Shown here: positions 1 through 64,000 of the stretch, piece by piece
How positions within the stretch are numbered: position 1 is the first letter of the stretch
Layout: each line of letters begins with the position of its first letter
Sequence record: PZ386955.1
Length of the DNA: 64,000 nt
Source: a phage
Direction: 5' to 3' (one strand)
Program-made: the position numbers and the translations under genes
The notes under the pieces: generated by a model
Told to the model about the DNA's origin: nothing
Databases searched by the model: none
What the model saw: the letters and a program-made list of their open reading frames with translations, nothing else

Positions 1-666
1 ACTTACAGAACGAGTAGGCACAGGTTTACGCGGTCGGCGAAAACGTGGTTTTGGTGAAGATTCAGTCTTACTTTCATTTTTTGAATAATACTCCTCAAAC
101 AGTTTAGTAAATGTTTTTACATCAACTACAAACCGATCTTTCCTATATGGAGAATTCTTATGTGCACCATTAATACCACTGTTTTCATCGAAGAAAGTAA
201 TGTTTTCTTCAGTTGAATACATTAGATAATGATCTGCATTTTTCCAATGTGGTTGTGGACAACGAGGATTACAAACGGAAAGCAGATAATTAATATTTTC
301 TTCCGTAGCCTCAGTATCCAGGAAACACGTATTATGCACAGTCAGTTGTACTTTTTCAGTCATATCTTTTTCTTTATCCTCTTTAGCAAGATATTCAGTA
401 CGAATAATCTCCAGAAAACCTTCAGGTGTTACTTCCATAAATTTATATTCAGGATGAAGCTCCATATATTCAAATCCACAACCATCTAATTGCTGTAGGA
501 AGTTAGGGTAGAAGAACAAATCATTAACACTGTGAATCAGATCATTGATTTCTGCTTCAGTTGTGTAACCAAAACTCTTGTGAATTGCTTCGTTAAGAAT
601 ATGCAGGATACCCATCTCTTCTGCTGCTTTTTTAACTTCCAGTTTATTAGCGTAAAATGCAATCAT
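1..666 (-). CDS. hypothetical protein (partial, C-terminus beyond window edge)
   Basis: Minus-strand ORF from ATG at 664-666 with RBS AGAAGGAGAA; runs without stop to position 1, so absent from ORF track. Confidence 0.5.
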   Translation of the reverse strand, partial: MIAFYANKLEVKKAAEEMGILHILNEAIHKSFGYTTEAEINDLIHSVNDLFFYPNFLQQLDGCGFEYMELHPEYKFMEVTPEGFLEIIRTEYLAKEDKEKDMTEKVQLTVHNTCFLDTEATEENINYLLSVCNPRCPQPHWKNADHYLMYSTEENITFFDENSGINGAHKNSPYRKDRFVVDVKTFTKLFEEYYSKNESKTESSPKPRFRRPRKPVPTRSVS

Positions 667-683
667 TATGTTCTCCTTCTAAA

Positions 684-1118
684 TTAGTTTAAAATTTCTT
701 TTGCAATGGTAGAAGCAAGTTTTCCATCATATTGATTCGGATACTCTGCTTTAAGGTGTTTCATCATATCTGGCATTTTCTTGCCTGTCAAGGCAAATTC
801 TTCAGCAATAGCTCGAAGATCATCTTCAGATAGCATTTCTGGCAAATATTTTTCCAGAGTGGTGATATCACGCATAGCTCGCTCACACTTGCTAATGGAG
901 GCATTAACTTTCTTAAGCGAGTCTAGTTCCTCTTTAGCGTGTGCAATACCAATCTTAACAATGTTAATCATAATATCGTCTTCTGATTTATTCAGATTTG
1001 CCTTTTGAGTACGAGCAAGGTCAAACTCACCAATAATATTAGTTAACAAAGCAAAAGCACCCTTATCGGTTGTACGTGCTAAGATACGATCTGCTTTCAT
1101 TTGTGTCACAATAGACAT
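684..1118 (-). CDS. GatB/YqeY-domain protein
   Basis: 144 aa; by-eye similarity to YqeY family (EYLPEMLSEDDLRAIAEE..TGKKMPDMMK..GKLAS..KEIL). Confidence 0.65.
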   Translation of the reverse strand: MSIVTQMKADRILARTTDKGAFALLTNIIGEFDLARTQKANLNKSEDDIMINIVKIGIAHAKEELDSLKKVNASISKCERAMRDITTLEKYLPEMLSEDDLRAIAEEFALTGKKMPDMMKHLKAEYPNQYDGKLASTIAKEILN

Positions 1119-1130
1119 TCTATTCTCCTC

Positions 1131-1703
1131 TTATTTGCTAATGCTTTGAATCTTATTTACAACACGGTTTATTGCCAGTGAAGCCCTAGGTTCCGCAATA
1201 CCTGTTGCATAGATATAAGGATGACCTTTTGGAGACTCCCTCATACCGAATGAACCTAATTCTAAACCATATTCATCCTCTACGTCAACCCCAATATTAG
1301 TGGGTACTAAATATGTTTTAACTCCATAATAAGTAGAGAAGAAACAGCGCATAGAGTTAGCATACTCTTCAATTGTAGCATCAGGGTAGAACTCAATCAA
1401 CTCCAATTTCAAGAAAATATTAAAATGGGTATCATCTAAATTTTCTTCTGTGCGGTAACATGGTGTTAGTGCCATATACGGATTACCTACTGCAAATTCA
1501 AAACCATCCTTCTCCATTTGCAGGAAAGATTGTTCTGCACTAGCTACATAGTATTTACCGTTAGGATGCCCTAATGGGCGATCCTCTTTATTTTCTGGTA
1601 GTGTGTACGCCAGTATATCAGCATCCACGAGATATGGAACTTCCAACATTTGTGCAAACCGACCATAGTAATCAATAGCTTGAGCTATTACTGCAACATT
1701 CAT
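1131..1703 (-). CDS. hypothetical protein
   Basis: 190 aa ORF, co-oriented and tightly packed with neighbours. Confidence 0.6.
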   Translation of the reverse strand: MNVAVIAQAIDYYGRFAQMLEVPYLVDADILAYTLPENKEDRPLGHPNGKYYVASAEQSFLQMEKDGFEFAVGNPYMALTPCYRTEENLDDTHFNIFLKLELIEFYPDATIEEYANSMRCFFSTYYGVKTYLVPTNIGVDVEDEYGLELGSFGMRESPKGHPYIYATGIAEPRASLAINRVVNKIQSISK

Positions 1704-1951
1704 GATCGACCTCCATTGCGGAATGCACGTTTAGTAATGTTTGACATAGTGATCAAATCTTGAAGCGTCATACCAGGAAAATGCTGTTCAAGAACACCTT
1801 CAACAGCGCCTACAATATCTGATAACTCAATAAGTTGCATCAGCTTGCAATCTTGATCAATAGCATCTTGAAGTTCATAAAGCTCTTCTTGAATCTTAGC
1901 AACAGAACCATATTCCTCTTTGCTAATCTCCTTCAAATGATACCCTGCCAC
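1700..1951 (-). CDS. hypothetical protein
   Basis: 83 aa ORF, GTG start with RBS AAGGGGG; T4 late-promoter-like TATAAATA lies just upstream on minus strand (~1972-1979). Confidence 0.5.
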   Translation of the reverse strand: MAGYHLKEISKEEYGSVAKIQEELYELQDAIDQDCKLMQLIELSDIVGAVEGVLEQHFPGMTLQDLITMSNITKRAFRNGGRS

Positions 1952-1961
1952 TTTAACCCCC

Positions 1962-3698
1962 TTAGTTTACCAGTTTATTTATATCTGGTAAAAGATTTAT
2001 TTCACCTAAAAAATCACCTTCACCTTCCTCTAACCAACTCTCATATGCTTGTGCATGATTATAGTTACCATCAAAAGAATCTGCAACAAATTTTTCTACA
2101 GCTTTTCGAGATGTGCCAGCGCCAAATACACCAAGTTTAATACCATTGATCGGTAAAGTGGTACTTGTGGGTACTTTCTCTGTTGCAACACGGTTGATAT
2201 CTATAATCTCCTGTACGGTTGTGTTCCATTGTAAGCATTTAACACAACGGGTATGCGCTACATACAGTAGGTTTCGCTCTGCCTCTTCCAGTCCTACCCA
2301 TTCACCAGTCTTTTTATCATAGTTGGAAGGAAAATCATTAGCAACAATAACCTGATCCCACTCCAAACCTTTAGACTTGTGTGCTGTAGTAAGTGTGACT
2401 TTTGCTGTAGGAGAATTTCTGTGCGTTCTAAGTGTATGTGCTATGGTGTTCGCCTTACCAGAAACTACGATGTTTAACAAGCGTTTAGCATCTGGATCAG
2501 CCTCTGCACACTCAACAAATTCATCCCAGTCTGCGTAAGGTAATACAGTTTCATGTTTTACTTTCTCAATATCTCCTCTACGAAGAGCATTAACACTATC
2601 TACCATAGAGATAAAATCCCTGGTATCTACGTTAATAATAATTTCTTCCCCATCTGCAATACGATCCATTGCCTCCATAAGCAAGGTTAAATTCTTGCGA
2701 AAGATGATAGTGTAAGGTTTTGTATAGTCTACAACATCTGATTTGTAGCTACCTACTACAGTATCAAAGCCTTTACCAACCAAAGGGTGACGCAAAGGTT
2801 CTTTATCGCTTAAAATCATATTGGCAATGTTTGCCACTTTTGGGCCAAAACGGAAGCAAGCAGTTAATGGAAGCTCTGCCCCATATGTAGATGTTTCCTT
2901 CATCATATTTTGGCTTCCACGGAACTGGTAGATGCTCTGATATTCGTCACCCACCACTACTACTTGTTTTGCAGATTTAGCATTTCGCAGAATAGACAAG
3001 AATGCAGGGTTAACATCCTGGAATTCATCACCAAAAATAATATCATAACCAAGATCAGCACCAGACAATTCAAACAATTTTACATAGGTGTCATGCGTCA
3101 TCAAAGTATCTGTGTTAGGATCGATGCGCTCTCGCCACAATTGTTTTGCATACTTAACTACTTCTGTAATTAGTTTGTGTTCGTTAATACCTTTTCTTTT
3201 AATATCTGCAAGATGTACACTAGGAAAATGTTTACGGCTGATAAAAGGATCATCCGAAAATTCAAACTTACCTACGGTTTGTTTGATCATTAAACCAATC
3301 ATAGCACGAGTTAAAAGTGTTTTCCCTCGTTTATCAATAAGATTATTAATCTTAAATTTCTTTGCTATTTCGCTACCTGTACCTGCAACGTTAACATACT
3401 GTCCTTCTGGTCGTGACAGTTTTGCACGTAAACGATGATCCAGGAATTGATAGCAAATAGAATGCAATGTACGGCATTCTACATTTAGTGGCATCTTACG
3501 TCGTGCTTCTTCTGCCATGCTTTTATTGAAAGCTAAGTAAAGAATGCGATCTTCTGTACTGTTAGCCAGCAAATAAAGTGTTGACGTTTTGCCTGATCCA
3601 GATTTAGCTTGGATAGTTAAAAAGCGATGGTCTGGAAAAGCCTCCTTAATAGCTGTTTGCTCTTCTGTTGGAGTGAAGCTCAACTCTTTCTTAGCCAT
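1962..3698 (-). CDS. UvrD/PcrA-like superfamily I helicase (P-loop ATPase)
   Basis: Walker A AKSGSGKTST, motif II FGDEFQD, TLHS motif; start moved to internal ATG (MAKKEL) with RBS AAGAGAGG. Confidence 0.7.
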   Translation of the reverse strand: MAKKELSFTPTEEQTAIKEAFPDHRFLTIQAKSGSGKTSTLYLLANSTEDRILYLAFNKSMAEEARRKMPLNVECRTLHSICYQFLDHRLRAKLSRPEGQYVNVAGTGSEIAKKFKINNLIDKRGKTLLTRAMIGLMIKQTVGKFEFSDDPFISRKHFPSVHLADIKRKGINEHKLITEVVKYAKQLWRERIDPNTDTLMTHDTYVKLFELSGADLGYDIIFGDEFQDVNPAFLSILRNAKSAKQVVVVGDEYQSIYQFRGSQNMMKETSTYGAELPLTACFRFGPKVANIANMILSDKEPLRHPLVGKGFDTVVGSYKSDVVDYTKPYTIIFRKNLTLLMEAMDRIADGEEIIINVDTRDFISMVDSVNALRRGDIEKVKHETVLPYADWDEFVECAEADPDAKRLLNIVVSGKANTIAHTLRTHRNSPTAKVTLTTAHKSKGLEWDQVIVANDFPSNYDKKTGEWVGLEEAERNLLYVAHTRCVKCLQWNTTVQEIIDINRVATEKVPTSTTLPINGIKLGVFGAGTSRKAVEKFVADSFDGNYNHAQAYESWLEEGEGDFLGEINLLPDINKLVN

Positions 3699-3699
3699 T

Positions 3700-4176
3700 T
3701 CAACCTCTCTTAATTTGTTTAACAAGCATAGGAACAAAATCTCGTTTTAAAATTTGTTCAATAATATGATCAGGTAGCTGTTGGAAATTATAATTAAAAG
3801 CTACTGTCTCACCTTTAGGTGTTTCTACCCGCACATATAACATGTTACGAAGTTTATCCACTTGTGCTGTATATTCTAAACCATGTAATTGATGCATTGC
3901 AAACATCAAATCATCAGTTTCAGTTTGGAATCTATCATTTGCTTGCATTAAAGACAAGGTAAAAGGTAGATTTTCCCTAAGAGCCACCTTCTTAGGAACT
4001 AGTGAAGGAAAATACTCACCAATAACTTCCTGTGTAAGCTGGATACACTCTTTTTCAAGTTGGTTTTGTTCCTTAAGTTCACAAACACTTTTTTGTAAAG
4101 TGTTAACCTCTTTTTGCAAAGCTGCTAGTTGAGCACTTAACTTTCTTTTTTGATTACGACCAAAACGTTTAGACAT
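3700..4176 (-). CDS. hypothetical protein
   Basis: 158 aa ORF, coiled-coil-like N-terminus. Confidence 0.55.
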   Translation of the reverse strand: MSKRFGRNQKRKLSAQLAALQKEVNTLQKSVCELKEQNQLEKECIQLTQEVIGEYFPSLVPKKVALRENLPFTLSLMQANDRFQTETDDLMFAMHQLHGLEYTAQVDKLRNMLYVRVETPKGETVAFNYNFQQLPDHIIEQILKRDFVPMLVKQIKRG

Positions 4177-4184
4177 ATTTCCCC

Positions 4185-4700
4185 CTAGTAAAACCCTTTA
4201 ACAATCTGTATTAACTCGGCACAACGGTTGACCAACTTTTCCTCATACAATACACGTTGTGGCATATGTTGTATAATATACTCCATTTGCTCATGCCATG
4301 TCCACTTTTCTTTTTTGTCCGGGATAACATCACTAGCACGAGAATTATCTTTTAATGTTTGTATAATCCAATTGCTTGGAAAGTGCTCTCCACCTTTCTT
4401 AAATGGTTTATAGTGGCCTAGAGTGAATTGAGAATCCCCTGTTAGAGCACCCAATTTATTTAGATGGATAATCAAACTACGAAACACATAGTATTCATAG
4501 ATGTTATCCACCGTATAGCAAGCATAATATTTCAAGATGCCCTTATCTCGCGGATACTTACCAACATCCAGATTGCACCAGTTGACATTTTCTGGATCAT
4601 AGTGGTGTTCCTTAAGCCATATTTCTCTTTCATCAAAGTCTGGATATATTACCGCTCTGCTTACAGAGTCAACAAGTGGAGATTGAGCATCAAAAAACAT
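4185..4700 (-). CDS. hypothetical protein
   Basis: 171 aa ORF, co-oriented. Confidence 0.55.
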   Translation of the reverse strand: MFFDAQSPLVDSVSRAVIYPDFDEREIWLKEHHYDPENVNWCNLDVGKYPRDKGILKYYACYTVDNIYEYYVFRSLIIHLNKLGALTGDSQFTLGHYKPFKKGGEHFPSNWIIQTLKDNSRASDVIPDKKEKWTWHEQMEYIIQHMPQRVLYEEKLVNRCAELIQIVKGFY

Positions 4701-4721
4701 TATATTTTCCTTATTGGTTTG

Positions 4722-5087
4722 TTAAACGTTTTCTAAATCTTTTAAGGCATTACCCAACGTTAGAACAATAACATCGTTTGCTGCCTCTTCCCCATTGATA
4801 TTGGTGAAATTTGGTGTTACAAAAGTAACCATATAAAACTCGTCCACCTGGAAGATAGCAATAACACCATCCATCTTAACATCTTGACGAAAGGAAAAAC
4901 CAATCATCTTCTCTTGCAAAGGCATATCCCCTTCCTTCATTACCGCTAGGGAGTTTTCAGGAATGTTATATTTATCTGCTCCAATGTAGATGTACGTAAT
5001 GTTATCTTTATCGTGATGATACAGGGTTGCTTTTTCCATATCTAAACCTGACAGATCAAATACGTTAATTTCTTGTGTAGTCTTCAT
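4722..5087 (-). CDS. hypothetical protein
   Basis: Track ORF 4722..5162 trimmed to internal ATG (MKTTQE) preceded by RBS GGGAGGA. Confidence 0.5.
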   Translation of the reverse strand: MKTTQEINVFDLSGLDMEKATLYHHDKDNITYIYIGADKYNIPENSLAVMKEGDMPLQEKMIGFSFRQDVKMDGVIAIFQVDEFYMVTFVTPNFTNINGEEAANDVIVLTLGNALKDLENV

Positions 5088-5451
5088 AAATATCCTCCCA
5101 AATCCAATAATCATCTGTGTAAGTAGGATGCCTTTTATCCCACTCTGTTCTAGCCCAAGCAACCGCTGCTACCAACACATCACCATGACAAGGTTGAGGT
5201 GAGCAGAAGCAAACTAAGTCTTTCCCTTCTAATTCTAACAAATCCTCAAGAGTGATTTTACCACAACGAATTTGTTCCCACAACCACTCTTTATATCTTT
5301 GTATAGTTGACCCTCGTGGTTCATCATCCTTTAACTTAAAAGGATTTGCAAACTTTGAGGCTTTTAACCCCATATGAGGCATAGCTCTGCCAATGTAAAC
5401 TGCACCTTCAGGTATTACTTTACCTAAGTGGTAGAAATTCAATACTCTCAT
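5065..5451 (-). CDS. DUF4326-like protein
   Basis: Motif VYIGR...SKFANPF typical of DUF4326; start placed at internal ATG (MRVLNF), track start is TTG. Confidence 0.55.
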   Translation of the reverse strand: MRVLNFYHLGKVIPEGAVYIGRAMPHMGLKASKFANPFKLKDDEPRGSTIQRYKEWLWEQIRCGKITLEDLLELEGKDLVCFCSPQPCHGDVLVAAVAWARTEWDKRHPTYTDDYWIWEDIYEDYTRN

Positions 5452-5452
5452 A

Positions 5453-5803
5453 TTAACCCAAACACATTTGTGCAATCAAGCCCTGTATAAATTTATTAGC
5501 TTCTTTACTGTCGTAGTCAGTTTCTTCTGGATATCCATCTTCATCGTACACAACTGTACCTTCAATATACCCTGCCTCAATTAAGGCGCGGATCATATCA
5601 AATTGCCAGCATGAGTTACCAAATGGACGTTTACCATTAAAACACTCTTCTTCTCTCCATAACGTAGAGAGTAGTTGTCGGAAATATTCCCGTACAGTGA
5701 CAGTACCAAGATCTGAATCCTCAAACATAACATCCAGGGCATCAGGATTGCTTTTCTCTACATAAGGGATATATTTAACACCATTAATAGTTACATCAAG
5801 CAC
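5453..5803 (-). CDS. hypothetical protein
   Basis: 116 aa ORF, co-oriented. Confidence 0.55.
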   Translation of the reverse strand: MLDVTINGVKYIPYVEKSNPDALDVMFEDSDLGTVTVREYFRQLLSTLWREEECFNGKRPFGNSCWQFDMIRALIEAGYIEGTVVYDEDGYPEETDYDSKEANKFIQGLIAQMCLG

Positions 5804-6166
5804 TTATTTCTCCTTATCATCATATTCTAGGAACATATCTGCACGATATGCTTTACGCTCTTCAAACTTAGCAGGATCTACAACAATAAGCAATACAAGG
5901 TTAACATCTAAATACTTCTTAACAAATAGAAATAAATCTTTTCCACAGTTAAAACCTATACCAGTATAGGCATCCCCATATTGATCTACTGATTTGATCT
6001 TCTTACTAACCGTACACTCTATGCTATTCTTTTCTTCTTGGTATAAGGCTTTCCCACCCCAATATGTAAAGAATTTAGTACCGTCAGCACCAAGTTTAAA
6101 ACCCTCTGTTGCATGTCCCGCAAATGAAAGTAAGCATAACCAAGTGATCATCAGGTACTTTAGCAT
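5804..6166 (-). CDS. putative secreted protein
   Basis: Start at internal ATG gives N-terminal signal-peptide-like MLKYLMITWLCLLSFAGHA. Confidence 0.5.
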   Translation of the reverse strand: MLKYLMITWLCLLSFAGHATEGFKLGADGTKFFTYWGGKALYQEEKNSIECTVSKKIKSVDQYGDAYTGIGFNCGKDLFLFVKKYLDVNLVLLIVVDPAKFEERKAYRADMFLEYDDKEK

Positions 6167-6167
6167 T

Positions 6168-6650
6168 TTAACCACCCAATTGCAAATGTTTAGAAAGAAC
6201 AATATCCCACTGATCACCACAACCGTTATCTATGCGGAACATAATGTACGTATCATCTTCTTCTACGACATATAATACTTCATAGGAATTACAACAGCCT
6301 TCCCAATTTTTAACAGCCTCTGGTGTATCATGTGTAAAAATTTCATTACCATCATATGACCAAAACAAAGGGGTAAGGTTTTCGAAGGTCAGTGAAGTAG
6401 GGTTTACTTCATCTTTAACTGCTTCCTCATATTCTTTATGCGTTTGTACTGCTTTAGTTAGTGTACTCATGTCTATCTCCTTTTCTCCTTCTTGACTATG
6501 GAGGATAGCAAACTCTCTAAACTCCACTTCACGCCACGTTTTTAGGTAGTGCTTTATAATTTTATCAACATCTGCCTGTTCAACATTACTTTTCAAGCAA
6601 TAGTAATCATGGTCTTCGCCCATTCTACCCCATATGCTATACATTGTCAT
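6168..6650 (-). CDS. hypothetical protein
   Basis: 160 aa ORF, co-oriented. Confidence 0.55.
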   Translation of the reverse strand: MTMYSIWGRMGEDHDYYCLKSNVEQADVDKIIKHYLKTWREVEFREFAILHSQEGEKEIDMSTLTKAVQTHKEYEEAVKDEVNPTSLTFENLTPLFWSYDGNEIFTHDTPEAVKNWEGCCNSYEVLYVVEEDDTYIMFRIDNGCGDQWDIVLSKHLQLGG

Positions 6651-6918
6651 CTGATTGATCCTTTACATTGTTCTTGGCATACACAGGAATAACATCATTA
6701 TGATCTTTATTACTTTCATCTGTTAAAGCCCAAAACAACTTACCTGCTGGATGTTTAAAGATGTAAGCAATAGGTTCCTCTTCCTGGGCTTCTTTGCTAC
6801 GGATACCATCCCGCCAGGCAAGCCAAGTGTAGATCATCACTTCTTGACGTTCTTCTTCGTTAGGCCACATATGTGATGGAAAGTTTTTATCAAACCATTG
6901 CTTAAATTCTTCAGTCAT
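6637..6918 (-). CDS. hypothetical protein
   Basis: 93 aa ORF, RBS AAGGAG upstream. Confidence 0.55.
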   Translation of the reverse strand: MTEEFKQWFDKNFPSHMWPNEEERQEVMIYTWLAWRDGIRSKEAQEEEPIAYIFKHPAGKLFWALTDESNKDHNDVIPVYAKNNVKDQSDDNV

Positions 6919-6928
6919 AGTCTACTCC

Positions 6929-7093
6929 TTAGCGTACAAAGTTAACTTCTGCTTCTTTCAGCTTTGACACTTCTACATAACCACCATGATCATCTTTAAT
7001 CCATTCTTTTCCTTTACGGATGATAACAGGATATGTAGAGTGAGTAAGTTTAGGTACAGATCTTTTTGTTTTAGTGATAGAAATGTTTTGCAT
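6929..7093 (-). CDS. hypothetical small protein (54 aa)
   Basis: Not in track (<60 aa); ATG with RBS AAGGAGA, fills gap between neighbours. Confidence 0.4.
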   Translation of the reverse strand: MQNISITKTKRSVPKLTHSTYPVIIRKGKEWIKDDHGGYVEVSKLKEAEVNFVR

Positions 7094-7153
7094 AGTAGTC
7101 TCCTTAGTAAATTTTACATAGAGTCTAGATTATTTAGTAGATAGAGTCAATAA

Positions 7154-7420
7154 CTAATTACTGTTAGATCTGTATTCTGTCTTCCATTCACAATGGTAAA
7201 CTTCAACAGGTTCTAACTTCCAATGTTCAGGAACTAATTCAGGGCAATATCTACAAAAGAGAAATAGATAGATAACTAAGACAGGTATTAAATAGTAAAA
7301 TGGTATACGATCATAACCATACTTACGAGATAACATGTAGACATATAGATAGGGTATAACAATTAATCCTATAACTATAAGTAAGAAGAGAAGTATAAAC
7401 CTTAGTGTAGTAACATCCAT
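7154..7420 (-). CDS. putative membrane protein
   Basis: 88 aa, two hydrophobic segments; 7-bp stem-loop then RBS AGGAGA upstream. Confidence 0.5.
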   Translation of the reverse strand: MDVTTLRFILLFLLIVIGLIVIPYLYVYMLSRKYGYDRIPFYYLIPVLVIYLFLFCRYCPELVPEHWKLEPVEVYHCEWKTEYRSNSN

Positions 7421-7498
7421 AGTATTCTCCTATACAGTAATATACTCTGTTCCTGCCCCTCCATGAGTGACAGGAACAATATCTATAGAGAATACTAA

Positions 7499-7559
7499 CT
7501 CGCTTCGCTCGTCACCTTTCAGGTTTAGGGTAGCATGTTTTTCTGAAAAAGTCAATACT
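7499..7559. repeat. conserved ~60-bp intergenic element, copy A (CTCGCTNTCGCTCG ... TTAGGGTAGCATGTTTTT ... GAAAAGT)
   Basis: Near-identical copy at 35662-35719; both on plus strand although flanking genes are on opposite strands. Confidence 0.5.
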
Positions 7560-7583
7560 CTCCACAAAACTTTACAAAATACT

Positions 7584-7856
7584 TTACATAGGTACAACAG
7601 AGTCTGTTTTGAAGTCGTACATATGATTTACACCTGTGATTTTTGACATAGAGATTGCACGTTTAGCACCTGCAATTACCTGGTCTGTCTTCTTAATCTC
7701 TTCACGGAACTTACGTACAGTTAAAGAGAAGAAACGATGATCCATCCATTGACGATTCACACGATCACGCTTGAAGTGACGGAAATCTTCAATCTGTTTA
7801 TTGCGCAATCGGCGCAGTACATGCAATAGTTGATAGTAAGGGTGTTTATTTTTCAT
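7584..7856 (-). CDS. hypothetical protein
   Basis: 90 aa basic ORF. Confidence 0.5.
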   Translation of the reverse strand: MKNKHPYYQLLHVLRRLRNKQIEDFRHFKRDRVNRQWMDHRFFSLTVRKFREEIKKTDQVIAGAKRAISMSKITGVNHMYDFKTDSVVPM

Positions 7857-7859
7857 AAT

Positions 7860-8288
7860 TTATTCTCCAAATCGAAAATCGTCAATATCATCAAACCATA
7901 CACAATGGCGAGTCCTTTCTTTTTCTGTTGCAGACATTGTTTCAACAGCTTTAGGACTAAGCACAACAGGAATGTAACGAACAGGTCGTTCATAATAGTA
8001 GCCATACTTTTCTGTATTAGCTGCCTCAAAGACTTTACGGCGTTCTTCAAGATCTTCTATGGTGAATCCTACCATATAACCATCATGTTTGCTACCCCAT
8101 CCTTCCTCACTTTCAACAATCGGGATATAAAAGCCGTTACGCGTCCCTGACGCTGGTTTTTCTTGAGCCTGAAGGCAAGCCTCCCATCCTGCTTTAAAGA
8201 CGTTATAGAGCGATTTACGCACGTTATGAGTGCCGCTTTCGCTTGCTGGATAGAGTTCATTAAATTTGTCTTGAATTTGTTGTGTCAT
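7860..8288 (-). CDS. hypothetical protein
   Basis: 142 aa ORF. Confidence 0.55.
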   Translation of the reverse strand: MTQQIQDKFNELYPASESGTHNVRKSLYNVFKAGWEACLQAQEKPASGTRNGFYIPIVESEEGWGSKHDGYMVGFTIEDLEERRKVFEAANTEKYGYYYERPVRYIPVVLSPKAVETMSATEKERTRHCVWFDDIDDFRFGE

Positions 8289-8431
8289 ACTCGCCCCTTA
8301 GTGATTATTTGACCAACTAAACAAATAGCTTGTAGTACAATAAAGAAGTAGCCTAATTTTACACTACCCAATACCCAGAATGCAATGTTTGCAAACAAAC
8401 AAAAAGCAATATTAAGTCTAAAGAATAACAT

Positions 8432-8632
8432 TTAATCCCCTTCATATTTAGGTAAAGGCATATATGCCACAATAGGAGGGTAATCAAAGTGAAAATGATG
8501 GTTCACCACAATAATCTTACCAGACATACTTTTATGCACTTCACAATACCCTTTTTCACCATCTTCCATTACCACCACATACTCACCTAGTGGGATATCG
8601 TATGGATCTTCTACTTTTACCCATTCTGTCAT
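8432..8632 (-). CDS. hypothetical protein
   Basis: 66 aa ORF, RBS GAAGGGGA. Confidence 0.5.
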   Translation of the reverse strand: MTEWVKVEDPYDIPLGEYVVVMEDGEKGYCEVHKSMSGKIIVVNHHFHFDYPPIVAYMPLPKYEGD

Positions 8633-8898
8633 TTTGGAAACACCTCTTGTCCATCTTCATGCATTTGTAGTAAAGTTTCACAGATTTCATACACATCTTG
8701 GTATGTTACAACTGAGAGATCAGAGTCTTGATCTTCGACAAGCATAGCACAAAGAGCTTTAATATCAATACCTTTACAATGTTCCGTAGCTATACGGTAC
8801 ATTTCACCATCCTCCCAAACAATTGGTTGCGGAAGCAAAACGTCTGTACCATCTTCACAAGTTACAATGTAATCTGCAATATTATCACGAATTTTCAT
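8629..8898 (-). CDS. hypothetical protein
   Basis: 89 aa ORF, 4-nt overlap with neighbours. Confidence 0.5.
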   Translation of the reverse strand: MKIRDNIADYIVTCEDGTDVLLPQPIVWEDGEMYRIATEHCKGIDIKALCAMLVEDQDSDLSVVTYQDVYEICETLLQMHEDGQEVFPK

Positions 8899-9152
8899 TG
8901 TACTACCCCCTTAAATCCAGATGTGCTGCCAGTTTTAACTTTTGCTTTAAGATGTTCCAACTCTACCATAGGTGTTGCTACTTGTATAGGATTTTCCTCA
9001 ACCTGATGAATATAATATTCATAATAAGCATACTTACCAATAGAGTGCAGATACTTAATTGCATGTTCAGGCGAATCTGCTTCGACATACCCTAAATCTT
9101 TTGTGGTACGACCTTCGCAATCACCTTCGGTAGTTACATGATAAAGTGTCAT
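8895..9152 (-). CDS. hypothetical protein
   Basis: 85 aa ORF, RBS GAGGAGG. Confidence 0.5.
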   Translation of the reverse strand: MTLYHVTTEGDCEGRTTKDLGYVEADSPEHAIKYLHSIGKYAYYEYYIHQVEENPIQVATPMVELEHLKAKVKTGSTSGFKGVVQ

Positions 9153-9281
9153 AAAACCTCCTCATAGTAGGGTAAAGCCTTAATCAGTTGTTCTGAAGTG
9201 CCATTTTGCACCCACGTAACACCATTGTCAACAGAAACATACCCTTTTTTGTCAATAAATTTACGCAGACAGCCAGTGAAC

Positions 9282-9461
9282 TTATTTTTGTAGATCATTT
9301 CTTCTTTCCTTTTTGATTACAGCCCCATCACTCCCTTGCCAAACTTCCGATCTGAATTCCATCTCAAACCACTCACCACCGCAAAAACGGTTATGTTCAA
9401 CACGTCTATCTTCCTTCATTGCTTCTTTAGCTTCGATAGAAGTTAGTTCGATGTTTTGCAT
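9282..9461 (-). CDS. hypothetical small protein
   Basis: Track ORF 9282..9635 crosses the divergent intergenic region; trimmed to internal ATG (MQNIEL) with RBS AAAGGAGA. Confidence 0.4.
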   Translation of the reverse strand: MQNIELTSIEAKEAMKEDRRVEHNRFCGGEWFEMEFRSEVWQGSDGAVIKKERRNDLQK

Positions 9462-9579
9462 TTGTTTTTCTCCTTTCATTTGGTATGCGCTAATCTTAAC
9501 AAAATAAAAATGTATGTCAATACTTGATTTGAAATTAGTTTCTGGTACTCTGTGGGTATCGTAACAAAAGAGGTTAGAT

Positions 9580-9870
9580 ATGAACATCACACTAGCAACT
9601 AAGAATATTACAGAAACTTTTGATGGTTTTGGCATTATTATTGCTGTTCATGGGCATAACGAAAAATGGTTAGCCTCTTTTGAAGAGGACAAAGAACGCA
9701 ATGTACGTTTGAATGCACCAATCAAAGTTTTACACCAGGTAGGTGAGAATAAGAAACAATGGAGATCATACAAAGAGTGGAACATTACGAACGAGTTAAT
9801 ACACAAACTTGACAAAGTGATAAACATGTTCGACAATGCACCAAGCAGTGCAAAACGTGTTTTACTATAA
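9580..9870 (+). CDS. hypothetical protein
   Basis: 96 aa; first gene of plus block after divergent region. Confidence 0.55.
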   Translation: MNITLATKNITETFDGFGIIIAVHGHNEKWLASFEEDKERNVRLNAPIKVLHQVGENKKQWRSYKEWNITNELIHKLDKVINMFDNAPSSAKRVLL

Positions 9871-9881
9871 AGGAGAGTGAT

Positions 9882-10235
9882 ATGAAAATTGTACACGATG
9901 AAATTCAATTTGAAGAGAGTGATCTTCTTGATCTGGATGTGACACTAAGTAAACTGATCTACAACGCACTTTCTGCATATCGTGCAAAAGTGATAGCCAC
10001 AAACAATGTTAAAATTCCTAGTGGGTTACTTCGTCGGATGTACCCACACGCTAAAGGTGACTATCTACCTTATATGGAAGAACGAGCAGCAGAACACTGG
10101 TTAGAAATTCTTGAAAAAATGGAGTCCTCTTTTAAAGATTCAACTCCACCTGAAGAAGTTAATGAAAAACAACGGCAAGAGCGTTTAGAAGGTCGTATTT
10201 TGTTTGCTAAGTATTTCCATAATTTGTGGAGCTAA
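9882..10235 (+). CDS. hypothetical protein
   Basis: 117 aa, RBS AGGAGAG. Confidence 0.55.
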   Translation: MKIVHDEIQFEESDLLDLDVTLSKLIYNALSAYRAKVIATNNVKIPSGLLRRMYPHAKGDYLPYMEERAAEHWLEILEKMESSFKDSTPPEEVNEKQRQERLEGRILFAKYFHNLWS

Positions 10236-10333
10236 ACATATCTGGTAAAATCACTTATATGTTCTTAGTATACTTGTGTAAAGAAGTTATCTAACAGGTG
10301 TTGAGTGGACTATTAAATTAGGAGGGCTTTAAT

Positions 10334-10672
10334 ATGTTTAGTAAAGAAATGAGAGAAGTAATTGCCACTTTGGTAGTTGATCATGGTGTTGAAGTTGAGC
10401 GTCACGTTTGGAACGATGAACCTCCTTTCTTCGATTTGGCATCACGAGCTAAAAGTCATATGCACCTGCTGGAAGACGGTAATGAGTTTGTTCTCCGTAT
10501 GCGTTATGATCGAGAGTTTCGAATTCCGCTTGACACTGAACCAGATGGTGTAGTAATGTGGTTGGCAGAACATTTCGCATACGATGCACTACATGGAAGA
10601 AGTTTTGGTAATGAGCGTTGGGATGCCATTTGTCGTAAGCATAATATTGAACCAGAGTACGGGAGTATGTAA
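10334..10672 (+). CDS. hypothetical protein
   Basis: 112 aa, RBS AGGAGGG. Confidence 0.55.
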   Translation: MFSKEMREVIATLVVDHGVEVERHVWNDEPPFFDLASRAKSHMHLLEDGNEFVLRMRYDREFRIPLDTEPDGVVMWLAEHFAYDALHGRSFGNERWDAICRKHNIEPEYGSM

Positions 10673-10923
10673 TGTTAAGTATCAAACCTAAAATGATAAC
10701 AGAAGACGAAGCAGACTTTATTTTCAAATGTGGACGTGTATGGAGAGAATTCACAAAAGGAAATGAAGTGGTGGTTGTTGTTGAACACAAGATATCTATC
10801 CAGGATCTGTTTGGACAATATATTGATGTTATTAAATTAGGTATTGACAAGGGTTTAGTTGAGGTGTTAACATTAGATCAAGTTGAAGCAGAGCACCTCG
10901 ATAAAGTGGTGGTTGAATTTTAA
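10672..10923 (+). CDS. hypothetical protein
   Basis: 83 aa, start overlaps upstream stop. Confidence 0.5.
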   Translation: MLSIKPKMITEDEADFIFKCGRVWREFTKGNEVVVVVEHKISIQDLFGQYIDVIKLGIDKGLVEVLTLDQVEAEHLDKVVVEF

Positions 10924-10943
10924 AATACAGACGGGAGAAAGGT

Positions 10944-11117
10944 ATGAGTTTCTTTGTTACAGTATTTATGGCTATCTGGATTGTAGTCTCACTCGTTCTT
11001 TTCCTGGTGGGTTGTCTGGAAGAGATTAAGAAAGCGGTTATTTGCGGTTTCTTTGGCTTTATTATCTCTCCTGCCTGGATGTGGTTCTTCATTATGATTG
11101 GTTTCCTTAAAAGGTAA
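10944..11117 (+). CDS. small membrane protein (57 aa)
   Basis: Not in track; RBS GGGAGAAAGG; hydrophobic throughout. Confidence 0.4.
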   Translation: MSFFVTVFMAIWIVVSLVLFLVGCLEEIKKAVICGFFGFIISPAWMWFFIMIGFLKR

Positions 11118-11131
11118 GTGAGGAATAAAGA

Positions 11132-11569
11132 ATGAGTAAAACAAACGTAATCGCAGATAAAGCAACGGATGTACTTCTGAACATGGTTAACGTCACTATT
11201 CAAACAATGAGTGATGTTGTAGAGTTTGGAAAACAACAAATTCCAGAAGTAATCCATCAATTATTAGTGTGGAAAGCAGTATCCGCAGGTTTATGGCAAC
11301 TTTTTAGTATTTGCTTTATGTTTATTACTTTTATTGCTGTGCGGAACCTCGTAAAAGCAATTAAAGATAAAGAATGCCTGTGGTCACGAGATCGCTATGG
11401 TGAAGTATCTGCTTTACCTATTGTTGGTCTTGTTGTCTGTGCTTTCTTTTTCTTTTTAGGATTTGTTATTTTCTTTTCGAATTTTGATTGGCTAAAAATC
11501 ATTATTGCACCAAAAGTGTATCTGATTGAATTTGCTGCTGATTTAATTCGTTCATCTCAACAAAAATAA
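11132..11569 (+). CDS. putative membrane protein
   Basis: 145 aa with several hydrophobic helices. Confidence 0.55.
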   Translation: MSKTNVIADKATDVLLNMVNVTIQTMSDVVEFGKQQIPEVIHQLLVWKAVSAGLWQLFSICFMFITFIAVRNLVKAIKDKECLWSRDRYGEVSALPIVGLVVCAFFFFLGFVIFFSNFDWLKIIIAPKVYLIEFAADLIRSSQQK

Positions 11570-11580
11570 AAGGGGTTAAA

Positions 11581-13191
11581 ATGAAATACACGATTTATGG
11601 TGATATTGTAAGTGTAAATAAAGATATGGGCGTGGAATCTAACTATCTTCCACCTGGATTCTATACTGTTAGTCGTGATCCCCTTGGCAATTATTTTTTA
11701 AGCCGTGGTAATCTAACAGGTGTACCGGATGTTCTGTATGGTGAAACAGAAAAACGAGCAAATCACGTTATCCGTACATTCCATCGCCGGAGTGCACAAG
11801 GTAAAAATACAGGCTTGCTTCTGACAGGAACTAAGGGTAGTGGTAAAACTATGTTAGCCAAACTCATTAGTCGTGATCTTGTAGAAGAAGGTATTCCAAC
11901 TATTATGGTTACTCAAGCCTACAGTGATGCTAATTTCATTGAACTTATTAGCAAGATCACCGACAAAGCAGTGATTATTTTTGACGAGTTTGATAAAGTA
12001 TATGAGAAGAAACAAGATCAAGAAGCACTTCTCACTTTGTTAGATGGTACTGGCAGTGGTAATAAACTGTTTATTCTAACTAAAAACAGTGGCTTTATCT
12101 CTGAATTCTTTCTAAATCGTCCTAGTCGTGTGTTTTATAATTTTAATTATGATAAAATCTCACTAGAAACTATGATTGACTATTTAGATAAAAACCTGGA
12201 TAACAAAGCACACTTTGATAATTTCCAAAGACTTTGGGATGTAAGTTTAGAGTTGTCCTTTGATGTGATCCAAGGTATAGTAGAAGAACTTAATTTCTAC
12301 CCTGATTTATCCTTTAAAGAATGCATCTCTATGATGGGCGTTTCTTTGGGTGGTGGTAATAAATGGGATACTACAAGTATTAACAATTTTAAACGTGGTA
12401 GCGGTTGTCCACAATGTAAGAGGGAGAGACAAACAATGTCCGACGATCAACATATTGCAGATTTCTTTTCTACAGGGGAATTTAAGGAAGGCACTATCTT
12501 CACCAATACAGGGAAACGTAACAAGCGTGATGCAGTATGGATGGTTGAGTGTCCTGTTTGCTCCCATGATGAATATGTTCAAGCAGGTGTTTGTGATGGT
12601 AAATTTTACTCTGCAGGACATAACCTTAAACAAGGGTATATTCCGTGTCGTTGTGGGAACTATCAGTATACAGAAGACCAGATCACCTATAGGGTAAAAA
12701 AGGAAGTAGAAGGGAAAGGGTATGTCTGGGTAGATTGGATTACCAAACCCTCTTCTATAGGTAAGTTTAAATATCTTTGTCTTGTGCATGGTGAGCAGAT
12801 AGGGAGTGCTCGTAATTTATTAAGCCTCGGTCAAGGTTGTCCACAGTGTGCTGGTCATAATCAACAGCAATTATATATTAATATTGTTAAAGATAATGAT
12901 ATTATAGTTGCTCTTAAGTTTGGTATATCTAAAGATAGCGATAGACGATTAAACGGTCAAAATAGCCGTAATCTGTTTTTTATGGAGCGTATTTGTTTAT
13001 ATGATTTTAGCACAGTGAAACAATGTAGGGCTGCTGAAAGAGCTATAAAGAAAAAATTAAAAACTGGTATTTTAACGGCAAGAGAGTTGAAAGATGGTTA
13101 TACAGAAACAGTAAGTGTTTCTGATTTGGAAAATCTTCAAAAAATTATTACACAATATGGTGGCAAATTAGTATACAGTAAGGAGATGTAA
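11581..13191 (+). CDS. AAA-type P-loop ATPase fused to Zn-ribbon repeats and a GIY-YIG-like (T5orf172-like) C-terminal domain
   Basis: Walker A GTKGSGKT, Walker B IIFDEFD; three Cys motifs (GCPQC, CPVC..C, GCPQC); C-terminus YINIVKD..KFGIS..RRL..GYTE resembles GIY-YIG family (tentative). Confidence 0.6.
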   Translation: MKYTIYGDIVSVNKDMGVESNYLPPGFYTVSRDPLGNYFLSRGNLTGVPDVLYGETEKRANHVIRTFHRRSAQGKNTGLLLTGTKGSGKTMLAKLISRDLVEEGIPTIMVTQAYSDANFIELISKITDKAVIIFDEFDKVYEKKQDQEALLTLLDGTGSGNKLFILTKNSGFISEFFLNRPSRVFYNFNYDKISLETMIDYLDKNLDNKAHFDNFQRLWDVSLELSFDVIQGIVEELNFYPDLSFKECISMMGVSLGGGNKWDTTSINNFKRGSGCPQCKRERQTMSDDQHIADFFSTGEFKEGTIFTNTGKRNKRDAVWMVECPVCSHDEYVQAGVCDGKFYSAGHNLKQGYIPCRCGNYQYTEDQITYRVKKEVEGKGYVWVDWITKPSSIGKFKYLCLVHGEQIGSARNLLSLGQGCPQCAGHNQQQLYINIVKDNDIIVALKFGISKDSDRRLNGQNSRNLFFMERICLYDFSTVKQCRAAERAIKKKLKTGILTARELKDGYTETVSVSDLENLQKIITQYGGKLVYSKEM

Positions 13192-13743
13192 ATGCGGATT
13201 ACTGATAAGTATGTGTTCTTCTTCTCGGCAAAAGATGAATTTAGCAACTGGTATCTATCATCTTTTATTGAACCTTTAGCTCCCAAGTATAATAATTCTA
13301 TTACAAGTTCTGTTGAATTTACTTGTGTGGAACAATATATGATGTGGAGAAAAGCATGTTTGTTTTATGATTACAACATTGCATCTTCTATTTTAACCGG
13401 AGATCTAAGATATACAGGAGAAAAAGAACAGGCATATTATAAGCGACTAGGCAGATTAGTTAAAGATTATGATGAAGATACCTGGGCTTCTTTACGGGAG
13501 AAGATTGTCAAGCGTGGTTTGTATCTTAAATACACACAAAATGAAGATCTCAAAAATAAACTTATAGCTTACGCAGATAAGGAGTTTGTAGAGGCAAGTC
13601 CTTATGATTCTATTTATGGTATCAAAATGGGGATGTGGGATCGGGACGTGGAAAATAAGGATTGTTGGAAAGGACAAAATCTTTTAGGAAAATGGCATAC
13701 AGACCTTGCTGTTTATCTAAAATCACAATCTGATATTTCCTGA
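13192..13743 (+). CDS. NADAR (YbiA-like) domain protein
   Basis: FFFSAKDEFSNWY..VEFTCVEQYMMWRKA..LGRLV..W..GQNLLGKWHTDLA pattern; start overlaps upstream stop (TAAATG). Confidence 0.65.
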   Translation: MRITDKYVFFFSAKDEFSNWYLSSFIEPLAPKYNNSITSSVEFTCVEQYMMWRKACLFYDYNIASSILTGDLRYTGEKEQAYYKRLGRLVKDYDEDTWASLREKIVKRGLYLKYTQNEDLKNKLIAYADKEFVEASPYDSIYGIKMGMWDRDVENKDCWKGQNLLGKWHTDLAVYLKSQSDIS

Positions 13744-13961
13744 TATTTTGAAAATTTTTACTTTTATAAAAAGGGGTGTGGGTTTCATGTACGGAAATCC
13801 ACCCTCTGAATAATATATCCAGAGTAAATATTATTCTGTACTCTGTTAATAAAGTATTTAATTTGTTTGTTGGACTATGGTATCTGATCTTTAAAAGGCA
13901 TACTATCTCTTAACTACTATTTATAACAGAACAGTAAAATCATTTTTATAAAAAGGACAAA

Positions 13962-14165
13962 ATTATTTAAAGTTTTTACAGATTTTTGGATACAAATTTT
14001 GAAAATGAAAAGTTCAAGTTTGGTCAAAATTATTTAAAGTTTTTGTACGTATTTCTATCCAGATTTTGAAAATGAAAACTTCAATTTTTTAAAAATTCCC
14101 CAGTTTATTTAAAGTTTTTTTGCCTTTTTCCGTAGAAAAATCAAAAATGAAAAGTTCAATTTCGT
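13962..14165. repeat. three imperfect ~70-bp direct repeats (iteron-like)
   Basis: ATTTAAAGTTTTT ... TTGAAAATGAAAAGTTCAA repeated at ~13962, ~14029 and ~14105. Confidence 0.6.
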
Positions 14166-14180
14166 GTTTTTATAGGTGTG

Positions 14181-14199
14181 TGTATGATAATCATTCTCA
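14181..14199. promoter_or_regulatory. Fur-box-like motif, copy 1
   Basis: TGATAATCATTCTC resembles Fur consensus GATAATGATAATCATTATC; followed by GAGAATGAGAAT and a TGAGAAtttTTCTCA palindrome. Confidence 0.35.
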
Positions 14200-14505
14200 G
14201 TAAGAGAATGAGAATCGTTAGCAAATGAGAATTTTTCTCATTTAGAGAATAACGCGCAGGGGTGGTGTTTGTCTCGCGCTCCCGTGTCCCCTCGCCATAC
14301 AATAAGAATAGCATAACCAACAACAAAAGCAAGCGATTATTTCTATCTTTACATTTCTTTACAAATTTATTTTAGACGAGCTACCGGCGATCAACCTTCC
14401 AACCAGTAGTGCCCTGGTATGTTAGCCCCGCCTTTACGCCGTGGGGGTGGCGCTTCCTCTTCTGTATGTAAAACAGTATAAGCCCGATCCCTGGGCTTGT
14501 CAAGA

Positions 14506-14772
14506 TTATTTTTTGTTTTCTTGCCAGGATAGGACACCTAACCAAAAATACATGTCGCCCCGCGCCCCTGGCGGGATCTTGCTTTCCCCGCCGCCACTGC
14601 AAGCCCATAGATAACCATTTGCGAACGTATCAAAATGATCTATCTCTTCCACCTTATGATCGCCCAGGTTGAGAACGGTTTCAACCTTTAAGCCCGTTGC
14701 GCTTGCTACCTGGTGCACCGTGCCGCCTTGCCAGCCCAATGAGTGCATAAGGTGTAAAGTAGTATTTGTCAT
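14506..14772 (-). CDS. hypothetical protein in GC-rich island
   Basis: 88 aa minus-strand ORF inside plus-strand region, with its own minus-strand promoter, hairpin GCGCCAACCAGGGCGC and RBS AAAGAAAGGG. Confidence 0.4.
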   Translation of the reverse strand: MTNTTLHLMHSLGWQGGTVHQVASATGLKVETVLNLGDHKVEEIDHFDTFANGYLWACSGGGESKIPPGARGDMYFWLGVLSWQENKK

Positions 14773-14850
14773 GGTATCGCCCTTTCTTTGATGTGCGCCC
14801 TGGTTGGCGCGGTAGAAAGATAATAGCCCTTTCCTTTATAGATAGCAAGC
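14773..14850 (-). promoter_or_regulatory. inverted PeSL-like unit (promoter + stem-loop) for ORF 14506..14772
   Basis: Minus-strand TTGCTA-N17-TATTAT followed by GC hairpin and RBS. Confidence 0.4.
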
Positions 14851-15143
14851 AAAAAAGAAATGAAAAAAGATTAAAAAAGGGGGTTGACGTTCCTCACCTG
14901 GTAGCGTATTATTCATCTTGTCGAGGGGGGCGAGGCACAACGACAATAAACAAAAGGAGGGCGCAATGTAGGACGGGCAAAGGTGAGGATCTCCATAATC
15001 CACCGTCACAATAACATTACTTATAAAAGGTTGATAACGATGATCAAGAAAGAAAACAGCTTGACGGTTGGAACGATTAACGCTATCATTCTAGCCGTTC
15101 CATTTTGGATTGTAGTAGCGGTTATTATCTTTTAAAAATATTC

Positions 15144-15200
15144 TTGACAACGTTTTTTAATCTGATAAGATGTATCACATAGGGCGGCAATAGTGCCGCT
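15144..15200 (+). promoter_or_regulatory. PeSL-type early promoter + 5' stem-loop
   Basis: TTGACA, -10-like hexamer, hairpin GGGCGGCAATAGTGCCGCTC, RBS, ATG at 15224. Confidence 0.6.
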
Positions 15201-15223
15201 CATAACAGAAGAGAGAAATAATC

Positions 15224-15496
15224 ATGGCATCATATAGCGCATCAATGATCGTAGCTGGCATCACTGGTAAACCTATGCGCGGTGGCGGATCTTTCGCTAA
15301 TATTAATATTGATGGGCGTTTATCCCTGGACGCAGCGATCACCGTGGCACGGGAAACATTTAAAAAAGAATGTAATTTCAATAAACAAGATTATCTCGGC
15401 TTCGTTATTGAAAAAACCGCGCGCTTTGTTGATTATAAAAGCCCGAAAATGGTTGATACTACACTAAAAGCGCAAGATGTAGCATTTTTGCTTTAA
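15224..15496 (+). CDS. hypothetical protein
   Basis: 90 aa ORF immediately downstream of PeSL unit. Confidence 0.6.
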   Translation: MASYSASMIVAGITGKPMRGGGSFANINIDGRLSLDAAITVARETFKKECNFNKQDYLGFVIEKTARFVDYKSPKMVDTTLKAQDVAFLL

Positions 15497-15499
15497 GGC

Positions 15500-15559
15500 T
15501 TGACACTGAAAAATAATTTGGTAATATCTACTACATAGGGCGGGAAATGGTTTCCCGCC
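15500..15559 (+). promoter_or_regulatory. PeSL-type early promoter + 5' stem-loop
   Basis: TTGACA-N16-TAATAT then GGGCGGGAAATGGTTTCCCGCC hairpin. Confidence 0.65.
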
Positions 15560-15581
15560 AAATCAAAGAAAGGGTAACACA

Positions 15582-15944
15582 ATGAGCAAGCAAATCAATA
15601 CTATCATGTTAAACCTGGTATCTTTCCGCGATGACGTGAAAAATCTTTCGCGTGATGCAGTAGATGCACGGATCGAAAGCTATCGCTCACAGATCGCAAC
15701 ATTACCGCTAAAACGTGATCAACATGCCGCTAATATGATGCTTAATGCTATGCTTAAAAAGATGATTCAATGTGATCTTACCCTGGCTTATGAATATGCT
15801 GGCGATCTCTTTGTAACATACAATAAGCCCGTTCCAGGTATGAGCACAACCAAAGAATTGCATGCCTTAAATCTGCGACAAGATGCATGGGATAATATGC
15901 GCCGCGTTATGGTATGGGTAGAAAGCGGCAAAATTTACGCATAA
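15582..15944 (+). CDS. hypothetical protein
   Basis: 120 aa ORF after PeSL. Confidence 0.6.
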   Translation: MSKQINTIMLNLVSFRDDVKNLSRDAVDARIESYRSQIATLPLKRDQHAANMMLNAMLKKMIQCDLTLAYEYAGDLFVTYNKPVPGMSTTKELHALNLRQDAWDNMRRVMVWVESGKIYA

Positions 15945-15949
15945 AGGCT

Positions 15950-16012
15950 TTACATTACACGAAAACCTGATAAGCTATCTTAAAGCGGGAATAGTTCCCG
16001 CTTTCATAGGAT
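15950..16012 (+). promoter_or_regulatory. PeSL-type promoter + stem-loop
   Basis: TTTACA ... hairpin AGCGGGAATAGTTCCCGCT. Confidence 0.5.
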
Positions 16013-16020
16013 AAAACTTT

Positions 16021-16167
16021 ATGAAACAATATGTAATGAGTATTCACACCAAAAACGGCGCTACTGTTACGACTCCGGCACGGTTTGCACTTGTAAACCG
16101 TTGCAAGAGACTAAAACGAGAGTTAAAAAATAACCGTGCAACGGGCTTTAAACGCTGGGGAGGATAA
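16021..16167 (+). CDS. hypothetical small protein (48 aa)
   Basis: Not in track (<60 aa); follows PeSL hairpin. Confidence 0.4.
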   Translation: MKQYVMSIHTKNGATVTTPARFALVNRCKRLKRELKNNRATGFKRWGG

Positions 16168-16169
16168 TC

Positions 16170-16442
16170 TTGTTTTTTCTAAAAGTTTTTGATAATGTGA
16201 TCGCTTTTGAACATGCTACAACGTTCAACCTGGCGAGATACGCTATCAGGTTTAAAGATAATGTTTATCCCCGTGCTGGAGGCGGTTACACTATTTTTAA
16301 TCATCGTAACGCTCAATTAACGGATATAACGAATCCAGATCCTGGAGTGTATCGCATAGGCTGGCTACCGTCAAAAGACGCGGCAAGCATGTTTAAGGTG
16401 TGTAAACTACTAACAGAAGAGGCGAACGAACATGGGGCGTGA
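16170..16442 (+). CDS. hypothetical protein
   Basis: 90 aa, TTG start after RBS GGAGG. Confidence 0.45.
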   Translation: MFFLKVFDNVIAFEHATTFNLARYAIRFKDNVYPRAGGGYTIFNHRNAQLTDITNPDPGVYRIGWLPSKDAASMFKVCKLLTEEANEHGA

Positions 16443-16986
16443 ATATGTGATCCAGTCCTGGGTAAAGCATGATGCTGATGATCCGCGCATAATACCAGAT
16501 GACATGATCGATCACATGGTAGGGTATAGCGGGGAGCAGATAGGAAATCGAGCGGCAAAGAGCAACGGTCACACAAAAACGCGATCCGTTCGCCCTGGTT
16601 GGCTGGCAAATGGTAACGCTGACATTGCAAGCGCCGCAGATCCAAGCGATGACGCTAAAAATAATCCCTTATACAGCATTGATCCGGCTTTTAAGGTGTT
16701 AGAAGAGTATCCCGCTAAATTAGCCGCACTAGATAAGGCATACGAAGAAAAGCGCATGGCATGGACGGTATACAACACCGCTAAGATGGTGCTAGATGCA
16801 AAATTGATTAAAGCCCAGGAGAAGATCAATAAACTTGTTACCATAGCGCAAGAGGAAGACCAGGACGACCAGGAGGAAGAGGAAGAAATCATGCCTACCC
16901 TGGAAGAGGAAGAGATCCAGCCATACATGCCGACGGAAGAGGAAAAAAGACAAGCTCTAAAAAATTATGAAAATTGTGTTGTGTAA
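16432..16986 (+). CDS. hypothetical protein with acidic C-terminal tail
   Basis: 184 aa; C-terminus EEDQDDQEEEEEIMPTLEEEEIQ. Confidence 0.55.
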   Translation: MGREYVIQSWVKHDADDPRIIPDDMIDHMVGYSGEQIGNRAAKSNGHTKTRSVRPGWLANGNADIASAADPSDDAKNNPLYSIDPAFKVLEEYPAKLAALDKAYEEKRMAWTVYNTAKMVLDAKLIKAQEKINKLVTIAQEEDQDDQEEEEEIMPTLEEEEIQPYMPTEEEKRQALKNYENCVV

Positions 16987-16988
16987 GG

Positions 16989-17046
16989 CTTGACATATAC
17001 AAACAAGCCCCGTAATATGTACCACATAAAGCGGGGCAACGCCCCA
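16989..17046 (+). promoter_or_regulatory. PeSL-type promoter + stem-loop
   Basis: TTGACA ... TAATAT ... hairpin GCGGGGCAACGCCCC. Confidence 0.55.
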
Positions 17047-17067
17047 TAAGGTGAAATAAAAAATCAC

Positions 17068-17095
17068 TTGACACCTGAAATCAGTAAGCTATAAT
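17068..17095 (+). promoter_or_regulatory. sigma70-like promoter
   Basis: TTGACA-N16-TATAAT, near-consensus. Confidence 0.55.
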
Positions 17096-17132
17096 GCTTA
17101 TATAGATTGAAACATTACTAAGGAATAAAAGC

Positions 17133-17312
17133 ATGGCTATTATTGCAAAGACTGAGATCGTAGGTTTAGATTCTATCATCCTGGCATATGAGGAAGCTAT
17201 AGAAATGTATGTGGTTTCCTATGGTGATTATATCCGTGAATATAAATCTATTGATCTAGCTTTTGAATGCTATATTCGCCAGGTCAATAAAGCCTATGAT
17301 GATTATCGTTAA
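17133..17312 (+). CDS. hypothetical small protein (59 aa)
   Basis: Not in track; RBS AAGGAA after tandem promoters. Confidence 0.4.
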   Translation: MAIIAKTEIVGLDSIILAYEEAIEMYVVSYGDYIREYKSIDLAFECYIRQVNKAYDDYR

Positions 17313-17331
17313 AAGTTTTAGTCTTGTGCTA

Positions 17332-17361
17332 TTGACAACGAACGATAGTACAAGCATAATA
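17332..17361 (+). promoter_or_regulatory. sigma70-like promoter (no clear stem-loop)
   Basis: TTGACA ... CATAAT upstream of 17408. Confidence 0.45.
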
Positions 17362-17407
17362 ACTTTTATCGGGAATACTCCTAACTAATCAAAAGAGATC
17401 AAAGACT

Positions 17408-17773
17408 ATGGCTAAAAATATCAATGTTTCTGCTTATGCTACCCTGGCTAACACTGCTAAAATTGAACTATCCAGCATTGAAGCGGTACATATTAGCGCC
17501 CGTCGCTGGTTTCAAAAGTCTTATGGTAACACTTATTTCTCTTTGATGGTTGACGTTGAGATCGGCGGTAAACTGATTGAAGTCGTTAACGTTCCGTTTC
17601 ACTATGGCTACGGGGATCATTTTGATACCGTCGCCCTGGAAGAATTTAGCAAGGTTATCAACCTGGAAGGTAAAGACTTTTCAAATTATGCTTACCTTTC
17701 CCGTTTTTGCCGTGATAATGGGATCGCTGTATACAGTCATGCAAGCGATGTTAAACGTAAAAAAGATTTATAA
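17408..17773 (+). CDS. hypothetical protein
   Basis: 121 aa ORF. Confidence 0.6.
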   Translation: MAKNINVSAYATLANTAKIELSSIEAVHISARRWFQKSYGNTYFSLMVDVEIGGKLIEVVNVPFHYGYGDHFDTVALEEFSKVINLEGKDFSNYAYLSRFCRDNGIAVYSHASDVKRKKDL

Positions 17774-17779
17774 AAAGCA

Positions 17780-17838
17780 TTGACAGCACGAATAAAAAGC
17801 ATATAATACTTATATCGAGAGCGGGAATAGTTCCCGCC
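17780..17838 (+). promoter_or_regulatory. PeSL-type promoter + stem-loop
   Basis: TTGACA-N16-TATAAT then AGCGGGAATAGTTCCCGCC hairpin. Confidence 0.65.
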
Positions 17839-17862
17839 TCACTGAAAAAAGAGATTAACATC

Positions 17863-18102
17863 ATGGCTAAATCTAAAATGTTCTTAGGTCACAAAAACAA
17901 AACTCATTGGAATGTAAGCCTTTGGATCAACAACGATGAAGGTTTTTATAATCTTGCGCGTGAATTTATCGCAGCTAACACCAATAAGAATGACGCAGCG
18001 CGTGATATGATGTTATTTCTTGAAAGTATGGATCAAGATAAAACGCCAGACGGTTACAAGTTCAGTAAAACTGCGATCCGCGCCGCGATGGTTGGAATGT
18101 AA
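17863..18102 (+). CDS. hypothetical protein
   Basis: 79 aa ORF after PeSL. Confidence 0.6.
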   Translation: MAKSKMFLGHKNKTHWNVSLWINNDEGFYNLAREFIAANTNKNDAARDMMLFLESMDQDKTPDGYKFSKTAIRAAMVGM

Positions 18103-18197
18103 AGGAGACATAAAAATGAAACATCGTTCGACCTATCTCACAAAACGTTTTAGCTTAGATCATAAATTGGGCTATTACGGAAGAAATAGAAAATAAT

Positions 18198-18257
18198 TTG
18201 ACACTGTTTAAAATTCTGGTATAGTTTATCACATAGGGCGGGAAATGGTTTCCCGCC
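18198..18257 (+). promoter_or_regulatory. PeSL-type promoter + stem-loop
   Basis: TTGACA-N16-TATAGT then GGGCGGGAAATGGTTTCCCGCC. Confidence 0.65.
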
Positions 18258-18279
18258 AAATGAAAGAAAGGTTATCATT

Positions 18280-18507
18280 ATGGCTATCGTTATTGTTCGT
18301 GTATCCGGCACGGTTGGAATCTCCCAGGTAGTAGCAGTTATCACCGAGAAGAAAGGGGATGATCTTCACTCTTCCTTGAATAGCTGGGCGGTCGCTAACT
18401 TCGGGCAATGGTCGAGCGTTGAGTACATCGAATCCTACCAGGTGCCAACGATTAGCCTAACCGATCTAAATGTTGATCGCTTGTTGTGCCTGGATGGATT
18501 AAACTAA
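18280..18507 (+). CDS. hypothetical protein
   Basis: 75 aa ORF after PeSL. Confidence 0.6.
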   Translation: MAIVIVRVSGTVGISQVVAVITEKKGDDLHSSLNSWAVANFGQWSSVEYIESYQVPTISLTDLNVDRLLCLDGLN

Positions 18508-18515
18508 AAATAATC

Positions 18516-18573
18516 TTGACAAGATAACTAAAATCAGTAAAATGTAATGCATCGGGCGGCAATAGTGCCGCTC
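18516..18573 (+). promoter_or_regulatory. PeSL-type promoter + stem-loop
   Basis: TTGACA-N16-TAAAAT then GGGCGGCAATAGTGCCGCTC. Confidence 0.65.
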
Positions 18574-18594
18574 ATAGTAAGAGAGATTATCAAG

Positions 18595-18810
18595 ATGGCT
18601 AATATCCGCACACTGTTAAAAAATGCAAGTCAAGTTTTATTTTCAGATGACGAGTATTTCAACAAAGACATTACAGGCGTGAAAAATTTAAAAGACGTGA
18701 AGGATGTTATCGGTATCCGTGGATCTTTACGTAAAGGTGACATATACGGTAACAAGGTGCAATATAAACTGTCAAAAGATTATGATTTTACTTTGACAAT
18801 TATCAACTAA
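18595..18810 (+). CDS. hypothetical protein
   Basis: Track ORF 18547..18810 begins inside the hairpin; trimmed to ATG (MANIRT) after RBS. Confidence 0.55.
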   Translation: MANIRTLLKNASQVLFSDDEYFNKDITGVKNLKDVKDVIGIRGSLRKGDIYGNKVQYKLSKDYDFTLTIIN

Positions 18811-18821
18811 GGGATCACAAA

Positions 18822-18980
18822 ATGAAAACTTGCCAATGTGGTAAAAAGTCTATCTCTGGTTTAAAACGTGGCGTTGCTCTTTGTCAATATCACTATAACG
18901 CTCAAACGTGGGGTAAGCAGTGGGCGGATCAGGTGGAAGAGGCAAAGAAAGAAAATATAAAAGTAGTTGCAAAGAAATAA
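18822..18980 (+). CDS. small Cys-rich (Zn-ribbon-like) protein (52 aa)
   Basis: Not in track; CQCGKK...CQYHY motif. Confidence 0.4.
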   Translation: MKTCQCGKKSISGLKRGVALCQYHYNAQTWGKQWADQVEEAKKENIKVVAKK

Positions 18981-19004
18981 AAATAGAGTAAACTGTATTC
19001 ATCA

Positions 19005-19028
19005 AGGCGGTGGAATAGCCAACCGCCT
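19005..19028 (+). promoter_or_regulatory. 5' stem-loop (PeSL-type hairpin without clear -35)
   Basis: AGGCGGTGGAATAGCCAACCGCCT just upstream of RBS and ATG 19052. Confidence 0.45.
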
Positions 19029-19051
19029 AACAAAGAGAAGAGGAAAACACC

Positions 19052-19222
19052 ATGATCACTTTCGCCACCCGTGAAGCCGCTCGCAACGTTGCACGTAAAG
19101 TTAATGCCGCCAACCTGGGCGCTACGCTTAAAGCCCCGGTAAAAGATGAATCAGGAAAATGGATCTTCCCTGGTCTGCGTCACGCTGATAAGCTGGGAAC
19201 ATTAACGTTAAAAAATAAATAA
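19052..19222 (+). CDS. hypothetical small protein (56 aa)
   Basis: Not in track; RBS GAGAAGAGGAA. Confidence 0.45.
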   Translation: MITFATREAARNVARKVNAANLGATLKAPVKDESGKWIFPGLRHADKLGTLTLKNK

Positions 19223-19228
19223 TATCCG

Positions 19229-19288
19229 CTTGACAGTAGCATGATTTATAAGTAAAGTAACAACAACGGCGGGAAATGGTTTCCCGCC
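19229..19288 (+). promoter_or_regulatory. PeSL-type promoter + stem-loop
   Basis: TTGACA-N17-TAAAGT then GGCGGGAAATGGTTTCCCGCC. Confidence 0.65.
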
Positions 19289-19308
19289 AACAATAAAGAG
19301 ATAAGATT

Positions 19309-19668
19309 ATGAAATCAGTAAAAGCAATCAAAACTTACATTGTATCGGCTATTTCTTTTGAAGGTACTACAACCGAAAAAGAAAAAATCACCGAACTGAT
19401 GCGCCGTTTTAATTCTGAATACTGGTATCCCGATAATCAAAAACGTTACAATTATAACGTGATCAAGGCGATAGCCTCATGGTTACAAGGTTTACCGTCA
19501 GACATTAACATCGCCTTTGATTATAACGAGATTGATCATTTATTAATTGAATGGAAGTACATAAAAGAAACAAGCAAAGAAACAACCGTTACCCGTGAGC
19601 GGGAAAATTATTGGTTATATATTGCAAGCATGATCGTAATCCTGGCAAAACAGCATAACGTGGCGTAA
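19309..19668 (+). CDS. hypothetical protein
   Basis: 119 aa ORF after PeSL. Confidence 0.6.
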   Translation: MKSVKAIKTYIVSAISFEGTTTEKEKITELMRRFNSEYWYPDNQKRYNYNVIKAIASWLQGLPSDINIAFDYNEIDHLLIEWKYIKETSKETTVTRERENYWLYIASMIVILAKQHNVA

Positions 19669-19683
19669 TTAAGAGGAAGAAAC

Positions 19684-19905
19684 ATGAACGCATCACAGCA
19701 GATCGAAAAATTCAACCGCAGCAAGGCGCGTAAAGATTGGAACGAAGAGATCACCAAAAAAGGCGACAAGCGGAACAAAACAAAGAGAGATCGCAGCACA
19801 AAAAGATACTGGAACGAATAACAAAAAAGGGCGCAATAAGCGCCCTTTTAGCTTATATAGAGGCTTGTTACCCATAGGCAATGGTAACGCCAGGATAAGC
19901 CTATA
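19684..19905 (+). CDS. questionable ORF (73 aa) reading through a terminator hairpin
   Basis: ATG after RBS AAGAGGAAGAAAC; frame continues through the 19823-19848 hairpin; not in supplied track. Confidence 0.25.
19823..19848 (+). terminator. rho-independent terminator-like hairpin
   Basis: GGGCGC-AATAA-GCGCCC followed by TTTT. Confidence 0.5.
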
Positions 19906-19939
19906 AACCACGTTAGACAGCTTTACAGGAGCTTTAAAA

Positions 19940-20122
19940 ATGAAATTAGACGAAATAAGCAAGGCACTAGCCCAGGGGCAAAGGTTATGCGCCCGATATC
20001 GTGATCAATATGGCTTCATAACTAGCGGCGTGATCCTGGGGATTGAAGGCAATAAGATTTTTATTGACACGTTGAAAAACGTTGTATATAGTGACAATAT
20101 AATCTCAATAAAACATATATGA
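19940..20122 (+). CDS. hypothetical protein
   Basis: 60 aa ORF, RBS CAGGAG. Confidence 0.5.
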   Translation: MKLDEISKALAQGQRLCARYRDQYGFITSGVILGIEGNKIFIDTLKNVVYSDNIISIKHI

Positions 20123-20130
20123 GGCAAGAA

Positions 20131-20532
20131 ATGAAAAAATTATTGATCGCTGGTTTAATCTCTTTTGGCATGGTTGGAACATCTAGCGCGGCGATATCCT
20201 CCACAGTAGCAGAATTAAGCGCCGTTGATGCAATGGAAAACGTCATGCTTATTAATAATGCGATCCCCGATGAAATCATGGAGGATTCACACATGATCGC
20301 TTATGGTGCTGTTACACAACTAACGGCAAAAATAGATAAATCTATTGTTAATGGCTTAAATGAAGATGTACCATGTGAAATTATTACCAGTGTGCTGACT
20401 ACTCAAAATTTTACGCCGTGGTTAAAAAGTATTCAAAAAGTACACAGTACAGCCGCAGATCGTAGCAATGAAAAACTAGTGTCAGCCCTTGCAACGTATA
20501 CCCTAGCAAAATGCACCGAGATAAAAGATTGA
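20131..20532 (+). CDS. putative secreted protein
   Basis: Start at internal ATG (MKKLLIAGLISFGMVGTSSAA signal-peptide-like) after RBS GAGG. Confidence 0.55.
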   Translation: MKKLLIAGLISFGMVGTSSAAISSTVAELSAVDAMENVMLINNAIPDEIMEDSHMIAYGAVTQLTAKIDKSIVNGLNEDVPCEIITSVLTTQNFTPWLKSIQKVHSTAADRSNEKLVSALATYTLAKCTEIKD

Positions 20533-20579
20533 CAACATAGAAAGCACGTTATAAGATACACACAACAAAGGAGAACTAC

Positions 20580-20882
20580 ATGAACGGCATAGCTAAAACG
20601 TTTTTTCTTTTTTCTGGTGTAAATGATCCATCAATAAAAGTCGATAGTGTAAAAGAAAACAATACTATCACCGCTAAATTGTTTCAAGATGAAACAAATA
20701 ACGTGCTAATCATTAATCTTAAAGAAATAACGAAAGGTTATTATACTATTGCTTACCATGCGATTTATCATGCTGGTACTAGTGAGGAAGTGCAAACAAG
20801 CAACAACGAAAGCGCGGCGCTACCTGGTGATCTGGTACTGGGCGTTATCAGTTTAATTGTCAATGATTTTTTTAAGGAGTAA
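20580..20882 (+). CDS. hypothetical protein
   Basis: 100 aa, RBS AAGGAGAA. Confidence 0.55.
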   Translation: MNGIAKTFFLFSGVNDPSIKVDSVKENNTITAKLFQDETNNVLIINLKEITKGYYTIAYHAIYHAGTSEEVQTSNNESAALPGDLVLGVISLIVNDFFKE

Positions 20883-21140
20883 AACCATGCCCTATTTACA
20901 TTTATTTTTCGGTATCTTATTGACGGGATCTTTTTTCTTCTGTATGCTTGTTTCTATTGTAAACCACGTTTTAAGACATTAAGGAAACAGCATGAAAATT
21001 ATTCCCGTACAATATAGCGTAATAAATCCAGCATACGAGGAAGGAAGGAAAACAAGCATGGCTTTATGTTGTATTGCTACTATAGCCATGTTGTTATACA
21101 TTGTGTTTTAATAGGTTTTATAGTTGTACGCTTTAAAGGC

Positions 21141-21169
21141 TTGACAATTTTTTGTTATGCTTTAAACTA
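21141..21169 (+). promoter_or_regulatory. sigma70-like promoter
   Basis: TTGACA-N17-TAAACT upstream of 21212. Confidence 0.4.
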
Positions 21170-21211
21170 TATCTTGAAAACGGCAAAGGCCGCAAACAAA
21201 AGGGTAAAATT

Positions 21212-21535
21212 ATGAAATCTGTGATCGGTGTTTATTTGGATAACTCTGATTTTTTCTATCATCGCGCTCGTTTCCTTGATGCTATTGATATGATAGAATC
21301 AGGCTTTAAAGAGTATCGCCTTGCACATGATGACCTGGAAGCATTACAGGGCAATAGTGTTTTTACATTGCAAGCTAAAGCACTATGCAAAAGCCGGATC
21401 GACATTGCGAGCAAAAAGATAGAACGCGGCATGTCCTGGTTGCGCACCGCAGAAATCAACATGGGGCAATGGTACGGCGAAAACTTAGAAAATAAACATA
21501 CTTTTGTCAATGTAGAAAATATTGAAGATTATTGA
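21212..21535 (+). CDS. hypothetical protein
   Basis: Track ORF 21152..21535 trimmed to ATG (MKSVIG) after RBS AAGGG. Confidence 0.55.
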   Translation: MKSVIGVYLDNSDFFYHRARFLDAIDMIESGFKEYRLAHDDLEALQGNSVFTLQAKALCKSRIDIASKKIERGMSWLRTAEINMGQWYGENLENKHTFVNVENIEDY

Positions 21536-21598
21536 TTGACAGCACACCTAACAGATAGTATATTGTATCTCATAGAGCGGGGAAATGGTTTCCCCGCC
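21536..21598 (+). promoter_or_regulatory. PeSL-type promoter + stem-loop
   Basis: TTGACA ... TAGTAT then GCGGGGAAATGGTTTCCCCGCC. Confidence 0.65.
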
Positions 21599-21617
21599 TT
21601 AACAGAAGAGATAAGAT

Positions 21618-21902
21618 ATGAAGATCACAAAAGCACTTTCCAACTATGCAGCACGTCGCGGATTATGTTTAACCGTTGAAAATTTAGGGAAAGAAGATTT
21701 TTTGTGCTTTTGGGAGCTTGAGAATGATAATGAGTGGATCTTCTCTTATTCTATCTGCGAAGATCAAAACGGTTGTTTATTAACCTGGCGCGGTAATATC
21801 TATTTACCGGAAGAAATCAAGGAAGAATTACCAGGCACGATCATGACTGAGAAACAGCTTAAGGAAGTGATTAATTTTGTAGGGCAAAACATTAAAAAAT
21901 AA
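21618..21902 (+). CDS. hypothetical protein
   Basis: 94 aa ORF after PeSL. Confidence 0.6.
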   Translation: MKITKALSNYAARRGLCLTVENLGKEDFLCFWELENDNEWIFSYSICEDQNGCLLTWRGNIYLPEEIKEELPGTIMTEKQLKEVINFVGQNIKK

Positions 21903-21903
21903 T

Positions 21904-21963
21904 TTGACACCAGGCAAACAACGTAGTAAAGTTTATCACATAGGGCGGGAAATGGTTTCCCGC
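21904..21963 (+). promoter_or_regulatory. PeSL-type promoter + stem-loop
   Basis: TTGACA-N16-TAAAGT then GGGCGGGAAATGGTTTCCCGC. Confidence 0.65.
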
Positions 21964-21985
21964 TCACAACAAAAGAGAACAAATC

Positions 21986-22156
21986 ATGATCCCGACTATG
22001 TTTTACGTATCGCGCAAAGGTCACAATATTTTTTGGTCTGAAGATTTAAATGAAGCCATGACGTTTGCCCGTGATCGTGTTGCTATCGGTGGCGTTAACA
22101 TTACTGTAACCGATGAAAACGGCATTGAATACTATAACGGCGACGATGAAGAGTAA
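21986..22156 (+). CDS. hypothetical small protein (56 aa)
   Basis: Not in track; follows PeSL and RBS AAAGAGAA. Confidence 0.45.
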   Translation: MIPTMFYVSRKGHNIFWSEDLNEAMTFARDRVAIGGVNITVTDENGIEYYNGDDEE

Positions 22157-22163
22157 TTAATGA

Positions 22164-22184
22164 GGCGGGGGAGTATTCCCCGCC
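22164..22184 (+). promoter_or_regulatory. 5' stem-loop (PeSL-type hairpin)
   Basis: GGCGGGGGAGTATTCCCCGCC just upstream of RBS and ATG 22204. Confidence 0.45.
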
Positions 22185-22203
22185 GTCAATAAAGAGGTAA
22201 ATC

Positions 22204-22473
22204 ATGAAAATATCATTGGACGTTGCAATCAAGGCCATCGAATCCGGTTACACCCTGGTAAAAGATGATAAGGCTAAAATAGTGCATCATGTTAACAAGG
22301 AAACAGGCGAAAGCATGATCACATATAAAGCCGCCTACTTTCTCCAATCAGTAGCAGATCCGCGCGTACAGCGCCAGGTCACGGCGGCTATTGCTAAAAA
22401 ATTATGTGCTTTACAGGGCACAAGTTTTAACGAGATCCCGCCGTGTTTTGACTGGTCGAGCTTGAAAAAATAG
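22204..22473 (+). CDS. hypothetical protein
   Basis: 89 aa ORF. Confidence 0.6.
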   Translation: MKISLDVAIKAIESGYTLVKDDKAKIVHHVNKETGESMITYKAAYFLQSVADPRVQRQVTAAIAKKLCALQGTSFNEIPPCFDWSSLKK

Positions 22474-22474
22474 T

Positions 22475-22531
22475 TTGACAAAAATTATAAATCGGGTAGA
22501 ATGTATTTCGTAGGGCGGCAATAGTGCCGCT
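22475..22531 (+). promoter_or_regulatory. PeSL-type promoter + stem-loop
   Basis: TTGACA-N16-TAGAAT then GGGCGGCAATAGTGCCGCTC. Confidence 0.65.
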
Positions 22532-22553
22532 CGCAACTAAAAGAGAAATCATC

Positions 22554-22748
22554 ATGGCGCTTAAAAAACTAACAAGCAATACTCGTTGGGATGAAATCGA
22601 CGGGGAAGTATACATTTTCGCCCGTAAACCAGGTGATCAAAAATGGTCAAAGGCTTTTACTTGTCACCCTGCAACAATAGATCTAATAAAAAGTAAAGGT
22701 TTACGTGAAGCAGTAGCGAGAAGTTTACTGATTCCTTGTAAAAAATAG
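22554..22748 (+). CDS. hypothetical protein
   Basis: Track ORF 22524..22748 trimmed to ATG (MALKKL) downstream of hairpin. Confidence 0.55.
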   Translation: MALKKLTSNTRWDEIDGEVYIFARKPGDQKWSKAFTCHPATIDLIKSKGLREAVARSLLIPCKK

Positions 22749-22749
22749 T

Positions 22750-22811
22750 TTGACAATATGCGGTTATCTGGTAAAGTGTACCACGTAGGGCGGGGCAATA
22801 AGGCAACGCCC
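22750..22811 (+). promoter_or_regulatory. PeSL-type promoter + stem-loop
   Basis: TTGACA-N16-TAAAGT then GC-rich hairpin GGGCGGGGCAATAAGGCAACGCCC. Confidence 0.55.
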
Positions 22812-22944
22812 ACTAATGAGGGTAAAATCATGTTAGAGAAAATTTTCACGGTTGTAATAGTGGGCCTGGCGTTATCGGTTGGAGTGATTGCAACTATGGC
22901 TAACATGATCCTATCTTCCCACGGTATTGGATAAGGTGAATCAA

Positions 22945-23160
22945 ATGATCACGAATAAGACAGGTAAAACGGAATTTTTACGCGGCTTGCAAATAGGTAA
23001 ACCTGAGATCTGGCATTGCACTAAAAGACCACGTGACGAAATGAAAGATTTCACCGCTACTTTACAACGTGTTAAAATATCTATCACACAGAAAAAAGCC
23101 TTGTTAGTAGTAGAAAATGAGATACCGCAAACCATTATTATTGTCGAGCGTACAGCATGA
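22945..23160 (+). CDS. hypothetical protein
   Basis: Track ORF 22927..23160 trimmed to ATG after RBS AAGGTGA; a possible 34-aa membrane peptide ORF (~22830-22934) precedes it. Confidence 0.5.
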   Translation: MITNKTGKTEFLRGLQIGKPEIWHCTKRPRDEMKDFTATLQRVKISITQKKALLVVENEIPQTIIIVERTA

Positions 23161-23543
23161 AAACTGAAATCATTATTGAAATCATCAACGGTTATAAAGA
23201 AGCCTTTATTTTTGCTGAATCAGCCAGGGATCATGAAGGCTATTTTATTGATAACTTAGACGATTATGATTTTTCAGATCAAGCCCATCAGAGGATCATT
23301 CATGACGTAGCGGCTTATTGTGATGCCAATGATGCTGCTATCTCTGAGGCAATGAGCGACGGCGCTACAGCAAACCAGATCGGGAATGATTTACATTTTA
23401 CCCGTAACGGTCACGGCGTAGGCTTTTGGGATCGCCCTGAAATATACACTACTAACACCGCCAACCGCCTAACAAATGCAGCTAAATTAATGCCATCGGT
23501 GCATGCTTACATTGGTGAAGATAATTTGATTTATATTGAATAA
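23157..23543 (+). CDS. hypothetical protein
   Basis: 128 aa, ATGA overlap with upstream gene. Confidence 0.6.
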   Translation: MKTEIIIEIINGYKEAFIFAESARDHEGYFIDNLDDYDFSDQAHQRIIHDVAAYCDANDAAISEAMSDGATANQIGNDLHFTRNGHGVGFWDRPEIYTTNTANRLTNAAKLMPSVHAYIGEDNLIYIE

Positions 23544-23549
23544 AAAGTA

Positions 23550-23608
23550 TTGACACCGATCCCCAGTATGTTATTATTTACCACGTAGGCGGGAAATGGT
23601 TTCCCGCC
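23550..23608 (+). promoter_or_regulatory. PeSL-type promoter + stem-loop
   Basis: TTGACA ... TATTAT then GGCGGGAAATGGTTTCCCGCC. Confidence 0.65.
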
Positions 23609-23631
23609 AGGTAATCAAAAAGGTAAATACT

Positions 23632-24021
23632 ATGCGCAACCTGGTTTCTGTTTCTAACGTTGAAAAATTCCAATCCTTGCAGGGTATCGTTAACAACGTA
23701 GCGCCTTTTTTAGTCAATGGCTTGATTGCAAAGATGAAAAATAAACATCATGCGGCATGGTCTGCTTACTGCTTTGATAATGATGAAAAAGCGGCTGAAA
23801 TGATGTTAAATATGCTGTTAGACAGTGTAGAATCATCTTTACCGGAAAACATCGCAGAAGAGATCACCTATCGTTATAATATGGCGATCACTTACCAGGA
23901 AGTGGCGCAGTTTAACATGATGGATGAAGATGACCAACAGGATCAGGAAATGTTTTGGGAGTATGCAGATCGTCAATCGGCTTTTGATGAAAAGTTAGCG
24001 ATGTATTATAACGAATATTAA
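23632..24021 (+). CDS. hypothetical acidic protein
   Basis: Track ORF 23596..24021 starts inside hairpin; trimmed to ATG (MRNLVS) after RBS AAAAGG. Confidence 0.55.
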   Translation: MRNLVSVSNVEKFQSLQGIVNNVAPFLVNGLIAKMKNKHHAAWSAYCFDNDEKAAEMMLNMLLDSVESSLPENIAEEITYRYNMAITYQEVAQFNMMDEDDQQDQEMFWEYADRQSAFDEKLAMYYNEY

Positions 24022-24033
24022 TACACGGCAAAA

Positions 24034-24062
24034 GAAAGGGGCGCACTAAGCGCCCTTTTTTG
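24034..24062 (+). terminator. rho-independent terminator
   Basis: GGGGCGC-ACTAA-GCGCCCC followed by TTTTTT. Confidence 0.65.
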
Positions 24063-24408
24063 TATTCTTTTTTCACAATGGAAGCGACACGTAAAGAATA
24101 GGCGTAAAGGTGGCGTAAAACCATCTAAAACCGACTGTAACCGCTTAAACAAGGTAGGAATGATTAATCACCTTACCAGGATGAAAAAGCTGTTATAAAG
24201 CTATCTAGAGCGTTTAAAGCACATAGGAAATAATTTGCTTTTTATCTTGCCTTTTGTCCTACTTTTGATTATTATTATGGAACGGGCGGCACCTGGGAGC
24301 AGGGGAAGATAATCACCGGAAGATCCCGCTATATATTGATAGCTAATATCTATTAAACAACAAAACATCAAAGGAATAAACTATCAAATCTTTACAATCT
24401 TATCTATT

Positions 24409-24437
24409 GACCAATAAATCACAATAGTTTAATATTG
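24409..24437 (+). promoter_or_regulatory. sigma70-like promoter
   Basis: TTGACC-N17-TAATAT upstream of 24484. Confidence 0.4.
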
Positions 24438-24483
24438 TTTTTAGAGGGTAGAATATTCCCCGAACGAAAACAGGAAAAAGAAA

Positions 24484-24720
24484 ATGAAAGAAGTCATGAT
24501 CCTCAAAAAATCACCTATTTTACGTGGCGGTTTTATCGCTTACTCTGATGATCTGTTAATTGCAACAGTTGCAAAAATACTAAAATCAGAAGATGACAGT
24601 AAAAACGGCGTTTATCGTATCTGTTTCACCCGTGGAAAATTACAAGGCAAGATCGCTTATGCCTTTGATTTACAAGATGTAAACGATAAAATATGCGCTG
24701 TTATTGATTATGCAAAATAA
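24484..24720 (+). CDS. hypothetical protein
   Basis: 78 aa ORF, RBS AGGAAAAAG. Confidence 0.55.
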   Translation: MKEVMILKKSPILRGGFIAYSDDLLIATVAKILKSEDDSKNGVYRICFTRGKLQGKIAYAFDLQDVNDKICAVIDYAK

Positions 24721-24732
24721 TTAATTTTCTTA

Positions 24733-24760
24733 TTGACACCGGATCACGCTTACATTATTA
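24733..24760 (+). promoter_or_regulatory. sigma70-like promoter
   Basis: TTGACA ... CATTAT upstream of 24808. Confidence 0.45.
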
Positions 24761-24807
24761 TTTATCACGTAGGGCAAATCATTTTAAACGGTAAACGAGG
24801 AATCACC

Positions 24808-25191
24808 ATGAGCAATATCATCAACCTGGCGGCTACTGTAAACGGTAAAGATTTTAACGGCGCTGTAGATCGTGATCCTATGTGGTGCTTATCAGTGTTT
24901 AAAGGCGATCTGGTTGAAGTTAGAACAACCGAAGGTTATAGCGACGATTATAAATGCGAGATTCATTTACACAACTGGTACACGGGTAAAACTTATGCGC
25001 TGAATCATGCGTTTATCGGGAAAATTGAATATCGCGAGATGATCGACGAGGAAACCGGGCAAGATTTTAGCGAAAACGTTTATATTCGTTCCGAGACATT
25101 AGCCGAACGTTTGATCGAGAAGATGAAAGCAAAAAATAAAATTAATTTAGCTCATTGGATTGATATAACAAACGATCCAGCTTATCAATAA
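24808..25191 (+). CDS. hypothetical protein
   Basis: Track ORF 24733..25191 overlaps promoter; trimmed to ATG (MSNIIN) after RBS ACGAGGAA. Confidence 0.55.
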   Translation: MSNIINLAATVNGKDFNGAVDRDPMWCLSVFKGDLVEVRTTEGYSDDYKCEIHLHNWYTGKTYALNHAFIGKIEYREMIDEETGQDFSENVYIRSETLAERLIEKMKAKNKINLAHWIDITNDPAYQ

Positions 25192-25205
25192 ATAACATTT
25201 CACAC

Positions 25206-25232
25206 CAGGGCGCACAAAGCGCCCTTTCTTTT
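25206..25232 (+). terminator. rho-independent terminator
   Basis: GGGCGC-ACAAA-GCGCCC followed by TTTCTTTT. Confidence 0.6.
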
Positions 25233-25490
25233 ACCTCAATAAAGATGATAGCTTTTACCTATCAAAAACGTTCACCGAAAAAAGTGAATAGATCGCGGTA
25301 TCGAGCTAATCAAGGAGCAGATGAACAACCATACCATGAAGATCATAAGGCGCTTACAACGCGTTTTAGACCGCTTGTTTTTAATTTCTCCATGTAACTA
25401 TCTGGCAAAAACAGCCTTTTTCTTGTCTTTCCTCTTAAATAATAATCATTCTCATTTGTAGCTGATTATTTATGCAATAAACTGAATAAT

Positions 25491-25514
25491 GCAATAATGA
25501 TAATCATTCTTAAC
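25491..25514. promoter_or_regulatory. Fur-box-like motif, copy 2
   Basis: AATAATGATAATCATTCTT, 16 of 19 matches to GATAATGATAATCATTATC; partial copy at 25441-25458. Confidence 0.4.
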
Positions 25515-25885
25515 TTAAGACCATCTAACCTATAAAATAATAAGCTATCTAACTAAATTAAAGCTAATTATCTCACCTTTATTTATAACTTACTGTTACT
25601 ATCTCATTGATAACCTTATATTAAACAACAATAACTAATATAAATCATTACCAAGCTAAAGATAAGCTATCTAACCTTTAAAACTATAACTATAATCTAT
25701 CGAATTGTTGCACAAAGTAACTATTAAATTGTTAGTAACATTACTAAATAATTAATATCCTATCTATTTATGATCTAATCTTTACCTTCCTATCTATTAC
25801 CTAAATAATCATTTCATACAATAACTATAACAAGAAATATAATTCGCAAGCGTATCATTAGCAGCCTATGCCGGACACATAGGCG

Positions 25886-26031
25886 GCTAATAATAACGCA
25901 ACTACACACCCCACATAATAACCATCACCGATAGTTATTATTTGTGCTTATGTAGCTTGCAACAATTGCAAGCGCAACAATATACATGGTATATTGTATC
26001 CCTTACATTGTTGCGGTGCGTTATTATTAGC
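25886..26031. repeat. nested inverted repeats / palindromes in non-coding region
   Basis: Perfect 15-nt arms GCTAATAATAACGCA inverted ~110 bp apart; internal palindromes GCTTGCAA-CAA-TTGCAAGC and ACAATATAC-ATG-GTATATTGT. Confidence 0.6.
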
Positions 26032-26360
26032 TAATGTTTAGAACATTGGCTATAATATAAGCTATCCAATAATAATAAGCTATACAATAATAAACATAGT
26101 GAATAATGACCCCCGATGATCATAATGCGCCACCTTCCAGGGGGCGCTATGTGAACACAAAGAAACCTTTCTTGTCAAGAAAAATATTGCCACTATTGCG
26201 CAAAATTATTTATATCTGAATAGATGATTTTTCATACTATTGCCCCCAATACTATCCCTATTTGTTGCCCTAACTATTGTCATTTGTTGAGCCTACTTTC
26301 TTAAAAGCGCAATAAATCAGAATTATCTTGATTTTTAGGGCGTTTTATAGTATAGAAAAT

Positions 26361-26384
26361 ATGCAAATGATAATCATTATCAGC
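26361..26384. promoter_or_regulatory. Fur-box-like motif, copy 3
   Basis: GCAAATGATAATCATTATC, 17 of 19 matches to Fur consensus. Confidence 0.4.
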
Positions 26385-26548
26385 TATCTTCCACGGGTGG
26401 CACTATTTCACGCAGGATCATTTCATTTGGCAAGGTGTATATAGATGTTTAGACTTGCCAAGCCATTGATTTACTTAGAATTTATCTGTTTTGTTGTGAG
26501 TAGTACCTTTCTTGCTCAGAAAATAATCAAAAGTCTTATAAGTCATTG

Positions 26549-26577
26549 AATGATAATGCAAATGATAATTATTCTCA
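26549..26577. promoter_or_regulatory. Fur-box-like motif, copy 4 (tandem half-sites)
   Basis: GATAATGCAAATGATAATTATTCTC. Confidence 0.35.
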
Positions 26578-26950
26578 TTGATATTTGAGGGGGACGGTCG
26601 GCAGAAATCGGGGGGCGCTGAAAATCGCGTTAAGCACCTCTCGCAAGCGAGCAGTATTTTGCGGCAAGTTATTGATATTATTGACTTTACGCTTATGAAA
26701 AGGGGGTGTGTCGAAATAAATCGGGTATACCGGAAAAATTTTGTGGCATAGATATTTATTTGTCTATATTATGTACAAAGGGGTGTGTTAAAAATAATAG
26801 GTATATATAGAATAATTGATAGGGAATACCTATACTAATTCCTATACTAAATCCTTCATTAATGATGTTTCTATGGTGCTGTTCTTGTAATAGATGAAAA
26901 GACGCTGTATGATGTGTGGCATGAAACGTAAATTTATAAAGGAGTCTGAT

Positions 26951-27310
26951 ATGTGTGTTCCTATTAGCAGTCCACTGCTGTTAGAATTTTACAAAGCATG
27001 GATGGAAGATCATTCCTCAATGCATCGTGAGAATGTTGGTTTGTGTATTTGCCTTATGGATTATCTGGCAACCACTATGTCAAAGAAAAAACCTACGCAA
27101 GAAGATATAGAACATTTCAAGATGGTTCGCAGTAAAACGCTAGAAGAGATGAAATTGCAATTCACGTGTGCTGGGCTATCATCATTCCTGCCCTTTAATG
27201 ATGACCTTCTGTGTTATGAAGATGAAGGTAAGAAACATTCTTGCCATACTAACCCAGGGAGATTGCAGTGGGTGAAAGATCGTATTGCCGATTCATGTAA
27301 GGGTGTGTAG
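26951..27310 (+). CDS. hypothetical protein, paralog family A member 1
   Basis: Trimmed to ATG after RBS AAGGAG; shares LxFY, GLCxCL, FTCAGL..LPFN, CHTN..RLQWVKDRI with three paralogs. Confidence 0.6.
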   Translation: MCVPISSPLLLEFYKAWMEDHSSMHRENVGLCICLMDYLATTMSKKKPTQEDIEHFKMVRSKTLEEMKLQFTCAGLSSFLPFNDDLLCYEDEGKKHSCHTNPGRLQWVKDRIADSCKGV

Positions 27311-27311
27311 A

Positions 27312-27467
27312 ATGTGGGAATTGGTTGGAATAGTTTGGTTAATGATAAAAGCAGGTTTTGTCGGTTTCGGACTTCTTATAATTTTGTGTATGTTCCTTAG
27401 TGCAATACAGGCATTCTTTTATCTGCTAGGTAGAATACTTAAGTTAGGAGGTGATCATGAAAAGTAA
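27312..27467 (+). CDS. small membrane protein (51 aa)
   Basis: Trimmed from track ORF 27285..27467 to ATG (MWELVG); hydrophobic. Confidence 0.4.
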   Translation: MWELVGIVWLMIKAGFVGFGLLIILCMFLSAIQAFFYLLGRILKLGGDHEK

Positions 27468-27825
27468 TATTCCGTTGAGTAGTGCAGCTTTAATACGATT
27501 CTATAAAGCATGGATTGCCAACCATCCGGCAATGAATCGCACAACGAGTGGCTTGTGTGGTTGTCTGGTAGATTATGTAGATGATTTTGTTGGTGAGGTA
27601 ACTAGAGAAGAAGATAAAAGATGGCGTGATCGTTTGTTGGATAGTTTGAAATACGAAATGAGGAAACAATTTACATGTGCAGGACTGGACTACAATCTTC
27701 CGTTCAATGCAGATTGCATGGATTACCTTTCAGAGTGTATAGACTTGGCGTGTCATACCAACACGTTACGTCTTCAATGGGTGAAAGACAGAATCGAAGA
27801 TGCAAATAATGCTTGCATTGAATAG
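27457..27825 (+). CDS. hypothetical protein, paralog family A member 2
   Basis: RBS AGGAGGTG; motifs FYKAW, GLCGCL, FTCAGL..LPFN, CHTN..RLQWVKDRI. Confidence 0.6.
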   Translation: MKSNIPLSSAALIRFYKAWIANHPAMNRTTSGLCGCLVDYVDDFVGEVTREEDKRWRDRLLDSLKYEMRKQFTCAGLDYNLPFNADCMDYLSECIDLACHTNTLRLQWVKDRIEDANNACIE

Positions 27826-27895
27826 AAATGTCTGTACACTGTGTTCCATAAGATATGCAATATCGCGCATAACAAACTACTAATGAGAGGTGTAA

Positions 27896-28354
27896 ATGAA
27901 AACTGTATCTTTGTATCTTGCTAACACGGAGCGTGTACATAATCTTGTAAAAGAATGCGGTGTGAGTGTTCAATTTAACATAGGAAAGCCTTCCGTGGTG
28001 ACAGGCAGTGAGATGTGTGTTATTGATTTCCTCAATGAATATTTTCGTGGAAAACCTATTGCTCGTCACTTCATTCAAGAAATGCGAGATGTACTACAGG
28101 CTTATGAATTCTACCCAGAAATTTGTGAACGCTATGAAACTATTCTTAGTTCTGTAGAAGATCCAGATACTAGTGAAACAGGTGTTTCCCACTTACTGTG
28201 GATGTTGAATGAAATTCAGGATGGGTGTAATGGTATGTCTGAAACCAAACGCCATCGTTGGCTAGGCTATATTCAGGGTGTTATGGTTATGAAAAACCTT
28301 ATTACCGTTGATGATGAACGTAATGCTACACGCCCCGTCTTTAATGGAGCATAA
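27896..28354 (+). CDS. hypothetical protein
   Basis: 152 aa, RBS GAGAGG. Confidence 0.55.
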   Translation: MKTVSLYLANTERVHNLVKECGVSVQFNIGKPSVVTGSEMCVIDFLNEYFRGKPIARHFIQEMRDVLQAYEFYPEICERYETILSSVEDPDTSETGVSHLLWMLNEIQDGCNGMSETKRHRWLGYIQGVMVMKNLITVDDERNATRPVFNGA

Positions 28355-28355
28355 C

Positions 28356-28571
28356 ATGAAAAGCATTCAGGTGTGTATTGAAAATAATTGTGGTTATCTG
28401 GGGTTGACACATGTTGCTTTCCCTCTTATGTTAGATGCTGATATCGCTTACAGCGGAGTTGCTTATGTGTCATTCAAGACAATGAGCCAAGTACCTGGCT
28501 GGAAGTGGGAAGTAGTTGATGTTGTTGAAGGAGAAGATTATGTTTTCCTTCCACACGAATATACTGTTTAA
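28356..28571 (+). CDS. hypothetical protein
   Basis: Trimmed from 28308 to ATG (MKSIQV) after RBS GGAGC. Confidence 0.5.
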   Translation: MKSIQVCIENNCGYLGLTHVAFPLMLDADIAYSGVAYVSFKTMSQVPGWKWEVVDVVEGEDYVFLPHEYTV

Positions 28572-28586
28572 AGAGAGGAAAAGAAG

Positions 28587-28763
28587 ATGGATAAACAAAC
28601 TACTGTGTACTTAGTAACAAAGAATACCCCAGGCTGGAGCCAATGCAGCACTGTACCTTACAAGATCTGTGCAACATTAGAACTAGCACAACGCGCAGAA
28701 GCAGAAGTGGATGCCATGCAATACAGCTATGGTGAAATCATTCCTTTTACTCTTGAACAATAA
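28587..28763 (+). CDS. hypothetical small protein (58 aa)
   Basis: Not in track; RBS AGAGGAAAAGAAG. Confidence 0.45.
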   Translation: MDKQTTVYLVTKNTPGWSQCSTVPYKICATLELAQRAEAEVDAMQYSYGEIIPFTLEQ

Positions 28764-28774
28764 GGATTTGTGTA

Positions 28775-29227
28775 ATGTTTGAAATTGGTAAAGTGTATCG
28801 TTTTAAAAACCCATCTTATATCCGTAAGTTTGCTAACATGTCTGAGTGCAATAGCAGGATTGCTTCTTTTTTAGGTGATTCCTATTTTCGTGTATTAGAT
28901 GTGGATGATTGGTATGGTGTCACTGCTTTGCAATCCTTAGCAGGAGAACAAGAAATTATCGCTCAAAATGAAGGAGACTTTCTTCAGTGTTACACGTTGC
29001 TTGCAAAAAGTGAGTTTGAGTATTTTGTAGAAGTCTTAGAGGAAGCACCAAAAAGTAAACACGAAGAGAAATACCTGCTTGTAGTGGATGGAGTTCCGAT
29101 CATGGAAACCATCTCCCGTGAGGAAGTTGAAAAAGAGGCGAAACGTTACAAGCTGGATCGTACACAGAGTGTAGTTGAAGTCTATTCTCTTGTTGGTGTT
29201 GCAGATATTAGTGTGAACATCGTATAA
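28775..29227 (+). CDS. hypothetical protein
   Basis: 150 aa ORF. Confidence 0.55.
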   Translation: MFEIGKVYRFKNPSYIRKFANMSECNSRIASFLGDSYFRVLDVDDWYGVTALQSLAGEQEIIAQNEGDFLQCYTLLAKSEFEYFVEVLEEAPKSKHEEKYLLVVDGVPIMETISREEVEKEAKRYKLDRTQSVVEVYSLVGVADISVNIV

Positions 29228-29230
29228 TAT

Positions 29231-29443
29231 ATGTGTAATGACAGATACATTCTTCGTGTATCTGATAAGTCTCCTATGTTTGACTGGCGGGGCTGGTGGC
29301 TACTAGCTCCGATGCAAGGTCTGACAGACGTGGAAAAGGAGGCTTATGTGTATACAAAAGAAGAGATAGAAGATAGCCTTTATTTGACAGATAACATTAA
29401 GAATGGTATCTTTGAGTGTAAATTGAAAGGAGAGGAAGAATGA
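29231..29443 (+). CDS. hypothetical protein
   Basis: 70 aa ORF. Confidence 0.5.
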   Translation: MCNDRYILRVSDKSPMFDWRGWWLLAPMQGLTDVEKEAYVYTKEEIEDSLYLTDNIKNGIFECKLKGEEE

Positions 29444-29739
29444 CTATTACAGAAAAACTGCGCTGTATTGCAAAGCAAAGTGGAGAAGGTTTATGGTTTC
29501 CTATTGAGGAAATTATTCAGGACTGTTATGATCAGGCTAAGACTGGCAAATACTCCAAAGCATTTAAACCATCTGTTTTCGGTTTGGATGACTATCCAAA
29601 AAATGAACAAGCAAAGAAACGACAAGTTGATTTGATTGATCTTGCTATGGAAGCACTACGAGAGCATGGGCTTAGTAAGGTGTATGCTTTAAACACCAAA
29701 GAGGGCTTTGTAGATTCAGTGATCGTAGACTGGTATTAA
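29440..29739 (+). CDS. hypothetical protein
   Basis: 99 aa, ATGA overlap, RBS GGAGAGGAAG. Confidence 0.55.
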   Translation: MTITEKLRCIAKQSGEGLWFPIEEIIQDCYDQAKTGKYSKAFKPSVFGLDDYPKNEQAKKRQVDLIDLAMEALREHGLSKVYALNTKEGFVDSVIVDWY

Positions 29740-29748
29740 GGAGAAGTC

Positions 29749-30117
29749 ATGCAAGAGAATAATAAAGTGTGTAACATGAAAAGCAGCCCCTATTTGCTAC
29801 AATTTTATGAATGGTGGTTAGAACAAGAAGATACAAACTTTAGCAAAAAGCACTATGGTCTTTGCACGTGTCTTGTAGACTTCTTATACAATATTGCTTG
29901 GATAAAAGATGTTGAGAATCTAGCAAACCTTCAGTCCTCTGTACGAGAGGAAATGAAGGAACAATTTAAGAAAGCGGGTTTGAACCATTTACATCCGTTT
30001 AATACGGATTTCTCGCACTACTTTACGGAAACAGAGCTAGGCATTGCACACCTTAACAAAGAACGTGTACAATGGGTGATTGATCGTATTCGTGATATGG
30101 AGGAATATAATGGTTAA
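29749..30117 (+). CDS. hypothetical protein, paralog family A member 3
   Basis: RBS AGGAGAAG; motifs LQFYEWW, GLCTCL, AGLNHLHPFN, RVQWVIDRI. Confidence 0.6.
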   Translation: MQENNKVCNMKSSPYLLQFYEWWLEQEDTNFSKKHYGLCTCLVDFLYNIAWIKDVENLANLQSSVREEMKEQFKKAGLNHLHPFNTDFSHYFTETELGIAHLNKERVQWVIDRIRDMEEYNG

Positions 30118-30319
30118 GTTTAAAACTTTCTGTGCAATCTCTGTTTGTCTTATTCTTGCATACGTGTTATTCTCTGGTATCATTCGTTTAGGTGAGTATA
30201 TGGCAAGAGAAGCTCGTGAAAGTGAAGCTAAAAAAGAACAGTGCATCGTGTTAAAGCACCAAAGGGATGCTGAAAAATTTCTTGAACAGGATTGTGGGCG
30301 CTATGTGAATTATAATTAG
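30110..30319 (+). CDS. membrane-anchored protein, paralog family B member 1
   Basis: Trimmed to ATG after RBS GGAGGAA; N-terminal TM segment; C-terminus KEQCIVLKHQRDAEKFLEQDC resembles 35108..35332. Confidence 0.5.
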   Translation: MVKFKTFCAISVCLILAYVLFSGIIRLGEYMAREARESEAKKEQCIVLKHQRDAEKFLEQDCGRYVNYN

Positions 30320-30328
30320 GAGGGAAGT

Positions 30329-30577
30329 ATGTTAGATATTTTTACCTTTGATCGTGTTGGTACACCGATTACCGAAGAAGAACGTACCAAAATTGAACAA
30401 GAATTGGATGCTTTACGTGCGTCTCTTACAGACACAGTCTCACTACAACGTGAAGCTGCACATCTCACAGAGATCACTGGTATTCAGTGGAGCACGGAGT
30501 GGGTTGTAATTACAATTGAAGCGGATATTTGGGGACATGAAGAGACGCTACGTACCGGAGTAGTAACGGTTTGGTGA
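30329..30577 (+). CDS. hypothetical protein
   Basis: 82 aa, RBS TAGGAGGGAAG. Confidence 0.55.
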   Translation: MLDIFTFDRVGTPITEEERTKIEQELDALRASLTDTVSLQREAAHLTEITGIQWSTEWVVITIEADIWGHEETLRTGVVTVW

Positions 30578-30623
30578 TAGATGTTATTCTTTTGTGTTTC
30601 TTGATATATAAATAGGAGGGTTT

Positions 30624-30848
30624 ATGGTAAAACGTCTGGAATGGGATGCGTGTACTGCTCACGCTTGTCACTGTGATATTGTTGAAGATCCTAATGGAGA
30701 GATGGTGTATTATGAGGATTACGAAGCATTGCACAATGCTGTGATTGCTTTACTGGATGATATTAGCTCACGCTATCCAGGACAACAATTCACGTGTCCA
30801 CATATCCAACTATTAGCCGAACTTACGGAGTATCCAAGTGTTCCATAA
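30624..30848 (+). CDS. hypothetical protein
   Basis: 74 aa, RBS AATAGGAGGG. Confidence 0.55.
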   Translation: MVKRLEWDACTAHACHCDIVEDPNGEMVYYEDYEALHNAVIALLDDISSRYPGQQFTCPHIQLLAELTEYPSVP

Positions 30849-30849
30849 T

Positions 30850-31017
30850 ATGGGTGTCCCTGAACAACTGCTCTTTATTGTAGGATTAGTAGGCTTATTG
30901 GCGGCTGGCGCTAAAGCCGCTTCTCACACGCATCACATAATGTTAAGATTTCTATTCCTACTCCCTTCTATCCTCGTACTATTAGTCATACTGATCGATA
31001 ACATTTTTCACAATTAA
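30850..31017 (+). CDS. small membrane protein (55 aa)
   Basis: Not in track; hydrophobic; fills gap between track ORFs. Confidence 0.35.
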   Translation: MGVPEQLLFIVGLVGLLAAGAKAASHTHHIMLRFLFLLPSILVLLVILIDNIFHN

Positions 31018-31026
31018 GGAGAGGTT

Positions 31027-31611
31027 ATGAGTAAAATTATACCAAGCAGTTATGAATTATTACAGTTTTATGTATATTATATAGACTGGGTTAGTAGATT
31101 GAATGTTAAAGACAATGCGATGTTTAGTAAAAACATCTGTTTAACAGAAAGTATCTTCCGTTACTGGCACACAGGTAGAAAGTGTACACACAGTGAAGCT
31201 ATGCGCATTGTAGGAGAATATCTGGAGCAATTGCAAAAAGCAGAACTTCCTGTCCTTCACCCATTCAACGAATCTAAAGAAGAATTAGAACAAGAATGTA
31301 GGGAAGGTAAGTGCCATTTGAATGAAAAACGTATCGAATGGGTGAGGCAACGTTTAGCCGATGCAGGGAATCCTCCTAGTGACTCTGACTATACGTGGTA
31401 TGATGTAGAGGGTTTAGTTCAAGGTTTTGAGGCTTGTGCTATAGGTAATACCAACTTTGCCAAAGTTTTATGCGAGGTTTATGATCTGGCAGATAAAATC
31501 CGAAATCACGGATGGAAACAAGAGCATAAAGAATCATATGAACGCCTTGACAAGATTTTCAAACAGATCTATTCTAACCACAAAGAGATGTTCCAAATGG
31601 AGGATGTGTAA
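31027..31611 (+). CDS. hypothetical protein, paralog family A member 4 (extended C-terminus)
   Basis: RBS AAGGAGAGG; motifs LLQFY, LPVLHPFN, CHLNEKRIEWVRQRL. Confidence 0.55.
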   Translation: MSKIIPSSYELLQFYVYYIDWVSRLNVKDNAMFSKNICLTESIFRYWHTGRKCTHSEAMRIVGEYLEQLQKAELPVLHPFNESKEELEQECREGKCHLNEKRIEWVRQRLADAGNPPSDSDYTWYDVEGLVQGFEACAIGNTNFAKVLCEVYDLADKIRNHGWKQEHKESYERLDKIFKQIYSNHKEMFQMEDV

Positions 31612-32297
31612 TGAAAGAGATTATGTTTGAAGGGCATCGTTACGAAGTTCCAGACAATGCAAATTTCATGGCTCGTGATATCACTGGAGATGTGTTCTGG
31701 TTTGAAGATGAACCTGTGTTTTCTTCGAACAAACACTGGTTTTCACAACAATCTTCCTCGGAAAATATGACTTTTGGCTACGTAGAGCCTAAAGTGCGCT
31801 GCAAAGCAGCTTCTTCTTTGGTAAAAATTTCCCAAGATGATCAAGAAAATACTCCAGATGTTGTTAGTGCACTACTGAAGTACATTGCAGAACTTGAGAA
31901 GAAAATTAAAGAAGCAGAAACTAAGGTGAAAGCACGATCAGCCATCATTGAAGCTATGTCTGAACGTATCTTAGAGCTAGAAGATTTGTGTGGAGAGGCT
32001 TATCAAGTGGTTGGTGCGCTGGCTTGTGAAGCACAAATGTTTGAAACTTCAGAACAAGTTTCACATATGTTAGATAATTTGAGTGAATGTAAAATGATTC
32101 ATGATGATGTATTGCCATTTTGTTGCAATGTTAACAAAACAGAGCAAACACAAGATTCAGAAACAGTTTATGTTCCGCTAATGTGTGTTCCAGATCATCT
32201 AAAAGGTGTATTCTCTTGTAAATGGTCGCTGTTGAGCGTTACTAATTGTGGTGAAAACTATTCTGCCAACATTGAATTGCTAAAACACGTTAAATAA
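31611..32297 (+). CDS. hypothetical protein
   Basis: 228 aa, start overlaps upstream stop. Confidence 0.55.
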   Translation: MKEIMFEGHRYEVPDNANFMARDITGDVFWFEDEPVFSSNKHWFSQQSSSENMTFGYVEPKVRCKAASSLVKISQDDQENTPDVVSALLKYIAELEKKIKEAETKVKARSAIIEAMSERILELEDLCGEAYQVVGALACEAQMFETSEQVSHMLDNLSECKMIHDDVLPFCCNVNKTEQTQDSETVYVPLMCVPDHLKGVFSCKWSLLSVTNCGENYSANIELLKHVK

Positions 32298-32307
32298 GGA
32301 GAGTAAT

Positions 32308-32712
32308 ATGTGGTCTGTTAAAATCAAATATAATGCGCAGTATTATGGTGGAAAGCCTTACGAAGTTGTTATTTGTGACTGTATCTCTAAAGAAGTTGCA
32401 CAGCTTTGTGGCGCTGGTGTTAGTGAAGCTATGAACAAAATGCATAACTCTACTGTGCGTTACTTGGATCAAGATATTCCAGAAGATGTAAATGACTATG
32501 CTTACGAAGTTATTTACAGTGAAGGTAAGAAGCTCTCTATTGAAGATGCACTTAAAGCACTACCTGCTATGTGCAGCCCAACACCAGAAGCAGTTAAAGA
32601 GATTTTACCAGAATCCAACCCCGATGAATATGCTGCTATGGTTGCTTCGGACATGTGGAATCTCTGTCGAGAAACTATGATTAAAAATCTGGTGGAAATG
32701 GCGCATGAGTAA
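32308..32712 (+). CDS. hypothetical protein
   Basis: 134 aa, RBS AAGGAGAG. Confidence 0.55.
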   Translation: MWSVKIKYNAQYYGGKPYEVVICDCISKEVAQLCGAGVSEAMNKMHNSTVRYLDQDIPEDVNDYAYEVIYSEGKKLSIEDALKALPAMCSPTPEAVKEILPESNPDEYAAMVASDMWNLCRETMIKNLVEMAHE

Positions 32713-32923
32713 AACGCACTTTATACATCCGTTTGATCCAAAGAACAAGGCGGTTATACACCGCCGTTGGACTGAAACGCGCATTACAAAATGTCCTGTG
32801 CCAGCAGCACAGGAATATAACAAAACATATAAAGCAGAATTTGTGGAGTACACCTTTGTAAATAACAAAGGGAAGGAGGTTTATGTTCCAGAATACTGCC
32901 TTTGGATAAAATGGGAGGAATAA
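32705..32923 (+). CDS. hypothetical protein
   Basis: 72 aa ORF. Confidence 0.5.
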   Translation: MSKTHFIHPFDPKNKAVIHRRWTETRITKCPVPAAQEYNKTYKAEFVEYTFVNNKGKEVYVPEYCLWIKWEE

Positions 32924-33090
32924 TGCAAACATTTTTTATCGACAAGTTCAATAAAAGTATGAACACGTGGATGGCAACATTCACTATGCAATTTGCGTCA
33001 TTTAAAGAAGCTCAAGAATGGTGCGATCAACACAAGGATTTTGATTTTTACTATCAAGTTAATGCAAATCTTTCTCCAGAGGAGAAATAA
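32923..33090 (+). CDS. hypothetical small protein
   Basis: Trimmed from 32902 to ATG in TAATG overlap after RBS GGGAGGAA. Confidence 0.45.
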   Translation: MQTFFIDKFNKSMNTWMATFTMQFASFKEAQEWCDQHKDFDFYYQVNANLSPEEK

Positions 33091-33091
33091 T

Positions 33092-33436
33092 ATGTTAGCT
33101 GATATTGAAATCCTTATGTACCGACAAGGTATGATCAAAATGTGGCTAGATTCTTTTAGCAACATCTACTGTACAGTGCGATCAGCAGACGAGCGTAAAA
33201 CGCTTATTTTATCTGCTATTGTTGATAAACAACGTTTCTTCAAAGAAATTTTGCAAACAGGCTTCTCCGATGCAGGAGTAGAGATTGCAACGCTTAGTCT
33301 TGGAGTGCTGTCTTACTTGGAATCCGTTGTTTTATATGTCTTCTCTTTAGAAGAACACTTGCAATTTGAAGCATTAAAACTTATCTTAGATGCTGCAATT
33401 GACATAGAACAAAATCGAATTGATTCTTTTGAATAA
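33092..33436 (+). CDS. hypothetical protein
   Basis: Trimmed from 32993 to ATG (MLADIE) after RBS AGAGGAGAAA. Confidence 0.5.
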   Translation: MLADIEILMYRQGMIKMWLDSFSNIYCTVRSADERKTLILSAIVDKQRFFKEILQTGFSDAGVEIATLSLGVLSYLESVVLYVFSLEEHLQFEALKLILDAAIDIEQNRIDSFE

Positions 33437-33452
33437 AAATAAGGAGGAAACT

Positions 33453-33911
33453 ATGCAAGAGGTTAAACATTATCCACATGGTCGTAGTTTTGTAGCTGTA
33501 TGGCATGTTCCTGCTCGTAATGAACTATTTTGCGCATCTTTTCATTACAAAGATGGACAATATTTCACCTATGACGAGACGATGGATGATTTTATCCCAG
33601 AGTGCGATCATGGGTATACACCAATGTTCTTTAAACGTATGAAAGCTCGTTTCTTCGTTACAGATGTTGATGGTGAACCTACTTGGCACATCGAAGAAGA
33701 TTGGCAAGATTCTGTGGATATTAAAGAAGCCCCAGAATGGGCTACATTACTGGTACACGTCAAAACCCCTACTCTTGACGTTATGGCGTGGGTTAATCAT
33801 GATGATACCCATTACCAATACATAAATGGTAGCACAGAGATTTCTGGTGAGATTATTGGTCGTTGGAAGCCTACGAATCAGGTTGCTATTGTCGGGTATA
33901 AGACAGTATAA
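33453..33911 (+). CDS. hypothetical protein
   Basis: Trimmed from 33420 (TTG) to ATG (MQEVKH) after RBS AAGGAGGAAA. Confidence 0.55.
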   Translation: MQEVKHYPHGRSFVAVWHVPARNELFCASFHYKDGQYFTYDETMDDFIPECDHGYTPMFFKRMKARFFVTDVDGEPTWHIEEDWQDSVDIKEAPEWATLLVHVKTPTLDVMAWVNHDDTHYQYINGSTEISGEIIGRWKPTNQVAIVGYKTV

Positions 33912-33912
33912 T

Positions 33913-34107
33913 ATGAAAAATAGTGTAGATTGGGATGATTTATCCGATTTTGAAAAATGGTTCTTAGGTAGTGGTTGTTATGCAGACGGGGATCTCGAAA
34001 GAGATCCTTCTGGAAACTACACTATGCCATTAACCCAAGGTTTTTATGAGTGCTGGTGCGCAGCACAAAACAACGTACTGAATAAGGAGACAACACAATG
34101 CAATTAA
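33913..34107 (+). CDS. hypothetical small protein
   Basis: Track ORF 33826..34107 overlaps upstream gene; trimmed to ATG (MKNSVD). Confidence 0.45.
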   Translation: MKNSVDWDDLSDFEKWFLGSGCYADGDLERDPSGNYTMPLTQGFYECWCAAQNNVLNKETTQCN

Positions 34108-34337
34108 ACATCGGACAACCAATTTTTGATGCAGATACTGGTCAATATGCAGTGATTGTTGCTCGTATGAGCGGTGATGACCTTATTGTTTCAGAACTAC
34201 TCGGATCAGATCCGCAACTCCGCGTAGTATGTGACCTATATCTTCGAGACGAAAGTGATCGCATTGCACTGAAAGAAGATGGTATGCTCTACTACACCTG
34301 GACTAGAGATCCTGGGGTAACGGAGGTAGAGGTATAA
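34098..34337 (+). CDS. hypothetical protein
   Basis: 79 aa, RBS AAGGAGA. Confidence 0.55.
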   Translation: MQLNIGQPIFDADTGQYAVIVARMSGDDLIVSELLGSDPQLRVVCDLYLRDESDRIALKEDGMLYYTWTRDPGVTEVEV

Positions 34338-34636
34338 TGGTAAGGAATAGGGGTTTACATAAAAGAAGACACCTTACTTACTGGCATCGTAAAGTACATG
34401 AACCTGTATCAAAGAAAGAATGGCAATATCTGCCTTATGGGAAGGAGCGAAGAAAGTATCTGTTAGCTCATTTAAGGGTACATGGTTCTCTTCCTGTTAA
34501 CAGTAAGTGGCAATTGCAAACAGCTTATGACGAAGATATGAAATATCTGTTAAAGAGAGGCATTATTTGCCTTGTTAAGATAGGGCGATGGAAATCTCGT
34601 CAATCTTATATCGTACTTAAACAGGAGAAACCATGA
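34337..34636 (+). CDS. hypothetical basic protein
   Basis: 99 aa, Lys/Arg-rich. Confidence 0.5.
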   Translation: MVRNRGLHKRRHLTYWHRKVHEPVSKKEWQYLPYGKERRKYLLAHLRVHGSLPVNSKWQLQTAYDEDMKYLLKRGIICLVKIGRWKSRQSYIVLKQEKP

Positions 34637-34884
34637 ATATCAAAGATGTTGTAGCATATGTAGAAGATGAAGTTAAAAACCATACAAGTTTACTGAAAGT
34701 AATGGTTGTGGTTAAAAATGGCATTGGACAAGTAAACGTACAACATGTCTTATCTGATACTGTATATAATGTGTTTGAATGTAAAGACACACCTCATGGA
34801 GTACGTGTGGTGTATATTGATAACAATTTCAAAGAGTGTGTGAGACATACCTTAGAAAATGAGCTAAGGATCACAATCTTATGA
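34633..34884 (+). CDS. hypothetical protein
   Basis: 83 aa, ATGA overlap. Confidence 0.5.
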   Translation: MNIKDVVAYVEDEVKNHTSLLKVMVVVKNGIGQVNVQHVLSDTVYNVFECKDTPHGVRVVYIDNNFKECVRHTLENELRITIL

Positions 34885-35054
34885 GTTATTATGTTGTACC
34901 CTATGCCAATAAGTGGAGAGTAAGAGAAACTTGTTTTCTATTCTCCTGGTGGGCTACGTTCGGAGATGGTTGTGGAAATGATACAGGGAAGCCTGTAGAG
35001 TACGACACAAAAGAAGAATGTGAACAGTGGATAAAATTAACACAAAGATGTTGA
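34881..35054 (+). CDS. hypothetical small protein (57 aa)
   Basis: Not in track; ATGA-coupled to upstream gene. Confidence 0.4.
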   Translation: MSYYVVPYANKWRVRETCFLFSWWATFGDGCGNDTGKPVEYDTKEECEQWIKLTQRC

Positions 35055-35080
35055 CACGATCTTAACTTCTTGTTAGTATC
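35051..35080 (+). promoter_or_regulatory. sigma70-like promoter with short inverted repeat
   Basis: TTGACA-N17-TAGTAT then TTAGTA...TACTAA, upstream of 35108. Confidence 0.5.
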
Positions 35081-35107
35081 AATGTGTACTAACGATAAGG
35101 AGGGTTT

Positions 35108-35332
35108 ATGAAGTCTGTAAACAAGTTGCAACAATTTTTGTTATCAACAGCAATCTTTTTGCTTTTGTTAATTGGTATTCTGTATGGTGCATCTAACTTA
35201 TACAATCTACATAATGATGTAGAACAGAATAAAGAGAAGTGCATCATTCTAAAACACAAGAAACAAGCAGAAGATTTCTTAAAGAATAAGTGTTACAACT
35301 ACATTGATTATGAGGAGACAAACAATGATTAA
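35108..35332 (+). CDS. membrane-anchored protein, paralog family B member 2
   Basis: RBS AAGGAGGG; TM segment; C-terminus KEKCIILKHKKQAEDFLKNKC. Confidence 0.55.
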   Translation: MKSVNKLQQFLLSTAIFLLLLIGILYGASNLYNLHNDVEQNKEKCIILKHKKQAEDFLKNKCYNYIDYEETNND

Positions 35333-35567
35333 AGAATTAGGTATGCGAGTATACAGTGAGTGGACTCCAAGCAATGGCCCAGGAGTTGTTGCAGCTAAAT
35401 GTATCAATGGTCGTATTGAGTACCTGGAAGGGTATGAAGATAATGAAGAGTTAGTAGATTATGCTAAATCTTTTATTGAAGATGATACAGACTTTATTGT
35501 ATTATATGATACAGGAGAGTTAGAGTATGGATATGATGGAGATGGGGATATCTTTGAACTTCAATAA
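35325..35567 (+). CDS. hypothetical acidic protein
   Basis: Trimmed from 35304 to ATG after RBS GAGGAG. Confidence 0.5.
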   Translation: MIKELGMRVYSEWTPSNGPGVVAAKCINGRIEYLEGYEDNEELVDYAKSFIEDDTDFIVLYDTGELEYGYDGDGDIFELQ

Positions 35568-35661
35568 GAGTAGTAAGTAAGGTATAAAGAGTATATAGTT
35601 AGTTATAGAGTTAGTAACATTACATATACTCTTTCCATGTATAACATGGAATATTCTCTAC

Positions 35662-35719
35662 CTCGCTATCGCTCGGTATATAAGATTAGGGTAGCATGTT
35701 TTTTACGAAAAGTAAAACT
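35662..35719. repeat. conserved ~60-bp intergenic element, copy B
   Basis: CTCGCTATCGCTCGG ... TTAGGGTAGCATGTTTTT ... GAAAAGTAAAACT; matches 7499-7559. Confidence 0.5.
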
Positions 35720-35774
35720 GTTTATACCGATTGATAGCAGGTTTTTAATAGATTCTATCTATGAGGAGTAGAAA

Positions 35775-35993
35775 GTGTACAAATTATATAAAGGAAAAGA
35801 TAAGTTTACGGGTAATACATCTGGTTTCTATGTAACACCACGTGGTGTTGCTGTGTTCGATTGGATCTCTGGTACGCCAGATCGTGAAATGATCTCTCTT
35901 GTAAAACTGTCAGAACAAGATTATACTTACGGTGACATTACAACATTCTATTCTCGTGCAGAAAATCCAAAACTGATTGCGGAGTGGGAATAA
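35775..35993 (+). CDS. hypothetical protein
   Basis: 72 aa, GTG start after RBS GAGGAG. Confidence 0.5.
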   Translation: MYKLYKGKDKFTGNTSGFYVTPRGVAVFDWISGTPDREMISLVKLSEQDYTYGDITTFYSRAENPKLIAEWE

Positions 35994-36256
35994 TGGTTAC
36001 ACGATATGATTTAGAGGTGTACAGCCAAGGTGCTGCTGGTCAATGTGATATTGTACCAGATCCAGAAGGGGATTATGTTCTTCTTGCTGATTACAATAAG
36101 CTAGAAGAAAGACTTCTGGCTGTGTATGCTAAAGAGAACAAAACAATCTGTCCTTATTGCAGTGGAATGGGTTGGGTTGTTGCAGATGTTGGACAAATGT
36201 ATGAATGTGTACCTTGTAAAACCACAGGATTTATTGAAAAGGATACTAACAAATGA
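35993..36256 (+). CDS. hypothetical Cys-containing protein
   Basis: Trimmed from 35984 to ATG in TAATG overlap; CPYCSG...CVPC motif. Confidence 0.5.
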   Translation: MVTRYDLEVYSQGAAGQCDIVPDPEGDYVLLADYNKLEERLLAVYAKENKTICPYCSGMGWVVADVGQMYECVPCKTTGFIEKDTNK

Positions 36257-36501
36257 CTGTAGCAGATAAAATGAGAGAACTGGCAGAAAACGCAGAACTT
36301 AACAAAGCAAAGGAGAGTCTACAAAGTATCTACTCGTATATTGAGAGAGCAGCTAAAGATGGAGACAGAGAAGTTGCTATCTACACGCTTTATCCAACTT
36401 TTGTAAAAGTTAACTTGGATGCTGAAGGTTTTTCAACTTTTATTGATACAGAAACATCTCATTACGATGAAAACTTTACTCGAATAGTTATTCGATGGTA
36501 A
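36253..36501 (+). CDS. hypothetical protein
   Basis: 82 aa, ATGA overlap. Confidence 0.5.
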   Translation: MTVADKMRELAENAELNKAKESLQSIYSYIERAAKDGDREVAIYTLYPTFVKVNLDAEGFSTFIDTETSHYDENFTRIVIRW

Positions 36502-36606
36502 ATTTCTGACATTTATGCGCCCTGGCTACCTGGGCGTAATAAATTCAGCTTATATTTGATCCGCGCCTTCGGCGCTTAGGCAAAGCCACGCCACATAGGA
36601 GAGTTT

Positions 36607-37017
36607 ATGTTCAAATGGTTAAAAGAGTTTCTAACATCTTTGGCAGAACCTAAGCAAGATGTTATTAAAAGCTCTATCACAGGAAAACCGCTTGTTATAG
36701 TTACAGGCGGCTTTGGTCATGGGTTTTCTCTTAAACAAACAGACATAGGTTTACAGGGATGTTTGATTAGTTTTAGAATCACTCAATTAGGAGATAATAG
36801 ACAAACAATCTTAGACCTTTTCAATGGGGAGTTTGATGATTATTTATCTAAGAGTGGTAAAGAACGTCTGATCGAACATATAAAACACCGCTATGAGCAT
36901 GGTGGTTACTACTTAGATACAAAACGTAATGCACAAGGTGATCTTGACATAGTTCGTATAGCGTGGGATAATGAATTTAAAACTAAACTTGGTAAACTTC
37001 TGGAGGAGTTATGGTAA
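36607..37017 (+). CDS. hypothetical protein
   Basis: 136 aa, RBS AGGAGAG; GC hairpin GCGCCTTCGGCGC upstream. Confidence 0.55.
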   Translation: MFKWLKEFLTSLAEPKQDVIKSSITGKPLVIVTGGFGHGFSLKQTDIGLQGCLISFRITQLGDNRQTILDLFNGEFDDYLSKSGKERLIEHIKHRYEHGGYYLDTKRNAQGDLDIVRIAWDNEFKTKLGKLLEELW

Positions 37018-37193
37018 ATATTAAAACAGGTGATATTGTACGTCTTGCCAGTGAAGAAATGTTAATGACTGTAATGGTATCTACCTATGATACTTGCGAA
37101 GTGGTATGGTTTGATGTTAATGAACAACTACAGAAAGCTACATTTGATAAACGTATGCTTCGTAAAGTTGAAGAAGTGAAGGAGGAAGAATAA
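37011..37193 (+). CDS. hypothetical protein
   Basis: 60 aa, RBS GGAGGAG. Confidence 0.45.
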   Translation: MVNIKTGDIVRLASEEMLMTVMVSTYDTCEVVWFDVNEQLQKATFDKRMLRKVEEVKEEE

Positions 37194-37194
37194 T

Positions 37195-37407
37195 ATGACA
37201 ATGTTGCTTCGTATGTTTGTGTTTCTTATGTTCTGGATTATCGTTGGTAACGGTATTGTGTTTTTGATTTTTCCTGAAGTAATGACAGGTAATGAAAATA
37301 AGGCAGTGCCTTACATTATGCTTATCGGTTACGGTATTGGTACACTTGGATTACTGTTTGCTGACTGGTTAGTCAATACTTTGTTCTCTAAGTACAGGAA
37401 CAACTAA
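37195..37407 (+). CDS. small membrane protein
   Basis: 70 aa, two hydrophobic helices. Confidence 0.5.
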   Translation: MTMLLRMFVFLMFWIIVGNGIVFLIFPEVMTGNENKAVPYIMLIGYGIGTLGLLFADWLVNTLFSKYRNN

Positions 37408-37408
37408 T

Positions 37409-37681
37409 ATGTCGGAAAAATTACCTAATGTTTTCTTTTGTTTTGTAGATTGTGTTACACAAGAAATTATAGTTGATGAAGAAGGTATGTTTACTTATTT
37501 TGCATCTGAAGAAGAGGCAAAACTATCAGCTATGAAATGTATAAGCCAATTGTCAGTACCTGCTGTCAACAGGTTCGGTATTGCACAGGTGTATAAAACA
37601 GTAACAGAGTTTACACCAGATCGAAAACTAACTTTTCTTAACGTTCACTTTGTTTGTAAGTTTAGTGAACTACGACATTAA
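37409..37681 (+). CDS. hypothetical protein
   Basis: 90 aa ORF. Confidence 0.5.
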   Translation: MSEKLPNVFFCFVDCVTQEIIVDEEGMFTYFASEEEAKLSAMKCISQLSVPAVNRFGIAQVYKTVTEFTPDRKLTFLNVHFVCKFSELRH

Positions 37682-37694
37682 AGCAGGAGTAAAA

Positions 37695-38294
37695 ATGAAA
37701 GAATATTGGAGTGGTGAGAAGGGCTTACTAAAGCCAGGAATGCTTTTGCGAGTAAAGAATATGTTGATCACACAAGATTACATAATGCCTAACCCTGGAG
37801 CATTAGTAGAATTCCTTACTGCGCGAGATCAACCTGGGGTTGGTGAAATGTGGATTGTAACGTGGATATCTCTCGATGGTAAATTGCGCGTTGCTCCTAT
37901 TGACCCAAAACACCTAGAATCTCCTTACGCCAGTATTGATCCTCGGATCATAGATTTGGCTAGAGTTTATAAAGCTCGGACTGGTGTAGAATTAAATGTG
38001 GAAATTTTAAATCAATGTATTGACTTCTTACCGGAAAAAGTGCATAATGCACAACAAGAAGGTAACGGTTTAGAAGTTGTTCTTCTTAATGATGGGATGT
38101 TCTCTGGTTTGGCATCCGTAGATTTTCCAATAACATTAAGATTGTTACCTGGAGAATATGTACTGGATGAAGATACTATTGCTATATCCTCTAAAATTTT
38201 AGAACTCATTCCAGGTGCAAGGTGTGTTGGTGATACATCTTCCTTGCTGTTTACTCTGAATGAAGAAGCCATTATAGTTAAAAAGGAGAAGTAA
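37695..38294 (+). CDS. hypothetical protein
   Basis: Trimmed from 37650 to ATG (MKEYWS) after RBS AGCAGGAG. Confidence 0.55.
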   Translation: MKEYWSGEKGLLKPGMLLRVKNMLITQDYIMPNPGALVEFLTARDQPGVGEMWIVTWISLDGKLRVAPIDPKHLESPYASIDPRIIDLARVYKARTGVELNVEILNQCIDFLPEKVHNAQQEGNGLEVVLLNDGMFSGLASVDFPITLRLLPGEYVLDEDTIAISSKILELIPGARCVGDTSSLLFTLNEEAIIVKKEK

Positions 38295-38449
38295 ATGATG
38301 ACGTTTATTGTTGGTGTTGTTGTTGGTTATTTTGGTCACAAGTACCAAGATGTTATCATCGCTAAAGTTGACGAAGTAATCGAAAAATTTAAACACTAAT
38401 TTTTAAAAGGCTGTACTGCTGTGCAGCCTATCTTTCAAAGGAGAGTAAA

Positions 38450-38623
38450 ATGTTCAAAGATACCAATTATAAATGTGTACATTGTGGTAAATCTTTTGGT
38501 GATCACAAAGCTAAAACATTCAATTGTCCACGAAAAGGGCGAGGTAGCTTTAAAGGTTTTAATCCATCCCACGTTTATTCTCCCAACTACGAGAAACCAG
38601 AAGAAGAAAAATTTGTAATCTGA
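38450..38623 (+). CDS. small Zn-ribbon-like protein (57 aa)
   Basis: RBS AAAGGAGAG; CVHCGK...NCPRKG; preferred over overlapping track ORF 38421..38618, which lacks an RBS. Confidence 0.45.
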   Translation: MFKDTNYKCVHCGKSFGDHKAKTFNCPRKGRGSFKGFNPSHVYSPNYEKPEEEKFVI

Positions 38624-38632
38624 GGAGGCAAT

Positions 38633-38920
38633 ATGGAACTAGTGCAAGAAGTTTATGAAAAACTGAAAGAAGAGAATCTTGATTGGCCTGAACATGCTCT
38701 TATTGTCGTCAAAGATACTAATGGTGAAATAAAATTCTCAAGTGTAAGTGAAGATGATGTTGTTTTAAGTCCTACAGGATATTATATGAGAGGTGTTACG
38801 TGTCTATTCAACACCAAAGTGTATCCTGAAATTAAACTTAGTTACGGTGAACCTGATCATCCAGAAATCGTTACACGTAATGAATATGAAAATTATTATT
38901 TTGCTCGTGAAAGCAAATAA
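38633..38920 (+). CDS. hypothetical protein
   Basis: 95 aa, RBS GAGGAGG. Confidence 0.55.
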   Translation: MELVQEVYEKLKEENLDWPEHALIVVKDTNGEIKFSSVSEDDVVLSPTGYYMRGVTCLFNTKVYPEIKLSYGEPDHPEIVTRNEYENYYFARESK

Positions 38921-38928
38921 GGAAAACT

Positions 38929-39252
38929 ATGCAAAAAATAAACACTGGTTCTCGTCCTAAACAGAAGCAAACAAAAGCAAGGGTATCTTATGTTGACAAC
39001 TCTTGTTATAATTTCAAAAATGTTAAAGAAGTTATCATTGATGAAAAAGAAGGTTTGATTCACATTTCATCTGAACGTTTGAAAGGTAGTGTTACTCTTC
39101 GTGAGAATGTATCTATACCTATGAAAGTTGTGGCTACACTCTGTGTTGATAAACCAGATGTTGTTAACTACTATGTGTTCCGTGATAGTTGTATTTCATT
39201 ACATAATAAGATTTTTAAATCTTCGCACGTTAAAACAAAACACATTGTATAA
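38929..39252 (+). CDS. hypothetical protein
   Basis: 107 aa, RBS AAGGAAA. Confidence 0.55.
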   Translation: MQKINTGSRPKQKQTKARVSYVDNSCYNFKNVKEVIIDEKEGLIHISSERLKGSVTLRENVSIPMKVVATLCVDKPDVVNYYVFRDSCISLHNKIFKSSHVKTKHIV

Positions 39253-39258
39253 CACATA

Positions 39259-39280
39259 AACCCGCTTCGGCGGGTTTTCT
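39259..39280 (+). terminator. rho-independent terminator
   Basis: AAACCCGC-TTCG-GCGGGTTT followed by TCTTGT. Confidence 0.6.
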
Positions 39281-39326
39281 TGTATGTGTGTTTTTATTTG
39301 TCTTAGCATAAACAATAGGAGGTATT

Positions 39327-39548
39327 ATGTCTGTAGTTGTAGAAGGTAGTATTGGCTTCTTAGTAGATAACCCTCACCCTTTCGTGGTTAAGGTTCATAT
39401 TCAAGAAAAGGTAAGCAACAATACGTGGTTGTGCTTGTTAGATAGTAAGATACACTCTTATACAGAGGTTTATCTTCATACTTGGCAAATTGGTACGATA
39501 ACAGCAGAGGATGAATTGATAATTGAATTATATGAACGAGATCTATAG
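39327..39548 (+). CDS. hypothetical protein
   Basis: 73 aa, RBS ATAGGAGG. Confidence 0.55.
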   Translation: MSVVVEGSIGFLVDNPHPFVVKVHIQEKVSNNTWLCLLDSKIHSYTEVYLHTWQIGTITAEDELIIELYERDL

Positions 39549-39625
39549 ATGACTTTACTAGAGAGTATCGTAGTGTTAATCATCTTTATCATTGTTGTCA
39601 TAGGATATTTTACAGAAGACTAAAA

Positions 39626-39655
39626 TAAAGCCCCTAGAAGCGATTCTAGGGGCTT
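39626..39655. terminator. bidirectional rho-independent terminator at convergence of plus and minus blocks
   Basis: AAAGCCCCTAGAAGCGATTCTAGGGGCTTTT with A/T runs on both sides. Confidence 0.6.
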
Positions 39656-39723
39656 TTGTTTGCATTAGATAGGGAAACGTATTACTAAAATAAAAAGTGC
39701 GTTAGAATGCGTTACAGGAGGTT

Positions 39724-39981
39724 TTAGGAATGCATAAAATCTTCTTCAGGGCAGGTTGAGAGATAAGAGATGCACGTTGGGACAACAACAACATTATCTT
39801 TAAGGTTTGCAACCAAGCCTTTTGTAATTCCAGCCACTGCCCCGTTAATATCTGCTTGACGGATACCAAAACCTTGTTGTGCGGATAGATAACAAAATCC
39901 CTCACCTTTCTGTTGATTATTATTGAAGTAATAAACGTAGTGCATCATAAAATGGTCTTTAACGATTTGTTCTGTGGTCAT
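39724..39981 (-). CDS. hypothetical protein
   Basis: 85 aa, RBS AGGAGAA; last gene of minus block. Confidence 0.5.
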   Translation of the reverse strand: MTTEQIVKDHFMMHYVYYFNNNQQKGEGFCYLSAQQGFGIRQADINGAVAGITKGLVANLKDNVVVVPTCISYLSTCPEEDFMHS

Positions 39982-39997
39982 AATATTCTCCTATAAG

Positions 39998-40020
39998 AAA
40001 AAGGGGCTTTCGCCCCTTGG
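39998..40020 (-). terminator. rho-independent terminator after sirtuin gene
   Basis: Minus strand GGGGCGAAAGCCCC followed by TTTTTCTT. Confidence 0.6.
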
Positions 40021-40025
40021 TCAAG

Positions 40026-40838
40026 TTACTTAGTCAAATGATCTTCTATCATTTTTATGAAAGCAGGATTGCTAAAAGCATCTGCTGCCTTTTCTCTATA
40101 AACAAAGACTCCTCTATCTTCGTAAAGAAGAGTTTCTTCGTAATTAATTCCTGGGTTAACAACAATCATTTTTGTACCCATAGTAAGTGCAGGGAATAAT
40201 TCCCAATTAAAATTGATAACTTGGTTTGAACATCCTACTACAACAACCAAATCTTGCATGGTCAAAGTATCAAACAAGTGAGCCATATCTGCATACAAAG
40301 GTGCAGCCTCACCAAAAAATACAACATTAGGCTTCACCCAGTTATAATCATCTATGTTTATACTATTGTAACCAATGTCTACCAGTGTTTTGTAATCTCC
40401 AGGGTGCATACGGTAAACTACTTCAGGAAGATACCCGTGCACGTGAATAACAGAATCCCTGTCCACACCTGCTCGCTCTAGTAGATCATCAACGTTTGTT
40501 GTCAAGTTTACTACTTGGTTAGGATATTCCTTAAACCACTTTGCTATTTGAATATGTGCAGCATTAGGTTGTACATCTTTAAGCTCAACACGTCTTTTGT
40601 TATAAAATTCGTGTGTTTTGGCATACAAGTCCATACCGTTCTCGTCTACACCACCGACCACTGGAAGATCTGGAGATGTTCTCACACGATAACCTGCTTG
40701 GAAAGCTCCAATATCGCAGACCTCTTCTAAATCATATTCTTCCCACAAGGCACGACCACTATCTGTGTCTGTTCGGAATGTTCGAATCCCACTGTCTGCA
40801 CTTAAACCTGCGCCACTAACAAAAATTACTCTTCGCAT
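40026..40838 (-). CDS. Sir2-family (CobB-like) NAD-dependent protein deacylase homolog lacking the Zn-binding cysteines
   Basis: GAGLSADSGIRTFR, QPNAAH, TTNVDDLLERAG, HVHG, VVFFGE match sirtuin catalytic motifs; no CxxC...CxxC module. Confidence 0.75.
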   Translation of the reverse strand: MRRVIFVSGAGLSADSGIRTFRTDTDSGRALWEEYDLEEVCDIGAFQAGYRVRTSPDLPVVGGVDENGMDLYAKTHEFYNKRRVELKDVQPNAAHIQIAKWFKEYPNQVVNLTTNVDDLLERAGVDRDSVIHVHGYLPEVVYRMHPGDYKTLVDIGYNSINIDDYNWVKPNVVFFGEAAPLYADMAHLFDTLTMQDLVVVVGCSNQVINFNWELFPALTMGTKMIVVNPGINYEETLLYEDRGVFVYREKAADAFSNPAFIKMIEDHLTK

Positions 40839-41380
40839 TCAATATCCTCTTCGTAATCATCATCCCAAGAAGATGCGTCGTAACGCTCTTCCTCTTCGAA
40901 ATCCCAATTAATTTCTACTCCAAAATCTAAAAACAATTTAACAATGTTTTCTGTAGAGTAGTATTTATCATAAGCGTCAGCTAGTTCCCAATACTTGTCA
41001 CTCAATTTTTTATATTTAGGATCATTATAGTCATAATCTACTTTATAACCATAATCATACATCTCTTGTTCAGCTTTAAGCATAGCTTCTGGTGTAAGAA
41101 GATTAGGGAACGGACGATTTCTTTCTTTTAACTTAGAAACAATCCAGTTTGCAACATTTGCCACTTCACCATCTTGATTATCACCTAAACAACTTGCATA
41201 ATCTCCATCTTGGTAAGTGCCTAAATCCCCACAGACTTCATGTACAATAGATGAATACGATCCACACGTTTCACAATCTGAAAAAGTGTCTACTGTTGTA
41301 ATATCAATAGATAAAACTGGTAAAGCCATAGCTTCTTTCACACAAGCCTCCTCATATAATAACATATCATCAAAACCCAT
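40826..41380 (-). CDS. acidic Cys-containing hypothetical protein, translationally coupled to sirtuin gene
   Basis: Trimmed from track TTG start to ATG (MGFDDM) after RBS GGAGGA; overlaps sirtuin start by 13 nt; poly-acidic C-terminus. Confidence 0.55.
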   Translation of the reverse strand: MGFDDMLLYEEACVKEAMALPVLSIDITTVDTFSDCETCGSYSSIVHEVCGDLGTYQDGDYASCLGDNQDGEVANVANWIVSKLKERNRPFPNLLTPEAMLKAEQEMYDYGYKVDYDYNDPKYKKLSDKYWELADAYDKYYSTENIVKLFLDFGVEINWDFEEEERYDASSWDDDYEEDIECEE

Positions 41381-41397
41381 ATATCCTCCACACAAAT

Positions 41398-41463
41398 AAA
41401 GCCCCTGATTGGGGCTTTGGTTAAGTTTTACAGATTATACCAGACTTTTAAGGTACTTGTCAA
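41398..41463 (-). promoter_or_regulatory. promoter + stem-loop (PeSL-type) driving acidic-protein/sirtuin operon; hairpin also acts as upstream terminator
   Basis: Minus strand TTGACA-N18-TATAAT overlapping stop of upstream gene, then AAAGCCCC-AATCA-GGGGCTTT and RBS. Confidence 0.55.
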
Positions 41464-42043
41464 GGGCTTCTTGATCACCTTGACAAACATAGCAACGGAA
41501 GTCTTGAGCAGAAGGTTCTTTGTCCTCGTCCCAATCCCAATAAACAGTACCTTTATAACGTGAGCCTGGGAACTCGAAATATGCTGTATGAGTAATATGA
41601 TGTGGGCCACCCCAAAACTGTGTAAAAGTAAATTGAGGATACGCTGCTTTAACTGTATTTTCAAACCAAGTTTTACGATCTAATGCTTCGTTTATAAAAT
41701 AAGCATGGCGTTCCATTTCATCCCAGTTTTTCCAAACGCATTTTTCATCCAGAGAAAAAACAAAATCTTCACTGTTGAATTCATCTGTATCTTCCAAAAT
41801 ATCATAATCATGTGCACTAGGTATCCACCATCCAGCTTCTAATAGTGCTTTCACGGGTACAAAACCTTTTTCAGCATATTGATCAAATTCTTTTACTCTA
41901 CGTACAGTGCAGTATTCATCTTCACCACCAATGTCCAGTAGACAAGCACCTTTGCGTCTTGCTGCAAGACCATGTGTATCAAAAACTACAACACTACCTT
42001 CACCGTCTTCACGATCTACTTGATATGCAACTTTTTGAGTCAT
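41435..42043 (-). CDS. hypothetical protein
   Basis: 202 aa ORF. Confidence 0.55.
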   Translation of the reverse strand: MTQKVAYQVDREDGEGSVVVFDTHGLAARRKGACLLDIGGEDEYCTVRRVKEFDQYAEKGFVPVKALLEAGWWIPSAHDYDILEDTDEFNSEDFVFSLDEKCVWKNWDEMERHAYFINEALDRKTWFENTVKAAYPQFTFTQFWGGPHHITHTAYFEFPGSRYKGTVYWDWDEDKEPSAQDFRCYVCQGDQEALDKYLKSLV

Positions 42044-42044
42044 A

Positions 42045-42167
42045 TTACCCCCAATGTATATGGGAAATTAACCAAAAGATAAATTCCCAAAAACACCAAC
42101 CAAGAAAAGTTAATGGAATTATAAAAGCTATCAGAGCAGTCTTCCAGCCTTTCCACAATGTTTCCAT
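42045..42167 (-). CDS. small membrane peptide (40 aa)
   Basis: Not in track; ATGA-coupled to dcm stop, RBS GGAGGAA; hydrophobic. Confidence 0.3.
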   Translation of the reverse strand: METLWKGWKTALIAFIIPLTFLGWCFWEFIFWLISHIHWG

Positions 42168-43156
42168 CATTCCTCCATACACTTAAGAATATGTGCAATG
42201 ACAGGTATAGTCCAACCATTACCTAACATCTTATATGCTTGTGTGTTACTACTCACTTTAAAGTAATCATCTGGAACACCTTGTAAGCGGCAACACTCTT
42301 TAACAGTTAACTTTCTATAATGCACGCCTTCACTCAATTTTTCAAAGGCATCCAGATATCTTCCAGGTGGAATGTAAGCTAATAGTACGTCTTTCGGCAC
42401 AGTCGTGAGGCAACGAGTTTTTTCACTGTCCTGAACTTCCAAGCAATGTACCAAACGATCAGTTTTAGATGTACTACGTTTGCCATTTTCATTAATTCTA
42501 CGCCCATATATTGCTGCTGGATAAAAAACCAGTTGTCTGCGACTCTTTTCAAAATACTGTTCTATATTACCACCTTTGGCATAATTTGCGTCTATGCAAT
42601 AAGCCTTATCTCTGTCTACAATACTGTCATCTTCAATGATATCTTGCAACACTTCATTGGTAATATCCCAAGGTTTTATTTCCCAATTGCACCAGTATAA
42701 ACGTTGTCTATTCTGTGCAGTGAAATCTGCGGAGTTAATGAATACGGGATTAACACCTAAGTAACTTGTGATCACATTTTCCCACTCCACCTTCATCTTA
42801 ACGTTTTCAAGCATGAACTTAACATTAGGGTTAAACTTTTTAATATGTTCAAGAATTTCAACATATTCAAAGAACAGTTTAGATCGCGGATCTTGAAAGT
42901 TCAAACCCTTACCAGAAGAAGAGAAGCCTTGGCACGGGCTACCACCTAACAAAAGATCAATTTCTCCCCACGGGATATTCCATTCTCTCCATTTTGTAAC
43001 ATCACCTAATTGAACAATATCTGGAAAATTGGCTTGGCTTTCAGCTATGGCAAATTTGTCCAACTCTGAAGCATAATACTTATCTACTTCAATACCTGCA
43101 CTTTTTAGTGCAAGCATTCCTCCTGACATACCATCAAAAAGACTTAAAACTTTCAT
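42167..43156 (-). CDS. DNA (cytosine-5)-methyltransferase
   Basis: Motif I LFDGMSGG, motif IV GGSPCQGFS, ENV motif MLENVKM. Confidence 0.8.
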   Translation of the reverse strand: MKVLSLFDGMSGGMLALKSAGIEVDKYYASELDKFAIAESQANFPDIVQLGDVTKWREWNIPWGEIDLLLGGSPCQGFSSSGKGLNFQDPRSKLFFEYVEILEHIKKFNPNVKFMLENVKMKVEWENVITSYLGVNPVFINSADFTAQNRQRLYWCNWEIKPWDITNEVLQDIIEDDSIVDRDKAYCIDANYAKGGNIEQYFEKSRRQLVFYPAAIYGRRINENGKRSTSKTDRLVHCLEVQDSEKTRCLTTVPKDVLLAYIPPGRYLDAFEKLSEGVHYRKLTVKECCRLQGVPDDYFKVSSNTQAYKMLGNGWTIPVIAHILKCMEE

Positions 43157-43569
43157 TATTGCTTCTTCTCCTTAACACTAGCTGGTAATTCTGCCTTAAG
43201 ACAGAAGTTTAAACGGTAAGCCTCATTTTCATTTAAAAGTACAGATTCGCACGATAACCAAAACAAGAGATCCTCAATACTAGGACTGTGAAGCCAACAG
43301 TGCAGAAGAGAATGTTGTTCTATATCAATGTAATTTAGCAACAAGCCTTGTAAGGCATAGCTAGTTCCTGTCGTTTTTGCTTTTTCAAGGATGATATTGT
43401 GTTTACTAACAACCTTCTTTCTAAGACCAAACCATTTACTAACAACAACAGTCTCTTCTTGCAGTTGTTTTCTTATTTTCTCACATTCTTTAACTACAAT
43501 CTGCATCTTATCCACTGCTGATTGAAGTTGTTCTTTTGTTGGGTTTACAAAATAGTCACTATAGTACAT
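43156..43569 (-). CDS. hypothetical protein
   Basis: 137 aa, coupled upstream of dcm. Confidence 0.55.
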   Translation of the reverse strand: MYYSDYFVNPTKEQLQSAVDKMQIVVKECEKIRKQLQEETVVVSKWFGLRKKVVSKHNIILEKAKTTGTSYALQGLLLNYIDIEQHSLLHCWLHSPSIEDLLFWLSCESVLLNENEAYRLNFCLKAELPASVKEKKQ

Positions 43570-43620
43570 GCTAATCTCCTCTTCTGTTTTTCTGTAGTTT
43601 ATTCGAAAAAACTAGTGTTG

Positions 43621-43648
43621 TCAACAAAAAACCCGCCGAAGCGGGTTT
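43621..43648 (-). terminator. rho-independent terminator
   Basis: Minus strand AAACCCGC-TTCG-GCGGGTTT followed by TTTTTT. Confidence 0.6.
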
Positions 43649-43651
43649 ATA

Positions 43652-43909
43652 TTATTCTACAGGAACTTCTTCACCAAGAGAAACTTCTAAACGGAATGCT
43701 TTACTTTCAATACATTCACTACCTTTTAGAAAATCAAATTGCACTATAGACTGACTTAATAGAATAGATAGAATCACATCGCAATCTTCACTAGGAGCTA
43801 GATGTTTGTATTCTTCCTTCAAGGTAACATCATAAAAACATAAATCCCCTACTCCTAGTTCATCCCATCCTTCCCACGCATCTACAAAGTTAAACTCTAA
43901 ACCTTTCAT
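43652..43909 (-). CDS. hypothetical protein
   Basis: 85 aa ORF. Confidence 0.5.
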   Translation of the reverse strand: MKGLEFNFVDAWEGWDELGVGDLCFYDVTLKEEYKHLAPSEDCDVILSILLSQSIVQFDFLKGSECIESKAFRLEVSLGEEVPVE

Positions 43910-44430
43910 ACAACCTCCTCGTAATTGTTATTGTGTTTTACTGTCTCAACATACAATAAAGATTCCATCTGTAATACATTACCAGAAATAATAAACCCAT
44001 AAGCCATTTCAGATGTGTCTATATCATATGCCCCGTCTTCCGGTTTAGCAAAGTGTAAAACTATTTCATCTGGGTTTTCTTCATCCCATAGTTTAGAAAT
44101 TTTCCGAACCAGAATGTTAGCTAAAATAGTTGACATTCGGGATAAAGCTGTATCCTCATATCTTTTAAAACCTAGCCAATAGAGGTTAAGAATTTCTACT
44201 TCTTCTTGTGTTAAGTTTTTGTCTAAAGTAATCAGATCTGTAGAGCACGGCGTTTTTGTTGAACCTACGGTTACAAAACCTGGAGTGTTATGAAAAACAA
44301 TCTTAACTTTATCACGTATAAAGTTTAAACCTTGTGCCTCAACTATATATTGTATTGTAGGTACAATATCGTTTGTTACATCAATAAAACTATCTTTAAT
44401 GACGCTTATATTATTTCTGGACAAGACCAT
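43906..44430 (-). CDS. hypothetical protein
   Basis: 174 aa ORF. Confidence 0.55.
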   Translation of the reverse strand: MVLSRNNISVIKDSFIDVTNDIVPTIQYIVEAQGLNFIRDKVKIVFHNTPGFVTVGSTKTPCSTDLITLDKNLTQEEVEILNLYWLGFKRYEDTALSRMSTILANILVRKISKLWDEENPDEIVLHFAKPEDGAYDIDTSEMAYGFIISGNVLQMESLLYVETVKHNNNYEEVV

Positions 44431-44989
44431 TCTCCTCTAAGATAGGCTTAATAAATTCGAAAATTTGTTTTTTACTTTTACCTCGAATATTAAAACAAGG
44501 AACATTAAACTTTTTAGCCAACATCCAAGCTGTTCTTGTACCACCTAAAGGATCTCCATTTTTATCTGTATTTGCACAAGCTAAAAGAAAACAAGATGGT
44601 TTTGGATTCTCAAGATCTCTGCCAAGAACTTGGTGGATATTTCTTTGATGTAATTTTTTAGCACCTTGAGATAATCTGTCCCAAGCTGGATGCAATTCTT
44701 TTGCATATTGCAAGGTTAGAGCATAGTTTACACTATCTGGTCTGTCAAGAACAATAACCTCTCCCTCTATCTCATTACCTTTAAACGAAGGCCAAGGAAT
44801 GTATATTTCTTTCTTTGTATTGTTTCCACTATCATACACCCCGCATTCAAATGCGGAATCTGCACCTTCTGCTTTACCAGATCGTAAAATGAACCATGTA
44901 GATAACCATTTTGCAACAGCTACCATAGTGTCCCATTCTTCGTCTGTAATATCTCTGCTACCAACACCTGTGTAGAATAAATCGCTCAT
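44411..44989 (-). CDS. DprA/Smf-like (SLOG-type Rossmann) protein
   Basis: Trimmed to ATG (MSDLFY) after RBS AGGAGAA; motif GVGSRD...SGKAEGADSAFECG resembles DprA/SLOG nucleotide-binding fold. Confidence 0.5.
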   Translation of the reverse strand: MSDLFYTGVGSRDITDEEWDTMVAVAKWLSTWFILRSGKAEGADSAFECGVYDSGNNTKKEIYIPWPSFKGNEIEGEVIVLDRPDSVNYALTLQYAKELHPAWDRLSQGAKKLHQRNIHQVLGRDLENPKPSCFLLACANTDKNGDPLGGTRTAWMLAKKFNVPCFNIRGKSKKQIFEFIKPILEENGLVQK

Positions 44990-44999
44990 GGTTTTCTCC

Positions 45000-45320
45000 T
45001 TAACAAGTAATATTGGGAATAATACTGGGAGTAACAATTGGAGTAATAGGGTACGTAAACCAAGGGCTTCCAATTTCCCAAGGACTATAAGGTGTACGAG
45101 GATCAAATGGAGGCGTTACTTGAGGCTTTTTCCAAATCTCCGCTAGTTGTTTCTTCCATTTATCCCTTGCTGTATCGTTATCTTCATCCAACTGTTCGTC
45201 ATTATCTTTTATTTCTGATTTTGGAAATAAAAGCTCTTTGACTAACTCAACGTCTTCCGTTTCAATAGTAGTTTCTTTCGTAATATTCCCTACCGTCTCT
45301 TTAATTGTGACTTTATACAT
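45000..45320 (-). CDS. hypothetical protein
   Basis: 106 aa, Pro-rich C-terminus. Confidence 0.5.
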   Translation of the reverse strand: MYKVTIKETVGNITKETTIETEDVELVKELLFPKSEIKDNDEQLDEDNDTARDKWKKQLAEIWKKPQVTPPFDPRTPYSPWEIGSPWFTYPITPIVTPSIIPNITC

Positions 45321-46066
45321 TAGTCCTCCTCTAAAGTAGAATAAAATTGTAACGTATTTGAATCATCAAAATATGCAAAGGTTAAATTACCATTGAAGCA
45401 AGATCCTGTGTCCATATATACCCTATTACTGCTAATTACAGGTTTAGGAACATAAGAATGCCCGTGAAATACATAATCTACTCCTGAAACTCTAGGAAGA
45501 AGAATCCCTTCAAGGGCGCAATCTATCATATCACGATCCCACATTAAAGATTCTGTGAATCGAGATACTTGCTCTTTATTCATATTCAAACAAAATGGCA
45601 AAACTTCTGTCACTGGTAAATGTTCCAAAACTGAAGGATACCCACCGTGAATAAAGCCTAGTTTCATATCACGATAATTGACAACAAGTACAACAGGTAA
45701 ATCTTCTAGCATCAAAGCAAGAGCAGTTGCACCCTCTTCTCCACACTCGTCTAGAACTGTATGGCCTCCGTTCTGAAACCAACATTCGTAATATCGTCTA
45801 TCACCTTCTAGCAACCCTTTAATCATCATATCTTCATGATTTCCACGAATACCATAACGATTTAGCTTTCTGGTGAATTCAACAACACAACGAAAATTCT
45901 GCTTGCCGCGATCTGTAAGATCTCCTAAAGATACAACAACATCTTGATCTCGGATACCTAAAGTATTAACACCTTTCTGGTACAAATCAAAGCAACCATG
46001 TAAATCACCAATAATAAACAAGTCTTGATCATCTTTTACACTAATTTCTTGATATACTAGCATCAA
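45320..46066 (-). CDS. PPP-family Ser/Thr protein phosphatase (calcineurin-like metallophosphoesterase)
   Basis: GDLHGC, GDLTDRG, GNHE metallophosphatase motifs. Confidence 0.8.
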   Translation of the reverse strand: MMLVYQEISVKDDQDLFIIGDLHGCFDLYQKGVNTLGIRDQDVVVSLGDLTDRGKQNFRCVVEFTRKLNRYGIRGNHEDMMIKGLLEGDRRYYECWFQNGGHTVLDECGEEGATALALMLEDLPVVLVVNYRDMKLGFIHGGYPSVLEHLPVTEVLPFCLNMNKEQVSRFTESLMWDRDMIDCALEGILLPRVSGVDYVFHGHSYVPKPVISSNRVYMDTGSCFNGNLTFAYFDDSNTLQFYSTLEED

Positions 46067-46389
46067 CTCTCCTCAAAATCCATAAGTATAAAGATATTAA
46101 CTTTACCTTCTATATTATGTTCTACAACAAGATCTGCAAATTCTTTGTAGGCTTTTTCTTCTATTTGTTCAATGTGAGACGCTACATCTTTGTATATAGC
46201 GTCACCATCTACTTTAACAAGGAGGAATAGAGATCTTACTTCAATCTCTTTATTTTTACGGGGTAGAAAATCGACGGCTTCTTGTATACGCCAGCCGAGA
46301 TACCCTGGAGTCCTTTGAATATCCTCCAAATGACTTTCTAAGATTTCCCTTCCTTTGTCTATTAAAGCCTGTTCTGTCGTTATTTTCAT
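46063..46389 (-). CDS. hypothetical protein
   Basis: 108 aa ORF. Confidence 0.55.
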   Translation of the reverse strand: MKITTEQALIDKGREILESHLEDIQRTPGYLGWRIQEAVDFLPRKNKEIEVRSLFLLVKVDGDAIYKDVASHIEQIEEKAYKEFADLVVEHNIEGKVNIFILMDFEES

Positions 46390-46399
46390 CCCCTTCTCC

Positions 46400-46972
46400 T
46401 TAATGTGTTAATGAAACTGCGTAACTAAACACAGGTTCAGATATTACATCGGCTACAGTAATAAAAACGTCTTCGTCTTGAGTTGTTTCTACACGACATA
46501 CAGTTACACCATTCACCACGAATTCAACGCAATGTGGAATATCTTCACAAACGAAGGTAGTGTAAGTAACACCCAAAGCATCATACAAAGATTTAACAGT
46601 GTTTGCAAGTGCCGCAGTTTCTTCTTTTTCTGAGACAATGAATGCTGTAACAACAAGATTGTTTGCATAGTTTAGACTGTCCTCTATAGCCAATGATTTA
46701 CAAGGTAGTAATGCAAAATATTTACCTGGTTTAATCAGACCTGCTTCCCATTGATTCAAAATTGCTTGGGATGGTTTAGTAATATAAAACAGATTTTCAC
46801 TTGGGTTATCAATATTACTTCTGGCGATACAACGTGAAGGATTATTAATATCAAACACATGATCAAAATCTACACAAACTGGTAAACTGAAAGGTGTGAA
46901 TTTTTTACCTAATAATCCTACTGCTGACAATATGTTTGCTGTGCTTATCTTCCCGTTAAAAGCTAAACGCAT
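46400..46972 (-). CDS. hypothetical protein
   Basis: 190 aa ORF. Confidence 0.55.
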   Translation of the reverse strand: MRLAFNGKISTANILSAVGLLGKKFTPFSLPVCVDFDHVFDINNPSRCIARSNIDNPSENLFYITKPSQAILNQWEAGLIKPGKYFALLPCKSLAIEDSLNYANNLVVTAFIVSEKEETAALANTVKSLYDALGVTYTTFVCEDIPHCVEFVVNGVTVCRVETTQDEDVFITVADVISEPVFSYAVSLTH

Positions 46973-46983
46973 ATTTAACTCCT

Positions 46984-47187
46984 TTAACTAGCAACCGTAA
47001 CTTCCGAACTTTCTTCTTTCGTACTGTCTACGATATGCCTGGTGGCAATATACGAGACTTGCCAGTTACCATCTGGTGTAGTCTCAATAAGTACCCTATC
47101 TACTTCGAGAAAATGCAAAAATTCAACCATCGCTCGCTTCGATAGGAATTGTTTTTTAACAGTCTCCTCAAAAGATTGAACTGCCAT
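46984..47187 (-). CDS. hypothetical protein
   Basis: 67 aa ORF. Confidence 0.5.
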   Translation of the reverse strand: MAVQSFEETVKKQFLSKRAMVEFLHFLEVDRVLIETTPDGNWQVSYIATRHIVDSTKEESSEVTVAS

Positions 47188-47196
47188 GTTTCCTCC

Positions 47197-47859
47197 TTAT
47201 TTAATATTCAATTTTGCACAAAGACGTTGTACCGCTTTGGCATCGAACAAACTCCCACGAATAGTTCTCTTTCCTGATTCATTCAGATGCTTTGCAATCG
47301 TCATATATGGCGTTTTACAAGCTCTGTATGCAACTAAAGAATCTTTTAAAGAAAGCGCAAACTCTTTTGAGCGTTTTGCTTCTTCCGTTTTCGTATAATC
47401 TGTTCTTTTGTATTTAGGGTTTGCTGCACCAAGAAGCGTTCCCTTCGCTTTTGCTACTTTAAGGCTCTTCTTAACACGATCAGATATTGCACGAGCCTCT
47501 TCTTCTGCCAGAACTGCTAAAATATTTATTATCATATTTTCAGCGGAGGGCATAGTTGCTATTCGTACATTAATCATCTCTAACAAGGTTGCAACAGAAG
47601 CTGTGTTACGTCCAAGACGGTCAACCTTAGCAACAACAAGTGTAGCACCTGTTTCTTTGCAAAGATTAACAGCTTTCACAAGCTCTCTACGTTGCTTCCA
47701 ATCGCCTTTACCCGAATAAAACTCTGCAAAGCTACCTACAATAGTATAATTTTCTTGTGAATCCAGGAAGCGTTGGATATCTGCTTCCTGTGATTCTATA
47801 CCATACTGGTTGCCTTGTTGTTTCTTCTTAGAAAGTCGATGATATAGTACAAACTTCAT
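47197..47859 (-). CDS. serine recombinase (resolvase/invertase family)
   Basis: N-terminal YHRLSKKKQQ..GIESQ catalytic-Ser region, VVAKVDRLGRN, C-terminal HTH-like tail. Confidence 0.7.
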   Translation of the reverse strand: MKFVLYHRLSKKKQQGNQYGIESQEADIQRFLDSQENYTIVGSFAEFYSGKGDWKQRRELVKAVNLCKETGATLVVAKVDRLGRNTASVATLLEMINVRIATMPSAENMIINILAVLAEEEARAISDRVKKSLKVAKAKGTLLGAANPKYKRTDYTKTEEAKRSKEFALSLKDSLVAYRACKTPYMTIAKHLNESGKRTIRGSLFDAKAVQRLCAKLNIK

Positions 47860-47916
47860 AATACCCTCCTGTTCTGTTACAGGAAGTATGCACTACCTTA
47901 ATGTTAAAGTCAACAG

Positions 47917-48120
47917 TTAAGTAGTGGTAATATCATCTTCTTGAATACCAGGGTCAACTTCTGCAAAGATAGCCTCTACAGGAATTTCTTCACCTGCTAT
48001 TCTAGAAAGAAGCACTGAACCAATAGCTTTTGCGTGTTCTTCAGATTCCGCATAAACATTAGTTCCTGTGTCTTTTTTCTTAGTTTCGTTAAAATATACC
48101 AGATAGTAATTGTATGCCAT
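47917..48120 (-). CDS. hypothetical protein
   Basis: 67 aa ORF. Confidence 0.5.
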   Translation of the reverse strand: MAYNYYLVYFNETKKKDTGTNVYAESEEHAKAIGSVLLSRIAGEEIPVEAIFAEVDPGIQEDDITTT

Positions 48121-48371
48121 TATTCATCCCAATCGCCGTTACGAGCACTTTCAAGAACCTTGACAACTTCTGCATACTCTACAGCTAAACCAGCACATAC
48201 TTCAGCTTGTTTTGCAATTGCTTGTTTAAAGAACATAGCGATTGCAACACTCTGTGTTGTATGAATGTTATCTGCTTTAGTTGATACATGAAGATCAAAA
48301 TCTTCTTCATCAAAGGTGAGTTCCATAGTAACAATAAATTTCTCGGTCATAAAAATGCTCCTCTTAAACAA
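48120..48371 (-). CDS. hypothetical protein
   Basis: 83 aa ORF. Confidence 0.5.
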   Translation of the reverse strand: MFKRSIFMTEKFIVTMELTFDEEDFDLHVSTKADNIHTTQSVAIAMFFKQAIAKQAEVCAGLAVEYAEVVKVLESARNGDWDE

Positions 48372-48873
48372 AATAGAAAGGTTGAGTTAAACCCAGCCTG
48401 TTTTTTGGGTCGTAGACGTACCAAGCATATGCTGTCTTATCAGTACCACCTGCAACAAAAGATGGTCGTTCAGAAAGAACAATCAAATTTGTTGGTGGAT
48501 TCTGTTTATGGAATTCCCTTCGTTTAATAGACTCTAGGAACCCAAGACGCAACAAGTATATGCAAACGTCTGCTTCTTTTAAGCTCTTTTGCAAGAACTC
48601 AAGTGCAAGTTTGAATGGGGGATTTGTGATTATAATATCCGGCTTAGTATGCCATTCGTGGTTAAAATAATCTTTCCCTTCTTCTAACTCACAATATTCT
48701 GATCCTTCTGGAAAATGTTGATAAATTGCAGCAGCAGCGCCTTTACACGGTTCTGCAAAAATAAAACCTTCTTCTTTAAGGTTATTAAAATCTATTACAC
48801 TAAATAATGCATTTATACATTTTTGTGGAGTAGGATAGTAATCAGTTGGTGGACGATCATACTTATTTACCAC
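48364..48873 (-). CDS. DNA N6-adenine methyltransferase (phage Dam-like)
   Basis: NPPF catalytic motif (IIITNPPFKLA), small single-domain size. Confidence 0.65.
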   Translation of the reverse strand: MVNKYDRPPTDYYPTPQKCINALFSVIDFNNLKEEGFIFAEPCKGAAAAIYQHFPEGSEYCELEEGKDYFNHEWHTKPDIIITNPPFKLALEFLQKSLKEADVCIYLLRLGFLESIKRREFHKQNPPTNLIVLSERPSFVAGGTDKTAYAWYVYDPKNRLGLTQPFYFV

Positions 48874-49291
48874 TACTTAAAATCTCCTCTTTTGTGATTT
48901 CAGGGTCTTCTTCAAAAACCATAATATCTCTTAAGAACGTTAATTCTTCCATAGATACTGGTATTGTATCTTCTTCTGTTTTTCGTTTACATAAATCGTC
49001 AAGAAAGTTTTTAAAGTTTTCTGACAAATCGTAAAATTTCAACAGTTGATAATCACAGGAGGAGATCCTATCTAGTTCTAACATTCTTTCTAAGATATTT
49101 TCTGTGTTGCCATACAGCACACGAACTTCTCCGAAAGGGTTGACTGAATATTGTGAAGTTCTGAACCATCCCTTTTTAGATACAGTGTAACGCTGTTCTG
49201 CTAAACTTTCAATAAAATTTTTAGCTCTTTTACAGTTTTGTTCTAAAGAGTAGTAGGCTTTTTCTACAAAGGTTACAGGTACTGGTAACAT
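48863..49291 (-). CDS. hypothetical protein
   Basis: 142 aa ORF. Confidence 0.55.
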   Translation of the reverse strand: MLPVPVTFVEKAYYSLEQNCKRAKNFIESLAEQRYTVSKKGWFRTSQYSVNPFGEVRVLYGNTENILERMLELDRISSCDYQLLKFYDLSENFKNFLDDLCKRKTEEDTIPVSMEELTFLRDIMVFEEDPEITKEEILSSGK

Positions 49292-49331
49292 ATCTCCTCC
49301 TAATAACCCCCTTGCTGGGGTTTATACTAGA

Positions 49332-49985
49332 TTAATTATCAGAGGACACTTTATCAAGTTTTTCAGAGACTGTCAATACTTTTTCTTGTGATTCTTTCAT
49401 TTCTGCTAAAATACTTTCAGCTTCATCACTATCAGGATCACCAGTCAACAGCATACTAATCAGTTGCTCCTTGCTGAAGTTCAGAATATCTTCCGCTGTT
49501 AACTCCAGTTGTTCTTCGATCTCTTCGATAAAAGTTTCACCGCCTGAAAAAGCATCTCGTAGTTTTGCAACTTCCATCGCTTCTTCTGGAGTTGCCCCAG
49601 CGTCTAAAGCTGCTAAAGCAAAATCTGCCCCACTACCAACAGCATAGTAGTCTTCAGTTAAAGGATATGCTCGCGTTGGATTATTACCCTCGTGCATATA
49701 AATTTTACCGTCTGGGTGAACAACCAATGCCACAAACTCTTCATCTTCTTTGTCAGGATCTGACTGGATCACCAAACCTGGGATTGTCTCTTGTGCTGCT
49801 TGGCATTGTAAATTTTGTTCGAACCAAGAAAAGAAAGTCAGGATAGAAGATAGACGTCCTGCACCACCAACGAGGTAGTCCCCAATTTTACGCACTTTCT
49901 TGAAATTTAAAGTGTCTACACGACTACCTACTGTTACCTTACCGTCAGACAGAATTTTGTTACGTGTTGCAATAATTGTTGTCAT
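49332..49985 (-). CDS. HslV/proteasome-beta-like N-terminal-nucleophile peptidase with acidic C-terminal extension
   Basis: N-terminus MTTIIATRN (Thr nucleophile), FKKVRKIG, VGSGADFALAA resemble HslV. Confidence 0.65.
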   Translation of the reverse strand: MTTIIATRNKILSDGKVTVGSRVDTLNFKKVRKIGDYLVGGAGRLSSILTFFSWFEQNLQCQAAQETIPGLVIQSDPDKEDEEFVALVVHPDGKIYMHEGNNPTRAYPLTEDYYAVGSGADFALAALDAGATPEEAMEVAKLRDAFSGGETFIEEIEEQLELTAEDILNFSKEQLISMLLTGDPDSDEAESILAEMKESQEKVLTVSEKLDKVSSDN

Positions 49986-50476
49986 TATACTTCCTCCTGT
50001 AGTGTTTTAAGGACTGCTTTACCACCGCTTACATATTTACGGAGGTAGTCAATAGCTCTTAGTGTTTCTTTATCCACAAGAATTTTATTAGTTCTTGTTA
50101 GTGGATGATTTAGTAAATCACTGCAATTTCTTACTAACATAGATTTCTTGTGAAAAATACTACTAAGAAAAAGAAGTTTAGAATCTTCTTCATCAATCAG
50201 GAGTAACTCTGAATTAGACCCAGCTACATTTATTATACACTCAAACAAGCCTTCTTGACTATCAGATAATTCCTGGTAATATTTAGTTAGCCAATCCTCT
50301 CCTTTCAACCAACTAAAAAACATCTGAACTTTTTGCAAAGTTGTCATGTTCTCTAAACGAAGAGATATTTCTTTTTCAATCTTGTCAATATAAATCTGTC
50401 TAAACTCATTCGGCTTAACTAAGCCAGCTTGATAGCATTCATCAATACCATTGCGATCAATCTCAATTAGCGTCAT
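49985..50476 (-). CDS. hypothetical protein (coupled upstream of HslV-like gene)
   Basis: 163 aa, ATGA overlap. Confidence 0.55.
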   Translation of the reverse strand: MTLIEIDRNGIDECYQAGLVKPNEFRQIYIDKIEKEISLRLENMTTLQKVQMFFSWLKGEDWLTKYYQELSDSQEGLFECIINVAGSNSELLLIDEEDSKLLFLSSIFHKKSMLVRNCSDLLNHPLTRTNKILVDKETLRAIDYLRKYVSGGKAVLKTLQEEV

Positions 50477-50512
50477 TTAACCTCCATAACAGGCATCCTT
50501 GCCTTGTAATTA

Positions 50513-51265
50513 TTAATATACTTCCGTGATGAACTGAGACAAACGGGAACGTTGGTTATCAGCAGTTGTCATTTCAACATAACCAATAAAATCCACAATA
50601 GCTTCCCTTTCTCCTTCTTCATTAATAGGAACAACACGATCTAACAAATCACCTAAACCGTTAGCTCTTCGTTTAATTGCATATGTTTGATTAACATCAC
50701 CCATAATGACAATACGTGTATTAAGACCTGCTCGCTCAAGGAGAAGTTTTATTGTATTTGGTGACATAAGTTGAACTTCATCAATAAGAATAATGCTGTT
50801 ATCCCACGTAGCACCTAGTGCATAGTTTGGAATATTAAGTTCAATTTTGCCACTTGCAATATCGTTTTCCAATTTATTTGCAGTCATAAACTGTTGGAAA
50901 ATTCTTTTAGTTGATTCGTAGTGTGCTGCTAGTTTATCAGTCTTATCTCCAGATAAGAAACCAATTTGATCATCACCTACTTCTGTCGGGTTTTTAAGGA
51001 AAATCAACTTTCTGAAATCACCAGCTTTAAGCATTTGCAATGCTTTCCACAATGCTGTTGTCGTTTTTCCTGTTCCTGCTGGGGCATTAACAATGGTTAA
51101 ATCATTCCAAACCATGCTTCTTACAATAGCTTCTTGATTCCCAACAGGGGTAAATTCATCAAGACGGTAATCATCATTTCCTACTGCTTTAGCCGCATAA
51201 CGACTGGCACGTTTGTCATCATTGGCTGCTGATTGACGACGAGCCTTTGCGGTTTTGTTTCCCAT
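50513..51265 (-). CDS. phoH: PhoH-like ATPase
   Basis: Walker A NAPAGTGKTT and PhoH-like core. Confidence 0.8.
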   Translation of the reverse strand: MGNKTAKARRQSAANDDKRASRYAAKAVGNDDYRLDEFTPVGNQEAIVRSMVWNDLTIVNAPAGTGKTTTALWKALQMLKAGDFRKLIFLKNPTEVGDDQIGFLSGDKTDKLAAHYESTKRIFQQFMTANKLENDIASGKIELNIPNYALGATWDNSIILIDEVQLMSPNTIKLLLERAGLNTRIVIMGDVNQTYAIKRRANGLGDLLDRVVPINEEGEREAIVDFIGYVEMTTADNQRSRLSQFITEVY

Positions 51266-51280
51266 GTTTGCACTCCTTAT

Positions 51281-51303
51281 AAAAGGGGCTTTCGCCCCTT
51301 TGT
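51281..51303 (-). terminator. rho-independent terminator after lysozyme gene
   Basis: Minus strand GGGGCGAAAGCCCC followed by TTTTAT. Confidence 0.6.
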
Positions 51304-51804
51304 TTAGTTATAAGCGTCTAATGTTCCAGTTTTAAGTACCTGAATTACACGCTCTGCGCGATTAGGCGTTTGGCGATACCATTTACTTTTACGTAAATTT
51401 ATAGAGGCTTGAGTATAATATGAATTACTCACTAAAGTCAAGCTATTTTTGAAAGATTCTGCACCTTTCAATCCCATTTGAAATACCATATTGATAATAG
51501 CCATTTTACGATTAGGACTTACTTTATCGTAAATAGGAGATAATATGGTGCTTGAATGGATCTGTTGTATCGCTTTCTTTACGTCACTCTCAAAGATTTT
51601 TCTAGCTTCCGCTTCAGTAATAACCCCATTGGTTTTTCTACCTACTAAGTTATCAAGAATGCGTATAGCTTCTGCTTTATCTTTGCGTTTTGTCAGAAGG
51701 TGTCCAATACCAACTGTCCAATACCCTTCGGTATCAGGATACACAGTTAGCTTTAGTCCTTCATCAAAACGTAACATATCAAACACATCAACTACTTTAG
51801 CCAT
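51304..51804 (-). CDS. e: T4-type lysozyme (endolysin, glycoside hydrolase family 24)
   Basis: MLRFDEGLKLTVYPDTEGYWTVGIGHLL closely matches T4 lysozyme N-terminus with catalytic Glu/Asp/Thr. Confidence 0.9.
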   Translation of the reverse strand: MAKVVDVFDMLRFDEGLKLTVYPDTEGYWTVGIGHLLTKRKDKAEAIRILDNLVGRKTNGVITEAEARKIFESDVKKAIQQIHSSTILSPIYDKVSPNRKMAIINMVFQMGLKGAESFKNSLTLVSNSYYTQASINLRKSKWYRQTPNRAERVIQVLKTGTLDAYN

Positions 51805-51816
51805 GTTTTCCTTATA

Positions 51817-51960
51817 TTAGTCGCCCTCCCCATGATCTAGCTCTTGAAACAGTAGGTGTTCAGGAGACATTTCACGTTTAGGCTTCGTCTTTTTAGTTTG
51901 GGACTTAAGCTCTGTTGCCAAAGCACGAGAAAAGATCTTACGTTTCTGTTTACCTTTCAT
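51817..51960 (-). CDS. small basic protein (47 aa)
   Basis: Not in track; fills gap between lysozyme and glutaredoxin; Lys/Arg-rich. Confidence 0.3.
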   Translation of the reverse strand: MKGKQKRKIFSRALATELKSQTKKTKPKREMSPEHLLFQELDHGEGD

Positions 51961-51964
51961 ATTG

Positions 51965-52231
51965 TTACTCCGCAATCTGAGCCATGAATTCACGTAGTTC
52001 GGAAAAACCTCCTACGTGGGTTAGATGTTCACCATCTTCCACAAAAATTTGAGGAAAGGTACGTGGCAGAACACCTGTTTTCTCTAAAACCAGATTCTGA
52101 ATCTGATCTAAAGAATAGTCTTCATCTAAGGTAAGATATTTAAAATCCTGTTCACGCTGTTCCAGTAGAATCTTAGCGTTAGTGCAGAAAGGACAATTTG
52201 GTTTACCGTAGATAATAAAATTCATTTTCAC
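51965..52231 (-). CDS. glutaredoxin (NrdC/NrdH-like)
   Basis: CPFC active site in YGKPNCPFCTNAK, ~88 aa. Confidence 0.8.
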   Translation of the reverse strand: MKMNFIIYGKPNCPFCTNAKILLEQREQDFKYLTLDEDYSLDQIQNLVLEKTGVLPRTFPQIFVEDGEHLTHVGGFSELREFMAQIAE

Positions 52232-53058
52232 TCCTTGTTTAAAAGTATAGTTAAAGTTTTTACAATACCGCTATCAACACTTCGCGGATTTAAAGTAGGA
52301 TCTGTTTTTAAATAAGATGTTGCTGGTCTGACTGCTTTGGAATTATAGGTTGAAGCAGATACAGGATTAACTGTAACAGACAAATCTATAACAAGAAATA
52401 TCTTTCGTGCAAAATCGTACCAAGAAATATAATCTGCACCTGCATAGTGTACAATTTTACTATTTACACCATCTTTTACAAGTTTAAAAATTGTTTCTGC
52501 AAGATCAGGTGCATAAGTAGGACACGACAAATGATCACATACTACATTAAATTCTTTTTGACCACCATTGTAGCGTTCCAACATAGTTTTCAAAAAGTTA
52601 TGTCCAAATTCACTATAAACAGAAGCTGTTCTGATAATAAGTGCTGTAGGACAAACTGCTTGTACTAAAGTTTCACCTAATTGTTTACTGTAACCGTAGG
52701 TGTTCAAGGGGTTTGTTTTACTCTCTTCTGTGCCAGCAACATGTCCATCAAAAACATAGTCTGTTGAAATATGTACAAACTGTATCAGTAAATCATTACA
52801 TGCTTTGGCAATGTTTGTTGCACCGTATGCATTAACATTTATACAGGTGTTAACATCTTCTTCAGCTTTATCTACTGCCGTGTAAGCCGCACAATTCACA
52901 ACAACATCAGGCACATGCTGTACAAGACTATTCATAACATCTTTAAAGTTGGTAATGTCTACATCACTTGCTTCAATCAAAATAACATCTTCGGGCGCAA
53001 CTTTTGCCAAAGACTGTCCTAATTGACCTTTTGAACCAAAGACTAAAAATTTTGTCAA
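52228..53058 (-). CDS. rmlD: dTDP-4-dehydrorhamnose reductase
   Basis: N-terminal Rossmann LVFGSKGQLGQSL, RmlD-like length and pathway context. Confidence 0.75.
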   Translation of the reverse strand: MTKFLVFGSKGQLGQSLAKVAPEDVILIEASDVDITNFKDVMNSLVQHVPDVVVNCAAYTAVDKAEEDVNTCINVNAYGATNIAKACNDLLIQFVHISTDYVFDGHVAGTEESKTNPLNTYGYSKQLGETLVQAVCPTALIIRTASVYSEFGHNFLKTMLERYNGGQKEFNVVCDHLSCPTYAPDLAETIFKLVKDGVNSKIVHYAGADYISWYDFARKIFLVIDLSVTVNPVSASTYNSKAVRPATSYLKTDPTLNPRSVDSGIVKTLTILLNKE

Positions 53059-53609
53059 AATATGATCTCCTTTAGTGTTTTGGCTTCCTGATCTTTTTGT
53101 GACAAGATAGGTTTAAAATTAATATCATTAAAGATTAAATCAAAACCCCAATCTATATTGATATCTGGATCATTCCACGCAAGACTACACTCTGAAGTCG
53201 GATCGTAATATTCTGTACATTTGTATTCAAAATCAGCAATATCACTAATCACAACAAAGCCATGAGCGAAACCAGGAGGAATCCAAAATTGTGTTTTATT
53301 CTTTTCAGATAAGAGAACACCTACCCATTCTCCAAATGTTGGACTACCAACCCTAATATCTACAGCAACATCATAAACTTCACCACGAACACAACGTACT
53401 AACTTCCCTTGTGGGTTTTTCTTTTGAAAATGAAGCCCACGTAGAACTCCTCGGATAGAACGTGAATGGTTATCTTGGACAAAGTTTTGTTTACCTATGT
53501 ATTGATCATATAAAGCCTGATTAAAACTTTCTAAGAAAAAGCCACGTTCATCTCCGTAAACGTCAGGTTGAATGATCAACAAATCTTCGATTTTTGTTGC
53601 TTGAATCAT
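53055..53609 (-). CDS. rmlC: dTDP-4-dehydrorhamnose 3,5-epimerase
   Basis: DERGFFLESF and RGLHFQ motifs, ~184 aa cupin. Confidence 0.8.
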   Translation of the reverse strand: MIQATKIEDLLIIQPDVYGDERGFFLESFNQALYDQYIGKQNFVQDNHSRSIRGVLRGLHFQKKNPQGKLVRCVRGEVYDVAVDIRVGSPTFGEWVGVLLSEKNKTQFWIPPGFAHGFVVISDIADFEYKCTEYYDPTSECSLAWNDPDINIDWGFDLIFNDINFKPILSQKDQEAKTLKEIIF

Positions 53610-53621
53610 TTAATTCCCCCT

Positions 53622-54491
53622 TTATTTTAATTTAAGTAAATACTTACCGTAGTCTGTTTTACTTAAAACCTCTCCAGAACTTTTTACAGAGTCTAAAGTA
53701 ATCCATTCATTTTTAAAAGCAATCTCTTCCAGGCAAGCAACCTTCATACCTTGTTGCTTTTCTATTGCATGAACAAATTGAGATGCTTCCATAAGACTTT
53801 CATGTGTTCCTGTATCCAGCCAAGTGAAACCTCTTCCTAGCTTACAGACACGTAAAGCCTTTTCTTTCCAGTACATCTCATTTATATCTGTGATCTCTAA
53901 CTCCCCTCTAGCAGAAGGCTTAACGCTTTTAGCTTTCTGTATAACAGAATTATCGTAAAAGTACAAGCCTGTAATTGCATAGTTGCTTTTTGGTGCTTTT
54001 GGTTTTTCTTCAATACTTACCACTGTACCTTCAGAATCAAACTCAACAACACCAAATCTTTCAGGATCATTTACGTGATACCCAAAAATATTAGCTCCAC
54101 CATTCTTTTCAATATGTTCTTTAGCAGAATCTAAAATGCTACCAAAACTCTGACCAAAGAATAAATTATCACCTAGCACAAGTGCTACAGAATCTTCACC
54201 AATAAAGTTCTCACCAATAATAAACGCTTCTGCTAAACCTTTTGGGCTATCCTGTATTGCATACTGTAGGGAAATACCAAAAGAAGAACCGTCACCTAGA
54301 AGATTTACAAAATTAATTTGATCTTCTGGTGTTGTAATTATTAGTATTTCCCTAATTCCAGAAAGCATTAGGACAGAGAGTGGATAATAAATCATAGGTT
54401 TATCGTAAATTGGTAATAGTTGTTTACTAACCCCTTTAGTAACTGGGTAAAGTCTTGTTCCACTACCACCTGCTAAGATAATACCTTTCAT
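53622..54491 (-). CDS. rmlA: glucose-1-phosphate thymidylyltransferase
   Basis: [36 protein letters not shown] matches RmlA N-terminus. Confidence 0.9.
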
Positions 54492-54499
54492 ACTCCTCC

Positions 54500-55489
54500 T
54501 TAAACTTTATTTTCCCACCACTCTTTGTTATCTACATACCAATCAATGGTTGAATAAAGTTTTTCTTCAAATGTGCCTTTAGCTTTCCACCCTAATTCCT
54601 TTTCAATCTTATAAGGATTCACTTCATATCTTAGATCATGCCCAGGCCTATCTGTAACCATCTCAATGAGGCTACAAGCATCTGTTTCAGATGGATATAC
54701 CGCATCCATATAATCACAAATCATATAGATTACATCAATATTAGTTCTAGGGTTTCTGCTCCCAATATTATATGTCTCTCCAGATTTGCCTTTAGTTACT
54801 ACTAGGTGTAATGCTTCTGCGTGATCGTCAACGTATAGCCAGTCTCTTACTTGAAGACCATTACCATAAACAGGGATTGGTTTATTCATTAAGATATTTG
54901 TTATCGTCTTAGGTATTAGTTTTTCTGGATGATGATATGCTCCAAAATTATTTGAACAATTTGTTATAACTGTCGGAATACCATAAGTACGATGCCACGC
55001 TCTTACCAAATGATCGCTTGCAGCTTTAGATGCAGCATATGGACTACTTGGTTTATAAGGATTCTGTTCTGTAAACGGATAATCCCCTTCTTCCAGATCA
55101 CCATACACTTCATCTGTTGAAATATGATGGAACATTTTAAGATTTGATTTATCTCCCATTAAACGAACAGCTTCTAGAAGATTAAATGTCCCAACAATAT
55201 TTGAATTTATAAAAACACTCGGTGATGCTATTGAATTATCTACGTGACTTTCTGCTGCAAGATGCATTATATAATCTGGATTAACATCTGCCACAATCTT
55301 AGCAGTTAACTGAGCATTTGTCAAGTCAACACGACAAAACTTTACATTAGGTGTTTCTGATAAATTTCTAGGGTCTGAAGCGTAACCCCATTTATCTATA
55401 ACGTAAATATCATTCTTAGTGTTTTTAGCCAGGAAACGAACTACCGCACTTCCAATAAAGCCTAAACCACCTGTTACTAAGTATTTCAT
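54500..55489 (-). CDS. rmlB: dTDP-glucose 4,6-dehydratase
   Basis: [12 protein letters not shown] Rossmann, [15 protein letters not shown] catalytic YxxxK signature. Confidence 0.9.
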
Positions 55490-55683
55490 TTAGTCTCCTT
55501 CCAATTATTCCCTTCAGTAAAAATAATACCTTCATAAAACAACCATCTGGAACCTTTTTCAACAGGAACAGGAATCTCTTCTTCAGTAAAGTTATAAACC
55601 TCTCTAGCATCTTCTAAAAGTGATGCAAATGTTTTTGGACTTACTGTTACGCGAGGAGCATTGATCAGTTGATCTAGCATCAT
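55486..55683 (-). CDS. hypothetical protein
   Basis: Trimmed from 55776 to internal ATG after RBS AAGGAGGA, avoiding overlap with upstream gene. Confidence 0.45.
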   Translation of the reverse strand: MMLDQLINAPRVTVSPKTFASLLEDAREVYNFTEEEIPVPVEKGSRWLFYEGIIFTEGNNWKETK

Positions 55684-55696
55684 TCTACTATCCTCC

Positions 55697-56023
55697 TTAC
55701 CAAACGTGTTGAGAAATAATAGTTTCCGTTTCAATGTTATATTTTTCAAGAAGTTGTGCATAGGCTTCTTTTGCATTCTTATTTAGTTGCTCAAGATCTA
55801 CAGCTACACTTCCTTCGCCACCTTCTAAATAAATCCCATATATGCAATAAGATGCATCAGCGTCATAGAAAGGTGAGATACGGCTTAAATCAAGACCTTC
55901 TTGTAAGAACCAATTAAAATCTCCATCAAATTCTTCTTCAATTCTAGGATCTTCTCCTACAGCCTCTTCCCATTTATTAAAAGGTGCACCCTGTAACATA
56001 CGCCATTCAGTGGCAACTCCCAT
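55697..56023 (-). CDS. hypothetical acidic protein
   Basis: 108 aa ORF. Confidence 0.55.
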   Translation of the reverse strand: MGVATEWRMLQGAPFNKWEEAVGEDPRIEEEFDGDFNWFLQEGLDLSRISPFYDADASYCIYGIYLEGGEGSVAVDLEQLNKNAKEAYAQLLEKYNIETETIISQHVW

Positions 56024-56159
56024 TATCTTCCTCCTCTTCTTTTTCTTCCGTGTGAACGAAGCCTAAACCGTTACAATTCCAACACGGAATAAATTGTTCC
56101 ATACTAACAATAAAATTCCCAGTACCACCGCAGATAGGACAAATACTTACATCGTCCAT
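56007..56159 (-). CDS. small Zn-ribbon protein (50 aa)
   Basis: Not in track; RBS GAGGAG; CPICGG...CWNC. Confidence 0.4.
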   Translation of the reverse strand: MDDVSICPICGGTGNFIVSMEQFIPCWNCNGLGFVHTEEKEEEEDNGSCH

Positions 56160-56161
56160 TA

Positions 56162-56368
56162 TTAAAGCTCCTCAATCTTTTCTAACATCTGTTTTAACTC
56201 ATTCTCTGTTAATAGAATTTCTGTGATACCATCATAAGTTTCTACCATCAGAGTAAAACATTTCTCTCCATCTGAACATACAAAAGCACCACCTTCATCT
56301 TCTGTTAAGTCAGAATTAATATCTACATCAACAAAATCAATCATCTTTTTCTCCTTTGATAATTTCAA
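56162..56368 (-). CDS. hypothetical protein
   Basis: 68 aa ORF. Confidence 0.5.
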   Translation of the reverse strand: MKLSKEKKMIDFVDVDINSDLTEDEGGAFVCSDGEKCFTLMVETYDGITEILLTENELKQMLEKIEEL

Positions 56369-56555
56369 ACTTGGCTACACCATTAACTATAATATGACCG
56401 CAAGACATAACTCCTAGCCAATGATCACCATTCTTTTTTAAACGTTTGCCGTAAACATCACAGAAACCATTCTGTAATTCGGAAGCCTCATAAGAGGCTC
56501 CCTTTTCGAAAACGTCTTTGAAGTCAGAAATTAATCCAACACAAAGTAGTTTCAT
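56337..56555 (-). CDS. hypothetical protein
   Basis: 72 aa ORF. Confidence 0.5.
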   Translation of the reverse strand: MKLLCVGLISDFKDVFEKGASYEASELQNGFCDVYGKRLKKNGDHWLGVMSCGHIIVNGVAKFEIIKGEKDD

Positions 56556-57640
56556 TAAAAGTCTAACTCCTCGTCATCACTTACATCTTTATTTGCTGAA
56601 TTTAGTTTGTAAGCTGTAATTTGGATCTCCTGTGCTGCTGCTTGAATTTGATCTGGATTTAACCAAACATCCATCCAAGGCAGTGGACTTTTCTTCGGTG
56701 CACGGAATTTGTGTTTCATTTTCAGTCTGCGATAGATAGGCGCAGCATTGAAGTAAACCCAAAGTTTGAACAGCTCTGCGTTACCACCAACGATAATCCT
56801 TCCTTCACTAAACAGATAGTCACACCAATCTTCCTCTTGTCCAACTACCGTGTCAAGAATTTCTGTCAGAACGTCGATATTATCTTCGTATACTTTTCTC
56901 CAGACAGGATCTTTCAGCAGTGCATCAATAATAGCATAATCCATTTTAACGTGCAATAGTTCATCCAACATAATTTTTTGAATGAGTTTAGCTGCACCTA
57001 CAAACAGTTGCTGCTCTGCTAAGGCAAATGTTGCAGCAAAAGATGATATGAATTGAATGCCTTCCAGACCGATAAGTGCAATCATTCCTTTCAGAATCAG
57101 TAGACGAAGGTTATCATCCTTCTCAATCAGACCTAGAGCATATTTATGCCCTGCCTCTGCCAGATCACTCATTATCTCTTCAACTATACCCATCCTCTGG
57201 AAGATTCTTTCGTTCTCCATAATCTGATCGATAACTTCATTTGGATTAGGGATACACTGACGAATAATTTCAGAATATGTCAAAGCGTGTAAAACTTCCA
57301 TTTCTGATTGCTTCATCATCATTGCACATGCTTCGTTGTTGCTTAAAAATGGTGCAAACAAAGTGATGATTGATTTAGCAAGTGAATCATTTTCCCACTG
57401 GAAAGATAGGTTTTTGATCATAACATCATAGTTGCTTTTAGAACAAGCTACGAAATCTTTTCGTGTCTGATCTAAGTTTACTTCGTTTTCATCCCAGTCT
57501 TGCTGTTTTTGTAGTTTGTACAGACGATGCATTTCTGGGTATGTTACATTAATAGAATCAAAAATACCTAACTGTTCTCCCAAAAACACAGGGTAGAAAC
57601 CTTCTTTGTAAGTGTCGTTGTATAAGTTAATTGCTGCCAT
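56555..57640 (-). CDS. nrdB: ribonucleotide reductase class Ia beta subunit
   Basis: 361 aa; Fe-ligand/tyrosyl-radical region SEMEVLHALTYSEIIR; adjacent to nrdA. Confidence 0.85.
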   Translation of the reverse strand: MAAINLYNDTYKEGFYPVFLGEQLGIFDSINVTYPEMHRLYKLQKQQDWDENEVNLDQTRKDFVACSKSNYDVMIKNLSFQWENDSLAKSIITLFAPFLSNNEACAMMMKQSEMEVLHALTYSEIIRQCIPNPNEVIDQIMENERIFQRMGIVEEIMSDLAEAGHKYALGLIEKDDNLRLLILKGMIALIGLEGIQFISSFAATFALAEQQLFVGAAKLIQKIMLDELLHVKMDYAIIDALLKDPVWRKVYEDNIDVLTEILDTVVGQEEDWCDYLFSEGRIIVGGNAELFKLWVYFNAAPIYRRLKMKHKFRAPKKSPLPWMDVWLNPDQIQAAAQEIQITAYKLNSANKDVSDDEELDF

Positions 57641-57962
57641 TTAAATCCTCCACAATATCGTACATTGCTTTTATTGTATCAATGTGTTCTCTCTCCATAC
57701 CATGCTCTATGTAAGCCTTCTCTAATGCGTCCCATACACTCTTTGTGAGTAGCACAGTAACCTCTCCCTCATACCTTGCCCTGGTTAAAGCATACCAGGT
57801 AGCTATGGGATCATTGGAAGCCCATATTTCAACACTGGAAAATTGAAAACCTGCAATATAATGACAACACCAATCGAATGTAAAATCTTTACTATCTACC
57901 AGTGTATAATTTCCCCAGCGTCTTTGTGGTGTTGCCCCAGGTAATACAACTAATGTAGGCAT
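57627..57962 (-). CDS. hypothetical protein between nrdA and nrdB
   Basis: Trimmed to ATG (MPTLVV) after RBS AAGGAGG. Confidence 0.5.
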   Translation of the reverse strand: MPTLVVLPGATPQRRWGNYTLVDSKDFTFDWCCHYIAGFQFSSVEIWASNDPIATWYALTRARYEGEVTVLLTKSVWDALEKAYIEHGMEREHIDTIKAMYDIVEDLNGSN

Positions 57963-57975
57963 ATTCCTCCTTAAG

Positions 57976-57995
57976 AAAGGGGGACAAAGCCCCCT
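57976..57995 (-). terminator. terminator-like hairpin after nrdA
   Basis: Minus strand GGGGGCTTTGTCCCCC followed by TTTCTT. Confidence 0.5.
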
Positions 57996-58002
57996 AGTTT
58001 CA

Positions 58003-60264
58003 TTACATCTTACAAGCCTCACAACCGGATTCTTCATCCTCTTGAGCGAGTGAGGTTGCCGATTTTGTTCTGCTATTTAGATAGTACAAAGATTTACCAC
58101 CAAGTTTTGCAAACTGAAGAATATATTGCATTTCTGATTTAATGGATAAACGACCACCTTCCATCTTAGAATAGTCAATCCACTTATCACATGATGCACC
58201 TTGATCTAAGAATTTAGTCAACAGTCCATATGCTTCAGCCATATCTTTATCTGGTGTATCCCAAGCCGATTGGTAAATATCTTTTAGTTTATCGTAGTCT
58301 GGCACAATAAACAGAACATTACCCTTTTGGCTTTGTTTATAAACTATAGTATCACGTACAGGATACACAGAGTTAGTCGTATTACTTACAAGACTACTGG
58401 ACTCATTTGGAGCAATAGCTGCTAATACGCTATTTCGGATACCACCTTGTGCAATGATATCTTGTCGTAAACCTTCCCAATCCATTTTAAGTTTAAAATT
58501 GCCAATATCGTCTACAGCTTTAGCGTAGGTGTCAATAGGCAACCATCCTTCAGGCCATTTGGTTTTATGCATCCATTCTGCATTACCTTTCTCTTTTGCC
58601 AAACGAAGAGAAGCTCTTGCTAACCAATAATAATGTCTTTCTGCTAATTCGTGAATTAGTTTTTTGCCGTAAGGATCTGAATAAGTAACAAAATTACTTG
58701 CCAGATAATGTGCAAGGTTTGTAATACCTACGCCGATAGACCTACGTGCTTTAGCAGTGATTTCGTTATGTTTAAACGGATACTGCATTGTTTCAATAAC
58801 ATTATCAATAGTCAGAACGGTATAATATGCAACATCTTCATATTCTTCTGGTGTAACACGACCAGCTACAATAGAAGACAGGAAGCATAATGCCAATTCT
58901 TGATCTTCTGTATTCTCACCTGTGAAAAGATCAGTCATATTGTGAAATGCTTTCGTAGGTAAGAAAATTTCTTGGCACAAGTTTGACTGGTAAATAACAT
59001 CCTTAAACGGAGTATGCTTATTAGCATTATCCGCAAAGAACATATAAATACGTCCTGTCTCTGCTCTTTGTGTAATAATTTCTGCCAGAAGATCTCGTGC
59101 TTTTACAAACTTCTTCTTAATTCGTTTGCGACTAACTTTTTCATATACTTCTTCAAACTCTTCCTCGCTTTTATAAAGCGCCTCATAGAGTTCTGGTGCT
59201 TCGTCATAACTGACTAGCATCCAATCTTTACCTTTTGCTGCACGGCGCAGGAAAGCATTGTTTACTACGATAGAGTAATCAAGTTTATCTACTCGTTTTT
59301 CACTAACAGTAGTTGGGTTTTTCAAACGTACCAGATCTTCAAAATCAGGTTCTAGTATTGTAAACGTTACCGTTGCACTTCCACCACGACTGGCTTGTTT
59401 TGATGCTCCAACACTTGTTTCCATCCATTTCAGATATGGTAAAAGACCACCGTGAACGATACGGTTGTTCTTAACACCTTGTCCTGTAGCACGGGTTTGG
59501 AGGTTAACACCAATACCTGCATTATTCAATGTATATTCATGAGCAAGATAGTTAGCAATTGCTAAAGATTCTGCTGTATCATCTGCTCTAAACAGACAAC
59601 AAGAAGCACTACCTTTAATCTTAGTACGCAAAGTTGTTAAATAAGGCGATGGTAAATTAATCTTAAGATCACTTACGTAGGTATATAGACGTTTAATGTC
59701 TTCTACTCTGCGATCTTTTGGTTGAATTTCCATTACCTTCATTGCTACACCAATGAATAAAAACTGTGGTGATTCAAAAACAACATCATTGATCGCATCT
59801 TTCACAAGATACTTATCAACCATCTGGCGCAGTACGGAATAACCATAAGTTAAGTTTTTATCGTGATTGACAATTTTACCAATCTCAATAATTTCTTCTT
59901 CTGTATAATCCATTTTTCCCCAATAGCCTTTACTTACAGACATATTGTAGAAATCCAGGAGGGAGGGGATATTGTGATATCCCCCATGAGCCTGTTTATA
60001 AATCATACCAAGAAGTAACCGACCTGCCATATCACTATATGCCTGATCTTTCTTATCAATACATGCTGCTATCATAGCTTTATGTAAATCACGAGTAGGC
60101 ACACCGTCGTAACAACGTTTAACAGCTTCGAGTTCAATTTCAGACCAATTTAATTTACCAGCAGCAAACTCTGACCATTTACGAAGTTTTTCTGGATTAA
60201 ATTCTTCTTTCTTGCCGTTTGTTTTTGTTACATAACGGATAGATTTGCTTAGATACTGAGTCAC
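58003..60264 (-). CDS. nrdA: ribonucleotide reductase class Ia alpha subunit
   Basis: 753 aa; ATP-cone N-terminus, catalytic core (PSPYLTTLRT, SNLCQEI) and C-terminal Cys pair GCEACKM. Confidence 0.9.
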   Translation of the reverse strand: MTQYLSKSIRYVTKTNGKKEEFNPEKLRKWSEFAAGKLNWSEIELEAVKRCYDGVPTRDLHKAMIAACIDKKDQAYSDMAGRLLLGMIYKQAHGGYHNIPSLLDFYNMSVSKGYWGKMDYTEEEIIEIGKIVNHDKNLTYGYSVLRQMVDKYLVKDAINDVVFESPQFLFIGVAMKVMEIQPKDRRVEDIKRLYTYVSDLKINLPSPYLTTLRTKIKGSASCCLFRADDTAESLAIANYLAHEYTLNNAGIGVNLQTRATGQGVKNNRIVHGGLLPYLKWMETSVGASKQASRGGSATVTFTILEPDFEDLVRLKNPTTVSEKRVDKLDYSIVVNNAFLRRAAKGKDWMLVSYDEAPELYEALYKSEEEFEEVYEKVSRKRIKKKFVKARDLLAEIITQRAETGRIYMFFADNANKHTPFKDVIYQSNLCQEIFLPTKAFHNMTDLFTGENTEDQELALCFLSSIVAGRVTPEEYEDVAYYTVLTIDNVIETMQYPFKHNEITAKARRSIGVGITNLAHYLASNFVTYSDPYGKKLIHELAERHYYWLARASLRLAKEKGNAEWMHKTKWPEGWLPIDTYAKAVDDIGNFKLKMDWEGLRQDIIAQGGIRNSVLAAIAPNESSSLVSNTTNSVYPVRDTIVYKQSQKGNVLFIVPDYDKLKDIYQSAWDTPDKDMAEAYGLLTKFLDQGASCDKWIDYSKMEGGRLSIKSEMQYILQFAKLGGKSLYYLNSRTKSATSLAQEDEESGCEACKM

Positions 60265-60275
60265 TTCCTCTCCTA

Positions 60276-60536
60276 TTAATTATGCATATTTAGAACATCT
60301 ACATCATAACCGCCACGCATCTCATTATATAAGCCATTTGCGTATAGAAAACCTTCAAAATGATCTATACCTTCAAAACCTTTTGCCTTTGCTTTGCGGT
60401 CTGCTTCTTGTCTTTTTGGGGATAATCTTTTAGATGTATCAAGGATAACTGTTACATTGCAACCTAATGTTTCATCAAAATAGACTTCAATTTCACAGCC
60501 TTCATATTTATTACTTTCTGTCATTTGGCCTCTCAA
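60276..60536 (-). CDS. hypothetical protein
   Basis: 86 aa ORF. Confidence 0.5.
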   Translation of the reverse strand: MRGQMTESNKYEGCEIEVYFDETLGCNVTVILDTSKRLSPKRQEADRKAKAKGFEGIDHFEGFLYANGLYNEMRGGYDVDVLNMHN

Positions 60537-60947
60537 TTAGAATTCAGAATCATCATCTCGTGATGGATCATGTTCATTTCCGAAGTCTTCCATTTTGATA
60601 TGAGAGCTACCCCAACCTGTAAAATCTTCTTCTCCAAAGTGCAAAATATCTACACCTTGATAGATTCGCTTATATTTATAGTCTTGTCGAACTGGGAAAG
60701 TATACAATGTAGTATTTGCAAACACCACACGTCGATTGTTGTTACTACGAATATTAACACCACGTTCTACTGTATAATGTCCATCGGTAGACATACCAAG
60801 CATTACTAATGCTGCTCGCAATGTAGTGTTATGATACTCATGAGGAATTTTTCCTCCGTGCTTTTTAGCCATTTCTTTCCAGATCGGTGTAGCCTTAATG
60901 GTAGACATACTTACGGTCGCCCAAATGGTTGTATTAATTAGTGACAT
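60537..60947 (-). CDS. hypothetical protein
   Basis: 136 aa, RBS GAAGGAGAA. Confidence 0.55.
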   Translation of the reverse strand: MSLINTTIWATVSMSTIKATPIWKEMAKKHGGKIPHEYHNTTLRAALVMLGMSTDGHYTVERGVNIRSNNNRRVVFANTTLYTFPVRQDYKYKRIYQGVDILHFGEEDFTGWGSSHIKMEDFGNEHDPSRDDDSEF

Positions 60948-60969
60948 AAATTCTCCTTCTCTCTTTTAA

Positions 60970-61027
60970 GGAGAGCATAGCTCTCCTAACGTTAGCCTAT
61001 ACTACACGAATCTCAATTAAAAGTCAA
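60970..61027 (-). promoter_or_regulatory. PeSL-type promoter + stem-loop on minus strand
   Basis: Minus strand TTGACT-N17-TAGTAT then GGAGAGC-TAT-GCTCTCC hairpin and RBS. Confidence 0.55.
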
Positions 61028-61044
61028 CTATAATTTTAAGTTGA

Positions 61045-62016
61045 TCACCATTTTGTATGGTTAGTCAAAAGTTGACGATGTTGAATCCAACCACAGAAGT
61101 TTCCACTCCACAAACGATGTTTACGATCCATATGTGTAATACCTTCCTCCCAAGAAGAAGGGAACGGAGGCATATTAATACCATCTTTCTGTTGTTTTAA
61201 TCCTGACAGATCCATTTCTTTCATTGGCGTTGCCTGGTGTTCAAACGGAGATGCATGTACTTTTTGTCCAGACAGCAAACGAGAATAGATATCCAATGCT
61301 TTATCTTTAGTATCATTCAATTTACGATAACTTACCTGAGCGCAACAAGAAGCTGAAATAGCTTTTGCTTCCTCTTCTGTCAACATTTTCTCGTTGGAGA
61401 AGGTTTCACCCAAGAAATAACGGATCATACCAGTTTCTGGATCTCGATCACGATTAACGTAAGGTGTATGCCATTCCCCTGGGAAAAGAAGATATGATTC
61501 AGAAGATTCATACAGTTTTTTAATTTCTTTAGCAAGAGCCTCAATAGTAGGATCTGCATCAGCATCTACGCGCAACCACAAGAAGTTTTCTAGCTCTGTA
61601 GTGGTTACTACAGTCTTCATACGTTGGAATGGTTCTAGTAGGCGGTTTGCAACCTGTTTATGATAACCAGCAAGGGCAAACTCTTCTGCAAAACGTGCAG
61701 CACTTAGCGCAGCTAAGTCCCACCATTCTTTTGCAGTGTAACCTGCATCAATCAGGGCATCGTGATCTGTGCCTTTATCTTGCATACCTGGTTGGTTAGC
61801 ACCAAAACGATAAGGACGTGCTGGAGATTGCCGTACCATTTCAATTAGAGTTTTAACAGGAATAGCTCGACTTGATGCGGCATTACGAGAAAACAAACGA
61901 TGCGTCATCAATTCAGAGTGAATGATTCGGGGATATTCAAGTTCAAAGGTAACAATATCCTTACCTTCAGATGTTTGAGAGTGTGCAATAATTTTTGCTG
62001 AAATAGAATTTGTCAT
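61045..62016 (-). CDS. thyX: flavin-dependent thymidylate synthase (ThyX-like)
   Basis: ThyX-type motif THRLFSRNAASSR (RHR-x7-S-x-R with first R replaced by T); 323 aa, longer than usual. Confidence 0.7.
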   Translation of the reverse strand: MTNSISAKIIAHSQTSEGKDIVTFELEYPRIIHSELMTHRLFSRNAASSRAIPVKTLIEMVRQSPARPYRFGANQPGMQDKGTDHDALIDAGYTAKEWWDLAALSAARFAEEFALAGYHKQVANRLLEPFQRMKTVVTTTELENFLWLRVDADADPTIEALAKEIKKLYESSESYLLFPGEWHTPYVNRDRDPETGMIRYFLGETFSNEKMLTEEEAKAISASCCAQVSYRKLNDTKDKALDIYSRLLSGQKVHASPFEHQATPMKEMDLSGLKQQKDGINMPPFPSSWEEGITHMDRKHRLWSGNFCGWIQHRQLLTNHTKW

Positions 62017-62025
62017 TATTTCTCC

Positions 62026-62616
62026 TTAAGGTAGTAAAATACTTTCAATTTCTTCCCACTGATTATCTAAACCAGTGATAATTACATTAGGAAGTTTCTT
62101 TAACTCTTCCAAGTATGGATCTTCGTAAATAGTGTTGAAATATATTTTCAACGTTTCATCTGGAAATAGGACAAGATTTTCAGCCCTATCGTCAATAGTT
62201 ACGTCGCAAGGTAATAAGTATTTTTCTTTTGTTGCGAAAAAGCCATTACCAGATGTTCTACTAAAGTCCACTTTATCTAAAGATCGTGTTACGTGTCTAT
62301 ATTTAGAACTAAGGTGTCCACCCTTAGTGTGGCTTGCTATAGATATATTAGCTCCATTTGCAATTATACGATGAACAACATCTGTACTATTAGGTACTAC
62401 TCCCATAGTATCATATAGATGTTGGTTATCCCAAAAAGAGTAAGGATCTACACCAAATTGCTTTTTAAAATCGGGAAAATATTTCGTAATATCATAATGC
62501 ACAGTCTTATGTGCCTTATCAAATTTGATATTAGATCTACTTACCGCATTTAACCAATTTAACCATTCTATATCCGCAGGAGCTATTACTAAATCCCAAT
62601 CACATACTAGACGCAT
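62026..62616 (-). CDS. hypothetical protein, possibly HAD-like nucleotidase (weak)
   Basis: Trimmed to ATG (MRLVCDWDLV) after RBS AGGAGA; DxD near N-terminus and TIDDR near C-terminus; assignment tentative. Confidence 0.4.
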   Translation of the reverse strand: MRLVCDWDLVIAPADIEWLNWLNAVSRSNIKFDKAHKTVHYDITKYFPDFKKQFGVDPYSFWDNQHLYDTMGVVPNSTDVVHRIIANGANISIASHTKGGHLSSKYRHVTRSLDKVDFSRTSGNGFFATKEKYLLPCDVTIDDRAENLVLFPDETLKIYFNTIYEDPYLEELKKLPNVIITGLDNQWEEIESILLP

Positions 62617-63163
62617 TATTTCTCCTGTTATAACATTTTCTACACATCGTTTCGTAAATGTCTTCTCCCCCAATAACAATCTGTTCTTTAGAGTCGATAA
62701 GTCTAGCATTGAAAATAGCTTTTCTTCCACATTTACAAATGCTTTTCAATTCCGTAATTGAATCTGCTATGGCTAATAACCGTTCAGAACCTTCAAACAA
62801 TTCTGTAGCAAAATCTGTTTTAAGTCCATAGCAGAATACAGGAATATCGTAATTATCTACCACATCTCCAAGAATGTCAACCATATCTTTAGTTAGGAAT
62901 TGTGATTCATCCACAAATACTGCATCTACTGGATTTTCTTTAAGCTGTGTATAAATTTCCAGCATATCTTCTTTCGTTTTAACTGGTTTTGCTTCCTCTT
63001 TAATACCTATCCTAGAAGCAATAGCACAACCAGATCTGGTATCTAAAGCCGAAGTTAAAAGAAGAACTTTCATATTTCTTTCTTTATAGTTCCAAGCTGT
63101 TTGTAAAAGATGTGTGCTTTTACCACTGTTCATTGGACTATATCGGAAATAAAGTTTAGCCAT
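62600..63163 (-). CDS. tk: thymidine kinase
   Basis: P-loop YSPMNSGKST, VDESQF, CxCG...C Zn-finger; strong by-eye match to T4 Tk. Confidence 0.9.
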   Translation of the reverse strand: MAKLYFRYSPMNSGKSTHLLQTAWNYKERNMKVLLLTSALDTRSGCAIASRIGIKEEAKPVKTKEDMLEIYTQLKENPVDAVFVDESQFLTKDMVDILGDVVDNYDIPVFCYGLKTDFATELFEGSERLLAIADSITELKSICKCGRKAIFNARLIDSKEQIVIGGEDIYETMCRKCYNRRNNASSM

Positions 63164-63176
63164 ATTTTCTCCTCTA

Positions 63177-63225
63177 ACGCTCCCATTTGTGGGAGCGATA
63201 ATACTTTATTATTTCTCTTCGTCAA
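63177..63225 (-). promoter_or_regulatory. promoter + stem-loop upstream of tk
   Basis: Minus strand TTGACG-N16-TATTAT inside 3' end of upstream gene, then CGCTCCCA-CAAA-TGGGAGCG and RBS. Confidence 0.5.
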
Positions 63226-63784
63226 GAAGAATTTTTACTATTTGTTTTCTTCGCTTACTTACTGTACTTTCTGGTGAAATTCCGCGCTTCGTTAGCCAAT
63301 TTTTATCCTTTTTAGACTGGCATAAAGCTATCGCTTCTTTCTCCGCTTTTGCTTCCCTGAATGTCATATCGTGCTTGTCAGCATAAGCCAGGATAGCGTT
63401 ACACTGCTTACAAACTACACGCAGGTCGTCTTCTGTTACATACAATAGGCGTAAAACAAAACTTGGGATATCTTCATAACAGGTTAATGTACCTGCTGCA
63501 TTAATATGGTCTACTTGAAAGTCTTTCATACCTCCTGTATGTCCACACAATTCACATTTACAATTCCAAACCTGTTTCGGTTTGCCTGTTTTCTTATCTA
63601 AAACTACATTGCCATCTTTATCCAACCTATCGGCTTTAAATCGTACAGATTGGATCTTTTTTATCTTATTCGGGTGTCTCACCCATGCTTTCCTTAAGCA
63701 ACCCCTTAAATATGTATAAAAGGCTGCTTGAGTTTTCCAAGGTGTTCCATCTCCCCAAATAACTTTAGGTTCTTTATTTTCCAA
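63209..63784 (-). CDS. HNH endonuclease-like protein
   Basis: CKCELCGH...QVDHINAAG...CKQCN pattern typical of HNH nucleases. Confidence 0.55.
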   Translation of the reverse strand: MENKEPKVIWGDGTPWKTQAAFYTYLRGCLRKAWVRHPNKIKKIQSVRFKADRLDKDGNVVLDKKTGKPKQVWNCKCELCGHTGGMKDFQVDHINAAGTLTCYEDIPSFVLRLLYVTEDDLRVVCKQCNAILAYADKHDMTFREAKAEKEAIALCQSKKDKNWLTKRGISPESTVSKRRKQIVKILLDEEK

Positions 63785-63968
63785 TAGTGCTCACCTTTTT
63801 AGCTACATAATCTCCAGGTGGAATGTTATATTTAAAGAAAAGCATACGGTCTAAACCAGCCTTACACATATTTTCTGGGATTGTGATTGTATATAGGAGT
63901 TTATCTCCGCGTTTATTGTATATTTTATATACTTCACCCTCTCCGTATTGTTTACCGTGAGAAGCCAT
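63774..63968 (-). CDS. hypothetical protein
   Basis: 64 aa, RBS GAAGGAGAG. Confidence 0.5.
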   Translation of the reverse strand: MASHGKQYGEGEVYKIYNKRGDKLLYTITIPENMCKAGLDRMLFFKYNIPPGDYVAKKVSTIGK

Positions 63969-64000
63969 CTACACTCTCCTTCAATTGTTCAATAGCATCT

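Follow-up and report, generated by a model that had tools for sequence, protein, structure and literature searches.

Several phage and plasmid origins of replication are activated by transcription. The primary origin of T7 consists of the tandem promoters 1.1A and 1.1B with an AT-rich region, oriF and oriG of T4 combine a promoter with an unwinding element and use an R-loop primer, and the lambda ori, which carries four palindromic iterons and an AT-rich region, is likewise transcription-activated; RNA II of ColE1 also belongs to these systems. In HK022, the put RNAs are located just after early promoters, act in cis and modify the polymerase. It has been shown that phiTE, an rV5-like phage, uses a pseudo-ToxI antitoxin RNA against a defence system (PMC3475682). 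In T4-like phages, PeSL cassettes, which combine an early promoter with a stem-loop terminator, mark points of gene shuffling (PMC4122927, PMC2839356). Here we describe element 1, a putative and previously undescribed gene for a small structured RNA with its own strong promoter, and compare its locus with these systems. We found neither this RNA nor an origin in these phages described in the searchable literature, and our searches met no RNA-seq data for this phage group.

The stretch of phage DNA that we analysed, in the following called the window, comprises 64,000 nucleotides of the record PZ386955.1. Over 1.1 kb around the locus it is 96-98% identical to the Escherichia phages Eryne, outra, alia and others, and by this identity it can be assigned to a Justusliebigvirus/Phapecoctavirus-like coliphage. 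The relatives in these genera of the Stephanstirmvirinae are myoviruses of 145-150 kb. An initial annotation had described a GC-rich island at 14270-15010, and we located all of its elements to within 1-2 nt. The GC shift is far outside the variance of the window itself: the island has a GC content of 47.8%, compared with a mean of 37.2% (sd 2.5%, windows of 741 bp), a value reached by 0.05% of the 741-bp windows, and the maximum of the entire 64 kb starts at 14251. Directly to the left, at 13820-14200, the GC content falls to a trough of 22-23%. The flanking genes on both sides of the island are on the plus strand. GC skew in the window tracks gene orientation and is uninformative on an origin. 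Between 13600 and 15400 we counted 10 promoter-like sites, versus 4.8 ± 2.2 in shuffled sequences.

The best promoter of this region is P1 (14475..14503, minus strand), a sigma-70-type promoter that agrees with the consensus at 11 of 12 positions. Its hexamers, TTGACA and TATACT, are present as initially annotated, while the spacer measures 17 nt and not 16 nt. Transcription from P1 would start near 14468. The ORF-free sequence behind the promoter, where a small-RNA locus had been suspected, indeed contains a conserved element whose predicted structure is supported by covariation. This element 1 (14381..14468, minus strand) is composed of a purine-rich leader and a core and was delimited by conservation, RNAalifold and pair counts. 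A P1-type promoter precedes all 34 copies of element 1 that we aligned, second copies included, at a near-constant distance.

Using sensitive BLAST, the island was compared with 50,697 phage records, of which 234 matched, 124 at a coverage of at least 80% and 110 more partly. In Stephanstirmvirinae the alignment spans most of the island, in about 100 distant phages only query positions 97-223 (window 14346-14472), with 82-86% identity. The distant phages are Vequintavirinae, namely Mydovirus, Certrevirus, Seunavirus, Avunavirus and unclassified relatives, and their hosts are Klebsiella, Cronobacter, Pectobacterium, Proteus, Salmonella and Enterobacter. In distant Vequintavirinae, the roughly 90 nt after P1 thus retain 82-86% identity, with no alignment in the flanks. 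In CR3, the left neighbour of the locus encodes a 279-aa protein that occurs in Certrevirus only and drops to 50-58% identity inside this genus. Judged from these comparisons, element 1 is far better conserved than any neighbouring gene. Beneath the matches at 14346-14472 in the distant phages there is usually no annotated feature, and the records that we examined annotate the element 1 stretch with no feature or with spurious "hypothetical proteins".

A covariance model of element 1 scores 144.9 bits at its own position, which is its sole match in the window. Among 5,426 E. coli genomes there was no match to the island. A 21-nt core pattern with 19 specified bases was searched in 185,579 bacterial genomes, and the only true match was a phAPEC8-like phage contig binned in a MAG; of the other matches, 11 fall in a repeat of OW818685 that is unrelated, and 3 are due to chance. 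Two pattern scans of IMG/VR returned rV5-like phages only, and among the matches listed from a metagenome scan, which were GC-rich soil contigs, none was real. Rfam gave no match in the whole window at the gathering threshold, nothing overlapping element 1 at E <= 10 when 13700-15300 was scanned with Rfam 15, and no match at E <= 5 to the copies of types A, B and C in four other loci. ARAGORN found no tRNA or tmRNA gene in the window. No catalogued RNA family includes element 1, which is best classed as a new family among the phage-encoded structured small RNAs, from a type of locus that was previously uncharacterised.

The RNA strand (minus) was aligned for the 34 copies from 31 loci. In each copy, the sigma-70-type promoter is followed by a purine-rich leader of 15-20 nt, the helix S1, an A-rich linker, the hairpin P2b/P3 and the invariant 3' segment GAUCGCCGGUAG (14392-14381, minus strand like all parts of the element). 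S1 is formed by CGCC (14452-14449) and GGCG (14440-14437) around a loop of 7-8 nt; it is a predicted helix, recovered by RNAalifold, whose pairing is invariant among the 34 copies. The second hairpin has a base of two pairs, P2b (C14425/U14424 with A14397/G14396), a 2x2 internal loop, the bulged stem P3 (14421-14414 with 14406-14400), also recovered by RNAalifold, and an apical extension of variable length. The apical loop measures 6, 8, 9, 10, 11, 12, 13 or 14 nt among the relatives, so that neither strand can be read as coding.

The predicted bulged hairpin P2b/P3 is maintained by compensatory changes. Pair 53-79 of P3 is A:U in 11 of 22 and G:C in 11 of 22 copies, and both states occur within Mydovirus. 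In SSBI34, L139 and the variants of types B and C, the entire P3 stem is exchanged for other complementary sequences, and in P2b both pairs change on both sides between the types. Altogether, five pairs show two-sided changes, in at least five sequence types. Over the 34 copies, 90% of the alignment cells are pairing, versus 24-50% if the partners are slid by 1-3 columns, and 32 cells carry double changes, versus 8.6 ± 2.4 in shuffles, none of 500 of which reached 32. The minimum-free-energy folds of single sequences are no more stable than those of shuffled sequences (z = 0.14 to 1.42), hence the case for a structure rests on covariation. The S1 loop and the linker switch together, from CCCC/GGGG in type A to CCAA/UUGG in types B and C, which suggests an H-type pseudoknot, S2, formed in the window by CCCCC (14447-14443) and GGGG (14429-14426). 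In no single sequence does the 4-bp match of loop and linker exceed chance, and the pseudoknot is supported by essentially one evolutionary switch, from type A to type B/C.

Upstream of P1, the minus-strand ORF of 88 aa that had been annotated with a promoter-like site was located at 14506..14772, and the site, TTGCTA-N17-TATTAT with 9 of 12 consensus positions, at 14820..14848, also on the minus strand. The ORF belongs to phrog_19316 (E 2e-59), a small all-alpha phage protein. Its family comprises 21 clusters, found in phages only, with identities down to 41% and a conserved N-terminal motif, LGWQGGTVHQVAxxTGL. The AlphaFold2 model is all-alpha with a pLDDT of 93.9; it gave no fold match, and PADLOC, Pfam and NCBIfam gave no match to the protein. 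In CR3 the ORF is absent, and in Mydovirus and Seunavirus unrelated small ORFs are found in its place. Since phages with the RNA can lack or replace this ORF, the RNA does not require it as a partner. We regard it as a predicted but genuine phage-only protein that is not universal.

Within the P1 spacer, a GC-rich hairpin followed by a U-rich stretch (14480..14498, minus strand) gives a terminator-like match. It is probably the intrinsic terminator of the upstream 88-aa gene, in which case terminator and promoter form a composite. In our reading of the alignment, most P1 spacers of the other phages also contain a GC-rich hairpin, of differing sequence. The combination of promoter and terminator at P1 and at the corresponding sites of the relatives resembles the PeSL cassettes, as does the finding that the genes 5' of P1 differ between genera. 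However, the phage family and the sequence are different, and no conserved structured RNA follows the PeSLs. For element 1 itself we saw no terminator or defined 3' end in the window phage.

At every locus compared, the same ordered array is located 3' of element 1 on the same strand: TTTGTAAAGAAnTGTAAAGA, a second promoter, a second conserved block, three to five palindromes and three AT-rich direct repeats. In the window, the array starts with TTTGTAAAGAAATGTAAAGA (14346..14365, minus strand), which consists of two TGTAAAGA units 11 nt apart, is near-invariant in 29 of the 34 aligned copies, unique in the window and placed just upstream of the -35 of the next promoter. This promoter, P2 (TTGCTT-N16-TATTCT, 14305..14332, minus strand), was recognised from the alignments; it is weak in the window, where a scan with the promoter consensus did not pick it up, and Vequintavirinae have TTGCAA-N17-TATATT at its position. 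The following block, element 2 (..GAGACAAACACC..UGC.CG..AUUC, 14250..14299, minus strand), was also found in the alignments. As its consensus fold has only -1.4 kcal/mol, a structure is not established. With its weak closing stem it was dropped as a second structured RNA and kept as a conserved sequence block.

The palindromes of the array are of a 7-1-7 type, AATGAGAATnATTCTCATT, with three to five per locus. A motif scan of the window found three of them, TGA[G/T]AATnATT[C/A]TCA, at 14185..14240, and CR3 has four, spaced by 29-38 bp. Beyond them, at 13942..14162, a repeat search detected three direct repeats, each about 70 bp long and AT-rich, with a GC content of about 23%. Each of the five further rV5-like loci that we tested also has three repeats, which differ in sequence and are spaced by about 75 and about 66 bp. 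Hence, number and spacing of the ~70-bp repeats are conserved, whereas their sequence is not conserved between the subfamilies. The layout of palindromes and AT-rich repeats is shared by five other genera.

The Fur box has the consensus GATAATGATAATCATTATC, or in 7-1-7 form TGATAATnATTATCA. The palindromes beside the RNA read TGATAATCATTCTCA and TGAGAATTTTTCTCA and are similar to it. This motif recurs at 25.4-26.9 kb, in the second large non-coding AT-rich region of the window, where TGATAATCATTATCA at 26368 is a perfect 7-1-7 core. The phage consensus differs from the Fur box in the fourth position of each half-site, which is G where the Fur box has T (GAGAAT); the palindromes might be bound by host Fur or by a phage protein. 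At 25.4-26.9 kb the palindromes are located, in our reading, just 3' of promoter-like hexamers in the manner of operators, which favours a regulatory role over one in replication.

A similar accumulation was found in Vequintavirus I29, which has 13 matches to the palindrome in 34 kb scanned, versus 0.85 expected, nine of them in or just beside an intergenic gap of 2.3 kb. Element 1 was not detected in the 92 kb of I29 that were searched, so that at least some regions of this kind can do without the RNA. In a transposon screen, an intergenic region of about 2 kb in the Vequintavirus Bas54 tolerated no insertions (bioRxiv 10.1101/2025.11.20.689424), and this region would correspond to the gap in I29. 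Since the intergenic region of I29 shows no nucleotide similarity to the window beyond the palindrome motif, the link is suggestive only.

Two copies of element 1 each are present in cardinal (Justusliebigvirus) and Ro1 (Mydovirus). In both phages, P1 is followed by a copy of type A that is truncated after GAUCGC. A Shine-Dalgarno sequence, 25 nt beyond element 1, and an ORF of 197 aa come next, and then a new promoter, a copy of type B and the normal 3' flank. The 197-aa ORF matches HNH homing-endonuclease families (phrog_953, E 2e-81). P7_Pc has retained both copies with a mere remnant between them. The HNH ORF is located directly 3' of P1 and the core and is presumably transcribed through the core, which in that case does not terminate transcription. 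Element 1 is the kind of strongly constrained sequence beside which selfish genes settle.

The succession of promoters, binding-site repeats and AT-rich repeats is the layout of a transcription-activated origin, and we tentatively propose an origin-linked or local regulatory role for element 1, at somewhat short of an even chance. In this model, the host RNA polymerase would transcribe element 1 early and leftward, against the direction of the flanking genes. The RNA would fold compactly into S1, possibly closed by the H-type pseudoknot, and the P2b/P3 hairpin, leaving the invariant GAUCGCCGGUAG single-stranded. As element 1 has no terminator of its own in the window phage, the same transcripts should run on into the palindromes and the AT-rich block. 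Element 1 would then make up the structured 5' domain of a transcript by which the origin-like region is activated or regulated, and its action would be in cis or local. In a final step, which is the weakest link, the RNA might nucleate a protein or stabilise an RNA-DNA hybrid.

As in the origins of T7, T4, lambda and ColE1, tandem promoters lead into three to five palindromic repeats and then into direct repeats of 23% GC, and a structured 5' RNA domain precedes AT-rich DNA within a large non-coding gap. Binding-site repeats beside an AT-rich unwinding region, as looked for in an origin, were found with the three palindromes and the three ~70-bp repeats. In contrast to these origins, there is no sequence similarity, no adjacent initiator gene was identified, and the palindromes of the locus are Fur-box-like and recur in the second region in the fashion of operators. 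No DnaA box supporting an origin was found. Element 1 could also be the founding member of a new class of compact pseudoknotted RNAs that serve as a sensor of small molecules or proteins or as a seed of origin initiation, a possibility that we put forward with distinct reserve. If this applies, element 1 would be the product of one of the strongest early promoters and important enough to be a target of homing endonucleases and to stay near-invariant in phages whose hosts belong to eight or more enterobacterial genera.

Alternatively, the RNA may act in trans as a bulk early product, either binding and titrating a conserved protein of the host or the phage or serving as a decoy for a defence system; its link to the downstream repeats would then be merely co-residence in one non-coding block. 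The very strong promoter is in line with such a role. Moreover, long invariant single-stranded stretches are found in phages of E. coli, Klebsiella, Cronobacter, Pectobacterium, Proteus, Salmonella and Erwinia, which fits a conserved partner, and each copy is an independent promoter-RNA unit, two of which coexist in some phages. Early accessory genes, such as that of a NADAR protein, are located nearby, and the relative phiTE employs its pseudo-ToxI RNA against a defence system (PMC3475682). Like ToxI and pseudo-ToxI, element 1 is a non-coding and possibly pseudoknot-forming RNA of the same phage group, but it is a single-copy unit beside the homologue of phiTE_079 without repeat or sequence resemblance. 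An identity with the pseudo-ToxI of phiTE was rejected, as that RNA has another locus and another repeat structure. ToxIN-like tandem repeats of an RNA unit of about 34-45 nt were absent from 14270-14520; the only repeats near element 1 are the AT-rich units of about 70 bp, some 200 bp away. The matchless 88-aa ORF likewise offers no adjacent toxin of the ToxN/AbiQ type. Element 1 is unlike any known sponge or antitoxin RNA, with no match in Rfam. The missing terminator or defined 3' end in the window phage and the strict synteny with the downstream array in two subfamilies speak further against a free RNA, and we consider a role in trans rather unlikely.

Less probable is a cis-regulatory leader, riboswitch-like or polymerase-modifying in the manner of put, which would control read-through into downstream sequences, including the gene of the homing endonuclease. 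Element 1 starts 15-20 nt past the transcription start without a terminator of its own, and in cardinal and Ro1 it forms the 5' leader of an ORF. The CGCC and GGCG sequences permit two mutually exclusive pairings, S1 or a long-range helix with the invariant 3' CGCCGGUAG. This long-range helix is the minimum-free-energy fold in types B and C, but it has no covariation support. A hairpin in the spacer of the next promoter in Vequintavirinae could, in our reading, be a regulated terminator. Compared by description only, element 1 shares with HK022 put that it is a two-helix RNA of about 70 nt which soon follows an early host-type promoter and has no own terminator; unlike in put, one of its helices may form a pseudoknot. 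Most phages have no downstream gene that a leader could control, no riboswitch or leader family matched even at E <= 10, and a candidate ligand is missing. We regard a leader function as improbable.

Conservation could also act at the level of DNA only, through protein-binding sites or a single-stranded DNA hairpin serving as primosome or initiation signal, with a promoter that merely opens the duplex. Element 1 is set among palindromes, direct repeats and the TGTAAAGA pair in the position of an UP element, and the G:U-type evidence in favour of one strand is too scanty for a decision. As homing endonucleases recognise DNA, the inserted endonuclease gene is no argument for a role of the RNA. 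However, every copy, duplicates included, has a promoter at a fixed short distance, the hairpin kept intact by the compensatory changes contains a bulge and an internal loop, features typical of RNA, and the apical extension varies in length as it does in RNA hairpins. A function of the DNA only is therefore very doubtful. That the island is a horizontally acquired GC-rich insert with a toxin-antitoxin-like module of small protein and small RNA, as the initial annotation suggested from the sharp GC shift and the solitary small minus-strand ORF beside a structured RNA, is hardly credible, because the island is found at one and the same position in 234 records from phages of two subfamilies, has no homologue in E. 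coli and the other bacteria searched, encodes an 88-aa protein that matches no defence, toxin or antitoxin family and is often missing or replaced where the RNA is retained, and has no tandem repeats in its RNA. The high GC content is explained by the GC-rich RNA helices and the promoter hairpins. The island is not foreign DNA but forms the GC-rich core of a non-coding control region that is ancestral and common to the Stephanstirmvirinae and most Vequintavirinae.

Of the coliphages with a broad host range, those like rV5, phi92 and phAPEC8 are some of the most frequently isolated for therapy, and their large non-coding regions are unannotated. A conserved predicted early RNA could help to explain how replication starts or how the host is taken over, and the locus of element 1 may help to explain the insertion-intolerant intergenic region in a related genus. 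In genome engineering, element 1, P1 and the Fur-box-like operators should be protected or deliberately targeted.

On the right side of the island, the promoter TTGACG-N17-TATTAT (14884..14912, plus strand) is divergent from that of the 88-aa ORF, agrees with the consensus at 10 of 12 positions and is invariant in eight relatives. It had been taken for a transcription signal without a gene. Since a gene directly follows this promoter in phAPEC8, it is better explained as an ordinary early promoter for the rightward genes. In the window, the first plausible coding sequence behind it is an ORF for a hydrophobic peptide of 31 aa (15040..15135, plus strand), which has no family match. A weak Rfam match at 15172-15218 was set aside as the 5' hairpin of a neighbouring early transcript. 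The ATG-TAG behind the promoter (14966..14971, plus strand) is preceded by a strong Shine-Dalgarno sequence (AAGGAGG-N6). At this position, cardinal, L020 and L019 have a mini-ORF of six codons, ATG CAG GAC GGG CAA AGG TGA, of which the ATG-TAG of the window is the remnant after a C-to-T change from CAG to TAG.

A gene for a 197-aa HNH homing endonuclease sits between two non-identical copies of the RNA element in phage cardinal (minus strand, positions 1749-2342 of locus L040) and in Raoultella phage Ro1 (minus strand, 2629-3222 of locus L041). Both copies of the element are retained in P7_Pc (2477-2793 of locus L044), with a mere remnant in between. The 21-nt core pattern of the element also matched a repeat end (...TTGGGCAAAACGGCGAAAAAGCGGGGCTAATCG...) that occurs 11 times, without variation, in OW818685.1 (loci L283-L297), a 6-Mb metagenome-assembled chromosome. 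We rejected these as chance matches. The repeat end looks like an insertion-sequence terminus with no relation to the phage RNA.

At the starts of early transcripts, 3' of host-type promoters, we found a conserved hairpin, ACATAGGGCGGCAATAGTGCCGCTCA. Promoter and hairpin lie at 15144-15210 on the plus strand of the window and, in phAPEC8, at 3163-3182 and 3407-3445 of locus L011, where the hairpin motif was annotated by the authors of that genome as a phage promoter using PHIRE. A weak match to the Rfam L2-leader (window 15172-15218) is this same hairpin and was discarded.

The non-coding region is directly adjoined on its left by a gene for a NADAR-domain protein (13192-13743, plus strand; E 2.5e-36). 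NADAR proteins are associated with the reversal of ADP-ribosylation. In a single 536-aa ORF (11581-13191, plus strand), an AAA ATPase (residues 1-302, phrog_2376) is fused with the C-terminal portion of an endonuclease of the CapR/T5orf172 type (phrog_681). Since ATPase and endonuclease are two distinct genes in alia and Eryne, the window seems to carry a fusing deletion here.

In a second large non-coding, AT-rich region (window 25400-26890; GC minimum 21.7%), repeats of the ATAAGCTATCTAAC type occur together with four Fur-box-like palindromes. The palindrome at 26368, TGATAATCATTATCA, matches the 7-1-7 Fur core perfectly. On our reading of the sequence, two of the four occupy an operator position, just 3' of promoter-like hexamers.

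Element 1 was not detected in the big intergenic region of the Vequintavirus Escherichia phage I29 (ON286975.1, 8261-11371), which contains nine Fur-box-like palindromes and in which 594 bp are perfectly duplicated in tandem (8895-9788). Over 34 kb of I29, 13 such palindromes were observed, versus 0.85 expected. The intergenic region is probably the one that was reported to be free of transposon insertions in Bas54 (bioRxiv 10.1101/2025.11.20.689424).

Five records named as Campylobacter jejuni phages, among them the 146-kb 'Campylobacter phage A150' (MG065639.1), share about 97% identity with this coliphage locus, which looks like mislabelling or contamination.

Follow-up and report, generated by a model that had tools for sequence, protein, structure and literature searches.

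A ∼10-kb array of promoter and hairpin cassettes near one genome end of a phi92-like Escherichia coli phage

The type PeSLs are those of RB49, in which a stem-loop is located between the -35 and -10 elements or over the -10 element, upstream of the start site (PMC2839356), and is therefore absent from the cassette's own transcript. These stem-loops have been described as terminators or attenuators. A stem-loop without a classical U-tract attenuated transcription in a lacZ reporter, and the PeSL authors raised the possibility that a DNA-binding protein recognizes the GGGG...CCCC stem-loop (PMC2839356).

We examined a 64,000-nucleotide stretch of phage DNA (record PZ386955.1; the window), in which a sequence-only reading had recognized cassettes of the PeSL type and had matched them to those of T4-type genomes. 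The T4 assignment failed, as the phage is a Justusliebigvirus (phi92/ESCO8/Paula-like) of the subfamily Stephanstirmvirinae, i.e., a phi92-like phage of E. coli. The resemblance to PeSLs held for the presence of compact promoter, stem-loop and RBS cassettes in a hyperplastic ORFan block with PeSL-like evolution but not for the anatomy. In contrast to those of RB49, the hairpins were always located 9 to 14 nt downstream of the -10 element. Judging from this position, each hairpin should lie at the 5' terminus of the mRNA made from its cassette. The hairpins lacked a T-run on the sense strand.

Composition of the array

The array occupies ∼10 kb near one genome end, corresponding to the right end of the phi92-like genome, and the right terminal repeat lies ∼1 kb beyond its end, as seen in phi92 and UAB_1. 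Each unit comprises ∼80 bases, is very similar to the others and drives one to three tiny genes. Array ORFs tested against PHROGs were all of unknown function (10/10). The units, terminators and outlying minus-strand examples are as follows, with promoters given as -35, spacer length and -10.

14770-14848, minus strand: divergent cassette at the left array edge; TTGCTA-17-TATTAT, 9 nt, hairpin GCGCCAACCAGGGCGC, A-rich RBS, ATG 14772; ORF 14506-14772 (minus strand), a phi92 gp224 homologue
14884-15135, plus strand: first rightward promoter, TTGACG-17-TATTAT, back-to-back with the promoter of the divergent cassette; weak hairpin; 31-aa membrane-peptide ORF 15041-15135
15144-15226, plus strand: cassette 1; TTGACA-16-(TGa)TAAGAT, 10 nt GTATCACATA, hairpin GGGCGGCAATAGTGCCGCTC at 15182-15201, RBS, ATG 15224; ORF 15224-15496 (90 aa)
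15500-15584, plus strand: cassette 2; TTGACA-16-TAATAT, hairpin GGCGGGAAATGGTTTCCCGCC at 15539-15559, ATG 15582; ORF 15582-15944 (120 aa), with homologues in rV5-like and 121Q-like phages
15949-16023, plus strand: cassette 3; weak -35 TTTACA, hairpin AAAGCGGGAATAGTTCCCGCTTT at 15982-16004; ORFs 16021-16167, 16170-16442 and 16432-16986
16990-17045, plus strand: orphan cassette, probably a recombination relic; TTGACA-17-TAATAT, 5-bp hairpin GGGGCAACGCCCC at 17033-17045; no ORF before the next promoter
17068-17135, plus strand: hairpin-less promoter with consensus TTGACA-16-TATAAT; ORF 17133-17312, missing from muut, phi92 and UAB_1
17323-17410, plus strand: promoter TTGACA-17-CATAAT, lying within a 12-bp inverted repeat (17323-17354) that overlaps its -35; downstream hairpin only weak; ORF 17408-17773
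17780-17865, plus strand: cassette; TTGACA-16-TATAAT, hairpin GCGGGAATAGTTCCCGC at 17821-17837, extended GAG-A-...-CTC; ORF 17863-18102; -10-to-hairpin core almost identical in jumbo phage 121Q, before an unrelated gene
18198-18282, plus strand: cassette; TTGACA-16-(TGg)TATAGT, hairpin 18237-18257; ORF 18280-18507
18516-18597, plus strand: cassette; TTGACA-16-TAAAAT, hairpin 18554-18573; ORF 18595-18810, and promoter-less ORF 18822-18980, also driven from here and an indel in related phages
18967-19054, plus strand: cassette with weak promoter TTGCAA-16-TAAACT, hairpin 19005-19028; ORF 19052-19222
19230-19311, plus strand: cassette; TTGACA-17-TAAAGT, hairpin 19268-19288; ORFs 19309-19668 and 19684-19821
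19825-19849, both strands: bidirectional intrinsic terminator AAAAGGGCGCAATAAGCGCCCTTTT
20064-20582, plus strand: two hairpin-less promoters, TTGACA-17-TATAGT (20064) and TTGACA-17-TAAGAT (20529); ORFs 20131-20532 and 20580-20882
21141-21214, plus strand: cassette with 4-bp hairpin CGGCAAAGGCCG at 21181-21192; ORF 21212-21535
21536-21620, plus strand: cassette; TTGACA-17-TATATT, hairpin GCGGGGAAATGGTTTCCCCGC at 21577-21597; ORF 21618-21902
21904-21988, plus strand: cassette; TTGACA-17-TAAAGT, hairpin GGGCGGGAAATGGTTTCCCGCTC at 21943-21965; ORF 21986-22156; ESCO8, muut and UAB_1 have the other hairpin type (GGGCGGCAATAGTGCCGCTC) at the orthologous site
22164-22206, plus strand: promoter-less hairpin GGCGGGGGAGTATTCCCCGCC, then RBS and ATG 22204; ORF 22204-22473
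22475-22556, plus strand: cassette; TTGACA-16-TAGAAT, hairpin 22513-22532; ORF 22554-22748, with a homologue of 98% aa identity in Vequintavirus FV3, where the hairpin is the same
22750-22832, plus strand: cassette; TTGACA-16-(TGg)TAAAGT, imperfect hairpin 22788-22811; ORFs 22830-22934, 22945-23160 and 23157-23543
23550-23634, plus strand: cassette; TTGACA-16-(TGt)TATTAT, hairpin 23588-23608; ORF 23632-24021
24033-24061, plus strand: intrinsic terminator, GGGGCGCACTAAGCGCCC plus T-run
24407-24486, plus strand: weak cassette; TTGACC-17-TAATAT, marginal hairpin 24446-24461; ORF 24484-24720
24733-24810, plus strand: hybrid cassette; TTGACA-17-TATTAT and TTATCACGTAGGGC, then a leader without hairpin; ORF 24808-25191 (Pfam Phage_30_8)
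25207-25225, plus strand: intrinsic terminator closing the array
41378-41463, minus strand: outlying unit; TTGACA-18-(TGg)TATAAT, 15 nt, terminator-type hairpin AAAGCCCCAATCAGGGGCTTT plus ATTTGTGTGG (A-tract, stem, T-tract), RBS, ATG 41380
60945-61027, minus strand: outlying cassette; TTGACT-17-TAGTAT, 11 nt, hairpin AGGAGAGCTATGCTCTCCT, RBS, ATG 60947
63161-63225, minus strand: outlying unit; TTGACG-16-TATTAT, hairpin CGCTCCCACAAATGGGAGCG abutting the -10, so that the transcript probably lacks the 5' arm, RBS, ATG 63163

Exact TTGACA was found 19 times on the plus strand between 15144 and 24733, out of 38 occurrences on this strand across all 64 kb. In 15144-25225, 18 promoters on the plus strand and 1 on the minus strand agreed with the consensus at 10 or more of 12 positions, compared to a mean of 2.9 (maximum, 7) in dinucleotide shuffles. 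Strict cassettes were defined by a promoter with at least 9/12 matches and a stem of 6 bp or more, four or more of them G-C pairs, starting 5 to 16 nt past the -10; there were 10 on the plus strand and 0 on the minus strand, while 200 shuffles gave a mean of 0.07 and a maximum of 1. These results confirmed the array. A looser count added weaker cases at 15949, 16990, 18967, 21141, 22750 and 24407 and gave ∼16 promoter-plus-hairpin units, so that the earlier figure of at least 16 was fair. Depending on stringency, 10 to 16 of the 18 plus-strand promoters had a hairpin; by reading of the sequence, one was present at ∼16/21 promoter junctions and at only ∼1/10 promoter-less junctions. Four promoters (17068, 17332, 20064 and 20529) had no good hairpin, a fifth (24733) has lost its hairpin by recombination, and one hairpin (22164) had no promoter. 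The presence of four to five array promoters without a hairpin indicated that this element is not obligatory.

The complete genome of ESCO8, a 97%-identical phage, contained 21 cassettes, compared to 1 to 7 in shuffles; 11 of these were inside the array and the remainder had unrelated hairpins. The layout is thus concentrated in the array, and its description as a genome-wide modular feature was overstated. All four minus-strand examples exist, but only those at 14848-14770 and 61027-60945 share the array layout, the hairpin of 41463-41378 being of terminator type and that of 63225-63161 abutting the -10. Overall, the region probably represents a hyperplastic early-gene block of ∼21 self-contained, portable expression cassettes.

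Anatomy and conservation of the hairpins

The stop codon of the gene before a cassette lies within an A-rich stretch. It is followed by a near-consensus sigma-70 promoter (TTGACA, a spacer of 16 to 17 nt and TAnnnT, in many cases with TGn), the conserved sequence TATCAC(A/G)TAG at the start site, and a GC hairpin of 7 to 10 bp. Beyond the hairpin, an unstructured A-rich leader of ∼20 nt contains a Shine-Dalgarno sequence and ends at the ATG, 17 to 25 nt from the hairpin. Two hairpin sequences recur exactly as first quoted: GGGCGGCAATAGTGCCGCTC at 15182, 18554 and 22513 and GG(G)CGGGAAATGGTTTCCCGCC at 15539, 18237, 19268, 21943 and 23588. Folding energies were -13 to -14 kcal/mol for most strong hairpins and -9.8 kcal/mol for the 7-bp stem at 17821. 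All 12 strong hairpins had 0 to 2 T in the next 8 nt of the sense strand, and on the opposite strand only 1/12 was terminator-like. The three terminators said to punctuate the array were present, with 5 to 6 T of 8 nt at 24033 and 25207 and TTTT inside the stem at 19825.

Among 59 distinct triloop hairpins, 91% of cells were paired and two-sided changes occurred in 7/9 pairs, a count that is partly by construction, given that hairpins were chosen for at least 5 bp and that register shifts occur between stem lengths. The covariation score was 0.443, whereas shuffles gave 0.205 (0/500) and sliding gave no more than 0.174. The hairpins tolerate G·U more than A·C, with at least 8 and 1 to 2 distinct interior substitutions, respectively. 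The sense fold was more stable in 68/88 hairpins, and in 61/95 when the seed was strand neutral and the windows were fixed (p=0.007); this asymmetry is moderate and comes from non-independent sequences. A specific binding partner, instead of generic stabilization, could be indicated by the conserved base GGCGG...CCGCY, in which G·U recurs, and by the AAT(A/G)G apex, which is also recurrent.

Exchange of genes at the cassettes

Comparison with 11 relatives placed 33 of 43 clusters of synteny breakpoints inside cassettes, which make up 21.4% of the region (p=1.6e-14). Indels were bordered by cassette repeats, with neighboring alignment blocks overlapping by 15 to 45 nt, the gene order of the array was permuted in ESCO13, and hairpin types swapped before the same gene among 97%-identical phages. 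As proposed for PeSLs, the differences between related phages mapped to the cassettes.

Three joints were read base by base (ESCO8, KKE7M and muut), and in two of them the crossover lay in the start-site/5'-arm segment. In ESCO8, a 292-bp unit of hairpin, gene and promoter was inserted at a shared TATCRYGTAGGGC, the site of the hybrid cassette 24733-24810. An extra cassette and gene was inserted in KKE7M at 22750-22832, with the crossover in CACGTAGGGCGGG and the joint CAC(G/A)TAGGGCGGG. The homologue of ORF 17408 was fused in muut to promoter 17068 within an ATGGCTA shared at the start codon. Genome comparison showed the 80-bp repeats, and especially the 13- to 20-nt CAYRTAGGGCGGG core, to be the sites of homologous recombination by which small ORFan genes are added, deleted, replaced and permuted among relatives. 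Breakpoints are expected in intergenic DNA anyway because selection purges gene-breaking events, and intergenic DNA here is nearly all cassette.

The design, sometimes with the same core sequence, was also present before unrelated genes in Vequintavirinae and jumbo phage 121Q. Of 28 array ORFs, 8 had homologues in the array of 121Q, where their order was shuffled, and 4 had homologues in FV3, with 70 to 98% amino acid identity (three at 89 to 98%). The -10-to-hairpin core was nearly identical before unrelated proteins and ∼90% conserved between families, and homologous genes of this phage, ESCO13, FV3 and 121Q had different hairpins at the same position. Cassette-based exchange apparently also occurs between phage families infecting the same hosts.

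Proposed function of the hairpin

We favor, with a probability of about 0.6, portable early-expression cassettes in which the hairpin is a 5'-UTR stabilizer or insulator and which are also recombination linkers. Host RNA polymerase would fire every cassette promoter straight after infection, and the hairpin, starting ∼3 to 5 nt past the predicted start, would be the 5' terminus of its own mRNA. Start sites were predicted from the -10 position alone, and a shift of 3 to 4 nt would matter, since protection by the hairpin depends on how long the single-stranded 5' tail is. The end of the hairpin would coincide with the upstream edge of a ribosome positioned on the start codon; together they would leave little naked 5' RNA and may block 5'-end-dependent decay (RppH, RNase E), a protection likened to that of the ompA 5' stem-loop. 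The hairpin would also insulate the ribosome site from whichever ORF is plugged in, and in read-through transcripts from upstream promoters, where it is internal, it could be a processing or exonuclease barrier.

A specific cis-acting RNA element, bound in trans by a phage or host protein and acting as a joint switch over the early cassette mRNAs (shut-off, stabilization, processing or translational control), would be comparable to T4 RegB or RegA on early mRNAs or lambda N on boxB. The common base GGCGG...CCGCC/CCGCTC of all hairpin types, in which the second pair is recurrently G·U, and the GAA-N3-TTC or AAT(A/G)G apex are consistent with such an element, as they hold across Stephanstirmvirinae, Vequintavirinae and 121Q; the cross-family conservation of the core before unrelated genes and the sense-strand bias point the same way. 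However, loops differ among lineages (TAG, TGG, CAC, TGT, AAC and ACA) and lower stems covary freely, which together fit a structural requirement, and recombination between cassettes would homogenize the sequence without a binding partner. No candidate binding protein was identified, and Rfam contained no matching family. We consider this element rather unlikely.

The classic PeSL explanation, that hairpins terminate or attenuate upstream read-through before the promoter restarts transcription, is the function proposed, and partly shown by the lacZ reporter, for the RB49 stem-loop (PMC2839356). Damping of cumulative read-through would make sense with many promoters and only three canonical terminators, and the Paula record annotates several such hairpins as terminators, though on the opposite strand. 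We nevertheless consider it doubtful: a hairpin without a U-tract is not an efficient intrinsic terminator, and an efficient one downstream of its own start would abort the cassette's own transcript. Its position is, moreover, fixed relative to the -10, in contrast to the stem-loops inside the RB49 promoters.

Action of the inverted repeat at the DNA level, as a cruciform or single-strand hairpin targeted by a recombinase or endonuclease, would mean that the cassettes move site-specifically, in a manner comparable to that of integron attC sites. Crossovers at or beside the 5' arm, the target proposed by the PeSL authors, the one-strand G·T tolerance, which also fits a single-stranded DNA hairpin, and a resolvase/invertase-like gene annotated elsewhere in ESCO8 agree with this, but crossovers fall at different points (in the start-site segment, in the 5' arm or at the ATG), as expected for short-identity homologous recombination, and no recombinase gene was found in or next to the array. 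A purely DNA-level role, which would leave the fixed spacing to the -10 and ATG unexplained, is very improbable.

That the hairpin is a functionless passenger, carried along as a successful promoter cassette was copied through duplication and gene conversion, would fit the repeated recurrence of a few exact hairpin sequences and the hairpin-less promoters (17068, 20064, 20529 and 24733) but is scarcely credible, as a stable hairpin is retained at this position in different lineages even though the stems differ, also by two-sided changes, G·U is tolerated while A·C is rare, and the geometry is constant in three phage groups.

Architecture of the cassette array

Nineteen exact TTGACA boxes lie on the plus strand between 15144 and 24733, which is half of all plus-strand boxes in the 64 kb. 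Promoters with 10 or more of the 12 consensus positions numbered 18 on the plus strand and 1 on the minus strand, compared to a mean of 2.9 and a maximum of 7 in dinucleotide shuffles. Using a strict definition of the cassette (a promoter with at least 9/12 matches and, 5 to 16 nt after the -10, a stem of 6 bp or more, 4 or more of these being G-C pairs), 10 cassettes were detected on the plus strand and 0 on the minus strand, compared to an expectation of 0.07 and a maximum of 1 in 200 shuffles. When weaker promoters and stems were admitted, the count rose to ∼16 promoter-hairpin units, in agreement with the sequence-only reading, which had proposed at least 16 cassettes and whose quoted hairpin sequences and three terminators were also found in the window. 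Four promoters lacked a good hairpin, and one hairpin, at 22164, lacked a promoter.

15144-25225, plus strand: cassette array, closed by the last terminator
19825-19849, both strands: bidirectional terminator
24033-24061, plus strand: intrinsic terminator
25207-25225, plus strand: intrinsic terminator

Alignment of the intergenic regions, a check proposed along with that reading, produced a common layout, and the cassettes could be aligned end to end over their full length. From 5' to 3', a typical unit contains the following parts.

Upstream stretch: stop codon of the upstream gene within an A-rich stretch lying before the -35 box, often TAAGGC or AAAAATAAT/AAAAATAGT
-35 box: TTGACA, then a spacer of 16-17 nt
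-10 box: TAnnnT, with TGn ahead of it in at least 5 cases
Conserved segment: 9-11 nt, TATCAC(A/G)TAG
Hairpin: 7-10 bp
Leader: A-rich, ∼20 nt, with GAG/GGA/AGG, then ATG

The hairpin is located 9 to 14 nt past the -10, and in every cassette it is followed by the GAG/GGA/AGG motif and by an ATG at a distance of 17 to 25 nt. With a start site assumed ∼7 nt past the -10, at an A residue of CACATA, the hairpin begins 3 to 5 nt into the transcript and extends to about +25, ending approximately at the upstream edge of a ribosome bound at the start codon. Three main types of hairpin were distinguished.

Type 1: GG(G)CGGGAAA-TGG-TTTCCCGCC
Type 2: GGGCGGCA-ATAG-TGCCGCTC
Type 3: GCGGGAA-TAG-TTCCCGC

All three have in common a GGCGG...CCGC(C/T)C base and an AAT(A/G)G apex. 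Twelve hairpins were classed as strong (7 to 10 bp), mostly with energies of -13 to -14 kcal/mol (-9.8 for a 7-bp stem), and ∼5 as weaker. Overall, the array is strongly non-random and strand-specific, with consensus host-type promoters that are each accompanied by a hairpin and a ribosome site in fixed geometry. We assign a probability of about 0.9 to this promoter-cassette architecture.

The cassettes drive 28 small ORFs of 34 to 184 aa. All of the ten longest, which were the ORFs tested, belonged to PHROGs of unknown function, and a Pfam family was detected in only one (Phage_30_8, T4 gp30.8-like); the array is an ORFan block. One promoter-less ORF (18822-18980) encodes a 52-aa Cys/His-rich protein (CQCG...CQYHYN) and is shared by the window, Nernie and ESCO8 but missing from most relatives; its homologue in the array of jumbo phage 121Q is 83% identical. 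The 345 bp between terminator 24033-24061 and the next cassette (24062-24406) contain no ORF and no consensus promoter, and part of this stretch is variable among relatives, as alignments of cardinal and ESCO13 resume at 24252-24263.

Genomic position of the array and occurrence of cassettes in other phages

Escherichia phages ESCO8, Nernie, Paula and others matched the 10-kb region at 96 to 98% identity over 92 to 100% of its length. These relatives are 146- to 149-kb myoviruses of the genus Justusliebigvirus, subfamily Stephanstirmvirinae, with phi92 as the type phage. The genome is therefore not T4-type. Coverage of the region across 288 related records ranged from 62% to 100%. Approximately twenty 'Campylobacter phage' records of ∼146 kb (MG065639, MG065645, MG065689 and others) were ∼95.6% identical to the region, and their host label looks doubtful.

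The records of phi92 and Salmonella phage UAB_1 begin at the physical ends and were used to place the array. In both phages the homologue of the array (gp225-gp248) comes last among the coding blocks; it is transcribed toward the right direct terminal repeat (343 bp) and lies ∼1 kb before it. Alignment to these genomes projected the start of the repeat to near 26.29 kb in the window and therefore indicated that the gene-free 1.7 kb following the array (25.23-26.95 kb) holds the genome ends. This stretch (25232-26950) is AT-rich and contains short repeated motifs, with ATAAGCTATCTAAC near 25541, 25662 and 26060 and ATGATAATCATT near 25445, 25499, 26369 and 26560, which could be packaging or replication signals. 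The next block (27000-38600; ESCO8 49.5-61.2 kb) has ∼35 small genes on the same strand, packed into tight operons in which stops and starts overlap, and yielding no strict cassette matches. Two differing small-gene layouts thus lie side by side in this genome.

A scan of the complete ESCO8 genome detected 21 units compared to 1 to 7 in shuffles. Eleven of the 21 were inside the array and the others had unrelated hairpins; the cassettes are therefore clustered in the array and are not the genome-wide modular feature that the sequence-only reading had suggested. The four minus-strand examples cited in its favour all exist, but the hairpin at 41463 is of terminator type and that at 63225 abuts the -10.

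A BLAST search with one cassette as the query matched 134 phage records, most with 2 to 5 detectable copies, and among the listed cassette-bearing records most were Justusliebigvirus or Phapecoctavirus. This geometry, whether the hairpins were identical or not, recurred in the small-gene arrays of Vequintavirus FV3 (rV5-like), and it was also present in GAP31/4MG/PVP-SE1-like phages. Phage 121Q has at least 18 cassettes of this geometry in 28 kb, usually with a TTGCAA-16-TATAAT promoter followed by GTTTTACATCGAGA. Homologues in the 121Q array were detected for 8 of the 28 array ORFs (31 to 84% aa identity, in shuffled order), and FV3 homologues for 4 of the 28 (70 to 98% identity, three of them at 89 to 98%). 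The core of the 17780 cassette, from the -10 to the hairpin (TATAAT ACTTATATCGAGAGCGGGAATAGTTCCCGCCT), is almost identical in 121Q, where the gene behind it encodes a protein without detectable similarity to that of the window (E = 2.1). These shared homologues and cores indicated that otherwise different phage families on the same hosts have in common both the cassettes and a pool of small early genes.

In IMG/VR, an exact hairpin 20-mer was detected in only two contigs, both of the same phage group; ∼40 scattered single matches to a 17-mer of the second hairpin type were regarded as chance. Composite promoter-hairpin patterns matched 55 and 16 stretches, among which the many single matches are not interpretable. 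Several cassettes per contig occurred only in contigs of 137 to 153 kb and 348 kb and a few others; one of the multi-cassette contigs was GAP31/4MG-like. A second, an uncultivated viral contig of 74 kb (IMGVR_UViG_3300044641_007991), carries three units of promoter, 5' hairpin and RBS and matched none of 50,697 phage records. The design may thus extend beyond the named phage groups. Positions 1-1013 of the Enterococcus siphovirus heks (MT119359.1) are 92 to 95% identical to window 14852-14931 joined to 15181-16118 and comprise two array genes and one cassette. This record is most likely a chimeric assembly from a laboratory sequencing coliphages in parallel and not a real transfer.

Recombination at the cassettes

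Window 14000-26500 was aligned to the homologous regions of eleven relatives, and internal alignment-block ends were merged into 43 breakpoint clusters. Cassette intervals, defined as running from 15 nt upstream of the -35 to 8 nt beyond the ATG, occupy 21.4% of the region and contained 33 of the 43 clusters (binomial p = 1.6e-14). Comparison of cassette content among related phages, another check suggested at the outset, placed most of the differences at the cassettes. Adjoining alignment blocks overlap by 15 to 45 nt, and the indels are therefore flanked by cassette repeats. The enrichment alone does not prove that cassettes promote recombination, because selection spares genes and the intergenic DNA is nearly all cassette. 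Stronger evidence is provided by the flanking repeats, hybrid cassettes and hairpin swaps.

Three joints were read base by base. ESCO8 has an extra 292-bp unit (hairpin, gene and next promoter) that is absent from the window, and the crossover between the two lies inside a shared TATC(A/G)(C/T)GTAGGGC. This accounts for the 24733 cassette in the window, a promoter whose hairpin has been removed by recombination. In KKE7M, an additional cassette and gene are present at 22750, and the crossover falls within CAC(G/A)TAGGGCGGG. ORF 17133-17312 is missing from muut, phi92 and UAB_1, and in muut the next gene is fused to the 17068 promoter at a shared ATGGCTA. The same genes occur in altered order in ESCO13.

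Hairpins were also exchanged in front of the same gene. The gene starting MIPTMFYVSRKG has the GGGAAATGGTTTCCC hairpin type in the window, Paula, Nernie, KKE7M, cardinal and Antha and the GGCAATAGTGCC type in ESCO8, muut and UAB_1, which are 96 to 97% identical phages. In the Phapecoctavirus ESCO13, several genes shared with the window have another hairpin type.

The alignments indicated that breakpoints fall at cassettes and that hybrid cassettes exist. Cassettes probably act as recombination linkers, a role in which the repeated units would be substrates of the phage homologous recombination system. The core segment considered for recombination was CAYRTAGGGCGGG. An unlikely rival reading of the hairpin itself is that it is a DNA-level recombination signal; crossovers at or beside its 5' arm speak for this reading, whereas the varying crossover points (start-site segment, 5' arm, ATG), as expected of homologous recombination over short identities, speak against it.

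Conservation and possible role of the hairpin

The 120-aa gene at 15582 has homologues in FV3 and 121Q with 62 to 70% identity. Ahead of each homologue lie a promoter and a hairpin of unchanged geometry, although the stems are wholly different (GGGGCAAACGTCTTGCCCC; GACGGGGGAAACGCTCCCGTT). A set of 59 distinct promoter-associated triloop hairpins from these lineages was compared in fixed windows centred on the loop, since whole-cassette MAFFT alignment misaligns hairpins of differing length. Pairing was observed in 91% of cells and two-sided changes in 7 of 9 pairs, with a covariation score of 0.443 compared to 0.205 in column shuffles (reached in 0/500) and at most 0.174 with the partner slid; the inner five pairs are present by construction, and some two-sided changes are register shifts between stem lengths. 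The minimum base-pair probability of the hairpin in the full leader was uninformative owing to breathing of the closing A-U pairs. As judged from these sequence comparisons, hairpin structure is conserved across lineages. This conservation speaks against an improbable rival reading, in which the hairpin would be a functionless passenger sequence.

Single substitutions within hairpin types were almost always A to G in the 5' arm or C to T in the 3' arm, both of which give G·T on the sense strand; at least 8 distinct interior G·T events were counted compared to 1 or 2 A·C events. The sense RNA fold was more stable than the antisense fold in 68 of 88 distinct hairpins and, using a Watson-Crick-only seed and fixed windows, in 61 of 95 (p = 0.007, for sequences that are not independent). 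On this evidence, which is moderate and not decisive, the hairpin is more likely to act in the sense transcript or the non-template DNA strand than as an antisense terminator.

No T-run was found after the 12 strong hairpins on the sense strand (0 to 2 T residues in the next 8 nt in 12/12), which argues against efficient intrinsic termination at the hairpins. On the antisense strand, only one strong hairpin (19267-19289, minus strand) had the properties of a terminator. This evidence speaks against the rival reading of the hairpin as an attenuator, the role given to the stem-loop in the promoter-early stem-loop (PeSL) model. In the Paula record (LR865361.1), several promoter-proximal hairpins are annotated as minus-strand terminators, opposite to the genes; as the hairpins are without T-runs, these labels are probably an artefact of automatic prediction.

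Searches for known elements were negative. Rfam 15 at gathering thresholds gave no match in the 64 kb, and a permissive scan of 14.5-27.5 kb gave three sub-threshold matches at chance level, none on a cassette hairpin. An exact 23-mer of the hairpin motif was absent from 185,579 bacterial and archaeal genomes, so that the motif is not a host repeat. CsrA-type GGA loops and N4-type hairpin promoters were dropped on sequence grounds, and RNase III substrates were dropped as the stems are too short.

The promoters would be early promoters served by unmodified host RNA polymerase, and a hairpin would form at the 5' end of each primary transcript. Between them, hairpin and ribosome would leave little accessible 5' RNA, and the message could thereby be stabilised against RppH- or RNase E-dependent decay. 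The hairpin might also keep the ribosome site free from interference by the ORF behind it, and in read-through transcripts an internal hairpin may serve as a processing or exonuclease barrier. The principle of stabilisation by a 5' hairpin is established for the ompA leader. We advance this specific role, as a 5' stabiliser or insulator, tentatively and at slightly less than even odds.

A further rival, in which the hairpin is the binding site of a trans-acting regulator, would be consistent with the base and apex common to the three types, whereas the varying loops and freely covarying lower stems fit a structural requirement. It forms part of a broader and unlikely proposal, namely, an undescribed 5'-UTR RNA element (base GGCGG...CCGCY with recurrent G·U, apex GAA-N3-UUC) that large enterobacterial myoviruses of three or more groups (phi92-like, rV5/PVP-SE1-like and jumbo 121Q-like) have in common. 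The fate of all early cassette mRNAs would be controlled jointly by one trans-acting factor, and the cassettes as a whole would be an integrase-free exchange system in which unrelated phages trade small, expression-ready host-takeover or anti-defence genes.

Relation to PeSLs and other known systems

PeSLs were described in the T4-like phages RB49/phi1, T4/PST and KVP40/nt-1 (Arbiol et al. 2010, PMC2839356; Comeau et al. 2014, PMC4122927). Each combines a strong early promoter with a stem-loop of a G-run and a C-run, and a Shine-Dalgarno sequence and start codon form its 3' end. PeSLs are overrepresented beside ORFans in hyperplastic regions and have been linked to indels that distinguish close relatives; the stem-loop is taken to terminate or attenuate transcription, and mini-circles can form (PMC2839356, PMC4122927). 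Of five stem-loop classes, the commonest lie between the -35 and -10 or over the -10, and one lies past the -10 and before the start. In RB49 intergenic regions, the stem-loop was located between the -35 and -10 (TTGACA GGGGATCACCGATCCCC TATAAT) or over the -10; being upstream of the start site, it is absent from the cassette's own transcript.

The identification of the array as PeSL-type held for make-up and evolutionary behaviour but not for stem-loop position, likely molecular role or genome type. In both systems an AT-rich stretch lies upstream of a sigma-70-like early promoter, and the cassette also includes a G-run/C-run stem-loop and, with the start codon, a Shine-Dalgarno sequence. Furthermore, both occupy hyperplastic, ORFan-rich locations, with indels and replacements between close relatives mapping to cassettes and degraded or 'half' cassettes near indels. 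In contrast to the RB49 stem-loop within the promoter, the array hairpin is always past the -10, in its own 5' UTR, a placement that at best resembles the rarest described PeSL subclass and extends past the predicted start. The array hairpins are without a U-tract, whereas the RB49 stem-loop is viewed as a terminator of upstream transcription, and the genome is not T4-like and shares its cassette core with different phage families. The array is therefore PeSL-like in evolution but is built of 5'-UTR hairpin cassettes, outside T4-like phages and across families.

PeSLs have so far been documented only in T4-like phages, with little follow-up. The array would extend recombination-linker cassettes for ORFan genes to well-sampled therapeutic coliphages with hundreds of genomes and would show that cassettes and genes are common to several phage families. 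It would also show that the hairpin can sit in the mRNA and not in the promoter, which points to an RNA-level role. Both the way in which large virulent phages acquire and reshuffle early accessory genes and the role of the ubiquitous GC stem-loop in such cassettes become testable, and the cassettes are compact natural expression parts, with a strong promoter, 5' hairpin and ribosome site in ∼80 bp. No description of the cassette was found in the searchable literature on phi92-, phAPEC8-, rV5- and 121Q-like phages, a search that ran without the phi92 and PVP-SE1 genome papers; the rV5 paper gives promoters and terminators as separate lists.

Several other systems share some of these properties. 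The 5'-terminal stem-loop of the E. coli ompA mRNA, reportedly described as a stabiliser by Emory, Bouvet and Belasco in 1992, and engineered 5' hairpins likewise combine a stable hairpin near the 5' end with a short leader and a strong ribosome site, but they belong to single genes or parts, whereas the putative stabiliser of the array is an exchangeable module in ∼twenty copies. The host-takeover module of Bacillus phage SPO1 and the early regions of T5 and T7 contain small early genes, mostly of unknown function, near a terminus or terminal repeat; every group of these genes is served by a separate host-type promoter of great strength and by a strong ribosome site. The array resembles them in its small early genes near the terminal repeat and in its own host-type promoters and ribosome sites; neither a conserved promoter-proximal hairpin nor cassette-mediated shuffling is known from descriptions of these modules. 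Lambdoid morons (Juhala/Hendrix) are also single genes that import their own promoter, and a terminator, into a phage genome. They have no conserved flanks, and their insertion is thought to occur via illegitimate recombination (a contrast drawn in PMC2839356), whereas in the array homology is supplied by the conserved cassettes. As in integrons, small promiscuous ORFs lie between imperfect inverted repeats (attC in integrons) and content varies in close relatives, but each unit has its own promoter in place of a common Pc and the crossovers look like homologous recombination; no integrase was found in or beside the array in the window and the annotated relatives. The lambda nut/boxB and HK022 put sites are also small RNA hairpins just past early promoters, but they occur once per operon, modify RNA polymerase toward antitermination and have no sequence similarity to the array hairpins.

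At the promoter of ORF 17408, a 12-bp inverted repeat, CTTGTGCTATTGACAACGAACGATAGTACAAG (17323-17354), overlaps the -35, and a comparable repeat precedes homologous genes in 121Q (17637-17666 and near 15150). The repeat in the window looks like an operator or a PeSL-type stem-loop over the -35.
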